In this document: positions 1 through 64,000 of the stretch, one piece after another
How the letters are laid out: every line of letters begins with the position of its first letter
Numbering within the stretch: position 1 is the stretch's first letter
Source: Microthyrium microscopicum
Taxonomy: Eukaryota
Length of the DNA stretch: 64,000 nt
Direction: 5' to 3'
Assembly: GCA_010405405.1 (NCBI GenBank)
Contig: MU004242.1
Coordinates: 35,751-99,750 of the forward strand
The notes under the pieces: generated by a model
Databases searched by the model: none
What the model was told of the DNA's origin: nothing
What the model saw: the letters and a program-made list of their open reading frames with translations, nothing else
Program-made: the position numbers and the translations under genes

Positions 1-2162
1 AGTTTACGTTTATTTATAAAAAAAAGTAAATAAGAACTCGTACTAAGCTAAGGTCTATATAATAATAAAGTTATTAAGTTAACTATAAATAAACTAACTT
101 TAGCTACTCTTAATAGTAAGTATAACTTAGATTCCTAGCTAAATTATTAAAATAGTACTAGTAAGTAAAGTATAATAAGTAATAAGCTTTAGAACTATTA
201 CTATAAAGTATATCTAGAAGAGGTACTACCTAAGTTCCTAACTATAGTAATTAATATCTTAAAGGTACTAACTATATTTAAGCATAACTAATTTTATAGA
301 AATATAAGTTTATTCTTATATCTTCTTAAATATAGTATATATAGAATTTAGCTAACTTTAAAAACTACCTAAATATAATACTACGTTAGTTAGTATAGAA
401 TTATTATATCTAAATAGTTAAAGGTATTATTACTAAATATTTAGACTAAGTAAAATATATACTAATTAGTACTATTTAACTCTATATTCTTAAGATTACC
501 TAAGACTAAGAAATTAGACGTATAGAAGTTTGCTAAGTAGCTAAGAAAAGATAGTAACTTTACTAAATTATATAAGTATAGTAAAAATAGAGAGAGTAGA
601 CTTTACGTAAGTTTATATTTTTAAATAAGACTAAATTATAACTATATATTAATAATACTTTTAGGAATATATATTATTTATTAGTAAAATAATCTTCTTT
701 TTTATTAATAACTTATTATTTTATTTATATATTAGTTATAAGCATAAAACCCTTATACTTAACTAAAGTAGGAAATATTCTAGAAACTACTAGGCTATAA
801 AGACTATAAAATTACTATTTTTAAGTAAACTTATTACGTATATCTATATACTTATTAAGCTACATATAAAAACTATTACCTAAAAAGTTAATAATTTTTA
901 GTATAACCTACCTACATATTAAGGTAATTTAGGTTATTAAATAAATAATATAATACTAACTAGTAANNNNNNNNNNCTTAAATAATAGAACTTATAACTA
1001 CCTTATTTAAAATAAAAAATAAGCTTACTTATTTAAAAAACTATTAAAGATCTTATATTATATAAAACTAGGGTATAATATAAAGAGTAATAGAAGCTAA
1101 TATTAGACGTATATACTTCTAACTATAATAATATTAATAAGCTTTATAAAGTATATTCTTTAAAAAACTAGTAATAATCTTATTAATATTACTATTTAGG
1201 TAAAACCCTAGCCTATATAGAAAGATAATTATAATTTACTTACTTAAGAAGATAATAAGAACTAGGACTCCTTTAAGCTATTATAATATTTAGGACGTAA
1301 GTAAAGTAGTTCTAAAGCTAAGTTTAATAAGTAATATAAATATAAAAGATATACTTTATAGCTTAAGGAAGTAATATTATATAGTAAGTTCTTAGTTAAT
1401 AATAAGTATAAAGTAAATAATAAGTAAAATAATCCTAATTATATAGACCTAATAAGTAAGTCTTATATATTTAAGTAAATATATAGGCTCTAATTACTAA
1501 TAAATTATATAAATAGAACCTAGTAATAAAGACTAGCTAGAGAAGATATATATTTAATTTACTAAACTAGGATAGATAAAAACTAAGCTACTAAACCTTA
1601 GAGGCCTTTTAATTCCTTAGGATATTATAAATACTACTAATAATAAGAAAGATTTAAATTATGCCCTATTATTCTATCTTATAAGTAAGGACTTAAGCTA
1701 AGAGGAGGAGGCATAGATTATAAATAATAGTAAGAAGGGTATAGTATTATAGAACTTAATCTTAATACGCCTATAATAAGGTAGTCTATAAAGTTAAGAT
1801 CTAATACTATAACGTAGTAAAGTATTTAATCCTAATAGGAATAAGTAAGGGCTTCTAATCCTTCTAAATAATCCTAGATAATTCTAGACAATTCTAGGTA
1901 TTTAGGTAATTATTCTAGTAAGGCTAGTTTCTAGAGTAGCTTTATATATAGTAATTAGAGCTATCTACTATATTATACCTATATTAGTATCTAGAATATT
2001 ATAAATATAGTAAATATAAGAAATACGATAGATATTTTAGATATTAAAGTTATTAAAGATATTCTTAATATTTTAAATATTAAAGATATTAAAGATATTA
2101 GAGATATTATAGATATTATAAATATTATAGATATTTAATATATTATAAATATTATAAATATA
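1..2162 (+). mobile_element. RIP-degraded transposon relic, possibly Ty1/copia-like retrotransposon pol region
   Basis: Extremely AT-rich, TpA-rich, no ORFs. Around 1200-1300 the + strand reads roughly KTLAYIER...RTP, loosely like the copia post-integrase 'TA.Y..NR...TP.E' segment. Class assignment is weak. Confidence 0.4.
2030..2162. repeat. Degenerate ~9-bp minisatellite (AGATATTAT-like) running into an assembly gap
   Basis: Repeated agatattat/aaatattat/agatattaa units immediately before the N run. Confidence 0.7.
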
Positions 2163-2996
2163 NNNNNNNNNNNNNNNNNNNNNNNNNNNNNNNNNNNNNN
2201 NNNNNNNNNNNNNNNNNNNNNNNNNNNNNNNNNNNNNNNNNNNNNNNNNNNNNNNNNNNNNNNNNNNNNNNNNNNNNNNNNNNNNNNNNNNNNNNNNNNN
2301 NNNNNNNNNNNNNNNNNNNNNNNNNNNNNNNNNNNNNNNNNNNNNNNNNNNNNNNNNNNNNNNNNNNNNNNNNNNNNNNNNNNNNNNNNNNNNNNNNNNN
2401 NNNNNNNNNNNNNNNNNNNNNNNNNNNNNNNNNNNNNNNNNNNNNNNNNNNNNNNNNNNNNNNNNNNNNNNNNNNNNNNNNNNNNNNNNNNNNNNNNNNN
2501 NNNNNNNNNNNNNNNNNNNNNNNNNNNNNNNNNNNNNNNNNNNNNNNNNNNNNNNNNNNNNNNNNNNNNNNNNNNNNNNNNNNNNNNNNNNNNNNNNNNN
2601 NNNNNNNNNNNNNNNNNNNNNNNNNNNNNNNNNNNNNNNNNNNNNNNNNNNNNNNNNNNNNNNNNNNNNNNNNNNNNNNNNNNNNNNNNNNNNNNNNNNN
2701 NNNNNNNNNNNNNNNNNNNNNNNNNNNNNNNNNNNNNNNNNNNNNNNNNNNNNNNNNNNNNNNNNNNNNNNNNNNNNNNNNNNNNNNNNNNNNNNNNNNN
2801 NNNNNNNNNNNNNNNNNNNNNNNNNNNNNNNNNNNNNNNNNNNNNNNNNNNNNNNNNNNNNNNNNNNNNNNNNNNNNNNNNNNNNNNNNNNNNNNNNNNN
2901 NNNNNNNNNNNNNNNNNNNNNNNNNNNNNNNNNNNNNNNNNNNNNNNNNNNNNNNNNNNNNNNNNNNNNNNNNNNNNNNNNNNNNNNNNNNNNNNN
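2163..2996. other. Assembly gap (N run); a second short gap lies at 967-976
   Basis: Runs of n in the sequence. Confidence 0.98.
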
Positions 2997-4405
2997 NTAT
3001 CTTATTTAAAGAATATCCTTTATTAGCTTTATAGAAGTACTTTAATAGTTTATCTTATTTTATTAATTTAAACGCTATAAGTAGTTTTAGTTTTTATTTC
3101 TATTTAATATATCTTAAATTAGTAAATTTATTTTAATTATTCTATATATTTTAAACGAATTAGATGTTAAGTTAAGTACTTAGATATAGGACTACGTATT
3201 ATAGTAATAAGTAGTTATAGTGTTATTAGATAACTTAAATTAATGATAATTTTTTTACGATGTACTAATATCTAATAGTTATAAGAAGTATATTAAATAT
3301 AAAGGTAGAAATAATAATTTAATCTTATTTAGCTTATAAAATAGTACAAACTAGTAGATAAGATAGCTCTTATATTTATTAATTATTAGAAGCTACTAGT
3401 AAGCCTTCTTCTATACTTAATCCTTTAACTAGTATTACTTTAAAAGATATTAAAAATGCTATATCTAGATAAATTCTAGGTAGTTATTTAAATAACTACT
3501 ATCTAATACTACTATAGTAAAGTTAGTACTCTAAATTTAGTAGTTTTAAAGCTATTAACTTACTAATTATAATATCTCCTAATATAAGCCTATTAAACTA
3601 AGACTTTAAGATAATGTAGCTTTTAATAATAAGAAGAGGCATAATAGTTCTATTACTAGCGGAATAGGCCTCTACTAATATTAAATTCTCTCTATTACTA
3701 AGCAATTTAATAAAATTATAATAGTTACTAAAGAACTTATAATTATTAGGAATAACTACTACTAGTATTTAGCCTCTTCCTATACTAATTTAAACGCCTA
3801 TTTTATCTATATTCTACTAATCTTTAGTCTAAATATTATATTTATTAATTATTTCTTTATAATCCTAATAAAACCTAGTAATAGTATCTCTATTTATAGC
3901 TTGCTTACAAGTAGCTTTAATAGTAAATTAAAATTATAAAGTAAAAAATAAGCGCTTTATCTAACGTTAAGCCTATTTTAAGCTAACTTAAAGTTAATTT
4001 TAGTAAGGAATTATATTAAAATTAAGGATGTCTCGTTATAGAATCTCGTTAGTAGTATTATATATAAGTTTAACTTAAATAGGAACCTTAATCTTTATTA
4101 TAAAGTTAAGATATTACTTTAGGGTGCTTCCTTACGCTTTAGATAGCTTTTAGTTAGTTAATTTACGTAAAGAATACAATCTAGTAAGCTTATTATATTA
4201 TTAGTAAAGTTATTTAGGTAGAATTAAAGAGAATTTCTTAGTAAGGGCCTTTTAAGTAGTCTTAAGCTATTTAGCTTTAAATTATATAGCTTTTTTAATA
4301 GTCTTCTCTTTGTCTATATATAGTATATAGTTCTACTTCTTTTACTAAGTTTTTAAAGGTATATTAGTAGTAGTAGAAATAATTATTAAAGTAATAAGTT
4401 ATTAA
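2997..4405 (-). mobile_element. RIP-degraded Fot1/pogo (Tc1-mariner superfamily) transposase relic, DDE-domain portion
   Basis: Minus-strand reading at ~3815-3360 gives NIDKIG...SNRENLILVEAYSASNRTIMPLLIIK...LLIINKYKSY. This matches the Fot1-type motifs NMDETG / NRE..T.VE.ISADG...PL.IFKG / LLI.DGH.SH after reversing G>A and C>T changes. Confidence 0.75.
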
Positions 4406-7400
4406 GGCTGTTGCTAGCAAGCGCTAGCATTTTTGCTGCTTGGCGCCAGAATATTTACTACTTAGCGCTAGAGCTATACTAGATTTATAATTTTATGGCG
4501 CTCTAGTCTAGAATAGGTAAGGCGTCATACCCTAACCCTAAGGTCTAGCCTAATTTAGTAATTCTTTTATAAAATCTATTTACTAGCGTTAAATACCTAA
4601 CTTTACTTCATTATATTATTTTAAGTCTTTAAGTCTTTAAGTCCCTACTACTATATCTTTAACTACTTACTATTATAATTCTACTAACAAACTATAGATT
4701 ATAAACCAATCCAAAAATATCCTGTAAATATCTACTTTAATACCTAGTAAGATGCACAAGAATTAATTTATAATTATACGCAGATATATAGCTACAGCAT
4801 AAAACGCAAATTAAAATCACCTTCTAATATTACTAACGCTAAAGTACGAAATATTTATATAAAATATAATAAAGAGGGAGTCTTTATATCGCAATCTTAA
4901 GGAATTTAAATAGTTAAGACTATAAAAGATAGTTATCCCTTTAAAATTACAATCCGCAAGACTCTAAATTAACTTATATAACCTTATTTCGTATATTAAA
5001 AGCCATAGGAATTAATTATTAAAAACGATTATATATATCCGCTAATTAATGCTTCTTTAATTACTACTTATTACTAGCACGATATTAATATTAATAACCT
5101 ACGTAAAGAGATTAATTCTCTATATAAATCTAATACTAAGCTAAAATAGATTCTCTCCAAAATTAAGGACAAATTCCTTGACGTCAATATTAAGATAAAG
5201 GATATCTACAACGTAAATTAGGCTAATTAAACTAAATAATTAGCAGGCTATACACTATTAGAAGCGCTTCTTAATAAGCTATAACAATATAATGAATTCG
5301 TCTTATTGTTTCATCTTAACTCTAAGAATCGTTTAAAAAGCCTCTTCATTACTACAAAAGCTTAGATTACTCTTTATTAGGCTCATCTAGATGTCCTATT
5401 ATTTAATACAATATACTAAACTAATCGTTACAAAATGCTACTCCTTTACATCGCTGCGTTGAATTCTATACATAAATACTTCTCTATAGCATTTTGCTTC
5501 ATAATAGGTAAAGATAAAGCGAAATATTAATAGGCATTGGAAACATTTAACAAGTTATTACGAGATAGACAGAATGTAAAGCTTCTAAACGTCGTTCTTA
5601 CTAATAGCTATCAAGCGCTAAAGAATATGCTTTAAACAACTATTCTTATTTAGCAACTAATTTATTAATACTACTATAATAAGAATATTAAATTAAAGGT
5701 TAAGGAGATATAGCAAACTATAGATTATATACTAAGTTATAACGCTCAAGATAGTGCTTAGAAGCTTTAGGATTTTGCAATTTTAATATAGCAATAGGTT
5801 AGCTAAATTCAGCTCTTCTAATAGTTATTTTACTAACAAATTTGTAAGTAATTGATGCCTTTACTAAGCAAGCTCTAGATACCGCCTAGAATACCCTTAA
5901 AAGCTAATTTACTAACGTTAAGGGCCTTTAATTTGTTAAATATCTTAAGGATATTTAGATAATATCTAAATAAGAACTATGCTATGCTTTTACGCATCTT
6001 ATTAAATATTTTAATGCTATAATAATATCGCTATTAGAAGGACTTCACAAAGCTCTAAAGGAATGGATTACTTTAAATAACGACTTACTTAAAGTAGTTA
6101 ATTCGATGCTAAGATATATTCGTAATATAGTTAAGAAGTTGCGTAAACGGGCAAAGAAGGATACTAATCATAAGAATCCTATCTTAAAAGGCAAGAATCT
6201 TCTTATTCTTTACCTCTCATTTATTTATTATGTTAGCTCATACGCGTTAAAAATGGTTATAACGAAATATTAAAAGTATAAAAGTGAGGAATCTAGTAAA
6301 ACACTACTAACGAAATGCTTAAATATCTTTAGTAAGATCTTTAGATTACCCTATAGCTATACTATTAAAGAACACCTATTTTATAACGACAAATAGTAAC
6401 TCTAGAAGCAAGATATTAATACGTATTAGTACTATGATTGAATTAAGTCTAGAGTCATAGAAGAAGAATATCTTAAAGATCTAGAGCTTTTTATTAGTCT
6501 AGATCTACCTCCGCTAGCTCTACTAGTATAGATTTTACCTCTACAACGTGTGTTAAGTAGTAGACGTCCTTTAGGATCTTAGCCTTATTCTTAGCCTAAT
6601 TAACATCTAACAGCTCCTTTAGGTTAAATCCTCTCTATAAATAAGATTCCTATGCTAGCATCTTACGATATTACTAATGCTACAGCATTAGCACAATCTA
6701 TAGAGTAGAAGACATTATAAATATCTTGGGCTAAATAGTAAGTAATTAATGCTCAATAACGGACTTAGGATGTTGTAGAAGGACGTCAATAAATAGAGGA
6801 TATTATACGTAAATTAGAGGCTATAATAGCTTGACATAATGAGACGCGCGCCAAATAGCGTAAACGCCGTAGAGACTGCCAACGCTATAATAATTAGCTT
6901 AAAGAACTTAATTCTAACGAAGAACAAGAAGCTCGCGATGCTCTAGAACTGTTATAGCAAAAATATCTCAATCTTTAAGAATACAATAGCTAGATGCTAC
7001 TATAAGAACTCAATTAGTTCAATGTTATACCTATTAAAGATCTCTCTACTAAAAAGACTACTACCAATATGCCTAAAGTTATTAAACTCTCCTTAAATTC
7101 TAGTAGCTCTAAAGAAGAGGAACTAGCACTAAAACGTTGCTATACAGCCTATATAGGTCCTCTATCTAATAGAGCCCTTTAAGAGAAGGTTAATCTATAA
7201 GAAGATAAGATTAAGAAATTACGATAGATATTAGTTACTATAGAAGTAGTATCTTTAGCTTTAGTAGCTACTCTGCGTTCAATTCCTACACCTATAGTTA
7301 CTATTACTACTAAAATTACTTTGCAATCTAGCGTTACTACTACTTTAACTACTATAATACTAGTTCCTCCTTAAAAGAAGCGAGGAAGACCTATTGGTTC

Positions 7401-7852
7401 TAAGAACAAGGTACGATCAGAGCCAAAAGACGTGAAGAAGCTATAGAAACAACCTCCCTTTAGACCTGCGGGTTAGAGAACATAAACATACTAAAAACAA
7501 GGTTAAGATACACTAAAAACGGAGTCAAGATAGGACAAGGAATAGCTACGAGAGGGCACAAAAACGATAATAGGATATAGAAGAGATAGATCTCTTTAAA
7601 TGTATATTTTGGGCGTAAAATCGCTATCGTAAGAGTTAATCTACTAAACTAGTCCCATAGGCTTTATCTATAGTAAAAGCTTTAATATTTTGTACTTCTT
7701 TTAAACCTACTTTTTAACTAGTAGACTAATACTAAGATTTCTATATTTATTTCCTATTTAGGCATAGCCTAGAGCGCCATATTATTTTGGCGCTAAGTAG
7801 CAAAAATGCTAGCGCCGTGTAGCAAAAGTACTAGTGCTTACTAGTAATAGCT
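4406..7852 (+). mobile_element. Full-length RIP-inactivated Mutator (MULE) DNA transposon with TIRs and 9-bp TSD
   Basis: The left end ggctgttgctagcaagcgctagcatttttgc... aligns over ~65 bp with the reverse complement of the right end, mostly by transition mismatches. The identical 9-mer AGTTATTAA flanks both ends (4397-4405, 7853-7861). An internal MULE transposase relic is present. Confidence 0.92.
4750..7480 (+). pseudogene. MULE transposase pseudogene with C-terminal AT-hook (boundaries approximate)
   Basis: ~5390-5450 reads DVLLFNTIY*TNRYKMLLLYI (MULE D.TY.TNRY.MPL motif). ~5590-5625 reads VVLTNSYQALKN (..TD...AL.NA). ~6030-6060 reads SLLEGLHKALK. 7375-7410 reads KKRGRPIGSKNK. Many TAA/TAG stops, consistent with RIP. 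Confidence 0.85.
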
Positions 7853-7861
7853 AGTTATTAA

Positions 7862-8330
7862 AAGAGATAGAATTATTATATTATAGGTAGTAGAACTAGG
7901 ATTACTTTATTATATAAAGTTAAATCTACTAAGAGAGTCTAAGCGTTAGATTTCTATTTATTATAACTACTTTACTAAAAGTAGATATTATTTTCTAAAA
8001 ATCTAGTAGTACGTTTAAATATATATAAATATACTTTAGTAAAAATATAAAAACTATCTAATAGTTAGTTACTAAGTAGCTATAAGGAACGTATAGAAAT
8101 TAAGAAATACTAACCTAATTCTAGATTAAACTAATAATACTTAAATATTCTTACTATATTTAGTTTTAGAGATATAATCTTAAAAATAATATAGGATTTA
8201 TAGCCTATACTATAGAATATAATTCCTCTTTTAGAAATTGAAAATATTAAGTTTTAGTTATACGGCATATATATAAAGTAAAGGATACTAAAATTATCCT
8301 CGTTGAGCTATACTCCTCGTTGAGCTGTCC
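7862..8330 (-). mobile_element. Continuation (5' portion and terminal region) of the interrupted Fot1/pogo element
   Basis: AT-rich RIP sequence resumes after the MULE TSD. It ends in two copies of tcctcgttgagct (8297-8309, 8314-8326) 17 bp apart, resembling the internal direct repeats of Fot1/Pot2-type TIRs. GC content rises abruptly afterwards. Confidence 0.55.
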
Positions 8331-8742
8331 CCGATCGCCTACGGCGAGCGTGATCTTATCCGATGAGTACGCCACGGCACTGCTCAGCCGGACTAGAAGA
8401 GAAGTAAACTGGACGGACGTCTAACATCCAAATCTGAACTCTAGCCTAGAAAATTATAGTGGGTGGCGCATACTTTAACCAAAAATGATTGATTTCGTGC
8501 CATTCAGGGTAAAGCTTAACCTATTAGCAAGAGTACAATTCATTTGCTTTAATCTGAAACTCCAACTTCTGCCTTTGCGAAAGCCAATTATACCCTACGA
8601 CGAATAGCTAGTCTCCACAAACTTACAACTACCTGTTGCTTTTATGGTGTCTTATCCCTATGTGCCTGGTTAATAAAAGTAATGGATGCGCTTTGAACAT
8701 GCGGATATGGCCCAACTACACATTAAGTTGAAGTTCGCGACC

Positions 8743-10465
8743 ATGAAGGAAACTAGCTCACTGAGCTTGTCCGTGTTTGTATTACTTTTAACATTGATCA
8801 ATTCTGTCGCCGCAGTCGCTGGCACAGCTGGAAAGAATGTAAGCTGTTCCCATCCAGTGTCGTTAATTGCCCTCTAACAATATCAAGTATCCCGACTCGC
8901 CAAATTATCCCAATGCCACAAAATGGGACGAACTCAGCAAATCAATAGGCGGCCGTCTAGTAAAATGCCCAGCCCTCGCATGGGCCTGTAGTTCAGGAGT
9001 TGCGTATGCGATTACTGCTGAATCGGCAAAGGATATTCAAGCGGGCATGAAGTTTGCGCATGAACATAACCTACGAGTCAGTGTTGTTAATACTGGGCAT
9101 GACTTCTTGGGAAGGTATGAAAATATCATCTTAACAAGGCGCCGAGAGATTGGATTGCTGATATCTTGTTGATAGGAATAAGGGGACTGGTAGTCTGCTC
9201 ATCAGGACAGAGAAGTTAAAAGGTGTTCAATGGGTGCCAGAATGGATTCCAACTGTTGTTAATACAACCGGCACGAAAATGTATGTTGCTCCGCAGCCAG
9301 CGGTTATCATTCAGGCGGGTATGATGTGGCAGGAAGTCATACCAGAAGTCATCAAACACAACCATATCGTCGTATCGGGAGCAGAAAAGGTCCACCTCTC
9401 TTCCTTCTCCCCTCCCCCATCACCATCAACTAACGACATCCACAGACAGTCGGCGCATCAGGTGGATGGACAATGGGTGGCGGCCATGGCGCCTTCTCCA
9501 ACAAATACGGCATGGGCGCCGACAACGTCCTCGAATTCACCGTCGTCACTCCATCCGGCGAAACAGTCATCGCAAACACCAACTCCCACCCTGATCTCTT
9601 CTGGGCTCTCCGCGGCGGTGGAGGCGGAACCTACGGCATCGTAACATCAACCGTAATGAAAACATACCCCAAACCAAGCATGTACGGCATCAACCTCGAC
9701 ATCTCAGCAGCAGCAAACAGCACCCGAGATCAACTCCTCGACGCACTAGCCTACTACTGGGCCATGACGCCTAACATGACAGACTGGGGACTCGGCGGCT
9801 TCCCAACCGTACGATACGGATCAACCTATCCAGGCCGTCTATACGCACCCGGCAAAACGCGCTCAGAAATCGACGCCTTCTGGGCTCCCATCGCGCAAAA
9901 GATGATAAAACTCGGCGCAAGCGTAAGCACGAAAACAAGTGAGAAGGAATTCGACCAATGGCTCGAACCCATCTCACCAGTCGTCAACCTCCCCCTGCCC
10001 TTCGTCGGCAACATGCTCGCTTCACGCCTGCTATCCCGCTCCAAACTGAACGAAGCCAACATCCCCGCCATCCGCACCATGTTGGACAAATTGCTCTCCT
10101 ATACCAACATGGTGCTCCCCTACGCAGTAGGAGGCGGCCAAGTAGCTGCAAACCGGGATCTTGATATAGGCTTGAATCCAGCATGGAGGGATGCACTTAT
10201 GCATTTGGTTGTTATAGGGATTGATCCGAAGGGGGCAATTGAGGCGATGGAGCCGTTGAGTGTGGATAGTGCTGCGTATTGGGGGGAAGCGAATGTTGCG
10301 GAGAAGGGGTGGAAGAGGACGTTTTTTGGACCAGATGCGCATTATGAGAAGTTGTTGGCGGTTAAGAGGAAGTATGATCCGAAGAATTTGCTTTGGTGTA
10401 GTCCGTGTGTGGGGATGGATATGTTGGAGGAGAGGGCGGATGGGAAGTTATATACGGTGGTGTAA
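8743..10465 (+). CDS. Secreted FAD-linked oxidoreductase, berberine-bridge-enzyme (BBE)-like; ~4 exons
   Basis: Signal peptide MKETSSLSLSVFVLLLTLINSVAA; NTGHDFLGR (His for covalent FAD); GGGHG..S..YGMGADNVLE; DLFWALRGGGGGTYGIV; C-terminal BBE motif YEKLLAVKRKYDP. Introns start at ~8839, ~9115 and ~9390. Confidence 0.92.
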
Positions 10466-10724
10466 TCCGTTATAATGCTGATAGAATTGAGTATTACATC
10501 AAGAATACTGGATTAAAGTACTGAATTGGGCTCACAGAGGTATCATAAGTAATTACAAAAAACTTCATAACAGTCTTACTTCATTCTGAACAAATTGTAG
10601 AAGCATCAGAGCATTTAGCTCATCAAACATAAAGCAGCCAGCAAAGTCAACAACTAGCGCATCGACATAAGACATCAAGACCGGAATCAACATCTACCAC
10701 ACTCACAGTCTCTCATAACAACCT

Positions 10725-12535
10725 CTATCCATGCCGTGCCTGACTCATCTTAATAGCAGCAGGAATCATATAACCCAAATCCGGCTGACTACCCACCTTC
10801 TGATCACTCAACCACCCATTCGCCGTATCACTAGCCTGCGGAATCCCCAAACTCGCATCCGCAAACAAATCCTGAAAATCCTTCGCATTCAACGGTTTCC
10901 TACCAGCACCCAACACCGCTCCTTGAATTGACGCAACCACACCTCCAATGACTGCAGCGGACGCGGAAGTGCCAGTGTAGTAGTCCATGTAGCAGCTATT
11001 TGCGCCATTATGGTACACGTTGCAGGCGGGTTCGGCGCAGGTGGTTTGTACGTTTCGACCCCAGGTGGCGACGTTGAGACGGCCGCCGTAGTTGGAGAAG
11101 GATGTACGGGCGTGCGGAGTGAGGATGTTGCCTGGTGGATTGCGGGCGCCGACGACGATTGTTCCTGGGTTGGGGTTTGAGGGGTTGAAGGGGTTGCGGT
11201 ATTTGGCGGCTGTGGCGGCGCCGAATTTTTGGGCGCGGACGTTGTCTTGGTAGTCTGAGGGGTGAGGTTAGTTGGTGGTGATAGAGAAGGAGAGTAGGGG
11301 AAGCTGGGGATGCGGAAAGTGGACTTACTTGGACCACCGAGATCAGCACCCTCGTTGCCGGAAGGTTGGACGAAGATCATGCCTTTGTTGGTAGCTTTTT
11401 GGATGAGATCGTAGTAGACTGGGAACCATTCCAGAGGACCGGCGACGTTGTCGTCGGCGAGAACTAGATTGATGATCATGACGATTACATCGCCTGCCTT
11501 GCCATTGTCAATGGCCCAGTTGATAGCTCCATTGAAATCCTGAGCACCCTTGTTGGCGTTATCCTGACTGAAGTAGAGAGTACGCGCAGTCAGTCTAGAG
11601 TTTGGTGCAATTCCAGTGTAACCAAAGTTGTTGTCATCTGCGCCCATGACACCAGAAGCGCCAGTTGCGTGGGTGCCGACAACACCATCAAAGCCAACGT
11701 AGCGCATGTTGCCTTGCAGATCTTCGTGGGTGTGAAGCCAGTTGGATTCAACGTGGAAGATCTCGACGCCATCGCCTTTGCCGCCTTTTAAGCTGGCGGC
11801 GTAGTTGACGTTCATGCCACCTTTGTCGTTACCGGCGTAGAGACCATTATTTTGGCGGCTTCGAAGGTCGGGAGTTGCGGCGGTAGCATCTGAAGAACGC
11901 TTGGAGCGCTTGATCTTGATGGTACGCTTGAAAGCTTCAGTGTATTCAGCATCTGGAATGACATGCTGTGGCATGACATAGGCAGTTTCAACCTGATCAT
12001 GACGGCGGAAATCCTCAACGAGAGCATCATGATGGACACCATCTGCTTGAACGCGATAGTACTTTCCGAGGGTCTCGTCATGCTGGGCATCAGAGCCTTC
12101 AAAAGCATGGCTGAAGGTTGCGTTATAGTTGCGAACGATAGGATGAAGACTAGGGAAATGTTAGTGTCCAATTGTTTTAAACCGTGGATAACCGCATATC
12201 CAAATGTAGCTATCGGCGACGGCTTTCAATGGGTAATGTTGGGAGCTTCGCGAAATCATAGCTATGGAAGCAGAAGTGGAGATGATGAACTTACCTATCT
12301 TCAATAGCGCGCTTGTGTAGACCATTCAAAGGAGAGCGCTTCAACATAACATGGACTTCTGGCTTGCCAATGGGCATAGAAACGGTTGGAAAACCAGCTA
12401 TACGTCACACTGATTAGCTGTTATATCTAATAACTGGCTTTGGGGACACTTACCTGGAACATCTTGTAGTACAGATGCACCGACCGAGGTCAAAAGACCG
12501 GCGCTCGCCACCACAAAGGTAATAGAACACTTCAT
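10725..12535 (-). CDS. Secreted subtilisin-like S8 serine peptidase with prodomain, bacterial-like subgroup; ~4 exons
   Basis: Signal peptide MKCSITFVVASAGLLTSVGA; GGKGDGVEIFHVESNWLHTHEDL; His motif HATGASG; oxyanion PSGNEG; SFSNYG; Ser motif TGTSASAAVIGG. Intron 11255-11328 plus two near the 5' end. Confidence 0.88.
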
Positions 12536-13088
12536 AATTATGAAATGCGCAGAAAATGGTAAGAGCGAAAGACTTATGCGAGAGGACAATCAATGCTCTG
12601 TGCAAAGTGTTGCTATTTGGTTAGAAGTGGAAAGGAAGTTGATGTTGTTAGGAGGGAAAATTGATGATCAAGAAGCGTTGAGGGAGAGAAAGCTTTATAG
12701 CACGGGAGAAAGGAACACAGACTAAGTGACCATGAGGTATAAGGCTACTTTTGTTATGGTTACCTGTCACAGACCTTGAATTTCACGTCGTTTGATACCT
12801 TCATTTCCCATGTGGGTTTGGTGGTGTAGGAGGTTAGTATCTAGGAGGAAGGAGCACCGCGAGGTTGACCAATATGCTCTTTCCTTCTTCGTTAGTTCGC
12901 CTCAGCTTTGGTCGTACCTTCTCGTTCAAGGAGGGGACATCGCACCTACCTTGAGCAGATGATCTATTCAACATCCTTCATATCTTGATCCTCGGCCAAC
13001 TTCATGTCCAAGCATTGAACAAGCTTCCCCTCTTCAACTAACCATCTTGAACAACCTACACATCAAGCCGCTCCACACAAGGTCCAAC

Positions 13089-13510
13089 ATGCTCACTCTC
13101 ACAACAATCCTGTACGACCAAGCTCTTTGCGCCCATAGCCCATCGACCTGCTCGCTAACGTCACTAGTTTCGTCCCCATCCTCCTCGCAGCTACCTCCTA
13201 CTCTGCTCCACTCCCTACCTCAGTCGACGCCCACGAACTCACCCAGAACACAGCCCTCATCCACTCCATCGCCGCGCCCAAAGATGGCCAGTCTAACATT
13301 AAGTACTCCGACGCATTCTATAAGTGGCTCTGGACTGTCTCCACCGTTCGTCAAGTCAAGCAATTGAGCGAACCAGTTTGGTCGTTCGGTGAAGACGGAG
13401 ATGAGCTCTCAAAGCGGGACGATTTGATCATTGTTGAGGGTGATGGTGGACGAGCGCCTATTCCGAAGTTGGTAGGGAATCGGGAACATCGTATTGTGGC
13501 GCGGCCTTAG
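13089..13510 (+). CDS. Small secreted protein (121 aa, Cys-free), 2 exons; not in ORF track
   Basis: Exon 13089-13111, intron 13112-13167 (GTACG...CTAAC...TAG) and exon 13168-13510 give MLTLTTILFVPILLAATSYSAPLPTSVDAHELTQ...IVARP*, a clean frame with a signal peptide. Confidence 0.72.
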
Positions 13511-14819
13511 ATTTCAGAACGACAGATGATTGAGCCGATTTCAGGATGTCCATTGAAGAGGCGGTTGTCTGTTTTCTCTCCAGCGAATAGACCTTGGTAA
13601 TGTGGTTGGTGGCAGCACGGGGGATCGGAGTTACTAGGCAACTATGAATACGAACCATATTACTATGACCGCATTTTGATGAGATATCCTCTGGTATGCC
13701 GAACCCAATGCTTAGTGAAGTATCGAAGATATTTGGACAAAATAAGAGAGAAGTCTTGAATACTCCAGGATCTCTATTAGAGCTCAATGTTCAACATTGC
13801 CGTCATTGAGACTTTTCTCAAGCTGATATACAGCTCCCTCCCATCAGTGTGTAATGCATTGTCAACCAGGCGATATATATGAGGTCTTGATGCATCTGAT
13901 ATGCATGAAGTTGAAGAGAGGAGGTTAGAGTTGACGACAGGCATAAGAAATGTTAGCCGCTTTAAACTGCCGCCACATGATTGGCGCTCATGAACTCAAC
14001 GGCTATTTTCAGAGAAAGGATTGGTCAAGATGTCAAAAATCATCAGGCACTAAGCTTCATTCGTACTCTGGGGAAGAGTGGAACTAAAGCTTTGAGTCCA
14101 TTTTTAGCTTGATGCCACTTGAGCTGTCTTAACTTCTTAAGCAGTGTGAAATGCAAGACATTTTGAACCCTTCTCTAGGTCAACTGCATCTTCACCAGGC
14201 ATTTCCTAGAATTGTATCCATTCATATTCATTGAGCATTATAGCCCTTATGCGAAAAAAATAGGTCTAAAAGAACACTTGTCACGCAACGTTTCACAGCA
14301 GTGTCAGCAACTGCAGAGGGAACATGGCACTGACCAGCTGAATTTAATCAATCCCATCTCTTCCTTGATCCTCCATATTATTGCCTGCCACTCTCCATCT
14401 CTCCAACCGGACAGCTGGCCATATCATCCAGGAACAAATTACTCGCCTGGTCCGCGCTTTCTATTCTTCACCAAAATATATTCTTTCACTTCTCACTGCC
14501 TCAATTGCTTCACTATCGTTGATCGAGTCGTGAATAGCTACTAGTTCAGCATATCTACTTTGCGGTTACCTCACTCATCAGGAACCAACTATTTTATGTT
14601 TCACGAGCCGCTTTAGTATTCCATCAGACGGATTTCTGGCATTGTAGGCCTGGTACACTAAGCCTTACCTTAAACTTCTGACCCGTGACGCAATCGCTAA
14701 CTTCCTCAGTGGCCACAGTTGCTTTTTTGCAGATTAAACACACCTTCTCATCTTCAACCCTCCACGCCTTCTCTCGCGGCCACGAGCTCACCGTCCCTTA
14801 CTTCCTTCCGTCGTACAGC

Positions 14820-16382
14820 ATGCTTTCCCCGCAGTCCTTCATATACGCCATAACCGGCCTTCTTGGCCTACTAGCCTCTGGCGCAGCCGCACGGTCAGCA
14901 GAACATTTGAATGTTCAAGTCGACTTGAGTTTCGGTCATGATGGACACCATGTCTGGACAGACGACCATAGACATGTTACCGGCTGGACTATGGATGGTG
15001 ATCAGTACGGTCATCATCCAGAGCTGCTGTCGGACCGCGTAATTCTCACACCTCCATGGCCGGGCAACAAACGCGCTTCGGCATGGGCAGACTGGCCGGA
15101 GATGGACGAGCATTGGACAGTGAACAGCGAGTTTCGTGTATCTGGACCGGAACATGCAAGCGCAAACTTCAACATCTGGTATGTCTCTGACAAGCACCTT
15201 GTGGAATCGTCGAGCATCTACACAGTCGGCAAGTTCGATGGTTTGGCTATAGTCATGGACCAGTATCATCATGGAGGCAGCATCCGTGGTTTCTTGAACG
15301 ATGGAACTATCAGTTATAAAGACCATCACCATGTAGACTCGCTACCGTTCGGCCACTGCACATACTCGTTCCGGAACACTGGCCAATGGGCAAACCTGGA
15401 ACTCCGTCAAACCGAACACGACTTTGAAGTTCTCGTCGACGGCCACCGCTGCTTCCAGACCAAAAAGGTACATCTCTTCCCATACCTCTGTTATAACCAC
15501 CATACTAACCCACCCCAAGGTCAAAGTCCACCCTGGCCACTACTTCGGTCTAACCGCCGCCTCCTCCGAACCCCCAGACTCAATCGAAGTAAAAAACTTC
15601 ATCGTCAAAGGCCCCGCCCACAACGCCCACGACCCCTCCCACGATGCCACCGACCACGCTCACCACGCCGCCGACTACTACAACCCCTCGCACTACCAAT
15701 CAGCCTCGCACCACGATCCAGTACACCACGACGCCATCCACGGCGCCCCACCACCTAAATACGAACACCACGAACACCACAAAGACTCACGCGACCAATA
15801 CGATGGCAAAGACTGGTACTGGGTTGACGAAAAAGAGCACATCAAGGACCACGAATCTGGGTATTATAACAATGAGAAGGAGCGGTTTGGCGATTTACAT
15901 GATCGCATGCAACTTTTGAACCACCAGATGGATCTGCTGTATCATGATTTCAGCGTGTTTAAGGATACGGCGGAGGATAAACAGCGGGAACTTACCTCCT
16001 GGCTTGCGCCCATTCACGAGTACGTCAGCATCAATAAGGTAATGCTGGAGCGGATGGAGGCGACTATTGAGGAGTTGAAGAGCCAGGTGTCTGGAAAGGA
16101 GTTTAAGGAGCATTTGGAGGGGTTGAGTCATTTGGTTGCTGAGAGCCATGCTACGTTGATGGCGGGAATACCGAACTCGGTACACTCAAGTAAGTTTGCC
16201 GAGCCTGCGAGGCTTTTCCTTCGAAGGGTTTCGAGATTACTAACGTGGGTATAGTGGTGAGCTCGAATAGTCCACGTTTCGGCTTCTTTGTCTTTGTCAT
16301 TGTGGCGAGCCAGGTTATGCTATTGGGCAGCTATATTGTCTATAGGAGACGGCAGGATGCTGCGCCAAAGAAATATTTGTAA
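14820..16382 (+). CDS. L-type (legume-like) lectin membrane cargo receptor, Emp46/Emp47/ERGIC-53-like, His-rich
   Basis: Signal peptide; lectin motifs (SDRVILTPPWPGNKR, VGKFDGLAIVMD, GSIRGFLNDG, YFGLTAASSEPPDS); coiled-coil stalk; TM segment; C-terminal PKKYL* dilysine signal. Introns ~15468-15518 and ~16189-16253. Confidence 0.9.
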
Positions 16383-18076
16383 ATGTCATAGAGACGATAT
16401 AGGGTGTGGGTTGTGTTGTTGTATATTACGAGGGCCTGGATGGCTAGTTGCATTAAACGCAAGAATCGGCGTTTTGGGATTGGCGATTTCAAGTAGGTAA
16501 AGTCTAGTTGTTTGGATTTCTTACTTCATGGTTTGAGGGGATTGTGAGACTGAGATTAGTAGATGAGTTTGTCAGAATGAGATATGTGTATGAGTGATTG
16601 GATCTTTGAAAGGCTCTGTTGGAGGTTGATAGGCGGCTGGTGATTGTATGTTGTTGACATTGTAAGTTTATCCTGAGCTTGGGTACAAATTGTTTGCTAA
16701 TTCGAGTCCAGAAAGACCTGTACCAATAGTTGATGGCTTGATCAACACGATCTGCGGTATAACCAAGAGAGCCACGCTTCGGGCCACGCTTCGGCTTTCC
16801 GACATCTGAAGCTCCTCTGCCTTGACAGGTTCCCCAGGGCCGTTCTTGGGTCTGCTTCGCTGACGTAAATATCCTCTGCCAAAACCATGATTAGTCCGAT
16901 TTTCAGAATCCCGGAAATCTTTAGAAAATCAGTTAGCCATTACCGAGCGAGCGCACCTCCTGTGAATACTAAGTGCTACCGATGCTTCGCTGCGGGCTTG
17001 AGCTTGTCCAATGTCCTTTGCTAAAGCCGAGATAGGAAGCTTTGAGTTGATATACTGAAGTGTGTACCCTAGAGTACGTCGAGGAATCAACTTTTCATGT
17101 ATGCTTATGTAGTATAAACTTTTACTTGAATACGATATTCACTGCAATGAATGGTAAATAATAATGATACCCTTTCTACCACTCGTTTGCATGCTGCTTG
17201 TATCGAGATTTTGTGTTAATTTTAAGCAGTAAACTGTCGTTCTCAATGCTATCATGCTAAAATGATATTGAAATAGGTACAACATCGCGGTTGTTCGAAA
17301 TCGTCGGTACAAATAATCCCCCTTATAGTTGAAAAATGAGATGATGAGATCTTCATATTGAGTCATCAGAGAAAGAAGCATTAAAACACCAGATTCCCCG
17401 AGTCATCATTATCGAAGAATTGGATGAGAAGACTTGGATAACCTAGAAACACGGAGTTTCGTTGTACTTATCCAGTGACGAAGTTCTGCGCGAGATCTGC
17501 TCTGCCACATGCCCTTGTGTTGCGGCTTCTTTTTCCTACATGGATTAAAAAGAGTTTGATTCTAGCAATTTTCACTGTAGATCAATAACATACAGATGAT
17601 GCCTTAATGCTATTTCTCCCTATCGCCTTGCTGTATCATCTGAATACAGATTTGCTGAGCCCTCAGTCAGAAAAACACTCAATTATCAGGCTATCGACAA
17701 AAAGCTACACGGATATGTCCGATCTCCACCATCATTGAACGGCAAGGTCACTATGCTATACCGTCCTGAGAAGATGAGAGCATAGAGAATTGTACTGCTC
17801 CACTGCCGCTACAAAGCAGCCCATCAGGCTGAACCACACAGCTTCATCGCCCTATTTTGCAGCCTATATGCAAGCTAATCATGCACTCGCCCTAAAGTAT
17901 GCCCACTTGCATCTCTAGCCTAACCTGGGTTTGCGAGAGCTGTACTTGAATGTCCGCTACCCCCAGCGTCATGCTCCTCCATTTTCCTAGCAAGATTGCT
18001 TTCGACGCCCAAGACTTTGGCCACGCTTCACTTTTCAGCCTGATCAGCTGCTGCAGCTACCTGGACACGTCACACA

Positions 18077-19260
18077 ATGGATCCATCTTTCTACCCAGAT
18101 CTCAGCGATGATTGGACAGCCAACTTCATGCTTGATCCCACTTTTGGGTTGCCTGGTCAGGAAGGGTGAGCTTTTTTTTTTAGTTCTCACATACATTTAG
18201 GGCGCGTAGCACGGCAGCTGGCTCATGGACTCGGGAAGAATTCAATACATATTCCCCCGGTGGACATATTTGGTACGATCATGGGAAAATCTCCATGCCA
18301 ATTGCGTTTCTTCCGCCAAGCGCAGTTATAACAGCCCAATGGGATTGGCAAGCTGCATGGGCTGCAGCCCCGTTTCGTGCCTCGAACTCTGCTGCAACTT
18401 CGAATCAAGCTCAGCAAAATGGGATGATTTCGTCAAATTTTGCACAAGATACGGCTTTATCCAAAGTATCCGATAGCTTGCAAGATGGTGATTCTAGGTA
18501 AGCATGCGCCTTTTGCTCTGTATTACGATATTGATCACGAACTAGAGATTGTTGCCCCTTTTCTTCTACCTGTAAGGAATGGTTCTCCACCGAGGTTTCT
18601 CCCATCACCCATATGAGAGTATATCACTCAGAATTTGAATTGACCTGCCAACAATGTCACCAAATCAGCGCAAATATGGCTCAGGCCATGCTCCATAGTG
18701 ACAGCTCCGGGCATACGATCCTTGGGTGCCCATTCCCGGATTGTGAGTCGACCTTTGCAAGACATGATATCCTTCATCGTCACATGAAGACCAAACACAC
18801 AAATACCAAGGCAAAGTTTTCTTGCCCACATTGCAAGAAGTACAAGGTCTTCAAGCGAAAAGATCATCTTGCTCAGCATCTTCAAGGATATCACATGATA
18901 GAAGGAAAAGACTCATGGTGGAGTTCCGAGGGCATCTCATGCCATCACCTCGAATGCAAATATTATCGATCAGGCGCGACTGAGAGCTTCAACTTCGGTA
19001 AAGGGACTACCTTTACTAGTTACCAAACTCTACCAGAAGGGGGACACGCGTTCAAAAAGCGCTCAGAGCTCACAGCACACCTGAAGAAAGCTCACGACGA
19101 ATCGCCTTTTCCATGTAAAGCACCACAATGTGATCGCTTTGGAGGGAAAGGCTTCTTCCGCGAGCGAGATCTTGCCAAGCATTACCAGAACAAGCATCTA
19201 GACTTTGAGCCCAAGGACATCGATGACGAGGAAGACGAGGAAGAAGTGGCAGGGAAGTAG
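18077..19260 (+). CDS. C2H2 zinc-finger protein, probable transcription factor (5' exon structure approximate)
   Basis: Several fingers (CPFPDC..TFARHDILHRHMKTKH; CPHC..FKRKDHLAQHLQGYH; CKAPQC...RERDLAKHYQNKH). Upstream ATG at 18077 with splice donors at ~18166 and ~18498. Confidence 0.85.
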
Positions 19261-20332
19261 TCAATACCTTTCCTACACTCTGTGGTCCCGCCAGATATTG
19301 ACGTATGGTTCTCATCTCAAGCCCCGGATGCTTAATAATGGATAGAACAACTGTTGGGCACGATCGAGATTACTTGGTCTTTAGTGACAAAACATGAAAT
19401 TACAAAAACATTTGGATTTGGAGTTTATGGAGATGATCAGAAAAGCAAAAAAAAAATTGACAGCACCTAATGACCTTTCGTTTGTAGTAATCTCAAACCA
19501 TCATCTTGTTCTGATCTTCGTCTTTTGACTTTGGAATGATCAACGAAAAATTGAAAAGACACAAACACTGATTAGTCTCGAGATTCGCAATATGCCTACC
19601 CATGCCTAACAAATGATAGGCCTGCTGTCACCCAGCGATAACGGATATTGACAGTTCACGAAGCATCATATACGCTACTCGCAAGCATGTCAACTATTGA
19701 GGAAATACAAGACACTTGAAGGGCTTACCTGCTTGTCACTTCATTAGAAGAGGCCTTAGCTCGAGAGTTCTCTGGCAATTTGTTACTCATGAGATGTACA
19801 TAGAAGTCCGATCTGCGGCAGCTAGAATCATGAATCACTACAGATGAGACGGCGCGCTGACTAAATGATGGTTCATTGATAAGGTAAATGCCTGGGTACT
19901 GAAGTATATCGGTACTCATTAGGCTACGTACAAAAGTAGCCCACAAGTCTGCTAGAGATAATGTCTTTAGCATGCAACAAAGCCACTGAATACCCGTAAT
20001 CATTGGGTCCTGCTTGGACTGGTCGCAGTGTAGTTGTATAGTGGGTCTGACTCAACTTATGTTGTACAGTATAACATTAGCAATAAGTGCATGTCCTAAT
20101 TCCGCTTCAAAGATGGCTGGAACGCTGAGGCTTACAAAGGGGTGAAAGTACTGGACAATACAGGGTGAATGAAGGGACAGTGTGGGTGAATGACGATAAA
20201 TATTGAATCTAATCGATCTGACCCAGTGAGATTTCGGGCTACAATTTGTGATTTAGAGCCAATCGAGTTGACATTGATTGAAAATCCGATCTACGGCACA
20301 TCAGAAGTCTTGAAACTCACGGCTTTGGAAGA

Positions 20333-21400
20333 CTAGGCATTCAGGTGTTTGCGCCATAAGTCTTGGGCGTGTATACACCAAGTGAAATGCTTGAGGAAGG
20401 AGTTTGTTGAATGATGTCCCTCAGAAGAAATTTCTAGCTCCCATTCTTCTTCTTCATCCCCAACGTATTTCTTAGCGCCGTTCAGATGTGAACAGCCAGC
20501 GCAGGTAAGTCCATGACGAGTGTGGCCAGACTTTGGGCTATATATTTGCATTGCGCCACATGACATGAAAGTCCACACTCGTCGTGGGCGGAGGCGGTGC
20601 ATAATCTTTTTGAATGTGAGCTCCTTGCTAGGGTATTTTTTGCGAAAAGCGTCAAAGACGACTCTCACTGGAATGAGACGGCGTCGCCTGCCCTTGTATT
20701 TGTACTGATGGGGACCATATGAACCAGGAATACTTTCAATACCTCCCAGGCTGGAAAGATTGATTTTCCCGAGGCTCAAAAACTGCCTTGCAGTACTTAA
20801 GGGGGTCATAGCAGTAGGCATTGGAGGTATATGACCACGGCGACCACCAATCTCCAAAGGCCAACTTTTGAGACACGCATAACAGTACCTAGTCCATGTA
20901 GGTAGAAAGACAAGACCACCAATCATGGAACAGTATGCACATTCATCGGTGCATAGCACGCGATAGAACTCCGACAGCGTAACTCTCATGGCTAGTTTTG
21001 TTCGGACAAGTGTCCAAAACATGTCCAGTGCATGCGATTTCATGATTTGAAACTGGTGCACTGAGTCCACACACTCTCTAACATAGTAGTTGACTCGACG
21101 AAATTCAAGCAGCGATTCCAGATCCAGTTCTAGAATGACAAATTGAAGTACCTCCAGCGGAATTCGATCAAGATTTCCAAGATCCGAGGCCTTTTTCGCA
21201 CTGTCACGTTGCAACGGAGCCAGCTTTGCTACTTCCTGACCCCGATAACAAGAAGAAATGACAGTGGCAGCTTCATTTTCGAAGTCATCACCGCCAGAGG
21301 GGCGGCTACAAACACGGATAATGTCCATCGAATCTGCTTGGGTGTAGAGGTATGGTGTATCCGAAATATCGTGGAGGAAGTCGCATTCTGGGTCTGCCAT
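20333..21400 (-). CDS. F-box domain protein with Cys-rich motifs
   Basis: LGNLDRIPLEVLQFVILELDLESLLEFRRVN is F-box-like; also C..C...GGLVFLPTW.R.CY.C and C..C...H..WC motifs. Intronless ORF; start taken at MADPEC. Confidence 0.8.
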   Translation of the reverse strand: MADPECDFLHDISDTPYLYTQADSMDIIRVCSRPSGGDDFENEAATVISSCYRGQEVAKLAPLQRDSAKKASDLGNLDRIPLEVLQFVILELDLESLLEFRRVNYYVRECVDSVHQFQIMKSHALDMFWTLVRTKLAMRVTLSEFYRVLCTDECAYCSMIGGLVFLPTWTRYCYACLKSWPLEIGGRRGHIPPMPTAMTPLSTARQFLSLGKINLSSLGGIESIPGSYGPHQYKYKGRRRRLIPVRVVFDAFRKKYPSKELTFKKIMHRLRPRRVWTFMSCGAMQIYSPKSGHTRHGLTCAGCSHLNGAKKYVGDEEEEWELEISSEGHHSTNSFLKHFTWCIHAQDLWRKHLNA

Positions 21401-22670
21401 TATAAATGCGCGGCAAACAACAAAGTCGAGCAAAATGCGAGGCAGGAAAAACCTTAGAGGCTGATGGAAGTAGTTGTGCGAATGATCGAGGGTCTATATA
21501 TAGCAAAGTCGTCAGCGGGTATCAAATAGTAAGGAAAGATGCACAACAGATACCTACCGTTGATTCGGGTATTTATTGTTTTGGGCAATGCTCAACGCGC
21601 GTAAAGGCGTTTGCAGAATGTTTGCGAATTTGAAGGCTTGTAGATGCGCAAAATTGCTGTGGTAGCAGTTTGTGAGTGTAGCAGTTTGTAGATGCTCAAG
21701 CTTATGGATGTAAAGTTTGAAGATGTAGAAGTTGAATGGAAGCGGAGGTTTGTGGATGTAAAGGTCTGCACGTTCAAAGTTGGTTGGTGTTATGGTCCAA
21801 AAGCAGCAGATGTCGCTGTCGGCACCATCAGGCTGAGGTGAATGACTTAGGAAGGTAGGTATCTATCTAATTGGTTCAGCGACCAGTAGTCCATCCAATT
21901 ATCGTAATGGGAAGGCTTTGCGCTAATCCTAACTCAGAAACCCCTGTAAACAAACACAACCTCACCTCATCTGCGACTCGCCCGCCACCACGTCTTCCGT
22001 TAGACCAAGAGTCTGCAGTCAAAGCCAAACGAGGCATTCTTGTGATCCTGGCTTCTCTTAATTTGCTGCGAATGAGTAGCTCTTGGTTCAATCTCGGGAC
22101 AGACTCGGATGTACAGCTGAGGCTGGGCTTGACCTCCTCAATGCTAAGCCTCGAAATCCATCAGCGCGGCTAATCCGCACGAAACCGTCATCTTCACCAA
22201 CCAATTAAGGGCAAATATTTCATCAGAAGGAACAAGGAAGTAAGCAGCTTACATCGCGTTATAACTGTCTAAACTACTTTGCAACTAACGCCCTAAAGTA
22301 CAGCAGTGCCATGCGGCTGAATGTCGCGCCCTTCTACATCTCCATACACCATTGAGCAAAACCAAATGCCGTAGCAAACACCGTCTTTATGTATGGTAAG
22401 TTTTTATAGCATCCGAGAGAGTTGACAATGTGTATAAAGGATCAAATGGAAATAATATAGGAAAACTATTTTTCATGATAAACAATTTCGCATCCAAGTT
22501 TCTTTTACTCATCCATAGCGTTCACGATTTCTAGCTTTTCGTTGAGACTCTCTCTTCTTGTACGATTGGTTCCCTTTCTGCAGTTTCCTATCTTGTTCTA
22601 TTATCGCCAGCTCTCTGCCAAACCATAGACTAGTCTCATCGACAACATCTACTCGCAATTCCTGTTCATC

Positions 22671-24013
22671 ATGTCTTCTTTGGCATCGAAATCGCTTGCA
22701 TTTGTAGTAGCCGCCCTACTCTCACCAGCTTTCTCACAACCTGTTGGGCCTGGGCTTGGCGGTCTCGGTCCTGGCCTAGCTGTACCAGGCGCTCAATTGA
22801 AAACTGGATGCGGCGTCGCAGATTTCACTCAGGACAACTGGAATACAAATGACCTTGATGACTTTATACTTGGCATACCTCAATTCGGGCAGCGTAAGTA
22901 CATCATACTTTTAGAAGATATCAAATGCTAACATCGTTTGCAGAAGCCGGATTCCCTCGCAATGTGCTGGCAGCTAATAGCATCAACGGAGATCCAACCT
23001 TTGACTGTACCGATTTCAGCAGACCTGGATCATGCAGCATCCCAGGTCCTTTTCCCGATGGCTCCACTGTTTGCAGCTCCTTCAACGACCTTCGCTTCGG
23101 ATTCGTAGCTCAAGCCTACGAAAATATTTACAACAACCTCAGGAATATGTTCAATGGCATCAAGGACGCCCACGATCAGGTCAACTCAGAGGGCTATATC
23201 GGTACCATGTTACACGATATCTCTCCACAACCTCTCCCCGTTTCACGCGACAACCTCCTTAAGATTCAAGAACTAGCTCTCAACTTCATTCCTGTTCCCG
23301 AAGCTGGTGCCGAACTGAACTTCATTAGGAAGATCCTCAAAAAGTTCACAAAGCTGGCGAAGAAAACTGTCAAGAAAGCCCAGAAAGATTCCGCAATGGA
23401 AGCAGAGACTCTAGCCGAGCAGCCCGAGATCATGCAAGGCTTACTCGACAGCGTTGTCCCAACCGTTCAAAGCGCCGTCATGGATCAGCTAAATTCCATT
23501 TTCGTCAACGGCGTAACCGACGACTCCAATGTCCAAGTTCTCCTCGGTGGCGCTCACCTCAACCCAGTCATGAGCCAGTCCGACTACGCATCTGCCATGG
23601 CTCAGAACATACGTGCCTACCTTCTATCAATGGCCATGAGCAAGATTGGAATGACGCTGGTTGTTGATAATATCGTCAGCACTTGTGCCAACAATGACCC
23701 AGAAGACTTTCTCAGCCCTGATGGTGCAGTATGCCAACGTTTCCGTCTCCCTGAGGATGAAGGTACCACCGTGACTCTAACATCAGGTGATCACCCTAAT
23801 GCTATGGGCGACATTCAAAATCGATTCGGCTTCAAGTTGCAGGACATTGCTTTGAATGCTGAAGCTTGCAAAGAGGCTGGTAAGACCTTTGCGGATGTGG
23901 ACTTTGATGCTTTCTTGGACAGCGATACGCCAGGTGTTTTCCCGGATTGTTTGTTCGGTATCCACGTTAATGCTGAGAAGATTACACCTTTTGGAGAGCC
24001 TTTGAAGTTGTAA
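22671..24013 (+). CDS. Secreted protein of unknown function (~430 aa, 2 exons)
   Basis: Signal peptide MSSLASKSLAFVVAALLSPAFS; intron ~22894-22944 (GTAAGT...CTAAC...CAG) joins two ORFs; spaced cysteines; TATA-like tataaa at ~22433. Confidence 0.8.
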
Positions 24014-25093
24014 TAGGATTATGGGGTAGTGGTTTGTGTCAGTCACGTTTGTTGATTGTTTGGATTGCTTTTATCAATCATTGCATTGTATACTACTCTT
24101 CTTCGAGCATTTACCTGGAGTTATGGTGTTTGCTTGCCGCAATCTATTCGTTATTTATAATGATCTCCTGGCTCGTCGTAGATACTAAAGGGAAACTACC
24201 TATCTCTCCACATCCAACGACTAGGCAAAATAAGTGGCAGGCTTCCATCAGCGCGGATGACTCCTACCACCGCTTTTGGCTAGACGCTGTTATACTTGTG
24301 AAAGCACTCGGTGCAACGATAAGGCGATGGAGGGGACGTTTAAAAGCCGTCTTTGAAAAATCGGCTTCAAAGAACATGCATGCAAGCTCCCACTCTAAGA
24401 ACTATTCTTATGGTGAATCCATTGTGTAATGCGTTGAAGCATTTTATTCTGGTTTTCATCATCTTTTCAAATCCAAGAATGATGAGACGGTAGCCAATTT
24501 TTGTTTATCACGACAAAGGGTTTTTCAAGCCGATTCCGACAAGTTTGTCAGATTCACTCAATTAACATGTCGGAATTTTTAGAATCTAAATATACACCAA
24601 GCTGAACCACGTTCCCGTTTTGCCCCGGATTGTACGAGCATTAGCTCAATTATATACATCGCCAAGCAACCGCGTGGCTTGCGGAACGTTGCATCGTGGT
24701 CGTACTTTACCAGGCATAAAAAGGGGAACAAACTCAGCTTAAATCTTTCTCTACTACCACGCGCATCTTGAGTACTACTATAATGCAAAACCTCAAAAAG
24801 AATGGGCTTGGATCTGCCTTTAAAGCTTTGTTTGCCAAGGTTCTAGATCACCTCGTGGTCTGACTTTCTCGTGAATCGTACCACCCAACCTCCCAATTGA
24901 AATCTTCAATGTAAACTTCTTAGTTGTGGCGTGCGTAACTTTAGGTAAAGAAGAAATGTTTACATAGAATGCATTGCTGGCCTAAAAAAGTATAAAGAGC
25001 GCTGTCAAAGGCGGACATTTCAGAAGAATTCAGCACTCTCCGATTCGTCCAGTCTTCTTCGCTCACATCATACACGAATTTCTATTAGCCAAT

Positions 25094-25604
25094 ATGAAGT
25101 CTCTCGTCTATCTCCTCCTTGCCGTTTGTATGTAATAAGTATGGGAAAACCCTTTTTACGTTGCTAACAACTCCATTAGGCGCTGTAGCAACTCCCTCCG
25201 CCAGTCCAGCCGCAGTAGACAGCAAATGCAAATCCTTCTGCAATAACGTGTCATTGCCCGATGACTGTCTGACAGCTGCTGCCACTGGAACTGGTCCTTG
25301 CTACGAATGTGGCCCTTACAAAACCATCACTGATCAAAAGCTCTGTGATGAAGTTTGCGTTAGTACCACGCATGATGCTGCTAACTGCGGGAAATGTGGC
25401 AATGAGGTACGATCAACATCTCCATCAATGGGATTCACTAACAATCAGAGTTAGTGCGAGTATGGTCAAATCTGCCACAATGGAATCTGCGGATGCCGCT
25501 CTGGGTCTGCTTGGTGCTCTGAGATCAATCAGTGTGTAGCTGGACGCAGTCAGCTGTACAAGGACCTTGGAGACTGTGGATGTTATGGTACCAATTGCCC
25601 GTAA
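25094..25604 (+). CDS. Small secreted cysteine-rich protein (136 aa) with Stig1-like motif, 3 exons; effector candidate
   Basis: Exons 25094-25127, 25180-25406 and 25455-25604. Signal peptide MKSLVYLLLAVCAVA; CVSTTHDAANCGKCGNECEYGQICHNGICGC resembles the Stig1 repeat; 18 Cys in the mature part. TATA box tataaa at ~24991. Confidence 0.85.
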
Positions 25605-25971
25605 AGCTTCATTCCAACAGCACGGTAGCCTCATGAAATGAATAAAGGATGATTGATCAGAGATCATCATAAAAGCTTTCGGTTTATAGTTATCCTATCC
25701 TTTCAAAATCCACTTGTGCGAAGTTGTGCTGATATTGTAAAGAACTCCACATGAAGGCTCGATGAGATTGAAGGAACGCTCAGTTCTCCTGAGACTTCTC
25801 ATATTCTTAGAACTTATTAGTTGGTCAGTACTGACACATCTCTCTTGTACCCATATATCTACTATCAAATCTTTTTTTGAGTGTACGCCATAGCCAAGCA
25901 TACAACAACATGGTCTAGCGAAATCAAGAAGTGTTCCAGCAAAAAACCTTTTCTATCCATAGCAACCAATA

Positions 25972-26165
25972 GACAAAATAAATGGCGTGCCCCAATCGAC
26001 TTGGATAGCTCCTACATAACAAGCTCCGGCATCGAGTGCTTTATTTGAATAATAGGACGTTTAGACTCGAATTTTTATTGAATGCGATGGAAAATAACAC
26101 CTCTTTATTAGAACCAGTCGTGGGAGCCAGCGATGTTGATGGGGGAGAACGCCAGTTATTTTGTC
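25972..26165. mobile_element. MITE-like element, copy 1 (~195 bp, ~45-bp imperfect TIRs)
   Basis: Left gacaaaataaatggcgtgccccaatcgac...ctcctac versus right gtgggagccagcgatgttgatgggggagaacgccagttattttgtc form an inverted repeat. Homologous to 38731-38950. Confidence 0.7.
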
Positions 26166-26429
26166 ATGCGGTTAGCATATATAGATTCATTTCCACTTAT
26201 TTTTAATGTTTGGGGACATTATCACAATTCTGCAAAATTAAGTTTGTGGAAAAAAAGCGGCCAACGTTGGTGAGTCCTGCTCGAGCAGGCGTAGTGAGGT
26301 AGTACCTGTGTCGTCGTCCTGTATGATGCCGGTGGCGCTTGCCCTTTGTCTTCACCACCTCTTCATTAAGAACTCCATTCCTTGGGAGTTTTACTCAATT
26401 ATGTTCCAGTTGGTTCGCAGTCTATCAAA

Positions 26430-28193
26430 ATGACGCGATATTCACTCTTAAGAGTGTACGGCAATGCTTCTCGCCGCGTAATCAAGGCTGGGAAACCGGG
26501 GAGCTCTCGAACAATTGCAACAAAATCATCTCCGCCATCCAAGTCCGACAGATGGAAATGGGCAATACCTGTGAGCGCTGGGGCATTCATCGCAATGTCT
26601 TCAGTTGCACTGTACAGTGCTCGCGGCAACTCGACATCAAATCCTGGTGACAGTCAACGACTCAATGGCCAATCAACTACACCGTTAGATGCAATGCCTG
26701 TCGCAGTATACGATCTGACAGAAAAAAGTCTCAGAGACGCAGAAAATGAACTCGTCACTCTCTTGGGTGCTGAACGAGTCATTACCAGCCTTGGAGAGCG
26801 CATCACTCATTCAAGCACAGAATGGTCTGTAGCCCCTGGTGGAGACCTTGATAGACATTCATTTATCGTCCATCCGAAATCAACGGAGGAAGTCAGTGCC
26901 ATTGCCAAAATATGTCACAAAAGGCGAATTCCAATGATTGCATTTTCTGGAGGTACTAGCTTGGAAGGTACTTTAGCTGCAACGACGAGAGGAGGATGTT
27001 GTATCGATTTTCAGCTCATGAACAAAGTCATACAATTACACGCAAAAGATATGGACGTCGTGGTACAGCCAGGTGTAGGTTTTGAAGAACTTAACGCCCA
27101 ACTTGATCCTCAAGGATATTTCTTTCCGCCAGATCCTGGACCAGGCGCTCAAATCGGTGGAATGATTGGTCAGGGGTGTTCTGGAACGAATGCTTATCGT
27201 TATGGAACCATGAAAGATTGGGTCCTTGGTATGACTGTTGTTCTTGCGGATGGAACGATTGTTAGAACAAGAAATCGACCTCGAAAGTCGAGCGCGGGTT
27301 ACAATCTTACTCAACTTATGATCGGATCGGAAGGTACTTTGGGAATAGTCACTGAAGCAACACTAAAATTAACAAGTGCACCAAGAAACATAAGAGTTGC
27401 AGTGTTGGCGTTCAAAACTACACAAGCTGCAGTTGATACAGCCATCGAGATTGTCCAAAACGATATGCCTGTTGCGGCATTGGAGCTCTTGGATGGGTTC
27501 ACAATGAAAGCCGTGAATCAGGCTGGTTACTGTGACAAGCAATATCCGGAAATTCCTACTCTGTTTATGAAATTTGCTGGACATACACCGCAGAGCGTAC
27601 AGGAATTAATTGATCGTGTCGAGGATTCAGCGAAACGAAATGGATGCCAGTCGCTCGAATTCTCGAAAGACGATAAAGAAGTCGCAGCGCTTTGGATGGC
27701 TAGAAAAACTGCTTTATGGAGCTTGCTTGCCATGAAAGAGAATCCAGAAGACAAGTTTCTCAGTGCAGATGCAGCAGTCCCAATTTCTCGACTAGCGGAT
27801 CTCGTCGAAGAGACAACTGAGCTTCTCAACAAAAGTGGCTTGATTGGATCGTGCTTGGGACATGTTGGGGATGGTATGTTCTGTTTCCGTGCATACATTG
27901 GGATTTGATGCTGACTTTTGAAAGGCAATTTCCATACCACAGTACTGTACGGGGGCTCGGACAAAGACAAAGCCCGACAAATCATTTCCACTGTACAGAA
28001 GCGAGCCATCGAAATGGAGGGAACGATTACTGGCGAGCATGGAATCGGCTTGGAGTATCGTGACATGTTGGTAAACGAGAATGGACCAGGCTTTGTGGAT
28101 ATGATGCGACATGTTAAGCTCGCGCTTGATCCATACTGTCTCCTTAACCCAGATAAGCTATTCAGGGTGAACTGGGACGCAAAAAGAGATTAA
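26430..28193 (+). CDS. Mitochondrial D-lactate dehydrogenase (cytochrome), DLD1-like FAD-linked oxidase
   Basis: Basic mitochondrial-type presequence; FSGGTSLEG; FFPPDPGPGAQIGGM; GCSGTNAYRYGTMKDWV; RPRKSSAGYNLT; GHVGDGNFH (across intron ~27874-27924); TGEHGIG; LNPDK. Confidence 0.93.
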
Positions 28194-28280
28194 GGTGTAT
28201 CTGCTTCAGCGTCGCGTTGCAAGATTTAATGGTAATAAACAGCTTCAACTATAGCGTGGGGGGACCGCATACCTCAAAGC

Positions 28281-28691
28281 TCAACTCGATATAAATTGAC
28301 TGGCATCAAGTCTCTGTATCAGTAATAAGCATCCATAAATGAATAGCAATTCCAATGGAAACAGCCACACCATGACCAAAGGCGGCTTGTCTTGCAGCTC
28401 CAACTCTTTCCAATTCTCATTGCCACTCGTTTCCCGTCTTACTTTATCGAGATTTTGCGTATATTTGAGGACCGATAACCCAGCAACGAGGCCCACAACT
28501 CCTCCGTGAGCTAAACGTGCGCCAACTGCTCAATTGAAACCTATATAAACAAACGCAAGCATGGCTAGTCCAGATGGAATGACTACCTCCAGCGACAGGA
28601 AGAAAGGGGTTGCTGGCCGCCGAGTTCGTTGTGACAGACGCGGCGTCAAAGCCGTATGTCTCGGCATAGCTAGTTGGGTTCGTGATGGCAT
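28281..28691 (-). pseudogene. Possible small membrane-protein gene interrupted by one in-frame TGA
   Basis: A 137-codon frame from ATG 28691 to stop 28281 has three hydrophobic segments and a single internal TGA at 28532-28530. No homology recognised. Confidence 0.25.
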
Positions 28692-29694
28692 GTGTTCCAA
28701 CTGAAATGCTGAGTAGGCCGAAGCACGATGCGGTTCCTCGAGCAGGGGTTAATAGTGAGAAGGCCGTACTATAAATGTGGTATCATCTTCTATTGCCTCC
28801 AAAAATTTCAGGACTCTGCGCGAGAGATAACTTGGGAACAGCCTGTTTCCCTGTTTAGGCCATGTGTCCAGCGATCAATTCAATTGACATGATGGATCTT
28901 GAAGACGCGAATGGTGTTGAGTGTTCAAGGCATGTCAGGGGCAATATTAAAAAGGGGGCACCGTCAAATAGTACAATAAGAACAACATTTCGCGCGCTCT
29001 TTGGACCTGTACGAACCAGTTATCATCGTGTTCAAGTTCTCCAAATCAATTGCATTACTGCAAGAAGAGGCCTGTGTTCTTTCTCTCCACACATCAGAGA
29101 AGGGGAGAAACTTACAAGACATGGCAAGCTACAAGCTAGACTACCACTGCAGTACCTTTGACGACGGCGATATATCTTACACGAAATTCTATCGGAGCGA
29201 GATATATTCACCAAAACTTCTCTTCTTGGCTGGAGTCTGGACTGACAATACCATAGAGTATGGCAAAGGGCTGAAGGCTGACAGGAGCGATGGTACCTGA
29301 ATCCACCGCGACATCCACGCCGTCGCGTGTATTTATGGCACTAGCTCGTGACGTCACCATTGAACGTTCTTATGTTTTACCTTTTTCGGATTTTGAGTAG
29401 TACATCAATTCAATGGACAACAACCTACCGTGAGCCAAAGTCTATCGCTGCCGTCAATTGATTGACCAGGCGTGTACTGGTTTCTGTACGCTTTGAGATT
29501 CGTGACGATCGCTGCCAGTTTTGTTTCCGTCATGGCCTTTACCGTCCTGAACCTATTCGCATAAGAGGTACCAGCGCACCCAATAGGGAACATGAACAGA
29601 ACGGAGACCACCGATTGCTAATGCTACTGAGTAGATATCGGCCGGGGATATTGCAATACTCATTTCCTTCACCCCATCTCCTCACCAAGCTGAT

Positions 29695-32600
29695 ATGGAC
29701 GCGGAAGAGCTGCCTAGTGATACGAGCTTATTGTATTTTCTAGAATGCGATCCAAGGCCAACGTTCATAATCGATACCGCCACAGCCTTAACCGAAGAAT
29801 CAATCATCAAGCCTGTTTACAACAATCCTGCCTTACTGAAACATGAATTTGGCGAGTTGTTGGCGACAGTTCAAGGCAAAGAATGCCTAGACCTCGCGGC
29901 ATGGCACAAATTCCGAAACTGGGCTACAACTGCGGTTGAAAGCCCCAGTGCTACAGATACTGTAGACAGCTTGATCTACAACAATTTCACTTGGGCCAAG
30001 GTTGTTCTTCATAAACGGTGGAATGTTTTGAGTGGAACTCGCTTCGAGCGTCTGGAAGGAACTGAACCCAGAACTATCACTAGATCTATATCACAGGATC
30101 GCTCATTTGATTGGACTGCTTCGCTTCCGCCTAAGGATAACACATCTCATATCCAGTTCGCTCGCAATACCGACTGGGCCAATAGCCCGCTAGGATCAAT
30201 GCATACATGGTCAACACAACTACGCAGTGCCGCCAATCTCATCATGCAAGATCCACGGCCAGCCGTTTTGTTCTGGGGCCCCGAGGTAGTAATGATTTAC
30301 AACGAGCCATACACCGAACTCATTGGAGGTCTCCATCCAATGTGCATGGGAAAAAGCGCAAGAAATGCCCTTGCTGTAGTCTGGCATGACTTCGAACCTA
30401 TTATCATTGAGAACCTTGCTGGTAAACCTGTTGAAGAAACAAATAAACCGGTTGTGATTACTCGCAATGGTTTTCTGGAGGAAACCTATTTCTCCATGAA
30501 ATTTTTACCCATTTTTGACGGGCAAGGCGCGACTATTGGACACTTTGAGACCGTCTCCGAAACTGTAAGTCATGTACCGGTCCTTTCCTTTGGTTTTAAA
30601 TTGCATCCCGCAATCACGGTCTTATTCATGTACTCTCTATCAGTGATTATCTCTGACAGCTCTACAGACTAAACAAGTCTTACTACAAAGACGTCTGTCA
30701 ATGGTTCTGGAACTTAGTGAAGAGATTAACAAATCACGGAGTGTTACAGATTACTGGACTCTGGTCAAGGAGGTGCTGTCCCATCACGAAAAAGATGTTC
30801 CATTTGCGTTACTCTACTCTGTCGAAACCGAGGGTGGTCCAGCCGAGGAGTTGGCCTCCGTAATTACTCCAGATTCTGGAGAGGATACAAGCTGCATGCT
30901 GCGAGGAGTACTTGGTTGGGAAGGTTCTTCACCACCTCAACTTCAAACTGTCCTCTTCAATGATACCAAAGGCCTGATGCCTTATTTCCGAAAGGCCATG
31001 GTTTCGGGAGATCCAATTGTTGTTGTATTTGACGACGATACAATATCAAACAATCCTCTGATTGAAACTATGGCTAAAACCTTTGGCGAAACTTGCAAAT
31101 CAATTGCTATTTTTTCCGTTAATCCTACATCTGGAGACGATCATATACTCGGGTTTGTTGTGATTGGTCTCAATCCTCTCACTCCTTACGATGATGGCTA
31201 TCATCAATTTATATTAGTCACGAGCAGACTACTCTCCGCATCTTTGACATCCATCCTTTTGAACGAAAAGGACATTCAACGGCGTGAAAAGGCTATGGAT
31301 AGAGCTGAGGCTTTGAAAACCAAGCTGATGCAACAACTGCTCGTCACGCAAAGAGAGGTCGAGCGAAGCAGTCTGAAATTCAAACGTTTTGCAGAGGGAG
31401 CTGATATTGGCATCTTTATCGTTGGCTTAGATGGGCTTGCCACGTACCGGAACGAAGCTTGGTATAACATTTTTCAACCAGATAATAGAGAAGTAAATCT
31501 GGATGATGGGTGGGATATGTTAATCGATGAGGAGTATGCAGAAAAAGGCAGGGCCCGATTCGCGGAGTTGATGGAAAAGAAAAACCATCAGTAAGCATAC
31601 AGTGGAAATAGTCTTCGTATTGTCAAACATGCTGATATTGTGCAGGTCGTTCGAGCTGCGCCTAAAAAGAACTTGGACAGTACCCAATTGGCACTCAGCT
31701 GAGAACCAACAGCCAATGTGGGTGTTATGCTCAGCTTTTCCCGAATTATCCGAAGATGGCGAGATTTTGGAAATCATTGGATGCGTTACAGACATTAGGT
31801 GAGACTTCAAAGAATCGTCTCTTCCAATGCTGATGCGTGTAACAAGTCGCCAAAAATGGGGCGAGAAAGTCCAATCGGCTCGTGCATTGGACGCTCAAGA
31901 GTCGAAAAGGTATGTTACTGGCTGTCGCTCGAACGATATCTTGATTTAACGTTCGCCAGACAGTTGGAGAACTTCATCGATACCACCTCGTAGGTTCCAT
32001 ACCTGTCAAGAACGTTCACTGCATTCTAATCAAGTAGACACGAAATGCGAAATCCATTATCTGCTATCGTGCAATGCGCCGACGTGAGTTTTCTCTGCGG
32101 CTTTGGCACGAATTGGATGGTTTCTAACCGTGGTTACAGGGTATCCTATCTTCTCATAAAGAGCACTTAAAGTCAAGCGATCCATCTGGATTGCCTCAAA
32201 GTACGATACATACGGCTATTGAATCCGCCGAAACAATTGTGCAGTGTTCGCAACACATGAAGTGCATTGTAGATGGTAATTGTCCTTTTACCATGCCCAG
32301 CCCAAGCTAACGATACTTGAAGATGTTCTTACTATGTCTAAACTCGACTCGGGACTTTTAGCAATGACTCCAGTCGCTGTACAACCTGAAATTCTAGCAA
32401 GGCATTCCGTGAAAATGTTTGAGGCAGAAGCAAAGTCGGCTGATGTTGGACTGATATTTGAACTGGAAGAATCATGGCAACAAAGTCAAATCACTTGGGT
32501 GTCTATGGATCCAACCAGATTAACACAGGTTCTAATTGTTCGTCCAACTCGTACGTCATCTCCGAGTCTGTAGCTACTAACGATTGTCTAGAATCTCATC

Positions 32601-33689
32601 ACCAACGCGATCAAATTTACTCGACTTGAAAAGATACGCAATGTTGTGGTGAGCATGGGCTTATCGCTTCAGCGACCGTCAAAAAGTACGTGTGGACATA
32701 TTGTGTATGGTCATATACACAATGAGACTGAAGCTCAATCGTTACGGGCAGACTGGGAGCTGGGAGAAACAGTATGTTCTCATAAATCGTTCATTGGTAT
32801 TCAGCTGCTGACATCGTGGAAGATATATGTGCATTTCATGGTTCATGATACTGGTCGAGGTTTGACTGAAGCTGAAAAAGATTTACTCTTTGCCCGCTTT
32901 TCACAAGCCTCTCCTCGCACTCATATCAATTATGGTATTTACTCCTCTCACTTGACATTTGTAACTATCTAATCTATTCTAGGTGGTTCCGGTCTTGGGC
33001 TTTTCATTTCCCGGCGGCTTACTGAAATGCATGGTGGAGCAATTGGCTTCGCATCCAACACGGGTGCAGGAAGTACTTTCTCTTTTTATATGAAAGCTCG
33101 CAAACTCGACTCCAACTTCGCTCAACCAGGAGATTCCAGAGCAAGTCCAAACTCTGCTATCGGCCCAACCACAAATATACCACCTCTTCCCGATCGCACT
33201 GCCAGCAGTCATGCAGTTCAAACTCTCAGCCAGTCCCCGTCCGATACAACCACCGAGAAACCCAGAGACGCTAAAGATTTCTATGTTCTGGTCGTGGAAG
33301 ATAATCTCGTCAATCAACGAGTCCTTGCCAAGCAGTTACGAAATCTTGGAATGAAGGTTGCAGTAGCCAACCACGGTGCTGAAGCTTTAGATTACTTGCG
33401 TACCACCAAGTTCTGTTCGCCAGATGGTGAACCGCTTTCTTTGATCTTGATGGATTGGGAGATGCCAGTTATGGATGGTTTAACCTGCGTTCGCAACATC
33501 CGACAGTGGAAGCAGAGCGGAGCTATGCAAGGACATGTGCCAGTTATAGCAGTGACTGCAAATGTTAGATTAGAACAGGTAAAGATTGCCATCGAAGCCG
33601 GCATGGATGATGTTGTATCCAAGCCGTTTAGGATACCGGAACTATTCATTCGTATGCAGAAAGTGATGGATCAGGTGGAAAATCAATAA
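29695..33689 (+). CDS. Hybrid histidine kinase (PAS/GAF-like sensor region, HisKA, HATPase_c, REC), fungal group XI-like; ~10 introns
   Basis: DWANSPLGSMHTWS sensor motif; H-box FIDTTS/HEMRNPLSAI split by introns at ~31990-32083; NLITNAIKFT; DTGRGL; GGSGLGLFISRRLTEMHGG; REC VEDNLVNQ...LMDWEMPVMDG...KPF. Confidence 0.93.
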
Positions 33690-33717
33690 TATCCCCATGA
33701 ATCAAAACTTCACGCTC

Positions 33718-34876
33718 TCAGTCCCCGTCGGAGAGTTTCTCGTTGTGCTCGTCCACAAATCGGAATGTCAAGCCAGGTTGTGGAGTGTCAGAATCGTCAA
33801 ATTCGATTTGGCATCGTACCACTTCGTACATGTCCGATTCGTAATACTGCAGAGCTTGTTCTTGCTCTGCCGACGTGATCCAGTGAGCGAACCCTTCCAC
33901 TGCGGCAGATGGATCATTGGAGTTAACCAAGGCCTTGTATCTTCCGCACCATGTTTTCACAATCCCTCTTTGAATATAGCAGGCTTTGAGTTTTGGCTCT
34001 GCATCAAGATTGAGAAGACGAGCTAGGCGATCTGGTTCTGCCAAAGTACCGTAGAAAAAGTAGCAGACGGGATACTCGGTATGGCCCGGGCTGCCTTTCG
34101 CTCCATTCTGCATCCGGAACTGAGGCAGTGTACTGTCAATGCCTATATCATGTTAGTATCAGTTCCAATCGAAAGCTGTCCTTGACTTTGGCAAACATAT
34201 TCGGATTCATCTCTGGCTTCCCATCAAACGCGATGGCCATGAATGAGTGCCATGGCGCTTTCAAGAAGAAGACAAGAAGAAAGAGCTTAGGAAAAATGCA
34301 AGTCTTACCTAGTGTTGGATAGAGCGAATTGCTCTGTAGATCCTTCTTCGCCATAGCAATCTTCAAAAACGTAGGATGAAATATTGCCGCAGAAATCGAG
34401 CTTTCAAAATGTTCCTGGATGACTGCCTTCGTAGATCCGTTGACGATGACAAAATCCACGTCCTGGTCTGAGTCATCTGAACCATGTACTAGTGGGAGCT
34501 CTACCCCAATAATGGCCTTGACATCAGCCGCAGTTTTCAGTGGTCCATCTAGCCGAAGAAGATATTCAGAGCTTTTTGTTGGGGCAGGTTTGGACTTCTG
34601 CGGAGCTCGCCGTATGGTTGATAGATAGAGAGAATATTGGTAGCTTTCTTTGGTATGGCCGGGATGGTTTTCTTGAACTTCTTCCCAGTAATCGTCAGAG
34701 ACTATAGGTCTTCCAATACTGGTTCTCTGTTCGCGAATACGTTCTTTGGCTTCATCTGCTGAAAGATTAAACAGGCGCTGCCATCGATCCAGATCTTCGG
34801 CGGAGATATTGTCCGCATCGAGACAATCTGGGCCTATTGACTGAGCTATGATTTCGAGTTCCGCGAGAAGATCCAT
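33718..34876 (-). CDS. Gamma-glutamylcyclotransferase (GGCT/AIG2-like) domain protein, 2 exons
   Basis: C-terminal YFFYGTLAEP...YKALV...AL.YYE...YEVVRC is typical of fungal GGCT/AIG2-like proteins. Intron ~34143-34307 links the two ORFs. Confidence 0.8.
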
Positions 34877-36558
34877 TTCGGTTGATCTGTCGAATCGATC
34901 TTACTAGTTTGACTGTGTAGCTAAAGTACGCGGAACTGGCGGAAGTTGAGTTAAATAGTGTGGAAAGATGCGAGGACGAAGATGAAAAATTAGACGTCAG
35001 ACTACTTAGCTCAAGTTTGCGAATGGGACGAGAATCATTACATTTATACCTAAAGTTCACTACGGTACTTACAGAGTGACTCAAGGGTCGATTTTCAAGA
35101 TCTGTGAACCGTAGTTGAGGGAGAGAACATCAATTAGCGTACCAGACTGGTAGAGACCATGCTGACCAACATCTCCAGCGACCATAAACAGTATTACCGG
35201 TAGCCACGACGTTTCCAAGATCGTCAAAATCCGAAAGTAACAGATCCATGGATAGCAGGAATCGTATCACTGAGAGTCAGAACTAGTACCGGAGTCATAA
35301 CGTGAATCCTTGTACTCAAAATGAGATTGTCCAGTTGCAATTTGGTTCTAGCAAGAGTAAGACCATCGTTCCTATGAGCAATTGTCGCATAGCGAACAGA
35401 TGCGTGGTAGGCAAGTCGTGGAATTAGGCTGCGAGCAGTGCACAGATGAACCCAAGGTCCATTGCCGGGCCATCTGACAGAATGATGGCGTTGCATGAGC
35501 AGCAATGACTAGGACTGGCTAGACTCGTACCAATGCACTTCATAAGCATAAGGCTTAACACGCATTGAGGCCATGTGCTGTGGTGGGTGCGAGAGTGCTA
35601 TAATAAAGATTTTGCGTCACAATGGAGCACGACGATATCTGATGCTTGAATATCCGAAAAGCCGATCTCTTGGGTCTATCGGACCAATCGGGGAATATAT
35701 ATGCACGTGCACATGTTCCGCCTCCCGAAAGTCTTGGAACATGAACTCCAAATGTTGGGTCAATCATTGATCATTCTAACCTCGTTGCCATTTTCTGGAT
35801 CTTGAAATTGTTTTTCAATTCCCACTTTTCCGCTACCGTCGCTGGATCGAAATCGGGTCCGTGATACAGTCCTTCGAGAGCTCTAGCCATCATATACTCC
35901 TTGAGGTTTTCACGCGCAACATTTGATTTTGGAAACAACTATTCGCCCCACACGCTAAAAAGCTTATTATTTATCTTACCTTTGTTTGGTACTCGAAGTT
36001 GATCCCTGATCCACGCGCAACATTAACTACATAGATTGAGTGTGCCTGCCAAGGCTGCTGTACCCGCCTACCTACGTTACATAGCTTGACGTGGCTGTGA
36101 TCGCGGGCTGTGGCTGTATAAAACTACGAGAGTACCGGTACCGACCTACAGTTGCACCCAAGTACACGGGACACCGGTAGTTTACAAAGTACGTACCCAG
36201 GTCCTAGGAGCCGTAAAAGTGGAAGAAGTCAACACATTGGCAAGCCAGGGTCCAATTTCAAGTCTTGTATCGCACCTACTTGTCGATGACGGACATGGTA
36301 AACACGCGCAAAGGATCTTGATACGATAACACTGTCTGATCTGCCACGATTTGTCTTGCTCGCAGAGGTTGGCACTTGACCGTTGCTGGTCAATGGTCAT
36401 GAGCCACTACCCTCCTTGTGCCGGATACATCTGATACACGAGTATCTTCACAACTTTGAAGTCGCAACGTACTACACCCGCCGTAAACCTAATTCCACCG
36501 CCGCCTACTATGCACCTATATCGCCTTTTCATCTTTACCTACTAGTAGTACTATATCC

Positions 36559-39500
36559 ATGGACACACCCATCACATCGCTTGGGGAACTCGAGCATCTT
36601 AGCATCGAAGAAGTACTCGACCAGGACAGCCGACCTAGCTTCATCCTCGATCTCGATCCAGACCAAGACAGGGTCAGCCACCTTCTCAGTCCCATTTTTT
36701 GCAATTTGGCCCTTCGCGTACACTATCAACTCTACGATGCGGTCACCAGCGGAGAATTACCCACACCTCTTTCTAGATCTGAAAAGCCATCGTATCAGGA
36801 CTTCAGAGCTTGGGCCATTAGTGTAACTACACACGACGATTCGAAAGATGTGTTTCCACTTTCGTTCCTGTTTGGGAATCTTCTCTGGACGGGTTTCACT
36901 GTTCGACGCCGATGGCGAATCATTAGCGGCAACATATTATGGAATGAAAAAGGCCCTCTAGCGAACGTGTCGTCCAATGCAACTAGCGAAATACCCAAGG
37001 GCATCTCTGGTGCTACTAGAGCCTCTGCGAAGATCGATCTTATTGGTTCTACTTCACGAAAAGCGATAAAGATATCCACAGATGACAGGCCAAATCTCGT
37101 ACCAGTCCAAAAAATCCCTTCCTCCAAGCCTTATTACTTCCCAAAGTCAGCCCGCACAAGCTCCGATGATACCGGAAACTCTTCTCACAGCAGAGGATCA
37201 CTGACACTTGCGGCTCCTGATAAAGCGTGCGCCGATTGGACTGCAAAATCACCCAAGGGCGTAATATCAGATCATATTGCATTAGCTCGCCTAGTAAACT
37301 GGAAAGACACTCCTTTGGGTCCAATGGAGAAATGGTCGCCCGAGTTTCGCCAGGTTGCAAACCTTCTCATGTCCAATCCTCACCCGGCCGCTCTGTTTTG
37401 GGGGAGTGACTTGACTATGCTTTACAACGCAGCCTACGCTGATGAAGTAGCTGGCAACAAGCATCCAGAGCTGATGGGTACCGGATTTTCAGGGCCATTT
37501 TCTGAATTATGGGACTCCATTGCTCCTGTTTTTGCGGAATGCGCTAAGACTGGTGTCTCTATCCGACGAGAAAACGATTACCTGCCTATCAAACGGCGTG
37601 GATTCCTTGAGGAGACTTTCTTTTCTTGGTCGTGGACCCCTTTGTACGGCGGCACTTCGCAAATACTAGGCTTCTATAATGCCCCGTTTGACGTGTCAGA
37701 TCAAGTCCGAAATCGCCGGGGAATGGAAACAGTAAGCAAACTCGGGGGCACGGTGTCTAGAGCCACCTCAGTCAAGCAATTCTGGAAACTGGTACTGGAG
37801 GGCCTGGAAGAAAGCAACTTTGATGTCCCAATGGCGCTCCTCTATTCTGTGAGCGATACTGAAGACCCAGATCATGAATCAATATCCTCAGGCAGCACAA
37901 TCTCTTTGAAATCATGCAACTTTGAGGGATCTATTGGCATACCGGAAGGACACCCTGCGACACCTCTCCAACTGGATCTCAAACGCAGTCGAGAGGGCTT
38001 CGTACCCGCTTTTCGCGAAGCAATGCGTACCAGGGAGCCCACTTTACTACACATCAAAGATGGATCCCTTCCTGAAGAGCTACTGGAAGGGATTGAGTGG
38101 CGAGGGTTTCCAGACCCATGTCAAGATGCAATCATTTTCCCAGTACGACCAACGAATGGGGAAACGGTACTTGCCTTTCTCGTAATAGGTATGAATCCAA
38201 GGCGTCCATACGACGAAACGTACAAGTCTTTCATAAGTTTACTCAATCGACAATTGGCCACCTCTTTAGCTTCCACCATACTTCATGAAGAAGAAATTCG
38301 GCGAAGCACCGCTGCTGCGATAGAGAAGGAAAGTCTCTCGAAGCAACTCGCACTTCAGACTGATAGACTGCGGCGAATGACAGCACTCTCTCCTCTGGGA
38401 ATGTTTTTCCTCAATCCAGAAGGCAAATTTGTCGAAGCCAACGATCGATTCTTTGAAATGACAGGTCTGGCGAGGGACGAAATGCTCACTGCTTCGTGGG
38501 CAGACTGCATTATGGATAGTAGCAATGAGAAAATGGATGAAGGTTGGCTACAAATGCTGCACGAACACAAATCCTGGTCTAGTGAGCTTCAACTCAAAAA
38601 GACAAGGGACGCCGCAACCAACTTTGATCTTGATGGCGAGATAATTGATTCTTGGGTGCTGTTTACAACCCAACTCGAATTTGGGTCTGGGGATTCGCTG
38701 AAGTAAGTCTTTCCTTTTGAGCCGACTCGAGCACAACCAGTAGATAAAATAACTGGCGTGCTCCCACCGACTTCGATTGCTCCCTCAAAACACGCTCAAG
38801 GATCGAATGCGTTCAGTGCTATGAAAGGCTTCTAGAGCAGCACAATTCATCGAATGCAATAGAAGTAATACTACCTTTTATTTAGTAGCGTTTGTGGGAG
38901 CCACTGATGTTGATGGGGGCATGCCGGTTATTATGTTGATCAGTTGAAGCACTAATAGAAAAAAATTCACCTCGGGCGAGCCCATGGATTTCAACTTATA
39001 GCGGTCGCCTCACTAACCGGTTCAGATCAATTCTAGGCTCGATAACAGATATTTCTCACCTCAAGTGGGTCGAAGGCCTTCAAAGCCGACGACTCTGCGA
39101 GGCTGAAGAAAGGAGACGCCAGCAGACTGAATTCATCGATATCACGTCGCATGAGATGCGAAATCCTCTCAGCGCTATACTACAGTGTGCGGACGATATT
39201 TCAGCTAGTCTGAGCAGCTATCGTTCTACAGACGCTGCGCTCAATGCCTCCATTGTGGAAAGCTGTTTGGATTCTGCGAGTACCATCAAACTCTGCGTAA
39301 ACCACCAAAAGATGATCGTCGATGACATTCTTACAACATCAAAACTCGACTCAAACCTCCTGGAACTAACTCCTAGTGCCACTCAGCCCACTGAAATTGC
39401 CAGTCTCGTTGTTCGCATGTTTCAATCTGAACTTCAAGCCAAGAAGATCCAAGTATCCCTTGATCTGGACTCCTCCCTCCAGCAGCTCTCGGTTGGCTGG

Positions 39501-40493
39501 GTCATGTTAGATCCCAGCCGAGTCCTCCAAATTCTTATCAATCTCATGACAAATGCAATCAAATTCACCGCCGGCTCGAAAAAGAAAGTCATTACGGTAT
39601 TTGTCGCAGCGTCGTCAGAATCACCCGCCACGATTAGTAAACCGAAACTCCAGTACATCCCCGTACGAGCAACAAAGGCAGATACGCCTATTGGAGATGA
39701 CTGGGGTTCAGGTGATATTGTCTTTCTACGATTTAAGGTGAAAGATACCGGAGTTGGTCTTACATCCGACGAAAAACAAGTGCTTTTTGAGCGGTTCAAA
39801 CAGGCTTCTCCTCGCACTCATGCACAGTATGGCGGCAGTGGACTTGGTCTCTTTATTTCTCGCCAGCTTGCCGAGCTGCACGGAGGTCAAATCGGTGTTG
39901 CCTCAGAATCAGGTATAGGGAGCACGTTTGGCTTCTTTATCAGCACCCGACGTGCCAGCCGACCACCTTCTTTCCCAGACGATGTGGACGCTGCTAAGAG
40001 CAGCTATGATCCCGTCAGCATCCAGTCTGCCTCAGAAACAAAGTCCGTGAATCCATTAGCTGTTGAACCAGCGCCCATATTAGACGTCGCTTCGCTTCAT
40101 ATACTGGTCGTTGAAGACAACCAGATCAACCAAAAAGTGCTCGTCAAACAGCTGCGCAAATTCGGTTGTACTGTTCACGCAGCCAACGATGGCCTTGAAG
40201 CTTTGGAATTTCTTGAAAAGACGGTCTATCGAGTACCAAACGGCGTTGAGCTTAGCGTCGTGCTCATGGATCTCGAAATGCCAAACATGGGAGGTCTCGA
40301 TTGTGTTCGTGAGATTCGAAAGATGGAAGACGCAGGCGAACTCAGTGAACATGTGCCAGTTATTGCTGTGACGGCCAATGTAAGAGACGAACAAATCGCC
40401 GTTGCAAAGGACGCCGGCATGGATGACGTTGTTGGAAAGCCCTTTCAAATTAAAGAAATAATTGCAAAGTTTGGAGTGGTGTTGAGAGCTTGA
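36559..40493 (+). CDS. Hybrid histidine kinase (PAS/GAF-like sensor region, HisKA, HATPase_c, REC), fungal group XI-like; single intron 38703-39025
   Basis: NWKDTPLGPMEKWS; PAS segment SPLGMFFLNPEGKFVEANDRF; FIDITSHEMRNPLSAI; NLMTNAIKFT; DTGVGL; YGGSGLGLFISRQLAELHGG; REC VEDNQINQ...LMDLEMP...KPF. Confidence 0.95.
38731..38950. mobile_element. MITE-like element, copy 2, inside the histidine kinase intron
   Basis: Left ataaaataactggcgtgctcccaccgacttcgattgctccc versus right gggagccactgatgttgatgggggcatgccggttattatgt form an inverted repeat. The internal sequence is also similar to 25972-26165. Confidence 0.7.
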
Positions 40494-40923
40494 TCTGATC
40501 GATAGGTTTTAGTTGTGTTCTGTATTCTGTCACTCTCTTCCCAAGAAGACTGAGTTGACACGCATTTGTGGGTTACAATGATTCTTCCATGGCATAATAA
40601 TATATCTCTAGCAGCAAAGTTTTGCAAGAAAGTTTCCTTGATCCAAAGATTATGGTCGGTGGCTGTTATCGAGCTTTTCTTTTATCTCAGACTGCTACCA
40701 AGAATACATGCTCCTAATGTTCACTCGTAGCCATTCGGGGTCATTTGAAAATAGTTAGAAATCCTACCTGTCTCATGCAAGTAAGTACCTAAGGTATTCA
40801 AGGTCAAACATGCGTCGAACCGTGTACCCAGGTACGGCCTGATCCTGACCAGATTTTTTGCAGCTAAGACAGGTACTAAGCAGCACTTCCCAACTTCACT
40901 TCTTCAACATCTACCCATCGATC

Positions 40924-42063
40924 ATGGATTGGGCTAAAAATGTGGTCGATCCTCTCAACGAGCAAGCCGAATTAATCACAAGGCTTGCCTTGGAGAGCAC
41001 ATCGATCAATAATACTGGAGCCCGCCAGGTAGCGGAGACTGGAGATGACCCGCACTCTCAAACAAATGAGACACGAACCCCGAAGAACCTGAGCCCCGAA
41101 AAGACGTCGCGCTCTAACTCTACCAGTACAGTTCCTACAAGCAACATCGGAAAGCTTTTTGCAATTTCAGATCTGCATTTATCTTTTGGCTCCAACTGCA
41201 AATTCTGGGCGGATCTGGAATCTCACCCAGATGACGGGCTCATTCTAGCTGGAGATATTGGCGAAACAGAAGACCATCTAGAACTGGCATTCAGTTCGGC
41301 AACTAAACACTTTAACCAAGTATGGTGGTGTCCTGGTAACCATGAGCTCTATTCGGTTCCAAAGAGTCTTACGATTACCGCATCGAGGAACAGTGCCCTT
41401 CGAGGAGAGGCAAAATATATGGACTGCGTAGAAATCGCCAGGCGTTACCAGGTACTTACCCCAGAAGATGATTTCGTCATTTGGAACGGCGATGGTGGAC
41501 CATTGCTCATAACCCCCATTTTCACGCTTTATGACTACTCATTTGCTCCCGATGAGGTCCCTCTCGGAGAAGCAGTCTCCTGGGCAAAAGAGCTTGGAAT
41601 TGAGGCTACTGACGAGAAGCTTCTACACCCTGATCCTTACAAAAGTAAAGCAGAATGGTGTTCAGCGCTAGTATCTAAATTCGACCAGAAGTTGGATCAA
41701 GCTGTACGAGATAACCCAGACGTCCCACTTGTCATTGTGAATCATTGGCCACTTAGACGAGACACCGTCAGGTTGTTTCAATATCCCCGGTTCATAATCT
41801 GGTGTGGTACACGGAAAACCGAGGATTGGCATGCCCGATTCAATGCCAAAGTGGTGGTGACAGGGCACATTCATATTCGAAGAACAGATTGGATTGCGTG
41901 GGGGGATTCCTGGACCCGATTTGAAGAAGTTAGCATGGGTTATCCACGTCAATGGAAAGATGCAGCGGAAAGAGGCTTGGATATTAATGAGCTTCTTCGA
42001 GAAATCTCGCCTGGCCCGTCGAGAACTGGATTTGGCGAGACTCGGTTTAGAAGGTATGGTTGA
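40924..42063 (+). CDS. Calcineurin-like metallophosphoesterase, homologue of actinobacterial phosphopantetheinyl hydrolase PptH (Rv2795c type)
   Basis: AISDLH, AGDIGE, PGNHEL, VNHWPL and GHIH metal-binding motifs, plus family-specific LYDYSF, ATDE.LL.P.PY, WCGT..T.DWH.R.NA and RFEEVS.GYPR.W. Intronless. Confidence 0.85.
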   Translation: MDWAKNVVDPLNEQAELITRLALESTSINNTGARQVAETGDDPHSQTNETRTPKNLSPEKTSRSNSTSTVPTSNIGKLFAISDLHLSFGSNCKFWADLESHPDDGLILAGDIGETEDHLELAFSSATKHFNQVWWCPGNHELYSVPKSLTITASRNSALRGEAKYMDCVEIARRYQVLTPEDDFVIWNGDGGPLLITPIFTLYDYSFAPDEVPLGEAVSWAKELGIEATDEKLLHPDPYKSKAEWCSALVSKFDQKLDQAVRDNPDVPLVIVNHWPLRRDTVRLFQYPRFIIWCGTRKTEDWHARFNAKVVVTGHIHIRRTDWIAWGDSWTRFEEVSMGYPRQWKDAAERGLDINELLREISPGPSRTGFGETRFRRYG

Positions 42064-42392
42064 TTGCGTTGAGCTAATACTTCCTATGATCGCCGTAGGA
42101 TCCAATTTGCAGTTACGCTATTGGCTTTTGAAAGACAAATCAATTAACGATAGAATTAAAGTCTAACCATAATTACCCTGTTGAGGATCAACTGTTCCTG
42201 GATGATCCACAGTCAACTATGCTCAAAGAAGCTGTTTGATTTGCCATGGCCGGAGAAAAAAGATACGGCAACATGGAGAACAGCAAAAATCGGGTTTTCT
42301 CGTCCACATGAGAAAGATATCGTTTTCTATATCTGATTGATATTCGCTCCTTGGCACTATCTCATCCAAGGTCACTTTGACGAGTTACCGCG

Positions 42393-45300
42393 ATGGGTTT
42401 CCCTACGACTTTTGGTCTTTTCCACTTCACACTCATTTACTGTCTCTCCTTTCTAATTTCTTCAACAAATTGCCTGGGCCATGCGACTGACACAACGACT
42501 TGGGGAAGCGATACTTCAAGATGTGGCTATCAAACGTTTGTCGATCATCCCTCCATTAAGCTCTCATCTATATTAATCTGATCAGGAACCATAACATGGA
42601 TCCAAATATAGTCAATAGCGCCAATTTCGGTCAGCTATTCAAGACTAATTTGCCTGGAAACTTCAACAACCTTGCAGCTGAACAAATTTATTCTCAGCCT
42701 CTTGTGTTTACAGGAAGTGATGGCTCCCAACAGGTTTACGTAGCGACTTCTCAGAACAACATCTACAAGTTAGATGGCAAGACGGGTGCCATTCTTGCGT
42801 CAAGAAACCTAGGCGTACCATTCTTGTCTGCCGACTTGGGATGTAAGTTCGAAAATCAGCCACATGTCACTCATTCTAACTACAACATAAGCCTGCAATG
42901 ATATATCGCCTTGTATTGGTATAACTGCCACTGGTGTAATCGATCCGGCTACTGGCATCTGGTACTTAACCTCCAAAACATACTCTGAAGCTTTTCAAAA
43001 CGGCAATTTCACTCCTTCGAGTCCTCCAGGAAGATTCAATGCGCGGTATTACTTTTATGCAATCAACACACAATCTTCAAATCTAGCTGACAGCTTCCCA
43101 CGTGTCCAATTAGAAGGAATCTTGTTTCGGAACAATCAAAACCGCAAGTTCATCAGTGGCAATCAGCATTCTCGACCCGCGTTGGCACTTGTTGGCGATT
43201 ATGTATACACGGGCTATGCCAGCCACTGTGTCCAGTACAACTATACAGGTGCGATCATCGGACACAACAAGAATACGGGTGCCATTATCGAGTCTTTCGC
43301 TACTCAAGGTGGCCCTGAAGCCAACAGTATTGCAGGTGGCGGTGTCTGGATGTCGGGTGGTGGTATTGCCTATGATGGCAGTGGTAGTCTCTTCTTTGCA
43401 ACTGGAAATGGCTGGGCATCTCAGCTGAGTGGAACTCCAGTCCCAGGAAGACAGCCTCCCAGCGCCCTAGAAGAAGCTGTGGTACATGCCAAAATAAACA
43501 CCAATGGAACCCTCTCCGTGGTCGATTTCTTCATGCCTTGGGAAAAAGTCCAGCTGGATGGAGCGGACAAGGATCTCGGAACTTCACCGTTTGAGCTTTT
43601 GCCTCCTGATGTCTTTTCTTGTCCTAACGTTCGTCGCATGGGTTTTGTAACTGGAAAATCTGGGAAAACTTATGTTCTCAACCTGGATAACCTTGGAGGA
43701 TACCAGATGGGCTCCAACAAACTTGATGCCGCCATTCTCGTATATCAGAATGAAAACTCGGTCTATGCCGGAGCTGGTGTTATGCCTCTTGGGGGCGGCT
43801 ACATCTATATCAACGTCATCAAATATCAAACTCGAGTATTCAAATTCAGCTGCGACAGTTCTGGAAATCCCGTTTTCACCGTCGATTCGGTTACTAAGGA
43901 ATACAATTCCGGCTCTCTAGGCATTGGTCATGGTACAACCACCTCACTTGCTGATCAAGATGGAACTGGCCTATATTGGGTCACAGACACAAGTGGCTTG
44001 AATCTACGTATATACAATGCTGTTCCTTCCCAGAACGGGGCACCCTTGACTTTGATGAAATCATTCAACATTCCGGGCATGGGGAAGTTTGGTCGGCCTG
44101 TTTTCGGCGATGGACGAGCGTATTTTGTGACTTCAGTGGCTACAGTCTATGGTTATGGCTCTCCTGTCCAGCTACCTCTAAACTGTACAGGATCTATTGT
44201 GTTTCCCAAAACACTTATTAATTCGACGTCACTTTCGTCAACCGTAAAATGCACAGCTGTTATTGACACCAAGATTGCAGCACTATCTGTGCTCGGAGAT
44301 CCCCATTTCATCATATCCAATCTTCCTCCACCAAATCTCAATCTTCTGGCAGGCCAATTTTTCACTTTTAATGCCACATTTGCTCCTTTATCAGTAGGAG
44401 AACTGTCCAGTGATGTTTTAATCAACACCACGAATGTACAATCTGGATTTTCATCTAATACACCAGTCACACTCAGTGGAACCGGTGAATCTGCACAACC
44501 TTTACTCGATATCTCACCAAATACTGCCTCGTTCAATGTCATAGTTGGTCAACAAAAAGGAGGAGTCAATCAATCCGTCATCTTCTCCAATCTCGGTGAC
44601 CAGCCACTCTCCATAACAAACATACAGTTTTCCAAAATCAGCGAGACTGGGCCATGGCTGGCTGCAAATACCACATCTTTTCCTCGTACTTCTGGACCTT
44701 TCACGTTCTATAACCTTCCATCTTCCATACCTGGCAACTCTGCGGTCACGGTGAATATCAACTATAATCCCACTACTACTGCCAACGATGGTGTTTTCAT
44801 CCAAGTCATCACCAACGGCGGAGCGCAGGTTCTGGACGCCGTTGGCGTTGCTGGATCGTACCCTAAGGCTCTGATTGAGTTTGAGAATTCAGATGGATCT
44901 GGCATCTGGCTTAGACTAGAGGATTCTTCTACATTTTCCTTTGGCAATGTTACCGAGAACCAGACAAAGCAATTGCGACTTCGAGTCACCAATGGTGGTG
45001 GACAATACGCTGTCCCTCTTTCAATCACCGTTTCCAAACCACCATATGGTGATCCTGGCATCATCGGTGCTATTAACAATGTTGATCTGGCTGAAGGTAC
45101 ACTTATCTCTGCTGGGCAAAGTGTCAATGCGACATTGTTCTGCTCTGTACCAAGGTCTCAAATGAATCTACCAAGCTATGTTGGAGCGGCTAACTGGACT
45201 ATGAACACGGCCGATCCTCTTTTGGGAAAGCAGTTCATCCAGTTCAATTGTAATGCTGTGACTGAACAGATTGGACCTCTTTTGGCTAACGGAACTGCGC

Positions 45301-46427
45301 AATTTCAATACGTTGGATGTTATCGAGAGAATACACCAGGCCGACAACTCTCTACGAACATATACACTGATGCCAAAAACAATACGAATGAGAAGTGTAT
45401 TGCTGCTTGCTCAGCCGCTGGGTGGATATTTGCCGGCACACAATATCGACAAGAATGCTGGTGTGGAAATGCCATCCCTAACACACTTGATTTGGAAAGA
45501 GATTGTAATTATGCATGCACTGGCAACGTCAATGAAGTCTGTGGAGGCAGTGGATACTTTGGCGGTCAAGCAGAGTTCTCGCTCTTTGGTGATTCAAAGC
45601 GCTTCAATGGAAGCAAGATATCGCCTCCACTTTCTATCCCTCAAATCGTCAGCGGATACCAATATGCTGGATGTTATGCAGAGAATGGAGGCAAAGCTGT
45701 CAGCGCAATCAGTACGACAGATACAAAGTCCATGTCAGCTGAATTATGTGCCGCCTTTTGTGCTTCATACAGCTACTTCAGTCTGGAATTCGCGCAAGAA
45801 TGCTCCTGTGGTAATTCCATTAACAATGCCGTGGCGACTTTGACAAACAACACGGATTGTAGTTTGAGCTGTAAAGGCAATAACAGCGAAACATGCGGCG
45901 CAAGTAATCGTGCACAGATTTATGCCAGAACCAGTGTTACTCTTGCACCTAGCGTATTACCACCTTCTTCATCTAGCACCATTTCCACCAGCTCGGCTTC
46001 ATCTACGGCCACGCCAATCGGAAACTCCAATCCCCAGCACATCGGACATTATACCTACGTCGGTTGTTATACGGATAGTGTTGAAGCGCGAGCTCTTTCA
46101 ACCGTCTATTATTCTAGTACAATGACTCTTGACCTATGTGCCGCTCAGGCATCTACTGCAGGAGTAAATGCTACATTCTTCGGGGTGGAATATCACCAAG
46201 AGTGTTGGTTCGGGAATTCCATGCTGAACGGCCAAGGCCCTGCTCCAGATTCTACAGCATGCAGCTTCCTCTGTCCGGGGAATGCACAACAAAACTGTGG
46301 AGCTGAGAACCGTCTGACTCTCTATCGATTAGAGTCCCAAATATACAGCAGCAACACGGATCCACTTTTAATGGTACAGTCACTGAACGTCAGCGCAATA
46401 TCCACAAGTTCGACCTTGATGTCATGA
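42393..46427 (+). CDS. Large secreted WSC-domain protein (beta-propeller-like N-terminus, Ig-like modules, three WSC domains)
   Basis: Signal peptide; introns ~42536-42585 and ~42843-42891; three WSC repeats (YVGCY...C...C...GTQY..ECWCGN...C...C.GN..E.CG); Ser/Thr linker. Confidence 0.9.
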
Positions 46428-46645
46428 GCAACATATTTATCTTGTTAGCAAGGAGTAAATAAGTCTAAATAAGCTACCATTGTGTGTGTCAAGCATAAAG
46501 AAGATTTTAGCATCCGCTTGGGGGCGCTCGTGGGTCTTGAACTTTGCCGGACCATAGAGTCTTTAATATCAGGGGATGTCTCAAGGATTTTCGTCCTGAA
46601 TGATCTAATCTGCAACCTGACAGAGTAAGCAAGGTTTGACTTGAT

Positions 46646-46696
46646 AGGTAGTCATATTTTGGAGGTAGTCATATTCTCGAGGTAGTCATATTTTTT
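46646..46696. repeat. Three tandem 17-bp units (aggtagtcatatt core)
   Basis: aggtagtcatatt starts at 46646, 46663 and 46680. Confidence 0.85.
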
Positions 46697-47221
46697 GAAG
46701 AAGAAGCTCGTGAACTATGGCGAAGATGCAATATATCTTGAGCGCAAGATTGATCAGTAGTGTTCCATCAACAATTATGGTTACCAGCCATCGTAATAAA
46801 TAGAAGCTGCTATATCTCTCATCAAATTGGATATGTCATGGCGATCTAAGCCCGGTGTGCAAACAAAGCACTCGATAACAAAGTGTAGCGGCTGGGAGAC
46901 ATTGCAACAGGTGAGGCATGTCAATTACCTTGCCGACCCGTTGATGAGCCTACCTTAGCTTTTACCACGAGCTGTATTCCATATGCAGTGGAGTGAATGA
47001 CAGGTGATGAACAATTTTCCGACCATGACGCTGCACTGTGAAAAGGCTGGCAATACAGGTAAAGCAAAAGGTAACAATGTAGAAGAAACTTGTTGTGGAA
47101 AATCTGTATAAAGCAAAGATGGTCTGCTCATTCAATTACAATTCCTCATCACCCTCCCGGTATTCGTAGAATCGCTCAGAAATCTTTTTCTGTCACAAAG
47201 CCAGTATCCTGACCATCCACA

Positions 47222-48536
47222 ATGTCCTTGGAGCCGTCAACATCAGGCAAACACAGAGCAAAAGAGTGGTCATTCTCCAAAGAATCATCTCCGAGCTCTG
47301 AGCCCGCATGTCAAGTCCGCTTTAATGACCCCGATCTAGCCGAATCCCTATTCAAACTCCTATTGAATGATGGTTATTGCGCCAAAATCTCAGTCCCAGA
47401 AACCTCCACTCCCCAAAATCTTCCTCATCTGCACCCACCATGCAATTGTAGCGATCCTGTCGACTGGTCTGACGACAACGACGCCGAAGGACCTGAAGCC
47501 AACAAAGTCGGTTACGCAGAGCTAAAGGTAGCACTCCAGCAACGAGGCGAGTCGTTCTATCGATATCTCTTACCGCAACTTGCATACTACTACGATTCAT
47601 TCAAGCCCCAAGAGGGCGATTTCCATACCTATGGCGCTTTGTTCGAGCATGATCGGAAATCTTTGGTGGAATTGGCAGAGCATTTGCGATCTGGAGAAGA
47701 GAATCCAAAGACACTGGCCAGAGTGGTTAAGAGATATCAGTATTTTCTGATGAATAGTATGATAAGCATGCAGTTGGGGCCGTTGTGGGCCGCATTGGCA
47801 TATCGAATCAGCTTAAGATTGGAGAATCGTATCGTTGGTCTGAGGAAATTTGGGATAGAGAATCCGGCTATGGAGGCTTGGGTGAGTGTCTGCTTGTGAA
47901 ATGATCCTGAACGTTGGTAACTGCTGAAATACCAATCAAGTGTTATTGATTGAAATTTTAATATGTTGTCAGCTGCCAGTGATGAATTTTCACTGAAACA
48001 CTGTTTTGCCAAATGATCTGACACTGACGAGTTCCAGTGGGAACTGTGTAGTGATGTCTGGGATTCAGGCGATGAGACAATGAAAGCTTACTCTGATGTG
48101 GCGAATCAAACCAGACGAAAGTATCCCAGCATACAATTGGACTTACTACGCGCTGGGTAGGTGAACTTTCGGCAACTTCCAGACTTTTTCACTAACTTTT
48201 CCTTAACACAGCCTGTCAGTCAAAGACCTGTATATTGCCTACCATCGAGCCTTAGCCAGCGTCACCCTCGAGCAAGTCCACACGCCCAGCCATCTCGTGA
48301 TCAACAAATTGAATCTCCCATCTCGGACGTACAAAATCATATATGACGCTGTTCATATGTTCAGTGCAACTGAAGAATGGGACGATATCTCAACAAAGAT
48401 TCGCAATATTGCAAGTTTGCTGGGATTGGATGCCACTGGTGACATGAACAAGGATTTGGACCTAATTGCCAACTTTGTGTCGACTGGTAAATCAGCTTCA
48501 GAACAGGAGGTCAAGAAGGAACCGACTGAACAGTGA
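47222..48536 (+). CDS. Hypothetical protein, multi-exon (3' structure uncertain)
   Basis: A 225-codon ORF ends just after a GTGAGT donor (47882). Downstream branch/acceptor signals (~48192-48211) lead to a terminal ORF ending at 48536. TATA-like element at ~47107. Confidence 0.55.
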
Positions 48537-49598
48537 AGACACTGTCAACGATTCAGTATTTGGACAGTAGTGGACATGCGTTATCGCACTTGATGGCATA
48601 TAGCATCATGTTGCCAATCTGTTGAATACTCGTTGCAGTTCCACTTGGGCATTTTGATTGCAGTAAAGGTTCAGTTAGTTCTCAAGTTCTCTAAGCCCAA
48701 ATGTTAAGTAACTACTCCAGGTTTTTAGCTTTAGTTTCTCCACACCATCCTAAAGTTTATTCCTAGGAACCGTTAATATCAAGCCAATGATCAATTCAAG
48801 CTATGATAGTGCACCGTGCGATTGAGAAGAGTATAGATTAACTTTTGACTCATTGCGAGTACCGAACAGTAATCGTTCATGACTTTCAACGTCGTCTGAT
48901 GTTGGCCTTCTATGTCACTTTTAAGCCATTTCGCCTATAGTGACTAGTCGGGTCTACAATCAGATCGACGAATGATTAGCGATGAATCAAAAGTCCCGAC
49001 TCCCGACGCAAGCAAGGAGAGCATCTGAGTGGAGGGCCGTAGAATATCGAGACTAAGGCTGAGAAAAGGCAAGTACGGAAGGCACGCCACTTTTCAGGGG
49101 CAACCAACCACAGCACCTCCATCAACCTTTTATCCAACCATACGCTCACAACACCAACCCGACTCACAATACACTCTTTACTAGTTAAAGCCACAATCCG
49201 ATGTCCCTTGTTATACATATCTAATCCGGACTGGTCGCTGGAACTTTACGCCTGTGAGCCTGTGACGGCTCTGCCGCTAAAGCGGCAACCTCAGCGGATG
49301 AGCGCCTTCAACGGCATTTGGCTTACTTGTAGGAACTCAGGTTCGCTTTTGGCTCCCAGCGCCGCCGTTCTTGAATCGCGAGCTCGTGCGATGCGACTAA
49401 AAGCAAGACGCGTCCGGATTCCTCGAATTCCCCGTGAAATCAGTCCTAGATCCTTCAAAGTCCGGTACACCATCTCCAAAGTTCCAAACTCACAGCTCAT
49501 GGTGTCAACCGTCTCTGTCCCACCACCCTCCCGGTTCCTGTGAAACCCATCTAACGGCCGTCTATCCATCCCCTGCATCAGAGGTCATAAATATCGCA

Positions 49599-52052
49599 AT
49601 GGTTTCCTCTGTGGCCAATTCAGGAACAATCACAGCTTCCAAAATGAAGATTCTCTTTCTCTGCACTGCTCACAACTCACTTTCCCAGCGCCTGTATTTG
49701 GCCTTGTCGACTTTTCACCATGTTACCATCGAATATGCGCTTTCCGAAGATGTTATGATTTCCGCGACCAAACTGGCAAATCCGGATCTGATCATATGTC
49801 CGTTTTTGACCGCGCGCGTTCCGAAAGAAGTTTATGAGAATTACATGACTTTGATTATCCATCCAGGACCACCAGGTGATGCGGGACCAAGTTCTCTGGA
49901 TTGGGTTCTTCTCGGAGACAATGGAACTGTGGATAACGCCGGAGAATTACTCAACACACTTTCTAGCGACGTTTGTCACCCAGGTAAGAATCCACTTGTT
50001 TTTATCCTCCGAAAGCCACCATCTTGATTTCGCGATGGACCCTCTTTAGCATAACTTGGCAGCTAGCGACTAGTTTTTGAGATTTTCTTCTGAAGAATGA
50101 TATCAAAAGTTTCCTGAATTTGAGGTTTGACGCGTTATATGAATGATCATCGTGCACTACCAATATTCTTGTACTAACCAATCTCAGGTCGAACGCACTG
50201 GGGAATTACTGTTCTTCAGGCAATAGAGCAGTTTGATGCAGGACCAGTGTGGGCATTCGAGCAATTCTCAATTAATATCGATCAACAGACACTGAGCAAA
50301 TCGGAGCTATATAGAGGGGCAGTGTCGCGAGCAGCAATTTCCGCAACGTTGGCTGCTGTCCGAAGAATCCAAGATATCGCATTTTCAACCCAAAAGCCTC
50401 TCACTGGACAGAGTGAGGTTGAAGGAGGTTGGTCAGCGATTGAGCTACAAATCTCCCCGGATATCAGACCTCATCCAGAGTACAAGACACTCTCCGTAGC
50501 AACCCAGGAGCCATTTCAAGGCGGCCCCACGTTTCATCGACCTCTTTTGAAGGCGGCGCAACGTGAATTCAATGTTGCTAAGCATACTGCTCAACAAATT
50601 TCCCGTCGGATTCGTTGTGGCGACTCTCAACCAGGATCACTGAGTAAAGTATTTGGCCCGGACCTTTATGTTTACGGAGGAATTGTGGAGGATTGTCCCG
50701 AGGGTCCCAATCCAGGTGCTTGTCCTGGTGCATTTCCTGGAACGGTTGTTGCAACAAGAAATTCTGCAGTTTGTATCGCAACCTGTGATGGCCGTGGAGT
50801 ATGGATCACGCACGTCCGGAGACCAAAGAAAGCCAAAGACGCAGCACTATGGCCCAAAGTCCCAGCTGTATCCGGATTAGTAGCACTTGGAGTTTTGACA
50901 GCTTCTCACGTCCAAGATTTGCAATGGGACCTTCCGAACAACTGGGCAAAATCTCCTTTCCAAACATTCCAGGAGGTTTGGATCGATTTCGTCAGCTATG
51001 CACCATCCAAACAGGCTGCATACCTCTACTTTGATTTTTATAATGGCGCTATGGCTACGGATCAATGCTCCTATCTTATCCAAGCTATGGATTATATCAT
51101 TGCGTCATCTACCTCAGATAATCCTGTTTGCGCCGTGGTTCTCATGGGGGGCCAATATTTCAGCAATGGAATTGCTCTCAATGTTATCGAAGCCAGCTCT
51201 TCGCCAGCAACGGAATCGTGGCTCAACATCAATCGCATAGATGATGTTGTACACTACTTGTTGCATGAATTTCGCAGCAGAAATATCGTTACTATCGCTG
51301 GCGTAAGAGGGAACGCAGCAGCTGGTGGAGTTGCACTCGCCGCAGCCTGTGACATTGTCGTTGCTGGCTCCGACGTTGTCCTTAATCCAGCTTATCGAGG
51401 CATCGGTCTCTATGGATCCGAATATCACTCCCTCTCCTACTCTGGCCGCTGCGGCCCCCAGAAAGCCTACCAGATACTTCGCTCAATGACACCACTCAGC
51501 CCTTTCCAAGCGCGCTCCATCGGCCTAGTCGACCACGTCTTCCCTGGCAACGGCAGTCTTCTTGACAAGCGCATACGAAACCACGTAGCAGTCATCGTAC
51601 GATCTGGCAAACTAGGCCGCATCCCATGGACAGCCAAGCAAGAACTCTCTCCCGCCGTACTAGCACAAGCACGAGCCAAAGAGCTCAGCGAAATGGCGCA
51701 AGACTTCTACAGCCCGCGATCAGTGCGCTACCACAGCCGAAGATTCAACTTTGTGCGTAAGGTCAAACCAAAGCAAACACCACTACGCTTCGCCACACAT
51801 CGACGATTCGGCGCAGATCATCTGGACGAAGAAGAGCATAATGATTTTGATGACGTTGAGCATTATCAACGACAATTCGAGCTTCAGCTTCAACATCATT
51901 TCCACATCACGTCTGGTGCCACCACTCCGTTATCAAGTACGCGAGATGCGTCAAGTATCCGCGATACCTCAAGTACTAGAGATGATTTGCATTCACCTCG
52001 AGGTAATGGCGAAACTATGTTCTCTTGCTACTATGCTCCTGTGAAGGCATAG
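49599..52052 (+). CDS. hoxX: HypX/HoxX-like formyltransferase-enoyl-CoA hydratase fusion (749 aa; intron 49984-50187)
   Basis: MKILFLCTAHNSLSQRL, PDLIICPFL, IIHPGPPGDAGPSSLDW, WGITVLQA.EQFDAGPVWA, KSELYR and IRCGDSQPG (formyltransferase half). FDFYNGAMATDQC, FSNGIALNVIEA, ESWLNINRIDD, GNAAAGGVALAAACD and LNPAY..IGLYGSEY (crotonase half). Spliced length 2250 nt is in frame. Confidence 0.93.
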
Positions 52053-52906
52053 TGTATGATCCTGTTTATTGTACCTCTTGTAATGATTATTTTGGCCACT
52101 GCATGGTGTTCGGCGTGGCCTTGTACACTTAGTTGCCAGATTGTAATTATACTCTGAATCATAACTTTCAATACTCCAATTTCCTCAATTCATGACCAAT
52201 ACTGCGCCAGGAGACGAGATTAAATCATGATTGGATAGCTTCGAGAAATCTGAACAAACCGTGCAATCGAATCCTGGGTAAACGGATCACAAGACAAGAC
52301 AGGTGGTCGAGACAGGTGGTCGCAACAAAGACTTTGGGAGGGTCCGGACACCATCAGGCTGACCACAAGGCTGAAAATCAATTTAGGTTACCGTGAAGTG
52401 GCTGGTCGACAAGGGAGCCGATATCTTCCTGGAAGATAGAGACTGGCAAGATGATGTAAAGCTGGCAATTGAACATGCCGGCGATCATACCCCCGAGAGT
52501 CCTGCAACTATCATACAATAGGTCACCCGTTCTTAACCAGAAGCGAACACAATGAATTCTTGAACCATTTAGACAGGCATGGTGTGCAGATTCAATCATA
52601 TCCAACTGCAACCTAAAGTCACTATTGAAAGCAAAAGCCGCAAGTCATATGCTGTGCGAATTGCTAGTTCGTCTCTGAAAATGTGATTAGATATTTATCT
52701 AGGCAGTTTTAATCCTATTGAGCCAACATACATCTTGCTGCCAGTGCAATCGATGGCTCTTAGAAGAAATAAAGTTATCAACGGAACTAAGGACCATAAC
52801 ATTCTTCAATTTCCATATGTAACCTACAATAAATGATTCCTAGGTCTAATCCCACATGGGTTCCCTCTTACATCAAACTTCCGAAGACACTATCCCATCC
52901 CACCGC

Positions 52907-53572
52907 CTAAGTCTCCCTAAGCCACACAAAAACCGGTGCCCCATCCTTGGATCTCACATCCCACCCAAAGTCCCTGAGAGACTTCTTCGCATTGCCATTA
53001 TCGCCCTGCGTAAACTCTATCCCCTTGTTGAACCGGCCACTGCCCGCCTCATAGAGTTCCAGCAACTTGCAACCGTTCCCGCCACCAGCTAGAGCAATCA
53101 GGTCGTTGATGCTCGTACTCGACGGAAGTGTTATGGGATCATATTCGGGGCTGTTGACTTCGTTGGCGGGATCGTAGCCTCGACGGATCACATTGACATG
53201 TGTGTTGTCCTGTGCGAAAATGTAGGTGCGCCCGGGTGGAAGGCCACCAGGCAAAACTGAGCCGGGGACGCCGTCGTTGGGGGGTGGTGGATATTGAGGT
53301 TGCTGGAAATATGCGTTGTATTGGTATGGGTATGGGGTCCAGAGCGGCATCGTGGCGGTTGGTGCTGTAACTACGGCCGTGGGTGCTGGTTCAATAACTG
53401 GAGGACAGGTTAGTGTACATGCGCTGGAGAATGGGATGGAGATGGTAGAGGGGCGCGAACAGGCATATGTTGGAGGAGCAGGTTGGACAGGATAGTAATA
53501 TATGCCAGCAGGGTCATATTCGACCAGTGTGCATAAACCGGTATCATACCGGTAGTGGTTTGGGATAGACAT
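52907..53572 (-). CDS. Fungal hypothetical protein (Pro/Tyr-rich N-terminus, globular C-terminal domain)
   Basis: Intronless ORF of ~220 codons with a folded-looking C-terminus (ELYEAGSGRFNKG...SLRDFGW...PVFVW); upstream TATA-like tataaa on the minus strand at ~53769. Confidence 0.65.
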   Translation of the reverse strand: MSIPNHYRYDTGLCTLVEYDPAGIYYYPVQPAPPTYACSRPSTISIPFSSACTLTCPPVIEPAPTAVVTAPTATMPLWTPYPYQYNAYFQQPQYPPPPNDGVPGSVLPGGLPPGRTYIFAQDNTHVNVIRRGYDPANEVNSPEYDPITLPSSTSINDLIALAGGGNGCKLLELYEAGSGRFNKGIEFTQGDNGNAKKSLRDFGWDVRSKDGAPVFVWLRET

Positions 53573-53870
53573 TGTGGAGACGTACTTTGGTTTAAGCACA
53601 AACTTGGTTGTTTATTGTGCGATATTTCGTCAAGAGGCTTTATAGGCCCAGCTGCTGATTGTGGATTGTGATAGTACAATTGATACTGTAATGGATAACT
53701 GTGGTGGATAGTGAGAAGAATTTGGTGATGTAGAGCATGGGAAGTTGGGGACGGTAGAAAGAGTTTATATAGCAGCATATTTGGAGATTTGACTTGCGCC
53801 AGGTCAGTCATCTTAAGCTGTGACCGCTCCTAATCTTTCATGGTGCTAAACCGCTGGCCTTTTGGCCAGT

Positions 53871-54195
53871 TGATGGTGAATGAAGCCCCTAGAGTCTATG
53901 GACAGCTGGGAATTGACTGCATCGTCGTTTGACACCAACAACAATGACATTGCTTGGTGCTGTGACCTCTCCCATTTCCCCAGCCGTTTGGATATTGTGT
54001 TGGCCGATTGATGGTGAGTGATATCCATGAGCCAGAATCTGCCAGTGCGCGAGCAGTCCAGAGAGTTCAGTGTGAGCAATGAATTGGCTGTATCATCATT
54101 TGACACTGACAATGCTGATACTATACCATGCAGTGACCTCTCCCGATCTCCCAAGTAGCTGAAACGATAGCCTCTTAGCTGCTTGATGGTGAACG
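53871..54195. repeat. Diverged tandem duplication (~170-bp period)
   Basis: gaattgactgcatcgtcgtttgacac (53910) versus gaattggctgtatcatcatttgacac (54081); gtgacctctccc occurs twice; tgatggtga occurs three times. Confidence 0.7.
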
Positions 54196-54642
54196 ATAGT
54201 TGTACATCTGGCATCTATCATACACTTCACTGCCGCACCACGAGGCCTGCCTGTGTTATCAGCGCAGAAGATTAGGTATTTCGACATTTGTAGCCAATGC
54301 TCGCTTAGAACTCCAGTGGAAAATTTTAGTGTTCTGCTAATCGTGGCATAGGCAGTTCCGTTGGTAACTTCAGTGAAATGAACGAGAACAGTTCGCCTGC
54401 AGTTCTGCTCCTTTCAACAGTCTCCGGAGCATATTGTTGGCCGTATGTCGATTGTAAGTGCGTGATCGTAGCTCGGAACTGTTTGGAGATAAAATGAAGC
54501 ACAGACACGATGGAAGTTCGCAGAATTGAAAAGACCATGGGTAGAGAGTTCGTGAGTGGTAAAGTTCGTGAGCGGTAAAAATCGCAGATGTATGCAGGCG
54601 GTGGGTTGTGTTCGAATGTTTGTATTAATATGGTACATAAGC

Positions 54643-57531
54643 CTAAGAGGACTGACTGATCAGCGCCAAACTCTCATATATCCTTGTTCTCACAATATCA
54701 AAAGTAGAATCAGTGATTGAGAAGCCTGGAAGACCGATGACTGCTTCTACTTCAATCTTGCCCACAGCAGACTTGCGCACCACCACCTGCCCATTGACCA
54801 GTAAAGTTCCCTCTCCACGGAACTCTGCACCAACGCCCATTGATTGCATCCGTCGCCGTAGGTCAGAAAGTCGGACATCACCAACGTGCAAAGGGCGCGC
54901 AACGACGCGTGTGGCTGATAGAGCGGCAGTGCTGGCAACAACATCAAGCACGGGAACAGTTTCAACTTCTGCGTCGTTTGCATCTGTAGTCACTTCCGTG
55001 CTGGTGGTGGTGATGGCTTTGCTTGCGGGGTCACCTTTCAGTCGTTTGGCTTGATGTTGTGGCTGCGCAAGAGTGATGGCCATAGCTTTCAGCTGGCCAC
55101 TTAATGGGTAAACGCCCAAACTGCCCACCATCTGCCATTTGATGTTACCGAGCGCATCACTGAGCTTGACGTTCCAGGCGTTTGTGTCTACGCTGGCGTT
55201 GAGTGTTTCTCCCACTGCCGGAGTGAACACTTCAGATGCGTTATCTCCAGAACTTGTATCAGTGTCAAGAAGCTTTTCGCACTCCGCTTGAAGTGCCATA
55301 GTTTCCTCAGGGTCACCGCCAGTCAACACCAGTTTGCGTGGACGAATGAGTGGAATCAGCATCTGCATGCTTCTTCTGTCATGCAAACCGCTAAAGTCGG
55401 CGTGAGCAAGCCTCATGTTAATGGTGATAGTCTTGGTTTCGTAGACGACTTTGACAGGCCCTTCAGGTTTTTCCGGTGCCTCATCATCACTGTCAGAATC
55501 ATCCCCGAATTCAGTGCCATTTCCCATGGTATCGTAACCCGAGTCTGTATAAACACCATCATCTTGTGTCTTGCCCGAGACCTTTCTCTTCTTGGATGAG
55601 CCATTGATATCGATCGCTGCTGTGAGATTGGTTTGGCTAAGTTGTCCCCATTTACGCTTTTGCCCCATCTCAACCTCCTTACTACTCTTGTGGGCTTTTT
55701 GGTCGTTGGCCAAATTCTCACGTTCTTCAGCTCGTAGATAATCATCGGGTCGAATGATTTCACCATATTCGTCTGATCGCTGAGCTTTTTTGGGCGGCAT
55801 TATGGGAAACATGCGTTCTCGACCACGCTTGCCACGGACATCGTAATCGTAGTGACCTTTTCGACGAATAAGAATATCAATACCCAGCTCCGCATCAGTC
55901 AGTCCAGCCTTGTGTCGAGCGGAGCTTAAGTTGGTAGTGACGTTGAGAACCTTTCCTTGCTGCTCATCGTCGGATTCTTCAGATTCGTCGGATGAAGATG
56001 AGGCATTATCATCAATGGCATCGTCCACGCCTGGACGGAGATTTGTAGCTTTGTCAGCATCGATTGTCCACTGTTTTTGTCGCTCCGCTGCTAGATACTG
56101 TTGATATAGAATGGTTTCGTTTTCTCCCAGTTTTTCCATTTTCGCATGGGTAAAGGAAATCGATTGGCCAGCAGTTTCCACGACGGCGTCTGGGTCAATT
56201 TCGCCATTTGCTTTAGCGAGGGAACTGTCATCGCACCAAAGGTTCCAGAGAGTATGGCTAATGCTTTCGCGCCCAGTAGGAGTTTGCGTAATTGGTTGTG
56301 AAAGAACCACAAGATTTTGTTCGTTGGCACAAAACTCGTCAAAGAAAGTTCTGGCATGACCCCATTCTAATGAAAGATCTGAAGCGAGAATGACTTTGGG
56401 GCCGCTTTGCGCCATCATTTTCTTGATCTGTCGGGCCTTTTCGACGAAGCGTAGATGTTTGAAATCGAATGGCGTTTTGATATCCTGTTGATTTTGGTTT
56501 CTGTTGTCCTGGCCGAGAGATTCAAATTCGCGCACAATATCGGGATCCATCCATTCAAGCATTGATTTCGCATGTCTCATTGTCAATCCCGCAGAAGCAC
56601 TGGCAAAATAGAGGCTTGCATTCTTTAAAGAGTCTGTGTTCTCTGGTCCAGACTTTTCATCGTTCCAGGTGTTTTCAAGGAAATAGGCCAACTCGAGGGA
56701 GCGAGCACAAGAATCAGATGGGATGAGGACAGAACCACCATTTGAAATTGTAGTTTTGATAAGATTGATCAGATGGCTATCTCGTTGTTCGCGAGGAAAC
56801 ATGACGCGTTGAGAACATCGGCTGCTACATATGAGGGCAGTAGGCCTTCTCAAGCTCTCAATGACCTCGGTACCACCAGCAGAAAGCCACGCAGCGGCTA
56901 AAAGGGCCGTTTCTTTGGCTTGATTCCAATCGACAGCGTAGACTATGGACTCGAGGTCATGCTGAATGTGCCATATTGTACCACCCAACGAATGACCTGC
57001 GCTGTAGGCTGTGATTGTGAGGCCGTTCAATGGCGGGGAGGATGGCGAAGCTTCCGGTTCGAATGGCTGAGAGAACTTGAGAGGGCGAATGAGATTAAAG
57101 TATTCGGTGATATCCTCATTGGTAGGTGGTTGGTGTAGCATATTAGGCACTGGCCCTTTGGCTTGCGAGGGATTGTAAAAGGCATCTTGAGGGATAGTTG
57201 ATGCGGCGATTGGATTGGTGGCGTAGATATCCTGAAGTAAGGCCCGTCCCAGGGATATGACTGGCACAGTGGCGTATACGGGGATTGATTTGAATTGAGG
57301 AAAGTGTTTGCAACAATGAGCAAATGCGCCTAGATGAGAAGTGGTCGCATGTGTGAGGAGGATAAGGGAGATGCTCGGAACGTGGGATTCGAGAGATTTG
57401 AGTAGGGAAGCATCGAAACTTTCATCCCAGCCGACATCCACGAGAATATTGATGCCTGCTTCTAGTTGTAAGAGTGATATTGAGGCAGAGGAGGAGGATC
57501 TGGCGCCTAGAAGGGAGGTAAAGTTGAACAT
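54643..57531 (-). CDS. CFT2: Cleavage and polyadenylation specificity factor subunit 2 (CPSF100/Cft2)
   Basis: MFNFTSLLGA start; ILVDVGWDESFD; ILLTHATTSHLGAF; AGHSLGGTIWHIQHDLESIVYAVDWNQ; DFSGLHD.RS; LHVGDVRLSDLR..M....AEFRGEGTL. Intronless. Confidence 0.96.
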   Translation of the reverse strand: MFNFTSLLGARSSSSASISLLQLEAGINILVDVGWDESFDASLLKSLESHVPSISLILLTHATTSHLGAFAHCCKHFPQFKSIPVYATVPVISLGRALLQDIYATNPIAASTIPQDAFYNPSQAKGPVPNMLHQPPTNEDITEYFNLIRPLKFSQPFEPEASPSSPPLNGLTITAYSAGHSLGGTIWHIQHDLESIVYAVDWNQAKETALLAAAWLSAGGTEVIESLRRPTALICSSRCSQRVMFPREQRDSHLINLIKTTISNGGSVLIPSDSCARSLELAYFLENTWNDEKSGPENTDSLKNASLYFASASAGLTMRHAKSMLEWMDPDIVREFESLGQDNRNQNQQDIKTPFDFKHLRFVEKARQIKKMMAQSGPKVILASDLSLEWGHARTFFDEFCANEQNLVVLSQPITQTPTGRESISHTLWNLWCDDSSLAKANGEIDPDAVVETAGQSISFTHAKMEKLGENETILYQQYLAAERQKQWTIDADKATNLRPGVDDAIDDNASSSSDESEESDDEQQGKVLNVTTNLSSARHKAGLTDAELGIDILIRRKGHYDYDVRGKRGRERMFPIMPPKKAQRSDEYGEIIRPDDYLRAEERENLANDQKAHKSSKEVEMGQKRKWGQLSQTNLTAAIDINGSSKKRKVSGKTQDDGVYTDSGYDTMGNGTEFGDDSDSDDEAPEKPEGPVKVVYETKTITINMRLAHADFSGLHDRRSMQMLIPLIRPRKLVLTGGDPEETMALQAECEKLLDTDTSSGDNASEVFTPAVGETLNASVDTNAWNVKLSDALGNIKWQMVGSLGVYPLSGQLKAMAITLAQPQHQAKRLKGDPASKAITTTSTEVTTDANDAEVETVPVLDVVASTAALSATRVVARPLHVGDVRLSDLRRRMQSMGVGAEFRGEGTLLVNGQVVVRKSAVGKIEVEAVIGLPGFSITDSTFDIVRTRIYESLALISQSS

Positions 57532-58369
57532 CGGATTGGACGGGGCATTTGAAATCAATGGCCAAGGCGAGAAGTGATGGCTATGCGGGAAGACAGAGAA
57601 GCTCGATAGTGGTAATGCGATGGTCGAATGGTAGAGAAGTGTATGAGGATGCGACGGCGATGTGAAGAAAGTTGGTGATGCTCGAGACGGAAGAAGTTGG
57701 GATGGTGTTGAGTTCGGTCACGATAATTAGGCAGTCGCGAAGCCTCTAGCCTACTCTGAGTAGGTCGGAAGGAGTGACAAAGGCAGGAGCAACCAACTGG
57801 TAATCGCGTGGCAGCAAAGGTCAGTCGCAATGCACAAAGAAGGAAGTCGCGAAGTTGGTGTTTTGGCAAGAGCTCCATCATCCAATCCACATTTGGCTTA
57901 GCTCCCATGCTTCCAGTCTGGCTGCCTTGGCTCCTAACCATACACTGTCGATGCCTGAAACTCAACTCTATCAACATCCATATCTTCTATCTTCTCCTAT
58001 CAATAACATCCTCAAGAGATTTATTGAGTTTGCTTATGGTCGTTGCGGAAGTCATCTGAAGGGCGAGACAAACAGCGTTCCCCGTTGAATCCCGATCTTA
58101 ACATCGACTAGGTACAATTGACGACCCTTCATTATCTGATGCTCACTCGTATCGATTACATCAAAAGCGAATACCGCGATAGCATCTTCTCTTTACAGAA
58201 CTTGCGAGGCATTATTGATTTCGATGGCTCAGAAGGATGTCTTCGCCTCGCTCTTCACGAGTTTCATAGTCGACAGCAACTTTGGCATGCGATAAGCTTC
58301 TACTTCTGTCAGAAATACTTACGGGCGAAGCATCAGAAAATAACTCGTCTAGGTGGCTGCTGCTGCATA

Positions 58370-58800
58370 CTGAAATCATCGCCATGTTTTCCATGTCCGC
58401 AGTGCGAGCTTTCTGGGACTTCCGAACAATGGAGTTTTTCCACTTGTAGCCATGTGGCCCGAAGTTTGCTGTCAACGGGCAGAATGTTTTAGATCATAGC
58501 GACTGGTGGACACTCACTATTATCATCATCGCCATCTCTTCACGCAATACGAATGCTCTGGGTCTTTTGAAGAAGAACAATGGTGTCCTTCCACTTCCAG
58601 CCATGGCCCGAAGTTTTGCTGTCAACGGGCAGAATGTTTTAGATCATAGCGATTTCGGTGGGCACTCACTATCATCATCGCCATCTTCTCACGCAATACG
58701 GACGCTCTGGGTCTTCCGAAAAAGAACAATGGAGTCCTTCCACTTCCAGCCATGGCCCGAAGTTTTGCTGTCATCGGGAAGGTTGTTTCGGATCTTGGCG
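58370..58800. repeat. Tandem repeat of ~150-bp units, about three copies
   Basis: gaacaatgg at 58424, 58575 and 58724; shared blocks ggcccgaagttt(t)gctgtca and atcatcgccat; small indels between units. Confidence 0.9.
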
Positions 58801-60430
58801 ATCTCAGCATTGAAACAATTCGCATCCACCCATGATTCCTTCAAATTTACTGGTTGTCGATGCTGCAGGTCAACCTCACATTAGACTAGGACTTGCATCG
58901 CTTGAGAATATAGGTGGTTTCGTTTGACATGATTGTCTTTCACCCTCAGCAACGTGCTACGGAGGCCTTTCCATTATGATGCTTCTTTGCATGCTTCTAT
59001 TGTTCCACAACGATTCCATGGCTTACGCTATCAGCTTTGCTTCCTGCTGTTTATGCGATCTCCCCCTCCATGCCAGATATGACTTGATCAAGTTTTACAA
59101 CAGAATCTTCACCACTACCAATGCTCAAGTGAGTGTTTGATAGGCTCAAAGGAGATACCAAGTCCTTACCTGATACTATAAACATACGAAATGGATTATA
59201 CGGCTCAGGTTCGGTCATAGCCTTCCCTTTTGGAACCTCAGTCCGCAGTATTTATTTCCAGTCATTTCTCGAGCTCTTGCCGGCTCAAATGCGCTGTGCA
59301 GCTGCAAAACATTGGACTTCTTCTTTATGCAACCAAACATAACCCTATGGCAGTGCGAAAGGCCTGTCAGAAAGGCCTATACGCCGCTATCAACCATGCT
59401 GGTGATCTCTTCGTGTGGAGGTAGGCGAGCAGTATTTCCAAAGTCGTTTCAATTCTGTTCAACAATACTTTACAGGCCATTGTATCCAATCTGTCTGGCA
59501 TACACTTGTTGTTCAAGAGAGCAATTGAGGATGCTAGCTGCCCTTGTATCACATCATGTAATCCTGGCTTCCCATGAGCTTCCAGATTTCACTTGTCTCG
59601 TGTGCCTGTCTAGGGCATTACGAGAAGAAGCTAAGCAGTGAGAGTCTATCTCCACATCAGTTCGTACACCGACTTCCCATGCTGCCTTAAACCCAGTATC
59701 ACATCCCCACAAGCTGTCATTGATAAACATGCAAGTTAGGAAGTATTTGAATTGAATCGCCATTATTCGGCCCTTTCTCTTCATCTTACCATCCTCTTCT
59801 CTTGTCTGGCACTGGCCATCAAGCCTAAATTAGAAAGTGGTTCATTCATGCAGGAACAACTCCAGCTTTCTACATAAATATATACGCTTCATATCTGAAC
59901 AACAATGTTCAAATCCAATCTTCAATTCACCTTTCGTGCTCTCGGAAGTACCGTCACTGTTTCTATCAGCTAAAAATGTTCTGTTGGATAGTACTCCAAA
60001 TATGCCCCTATCTTCCTGTCTTTGTAGGCGCCTTACACAGAGATCTTTAGGGCAGCGAAGACTACAGTTTGGCAGTCGAATGTTTCCTCGCATATTCCGA
60101 ACTTCTCCTTATACTCTAGCAGCCAATCCTCTTCTGATGTTTCTTACTTCCCATGTGCGCAAAAATATTCGAGCAATGCAAACATGTCTGAGAGCCCTTG
60201 AGCCAAACGGTTTCGCGGCCATGATACACGGCTCTTCCGTGTACAACAATACTGCCGCCTTATAGATAATACTTCTAGAACTCGCACCGAAGAAAAAGCA
60301 ATTTTCAAGAACCACTCGAACTACGGACCGTCAAAACCCTGTGCTGGTCCATTGCTATCGATCCAATACAAACCTGGCTGTCTCACCTCAATACTGATGT
60401 CCCCTACCATGGCCTAAATTCGGACTCGAG

Positions 60431-61834
60431 ATGGCGACCTACAACATTACACAATGGCCAGCACCAAATTACATAAATCCCGTCACAAGAGGAAAGAGTC
60501 TGTTGGTTGTTGACACTGTACTACCGTTGTTCGCTGCTATTGTTGTCTGTTTACGCATCTATACCCGATTATACATCAAGAAATGGTTCGGCTTTGACGA
60601 TTTCCTCATCATATTATCCTTGGTAAATATGATCTTCCCATATGCAACTTTCGCTGAACTTAACCAACTGACACTCCCTAGGTGCTTTTTGTTGGACTTA
60701 GTGTTGTCATTAACGTAGCCGTGTTAAAGTACGGTTGGGACAGGCATGTTTGGGATATAAGGCCAGACAGACTTACAGGTCAGTATAACTCTTGCTTTTT
60801 ACGGCGTTCATGTTTGTATGCTGATACAATCGATACTTAGACTCAGCAAAGCTGATCTTCGTCACACGCATATTATACCCTGCTGCGTTATGTTCTATGC
60901 AACTTTCACTTTTATGGTTCTATTTTCGCCTAGTGCGCGACGTCCACTATAAAGTCTTTCGGCTCGTCGTCATAATCGCCGGAGGAATTTTCGTCTTCTC
61001 GTGGATCCTCAACATCATGCTCACCATCTTTACATGCTAGTAAGTACCTATCTTCCACATGTAACCCAAGAAAACACATATTTCGGTTCTAACAATAATT
61101 GTTTCCAAATAGTCCAATAGAAGCGTATTGGAACCCCTTCCTAAAAGGCGCAACATGTCTCGACAAACCCGCCATCACAGTCGGCAGCGCAGTCATAAAC
61201 AACTTCTTCGACCTATTCATCACCATCCTGCCCTTCCCCCTCGTCCTCACTCTCAAAGTACCGCGCCGGATCCTCATTATTACCATGTCACTGTTCGGTC
61301 TAGGATTCATCGCTACTCTTGCCAGTGTAATGCGCACATATTATTTGTGGATTGCATTATACAAAAGCCATGATACGACATGGGAAGCATATCCGCTATT
61401 CACTGTATGTGCTGTAGAACTCAGTCTTGGAATTGTAAGCTTCACGATGTATATTTGGAAAGAAAAACGAATCTAATTAGAGAATCTAGATATGCGCTTC
61501 CATACCGCCGTGTCGACCACTTTTTGATATACTATGCAAACGCATGAGCAACAACAAGCCCGTCCGTCGAAATGCAACACGATGGCTACCGAACCGGACG
61601 CGTCAAGCTGGTCTCGATACAAGTAGCATGATAACCTCCCTCCCGAGCTTGACTGTGCGCAGGCCGGAAACAGATAACGACGAACAGCCGTTGAAGATGG
61701 AGAAGGAGAGGAGGTTAAGTAGTTCTGAAACTAGCATGGATACAAAAAGTGTGGAGGCAGAGGAGGAAGGCCATGAACTGCAAGATAGTTCGTATGGCTC
61801 GAATGCTGGGAAACGGATACGCGATATTGTTTAG
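60431..61834 (+). CDS. PTH11-like (fungal rhodopsin-domain) integral membrane protein without CFEM; ~5 exons
   Basis: WPAPNYINPVTRG; VCLRIYTR....KWFGFDDFLII; YGWDRHVWDI; DLFITILPFPLV..L; FGLGFIATLASVMR; VELSLGI/ICASIPP; canonical introns. Confidence 0.9.
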
Positions 61835-63122
61835 TTTGCGTATTGTTCACGGCCTATGGAACGATTGTGCTACTACTTAGTAAATAGTAATGAGATTATG
61901 AGACTCACTTGAAGCATTGCTCCTATGATTCAGGGTTTCTTTTAAGCGTTGGGTAGATCGTCAGAATAAGGTTACGCCAGCTTTGGCTAAAAGTGTGCGG
62001 GCTGTAGCGTTCGTGGACACTTCACCTGCAATTTGTCATACATATCAGTATTTGAGAACGGACGAAAGGCGCTGTGGAGGACATATCTTATGTACCTGCT
62101 ATGAGTATAATAGGCATGGACGCCTGTCAGTGGGTTGTCGTCAATTTATACTACATTTTGATACTGTATCATTACACTTGCGTGTAAGTTGAGCGAGACT
62201 GTGAGACCTAACAAACTAAACATGGTAAATACAAATTCTGTCAGTCTGGACTCTGAAGACATCGTGGGCCAGAACAGATCTTTAATAAAAAATGCCGAAA
62301 ACGCACTCGTCTTTCACCAATAATATTTAGCCATTTCGATGAGCCTGTTCCAGGCTTTTGCTGCAGTCCCTTTTGAAATCGTCCATCCCCATTCAGCCTT
62401 GTCATCGTTGCGCTAACTCTAAAGCATCAACGAACAGCGAATGAGATCGAGAGTTGAGCTTAAGGCTGCCCAAAGGAGCGAAAGCTGAATTCTAGCCAAG
62501 AGAATGGATCCAACTTCTGGCAGAGTTGAAGCCAATCTTATCGTGAGAAAGGGTCTTCGATCCCAACTGGTTATGTTAAGCTTTTCAGTGGCGCTCTTAG
62601 CGGGCGATGAGTCGATGACAGGACGCCAGCTACGTCGGTGGTGAGATTTGAAATGCAGAGGGGCATTCTTCATCAGGCACATCAGATACGGTAACGCTGC
62701 TTGGCTGCGTAATATCGAACAATCCGGGCAACTTTTGCCCGCAACTAGACTCTGAAATCTGCAAGGCTATCGCATCAAACAGCAGATCGAGTGCTGGAAA
62801 ACTTGCGATGCTTGCTAAAGTTGCGATAGTGTTGACGCAGTGATCGGCAATAAGGTACGCCACGAACGCTATTGGTACTTCGGAACCATCATGAACCGGC
62901 TGCGCGGGCTCAGCCTGGCCAGATTGCTGTGAAAGCACTGCAAAGAAGACTCAAAACTCAGGCTGTTGTTTGGTTCTGGTGGGGAGCCCTTCTCGAAAGC
63001 TACCCATGATTGAACTTGAGCTCTCTCGCTACCCCTGAGATAGCTTGCAAGCTATTCGTACATGCTCGGTACTATTATACCTTTATTATCACCCTTTAAG
63101 CAGCCAGGAGACCTTTATATTC

Positions 63123-64000
63123 ATGAAAGCGACAGGAAAGAAGCCAAAGAAAGCTCGCCGGATAACCTCAGTTCTCAAGACCTTCATGGATCTCCTTCGA
63201 TTGAAAAGATGGTCATACACAGCAATTCCGCAGACTTCACATGACAAGTGGAATGAATCAACCACTTCCTTCTCCGACGATCACATCGAATCCACAGTCA
63301 ATTACTTTTCCAAGCTACCAGAAGAAGTAGTCACAGATATCCTCGTGTCCCTTTTAGATGACTTGACATTAGACCAGATGGTTGATACCATCTTGACCTC
63401 AAAATCATGGTATCACTTAGGTCTTCCACTTCTCAGGCACTACGAAATCGCTGCGAGCAACAACCCAGATGATGACAGTGACCGATTGTCATTACCCTTC
63501 TGTAATCCATGGTTCGATGCGCCATGCCTTTTCTCGCATATGTCCAATTCGAGATTGGAAAGCCTCCACAATCTGACACTAGATCTCGATTGCACAAACA
63601 CATCTTGGTTCTCCAGTGAATCCTGGCCGCCCTGGCCTAGTAGTCTCGAAGCAAAGCCTGGAACTCTTACCGCACTCACTACACTTTCCTTGACGGTACG
63701 AAACTGCGCATCAGTGGACTTGGAATCTCCTTCGTCAACATCAGAATTGCTTCAAGATATACTCATGCTCTTCAACCACAAGGATGTACCTCTAGAGAAC
63801 ATAGAGCTTAATCTCGATGGAGTAAGCTGTCTTCCAGCAACAATGGCAGCCGTCACGAGCAATGCAAGATTTGAGGCCAACAGAGTTGAAGAGGCCAAAT
63901 CAAGTTTCCAAATGTTGGTCGAACGACTAAAGCTCCAACTGCGCATGATACAGATTCGAGGCAAGATCCGCAACTTTTCATTGCGTTGGATTGTCGATTC
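63123..64000 (+). CDS. F-box domain protein, 5' part (runs off window; not in ORF track)
   Basis: Frame from ATG 63123 (or 63186) appears open to the window end and contains FSKLPEEVVTDILVSLL...LTSKSWYHLGLPLL. Confidence 0.72.
   Translation, partial: MKATGKKPKKARRITSVLKTFMDLLRLKRWSYTAIPQTSHDKWNESTTSFSDDHIESTVNYFSKLPEEVVTDILVSLLDDLTLDQMVDTILTSKSWYHLGLPLLRHYEIAASNNPDDDSDRLSLPFCNPWFDAPCLFSHMSNSRLESLHNLTLDLDCTNTSWFSSESWPPWPSSLEAKPGTLTALTTLSLTVRNCASVDLESPSSTSELLQDILMLFNHKDVPLENIELNLDGVSCLPATMAAVTSNARFEANRVEEAKSSFQMLVERLKLQLRMIQIRGKIRNFSLRWIVD

What the first reader, a model, noticed from the sequence alone, without database searches (positions are those of the whole stretch)
49599..52052. Intact HypX/HoxX carbon-monoxide-generating enzyme homologue in a fungus with no hydrogenase context
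Seen: a spliced 749-aa gene with an N10-formyl-THF formyltransferase domain fused to a crotonase domain. It keeps the IHPG..GD, D-AG-VW, FYNGAM and Y...GLYGSEY motifs. Established: bacterial HypX converts formyl-THF via formyl-CoA to CO for the [NiFe]-hydrogenase cofactor, and ascomycetes are not known to have [NiFe]-hydrogenases. No other hyp gene is in this window. Inference: the fungus may have a heme-oxygenase-independent route to CO or formyl-CoA, repurposed for signalling, host or competitor interference, or one-carbon disposal. The spliceosomal intron shows it is a resident gene, not bacterial contamination.
Basis: partly seen in the sequence, partly recalled or inferred. Interest (0 to 1): 0.88.

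Follow-up and report, generated by a model that had tools for sequence, protein, structure and literature searches.

The report
Fungal HypX-like folate-dependent CO-synthase homologue
This fungus carries an intact, spliced copy of the bacterial enzyme HypX, which makes carbon monoxide for hydrogenases, and the same gene turns out to be conserved across fungi and many other eukaryotes that are not known to have such hydrogenases, so its role there is unknown.

Summary
Window 49599/49644..49983 plus 50188..52052 (+) is a two-exon gene, and a contig of run X1 lacks exactly the 204-nt GT..AG intron. The product (734 aa from the conserved start, 749 aa from the upstream ATG) aligns over its full length with Aquifex HypX (PDB 6J0P; E 4e-69 and 3e-26; model TM 0.82-0.85). 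It keeps all five proposed catalytic residues and most CoA contacts.

It is not peculiar to this fungus, Microthyrium microscopicum. Orthologues occur across Ascomycota and Basidiomycota and form one clade (100/100). In every sequence that covers those positions the five residues are kept. dN/dS is 0.04-0.15 in most usable pairs. A second clade holds animals, plants and algae, often fused to FolD.

Sampled bacterial hypX genes usually sit next to hypD. The fungal gene has no conserved neighbour, and the window has no hyp gene. Fungal proteins add two inserts and a disordered tail with a near-invariant F-x-C-Y-Y motif.

Most likely it is an active formyl-THF-to-CoA formyltransferase and formyl-CoA decarbonylase that releases CO and THF. 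Its physiological purpose is unknown. No paper on eukaryotic HypX was found. The whole genome could not be searched.

The parts
49599..49643 (+). Upstream in-frame ATG and 15 codons. This is a possible N-terminal extension or part of the 5' UTR.
   Evidence: sequence; translation. It is not present in the homologues, which start at the next ATG. It is covered by the X1 contig.
49644..49983 (+). Exon 1 from the conserved start: the first part of the formyltransferase-like domain. It carries His (49860-49862) and Asp (49878-49880) of the catalytic triad.
   Evidence: E 3.3e-26 to PDB 6j0p, residues 1-90 against HypX 1-91; codon coordinates.
49914..49983 (+). Fungal-specific insert of about 27 residues after the L-D-W motif. 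It runs on across the intron into the first codons of exon 2.
   Evidence: the insert is present in the 6 fungal rows and absent from the 9 others (P0157, 4 other eukaryotes, 4 bacterial or unnamed).
49984..50187 (+). Spliceosomal intron of 204 nt, with a GTAAGA donor, a TACTAAC branch site at 50173-50179 and a CAG acceptor.
   Evidence: sequence. In one search an X1 contig skips 204 letters with GT..AG ends.
50188..52052 (+). Exon 2: the rest of the formyltransferase-like domain, the linker, the crotonase-like domain and the tail. The stop codon is at 52050-52052.
   Evidence: E 4.3e-69 to PDB 6j0p.
50235..50237 (+). Asp codon equivalent to Aquifex HypX Asp109, the third member of the formyl-transfer triad.
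   Evidence: alignment; coordinates; an Aquifex sp. row confirms the mapping.
50556..50834 (+). Formyl_trans_C (PF02911) match.
   Evidence: residues 123-215 of the exon-2 translation, E 6e-07.
51105..51575 (+). Enoyl-CoA hydratase/crotonase (PF00378) match. It holds the Tyr (51393-51395) and Glu (51420-51422) equivalent to HypX Tyr416 and Glu426.
   Evidence: (residues 306-462, E 1.9e-16).
51825..52049 (+). Fungal-specific disordered C-terminal tail. It has an invariant acidic D-E-E-E patch (51825-51836) and the F-S-C-Y-Y motif (52020-52034, with Cys at 52026-52028).
   Evidence: D657-E660, C724 and Y726 are invariant in 27 sequences; the tail is absent from non-fungal relatives; pLDDT is about 32; the strict motif is in 111 of 130 tails, and variants are visible in 14 of the other 19.

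Best explanation
The gene encodes a resident, transcribed fungal orthologue of HypX. It is a two-domain enzyme that holds CoA in an internal cavity. The N-terminal formyltransferase-like domain moves the formyl group of N10-formyl-tetrahydrofolate onto the CoA thiol, using the His/Asp/Asp triad. The formyl-CoA then swings to the C-terminal crotonase-like domain, where Tyr and Glu promote decarbonylation. This releases CO and regenerates CoA and THF.

In this fungus, and in Dikarya generally, the enzyme appears to work without a [NiFe]-hydrogenase maturation system. Its output would then be either free CO or a net removal of formyl units from the folate pool. A fungal-specific disordered tail with one conserved cysteine (F-x-C-Y-Y) probably regulates the enzyme or docks it to a partner.

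Shown here: the gene structure, the spliced form, homology, residue conservation, purifying selection, taxonomic spread and the lack of hyp context.

Inferred: the two reactions, their direction, the CO release and any role of the tail.
For: Full-length homology to crystallised HypX:
- E 4.3e-69 and 3.3e-26.
- Foldseek of the AF2 model against 6j0p gives E 1.7e-44, target TM 0.82-0.85 and 32% identity. The next-best folds are single-domain formyltransferases and crotonases.

Catalytic residues:
- Muraki et al. (PMC6802093, passages) propose the triad H74/D80/D109 and Y416/E426. They report that R. eutropha mutants at the Tyr and Glu have a HypX-minus phenotype.
- All five residues are present here.
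- They are kept in every fungal-like sequence of at least 500 aa that covers the column: H 133 of 133, D 133 of 133, D 142 of 142, Y 144 of 144 and E 144 of 144, out of 146 sequences.
- They are kept in all 27 named rows. That table includes an Aquifex sp. row whose residues match the paper's numbering.

CoA contacts: Q15, R131, S194, Q195 and N306 are kept. R542 is Lys and R9 is Ala.

Purifying selection: dN/dS is 0.04-0.15 in 22 of the 23 listed fungal orthologue pairs that have a measurable dS. One pair gives 0.36.

Splicing: an intron-less contig is present in run X1.

Link to the folate pool: 10 of 24 long relatives are fused to FolD domains. These include a dinoflagellate and a rotifer protein. 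A brown-alga protein is also fused.

The bacterial link to hydrogenase maturation is real in the sample, and there is no sign of it at the fungal loci examined:
- 17 of 301 sampled Pseudomonadota genomes have hypX.
- 16 of those 17 have hypD.
- In 13 of the 17, hypD lies about 1.1 kb from hypX.
- The window and the fungal metagenome loci share no hyp gene and no conserved neighbour.
Against: - No activity was measured. The same Tyr and Glu could equally activate water, so hydrolysis of formyl-CoA to formate is not excluded by conserved residues.
- Pfam's Formyl_trans_N model does not reach threshold on exon 1.
- The THF-contacting Lys59 position is variable in fungi, and Tyr108 is Phe.
- The model is poor (pLDDT under 50) at 514-520, right at the Tyr/Glu loop, and at 616-652.
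- The genome could not be searched, so hyp genes elsewhere in this fungus are not formally excluded.
- No downstream user of CO is known in fungi.
Confidence: 0.55

Rival explanations
1. The chemistry stops at, or starts from, formyl-CoA. The enzyme could interconvert formyl-CoA and N10-formyl-THF, salvaging formyl-CoA that arises from oxalyl-CoA decarboxylation or fatty-acid alpha-oxidation. Or it could hydrolyse formyl-CoA to formate. Little or no CO would be made.
For: Both domains and the CoA contacts are conserved, which fits any formyl-CoA chemistry. The paper itself allows Tyr/Glu to act through a water molecule (PMC6802093, passage). That eukaryotes form formyl-CoA by these routes is my own recollection and comes from no call.
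Against: In Aquifex HypX, CoA is described as constitutively bound, acting like a prosthetic group. That argues against turnover of free formyl-CoA. The residues that tether the 3'-phosphate are kept here. A review reports that bacterial HypX releases CO in vitro (PMC12134894, passages).
Confidence: 0.2
2. The enzyme supplies a CO ligand to an undiscovered carbonyl-metal cofactor or protein in fungi, in analogy to HypX feeding HypCD. The conserved tail cysteine would act in hand-over or docking.
For: The tail motif F-x-C-Y-Y is confined to the fungal clade. It is close to invariant: 111 of 130 tails carry the strict form, and 14 of the other 19 show a C-[YH]-Y variant. C724 and Y726 are invariant in 27 sequences. 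The cysteine is the only Cys of the tail in 71 of 130.
Against: No candidate acceptor was found. No neighbour is conserved. The tail is predicted to be disordered and is not placed on the enzyme. The non-fungal eukaryotic clade lacks the motif.
Confidence: 0.08
3. The protein is a catalytically silent scaffold or regulator that has only kept the HypX fold.
For: None specific. The only point is that no function is known in any eukaryote (literature searches).
Against: All five catalytic residues, and most CoA contacts, are invariant across Ascomycota and Basidiomycota. That is not expected of a pseudo-enzyme.
Confidence: 0.05
4. The gene is bacterial contamination, a recent horizontal arrival, or a decaying pseudogene.
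For: The closest characterised relatives are bacterial.
Against: - It has a spliceosomal intron, which is removed in a contig of run X1.
- The flanking genes are eukaryotic: CPSF100, a WSC-domain protein and a fungal rhodopsin-domain protein.
- The 16 named fungal sequences form one clade at 100/100, and Ascomycota form a sub-clade at 100/100.
- The frame is open, and dN/dS in the family is low.
Confidence: 0.01

Closest known systems
HypX/HoxX of aerobic H2-oxidising bacteria (Aquifex aeolicus, PDB 6J0P; Cupriavidus necator; Rhizobium leguminosarum)
   Same: - Same two-domain architecture over the full length.
- 32% identity and target TM 0.82-0.85.
- The same His/Asp/Asp triad and Tyr/Glu pair.
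- The same residues at five of seven CoA contacts.
   Different: - No hyp or hydrogenase context. Sampled bacterial hypX lies about 1.1 kb from hypD in 13 of 17 genomes.
- An intron.
- An insert of about 27 residues after the L-D-W motif, and a longer inter-domain linker.
- A disordered tail, median 101 residues in the family, with D-E-E-E and F-x-C-Y-Y.
- A separate, long-stemmed clade.
'HoxX-like' proteins of animals, plants and algae (Trichoplax, Branchiostoma, Nematostella, Hydra, corals, bivalves, a tardigrade, Ceratodon, Chara, Ascophyllum, Togula)
   Same: - Eukaryotic, and not known to have [NiFe] hydrogenases.
- All five catalytic residues kept in all 16 named rows.
- Placed with the fungal clade on one side of a branch in the careful tree, at 88/96 support.
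   Different: - They lack the fungal inserts and the F-x-C-Y-Y tail.
- The four aligned carry N-terminal extensions before the conserved start that the fungal proteins lack.
- Some are fused to FolD.
- With broader bacterial sampling, the union with fungi has only 38% SH-aLRT support. A single eukaryotic origin is therefore open.
N-terminal hydrolase domain of 10-formyl-THF dehydrogenase (ALDH1L1/FDH), together with its phosphopantetheine arm
   Same: The formyltransferase fold is the same (Foldseek hits 1s3i, 2bw0 and 4qpd). The logic is also shared: a pantetheine thiol carries the formyl group from the folate site to a second active site (PMC6802093, passage).
   Different: - The second domain is a crotonase, not an aldehyde dehydrogenase.
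- The carrier is bound CoA, not an ACP-like domain.
- The predicted product is CO rather than CO2.
- The Ser of the FDH triad is replaced by Asp.

Membership tests
HypX/HoxX (formyl-THF decarbonylase) | Single chain with an N-terminal formyltransferase-like domain and a C-terminal crotonase-like domain, homologous over the full length | tested here: met
   One search covers the whole chain, with target TM 0.82-0.85 to 6j0p.
HypX/HoxX (formyl-THF decarbonylase) | Modified catalytic triad His74/Asp80/Asp109 (Aquifex numbering) | tested here: met
   Codons at 49860, 49878 and 50235. The mapping was checked against an Aquifex sp. row. The residue list comes from PMC6802093 passages.
HypX/HoxX (formyl-THF decarbonylase) | Tyr416 and Glu426 of the decarbonylase site | tested here: met
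   Codons at 51393 and 51420. Kept in 144 of the 144 fungal-like sequences that cover the columns.
HypX/HoxX (formyl-THF decarbonylase) | Residues that tether CoA (R9, Q15, R131, S194, Q195, N306, R542) | tested here: met
   Five are identical, R542 is Lys and R9 is Ala. R9 is Ala or Ser in most non-fungal relatives too. The residue list comes from PMC6802093 passages.
HypX/HoxX (formyl-THF decarbonylase) | Genomic and functional association with hypA-F and a [NiFe] hydrogenase | tested here: not met
   There is no hyp or hydrogenase Pfam family in 32 scanned frames of the window. There is no conserved neighbour in fungal loci. The whole genome is not held, so absence from the genome is not shown. 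By sequence this is a family member. By biological role it is not a hydrogenase maturation factor on present evidence.
HypX/HoxX (formyl-THF decarbonylase) | CO release from N10-formyl-THF through enzyme-bound formyl-CoA | not testable with these tools
   This needs a biochemical assay.
Ordinary enoyl-CoA hydratase/isomerase (the deposited name is 'ClpP/crotonase') | Stand-alone crotonase domain of about 250-300 aa that matches a hydratase model above its cut-off | tested here: not met
   The best NCBIfam hydratase models score 23-53 bits against cut-offs of 250-869. The crotonase part is only one of two domains.

The most novel reading that the evidence does not exclude
Fungi, and in a related clade many animals, plants and algae, possess a folate-dependent CO synthase that does not depend on haem oxygenase and was inherited from a HypX-like ancestor. 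In fungi the conserved cysteine-bearing tail would couple this CO, or the formyl group, to a still unknown acceptor such as a haem sensor or a carbonyl-metal site. Endogenous CO in eukaryotes would then have a second enzymatic source, tied to one-carbon metabolism.
Probability: 0.3. Interest if true: 0.9.

Novelty: new variant of a known kind. Interest (0 to 1): 0.72.

Why it matters
In the papers read here, HypX is treated only as an accessory factor of O2-tolerant [NiFe] hydrogenases of bacteria (PMC6802093 and PMC12134894, passages). This work finds the full enzyme, with every proposed catalytic residue, conserved under purifying selection throughout Dikarya. It also occurs in a second clade of animals, plants and algae, groups not known to have that hydrogenase.

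If the chemistry is retained, eukaryotes have an unrecognised route from the folate one-carbon pool to carbon monoxide. That bears on CO signalling, on the control of formyl-THF levels, and on biological CO emission from soil and litter.

The question is directly testable with one recombinant protein and a CO trap. My six literature searches for HypX or HoxX in eukaryotes found no paper on it.

Tried and rejected
- **Whole-genome search** for hypA-F and hydrogenase genes. No genome is held for this window. I fell back on Pfam scans of window frames.
- **Earlier findings of this scan.** There is nothing for this genome or this sequence. The 8 entries shown of 18 'HypX' entries concern bacterial split HypX genes inside hyp operons and did not change my reading.
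- **RNA evidence.** No RNA holder is listed. The single holder, X1, is labelled 'RNA?' by guess. I use only its intron-less contig, not its depth.
- **Synteny.**
  - Proteins of 16 window frames around the gene found no match in 35 metagenome loci. The only hits were two weak receiver-domain matches to the bacterial locus L001.
  - All-against-all neighbour clustering gave only a sugar transporter shared within one close group (7 loci), on either side of the gene.
  - No functional lead came of it.
- **Genome-contig scan** with the fungal alignment. It found a single bacterial locus. Bacterial sequences were obtained through the genome search instead.
- **Fused domains as a clue.** The 14 long fungal-like proteins (775-1184 aa) carry no extra Pfam domain.
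- **Tail docking.** The AF2 model leaves residues 689-731 at a pLDDT of about 32, so nothing can be said about where the motif binds.
- **Identity of P0157,** the sister of the fungal clade. It comes only from unnamed contigs of about 2 kb, and its nearest named hits are bacterial at 37-42% identity.
- **Tree.** It contained three rows (L046, L049, L050) whose longest frame was not hypX. They were dropped and were not used.
- **dN/dS for the window gene itself.** dS is saturated against all 15 partners.
- **NCBIfam.** There is no HypX model. Only sub-threshold hydratase hits appear.
- **Paper PMC5491491.** It holds 'hoxX' only in its reference list.
- **Supplements.** I opened no paper supplements. 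The list of HypX homologues cited by PMC6802093 was not seen.
Full report
**1. What is in the sequence**

Two + strand frames carry the gene: 49401..50027 and 50178..52052. They are joined by an intron with a GTAAGA donor starting at 49984, a TACTAAC branch site at 50173-50179 and an AG at 50186-50187.

A second in-frame ATG lies at 49644. All five homologues read, and the consensus of 27 fungal sequences, begin there (M-K-I-L-F-L-C). The likely product is therefore 734 aa.

The window is from Microthyrium microscopicum. The deposited protein P0001 ('ClpP/crotonase', 731 aa) is 100% identical over exon 2. That model uses a donor 9 nt upstream and so lacks three residues (H-P-G) that the homologues have at that place.

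One public run, X1, holds the locus. Its kind, 'RNA?', is a guess. A 2149-letter contig from it runs from 49300 to 51613 and skips exactly 204 letters with GT..AG ends. I take it as evidence that the spliced form exists. I make no claim about expression level.

**2. What the protein is**

- *Pfam.* It finds Formyl_trans_C (6e-07) and ECH_1 (1.9e-16) in exon 2 and nothing in exon 1.
- *Solved structures.* Exon 2 matches Aquifex aeolicus HypX ('Hydrogenase regulation HoxX', 6j0p) at E 4.3e-69. The next hits are plain enoyl-CoA hydratases at 1e-10 or weaker. Exon 1 from 49644 matches HypX residues 1-91 at E 3.3e-26.
- *Model.* An AlphaFold2 model built on 27 fungal sequences has mean pLDDT 76.6 and pTM 0.73. 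It superposes on 6j0p and its variants at E 1.7e-44, target-normalised TM 0.82-0.85 and 32% identity. Everything else matches only one of the two domains.
- *NCBIfam.* It has no HypX model. The hydratase models score far below their cut-offs.

**3. Catalytic residues**

From passages of Muraki et al. 2019 (PMC6802093):

- His74, Asp80 and Asp109 are proposed as the triad for formyl transfer from N10-formyl-THF to CoA.
- Tyr416 and Glu426 are proposed as the residues for decarbonylation of formyl-CoA. Mutants at the corresponding residues in R. eutropha have a HypX-minus phenotype.
- R9, Q15, R131 and R542 contact the CoA diphosphate. S194, Q195 and N306 contact the 3'-phosphate.

The PDB chain carries a 20-residue tag, so chain position minus 20 gives the paper's numbering. 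An Aquifex sp. sequence obtained later carries exactly the paper's residues at the mapped columns, which confirms the mapping.

| Site (Aquifex numbering) | In the window gene |
|---|---|
| His74 | His, 49860-49862 |
| Asp80 | Asp, 49878-49880 |
| Asp109 | Asp, 50235-50237 |
| Tyr416 | Tyr, 51393-51395 |
| Glu426 | Glu, 51420-51422 |
| Q15, R131, S194, Q195, N306 | identical |
| R542 | Lys |
| R9 | Ala |

R9 is Ala or Ser in most non-fungal relatives as well.

**4. How widespread it is**

*Ascomycota.* A word-indexed search gave 2473 proteins at E up to 1e-5 among 8000 scored candidates. The best 120 have 52-100% identity. All that carry a name are from Ascomycota: Dothideomycetes, Sordariomycetes and Orbiliomycetes. 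Several are already named 'Hydrogenase maturation factor HoxX'.

*Exhaustive profile search.* A search over 1.84 billion cluster representatives found 2016 proteins at E up to 1e-3 and 269 at E up to 1e-30.

*Basidiomycota.* Look-ups of representatives named Tilletia, Ceraceosorus, Testicularia, Kwoniella, Tremella and Phakopsora.

*Other eukaryotes.* In the neighbouring clade, look-ups named Trichoplax, the rotifer Didymodactylos and the dinoflagellate Togula. A search with the Trichoplax protein added:

- Branchiostoma (several paralogues on chromosome-scale scaffolds), the corals Montipora and Oculina, Nematostella and Hydra;
- the tardigrade Hypsibius, the gnat Bradysia and three bivalves;
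- the moss Ceratodon, the liverwort Calypogeia, Chara and the brown alga Ascophyllum.

**5. Trees**

| Method and rows | Result |
|---|---|
| FastTree, 116 rows | Fungal-like sequences form one clade (100). Next to it is a 24-row set that holds the Trichoplax, rotifer and dinoflagellate sequences named. |
| Careful IQ-TREE, 61 rows (32 named eukaryotes, 12 verified Pseudomonadota, 17 unnamed). Three mis-picked rows were dropped. | 16 fungi: 100/100. 10 Ascomycota: 100/100. All 32 named eukaryotes plus 3 unnamed rows lie on one side of a branch: 88/96. |
| Quick IQ-TREE, 57 rows, with 24 named or verified bacteria from seven or more phyla | Fungi: 100. Other eukaryotes: 97. 23 of 24 bacteria together: 92. 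Union of the two eukaryotic clades: only 38. |

The gene is therefore old and vertically inherited within Dikarya. Whether fungi and the other eukaryotes share one acquisition is open. The roots are unknown, so no donor can be named.

**6. Selection**

In 146 fungal-like sequences of at least 500 aa, the five catalytic columns hold only the expected residue wherever they are filled: 133, 133, 142, 144 and 144 sequences. All 27 named rows keep them. That table has 1 Microthyrium, 6 Basidiomycota, 16 other eukaryotes, 3 bacteria and P0157.

Nei-Gojobori dN/dS between fungal orthologues from metagenome loci is 0.04-0.15 in 22 of the 23 listed pairs with a measurable dS, and 0.36 in one close pair. 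For the window gene itself dS is saturated. The frames used were stop-to-stop and may include a little non-coding sequence, which would push the ratios up rather than down.

**7. Context**

The window's other genes are:

- a BBE-type FAD oxidase, a subtilase fragment and a lectin;
- an FAD-linked oxidase, a receiver/kinase fragment and a GGACT protein;
- a PAS hybrid histidine kinase (36.5-40.5 kb), a metallophosphoesterase and a WSC protein;
- two unknowns flanking the gene, CPSF100 (54.6-57.7 kb, minus strand) and a fungal rhodopsin-domain protein.

None is a hyp or hydrogenase family.

In 35 related metagenome loci, the window's neighbours are not found. The only recurring neighbour is a sugar transporter within one close group.

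Bacteria differ. 17 of 301 sampled Pseudomonadota genomes have hypX. 16 of those 17 have hypD, against 92 of 301 overall. In 13 of the 17, hypD lies about 1.1 kb from hypX on the same contig (coordinates). The one hypX genome without a hypD match (G224) has its hypX at a contig end.

That [NiFe] hydrogenases are 'encoded by bacteria and archaea' is taken from a passage of PMC11216029. I could not check this fungus's genome.

**8. What is different in fungi**

Against bacterial and other eukaryotic members, the fungal proteins have:

- an insert of about 27 residues after the L-D-W motif, and a longer inter-domain linker;
- a tail after the last conserved H-R-R, with a median of 101 and a range of 57-477 residues.

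The tail is predicted to be disordered, with pLDDT about 32. It still holds an invariant D-E-E-E patch and the motif F-x-C-Y-Y. C724 and Y726 are invariant in 27 sequences. The strict motif is present in 111 of 130 full tails. Fourteen of the 19 misses show a C-[YH]-Y variant in the 40 printed residues, and in five nothing is visible. The motif is absent from the 25 non-fungal rows of the sister set and the 15 putative bacterial rows printed. The one exception is a degenerate form in P0157.

The four non-fungal eukaryotic members aligned (Trichoplax, Nematostella, Ceratodon, Branchiostoma) carry N-terminal extensions before the conserved start. Four of the six fungal rows start directly at it, and the two basidiomycete rows (Phakopsora, Kwoniella) have short leaders.

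**9. Mechanism and purpose**

The most economical reading is that the HypX chemistry is retained. Formyl is transferred from N10-formyl-THF to bound CoA, and formyl-CoA is then decarbonylated to CO. This is inferred from the conserved residues and the fold. It is supported indirectly by fusions to FolD, the enzyme that makes N10-formyl-THF. Ten of 24 long relatives scanned are so fused, among them dinoflagellate and rotifer proteins, and a brown-alga protein is fused as well.

Conserved residues cannot separate decarbonylation from hydrolysis of formyl-CoA.

The purpose in a fungus could be:

- free CO acting on haem proteins;
- removal of excess formyl units and release of THF, the task that 10-formyl-THF dehydrogenase or PurU-type deformylases perform elsewhere (this is my own recollection, not a call);
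- supply of CO to an unknown acceptor.

I rank these as open. The evidence gives the chemistry, at about 55%, more weight than any one purpose.

**10. Literature**

Six searches found no paper that discusses a eukaryotic HypX:

- 'HypX' with 'fungi';
- 'HoxX' with 'fungal';
- 'hydrogenase maturation factor' with 'fungus';
- 'HypX' from 2019 onwards, 79 papers of which 40 were listed;
- 'HoxX-like', 'HypX-like' and 'hydrogenase maturation factor HoxX';
- the decarbonylase names.

The 2025 review PMC12134894 holds no word beginning 'eukaryot' or 'fung'. The library lacks most subscription journals. The primary papers of the Lenz group on CO release by HypX were seen only as described in that review's passages.

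**11. Verdict**

This is a real, conserved HypX homologue outside any known hydrogenase context. It is a family trait of Dikarya and beyond, already labelled in databases, and its chemistry and purpose in eukaryotes remain untested.

Noticed in passing
window 49975-49983: The deposited protein model P0001 (731 aa) uses a donor site 9 nt upstream of the one supported by the X1 contig and by the homologues. It therefore lacks three residues (H-P-G) at the exon junction.
   Followed up: yes
window 1-8000, N run from about 2163 to about 3000: The region is very AT-rich (GC 0.11-0.31 in 2-kb bins) with short A/T-rich repeats and an assembly gap of Ns. It may be repeat-rich or RIP-affected DNA at the window's start.
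   Followed up: no
window 36493-40493 (+) and 32973-33689 (+): A PAS-domain hybrid histidine kinase (HisKA, HATPase_c, receiver) lies 9 kb upstream of the gene. A second kinase/receiver fragment lies further up. No link to the HypX-like gene was found, and this pairing does not recur in the other fungal loci.
   Followed up: partly
proteins P0163, P0178, P0182, P0185, P0208, P0216, P0221, P0236, P0239, P0251, P0293, P0334: HypX-like proteins fused to the FolD domains (methylene-THF dehydrogenase/cyclohydrolase). FolD is usually C-terminal and is N-terminal in P0251. The named ones are eukaryotic: the dinoflagellate Togula, the rotifer Didymodactylos and the brown alga Ascophyllum.
   Followed up: partly
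proteins P0176, P0204, P0350, P0307: The Trichoplax, Nematostella, Ceratodon and Branchiostoma members carry N-terminal extensions before the conserved start. These may be organelle-targeting peptides. Most fungal members aligned have none.
   Followed up: no
tails of P0083, P0092, P0095, P0098, P0099, P0103, P0105, P0107, P0113, P0115, P0117, P0119 and others: A second conserved tail motif, T-P-P-E-S-P, lies a few residues after the cysteine motif in many fungal members. It looks like a proline-directed phosphorylation site. The window's own protein ends before it.
   Followed up: no
L001 (bacterial MAG), 1-10587: In this gammaproteobacterial MAG, hypX sits beside chemotaxis genes (Hpt, CheW, an MCP and a receiver protein) rather than hyp genes. 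hypD is on another contig of the same genome.
   Followed up: partly
L051 (G121:C1:532253-534064): This bacterial hypX match contains in-frame stops (2 TGA, 1 TAG) although hypD lies 1.1 kb away. It may be a broken copy.
   Followed up: no
proteins P0157, P0408, P0409: A small unnamed group known only from contigs of about 2 kb, with a lysine/asparagine-rich make-up. It is sister to the fungal clade (97-99 SH-aLRT) and has a degenerate form of the cysteine tail motif. Its organism is unknown.
   Followed up: partly
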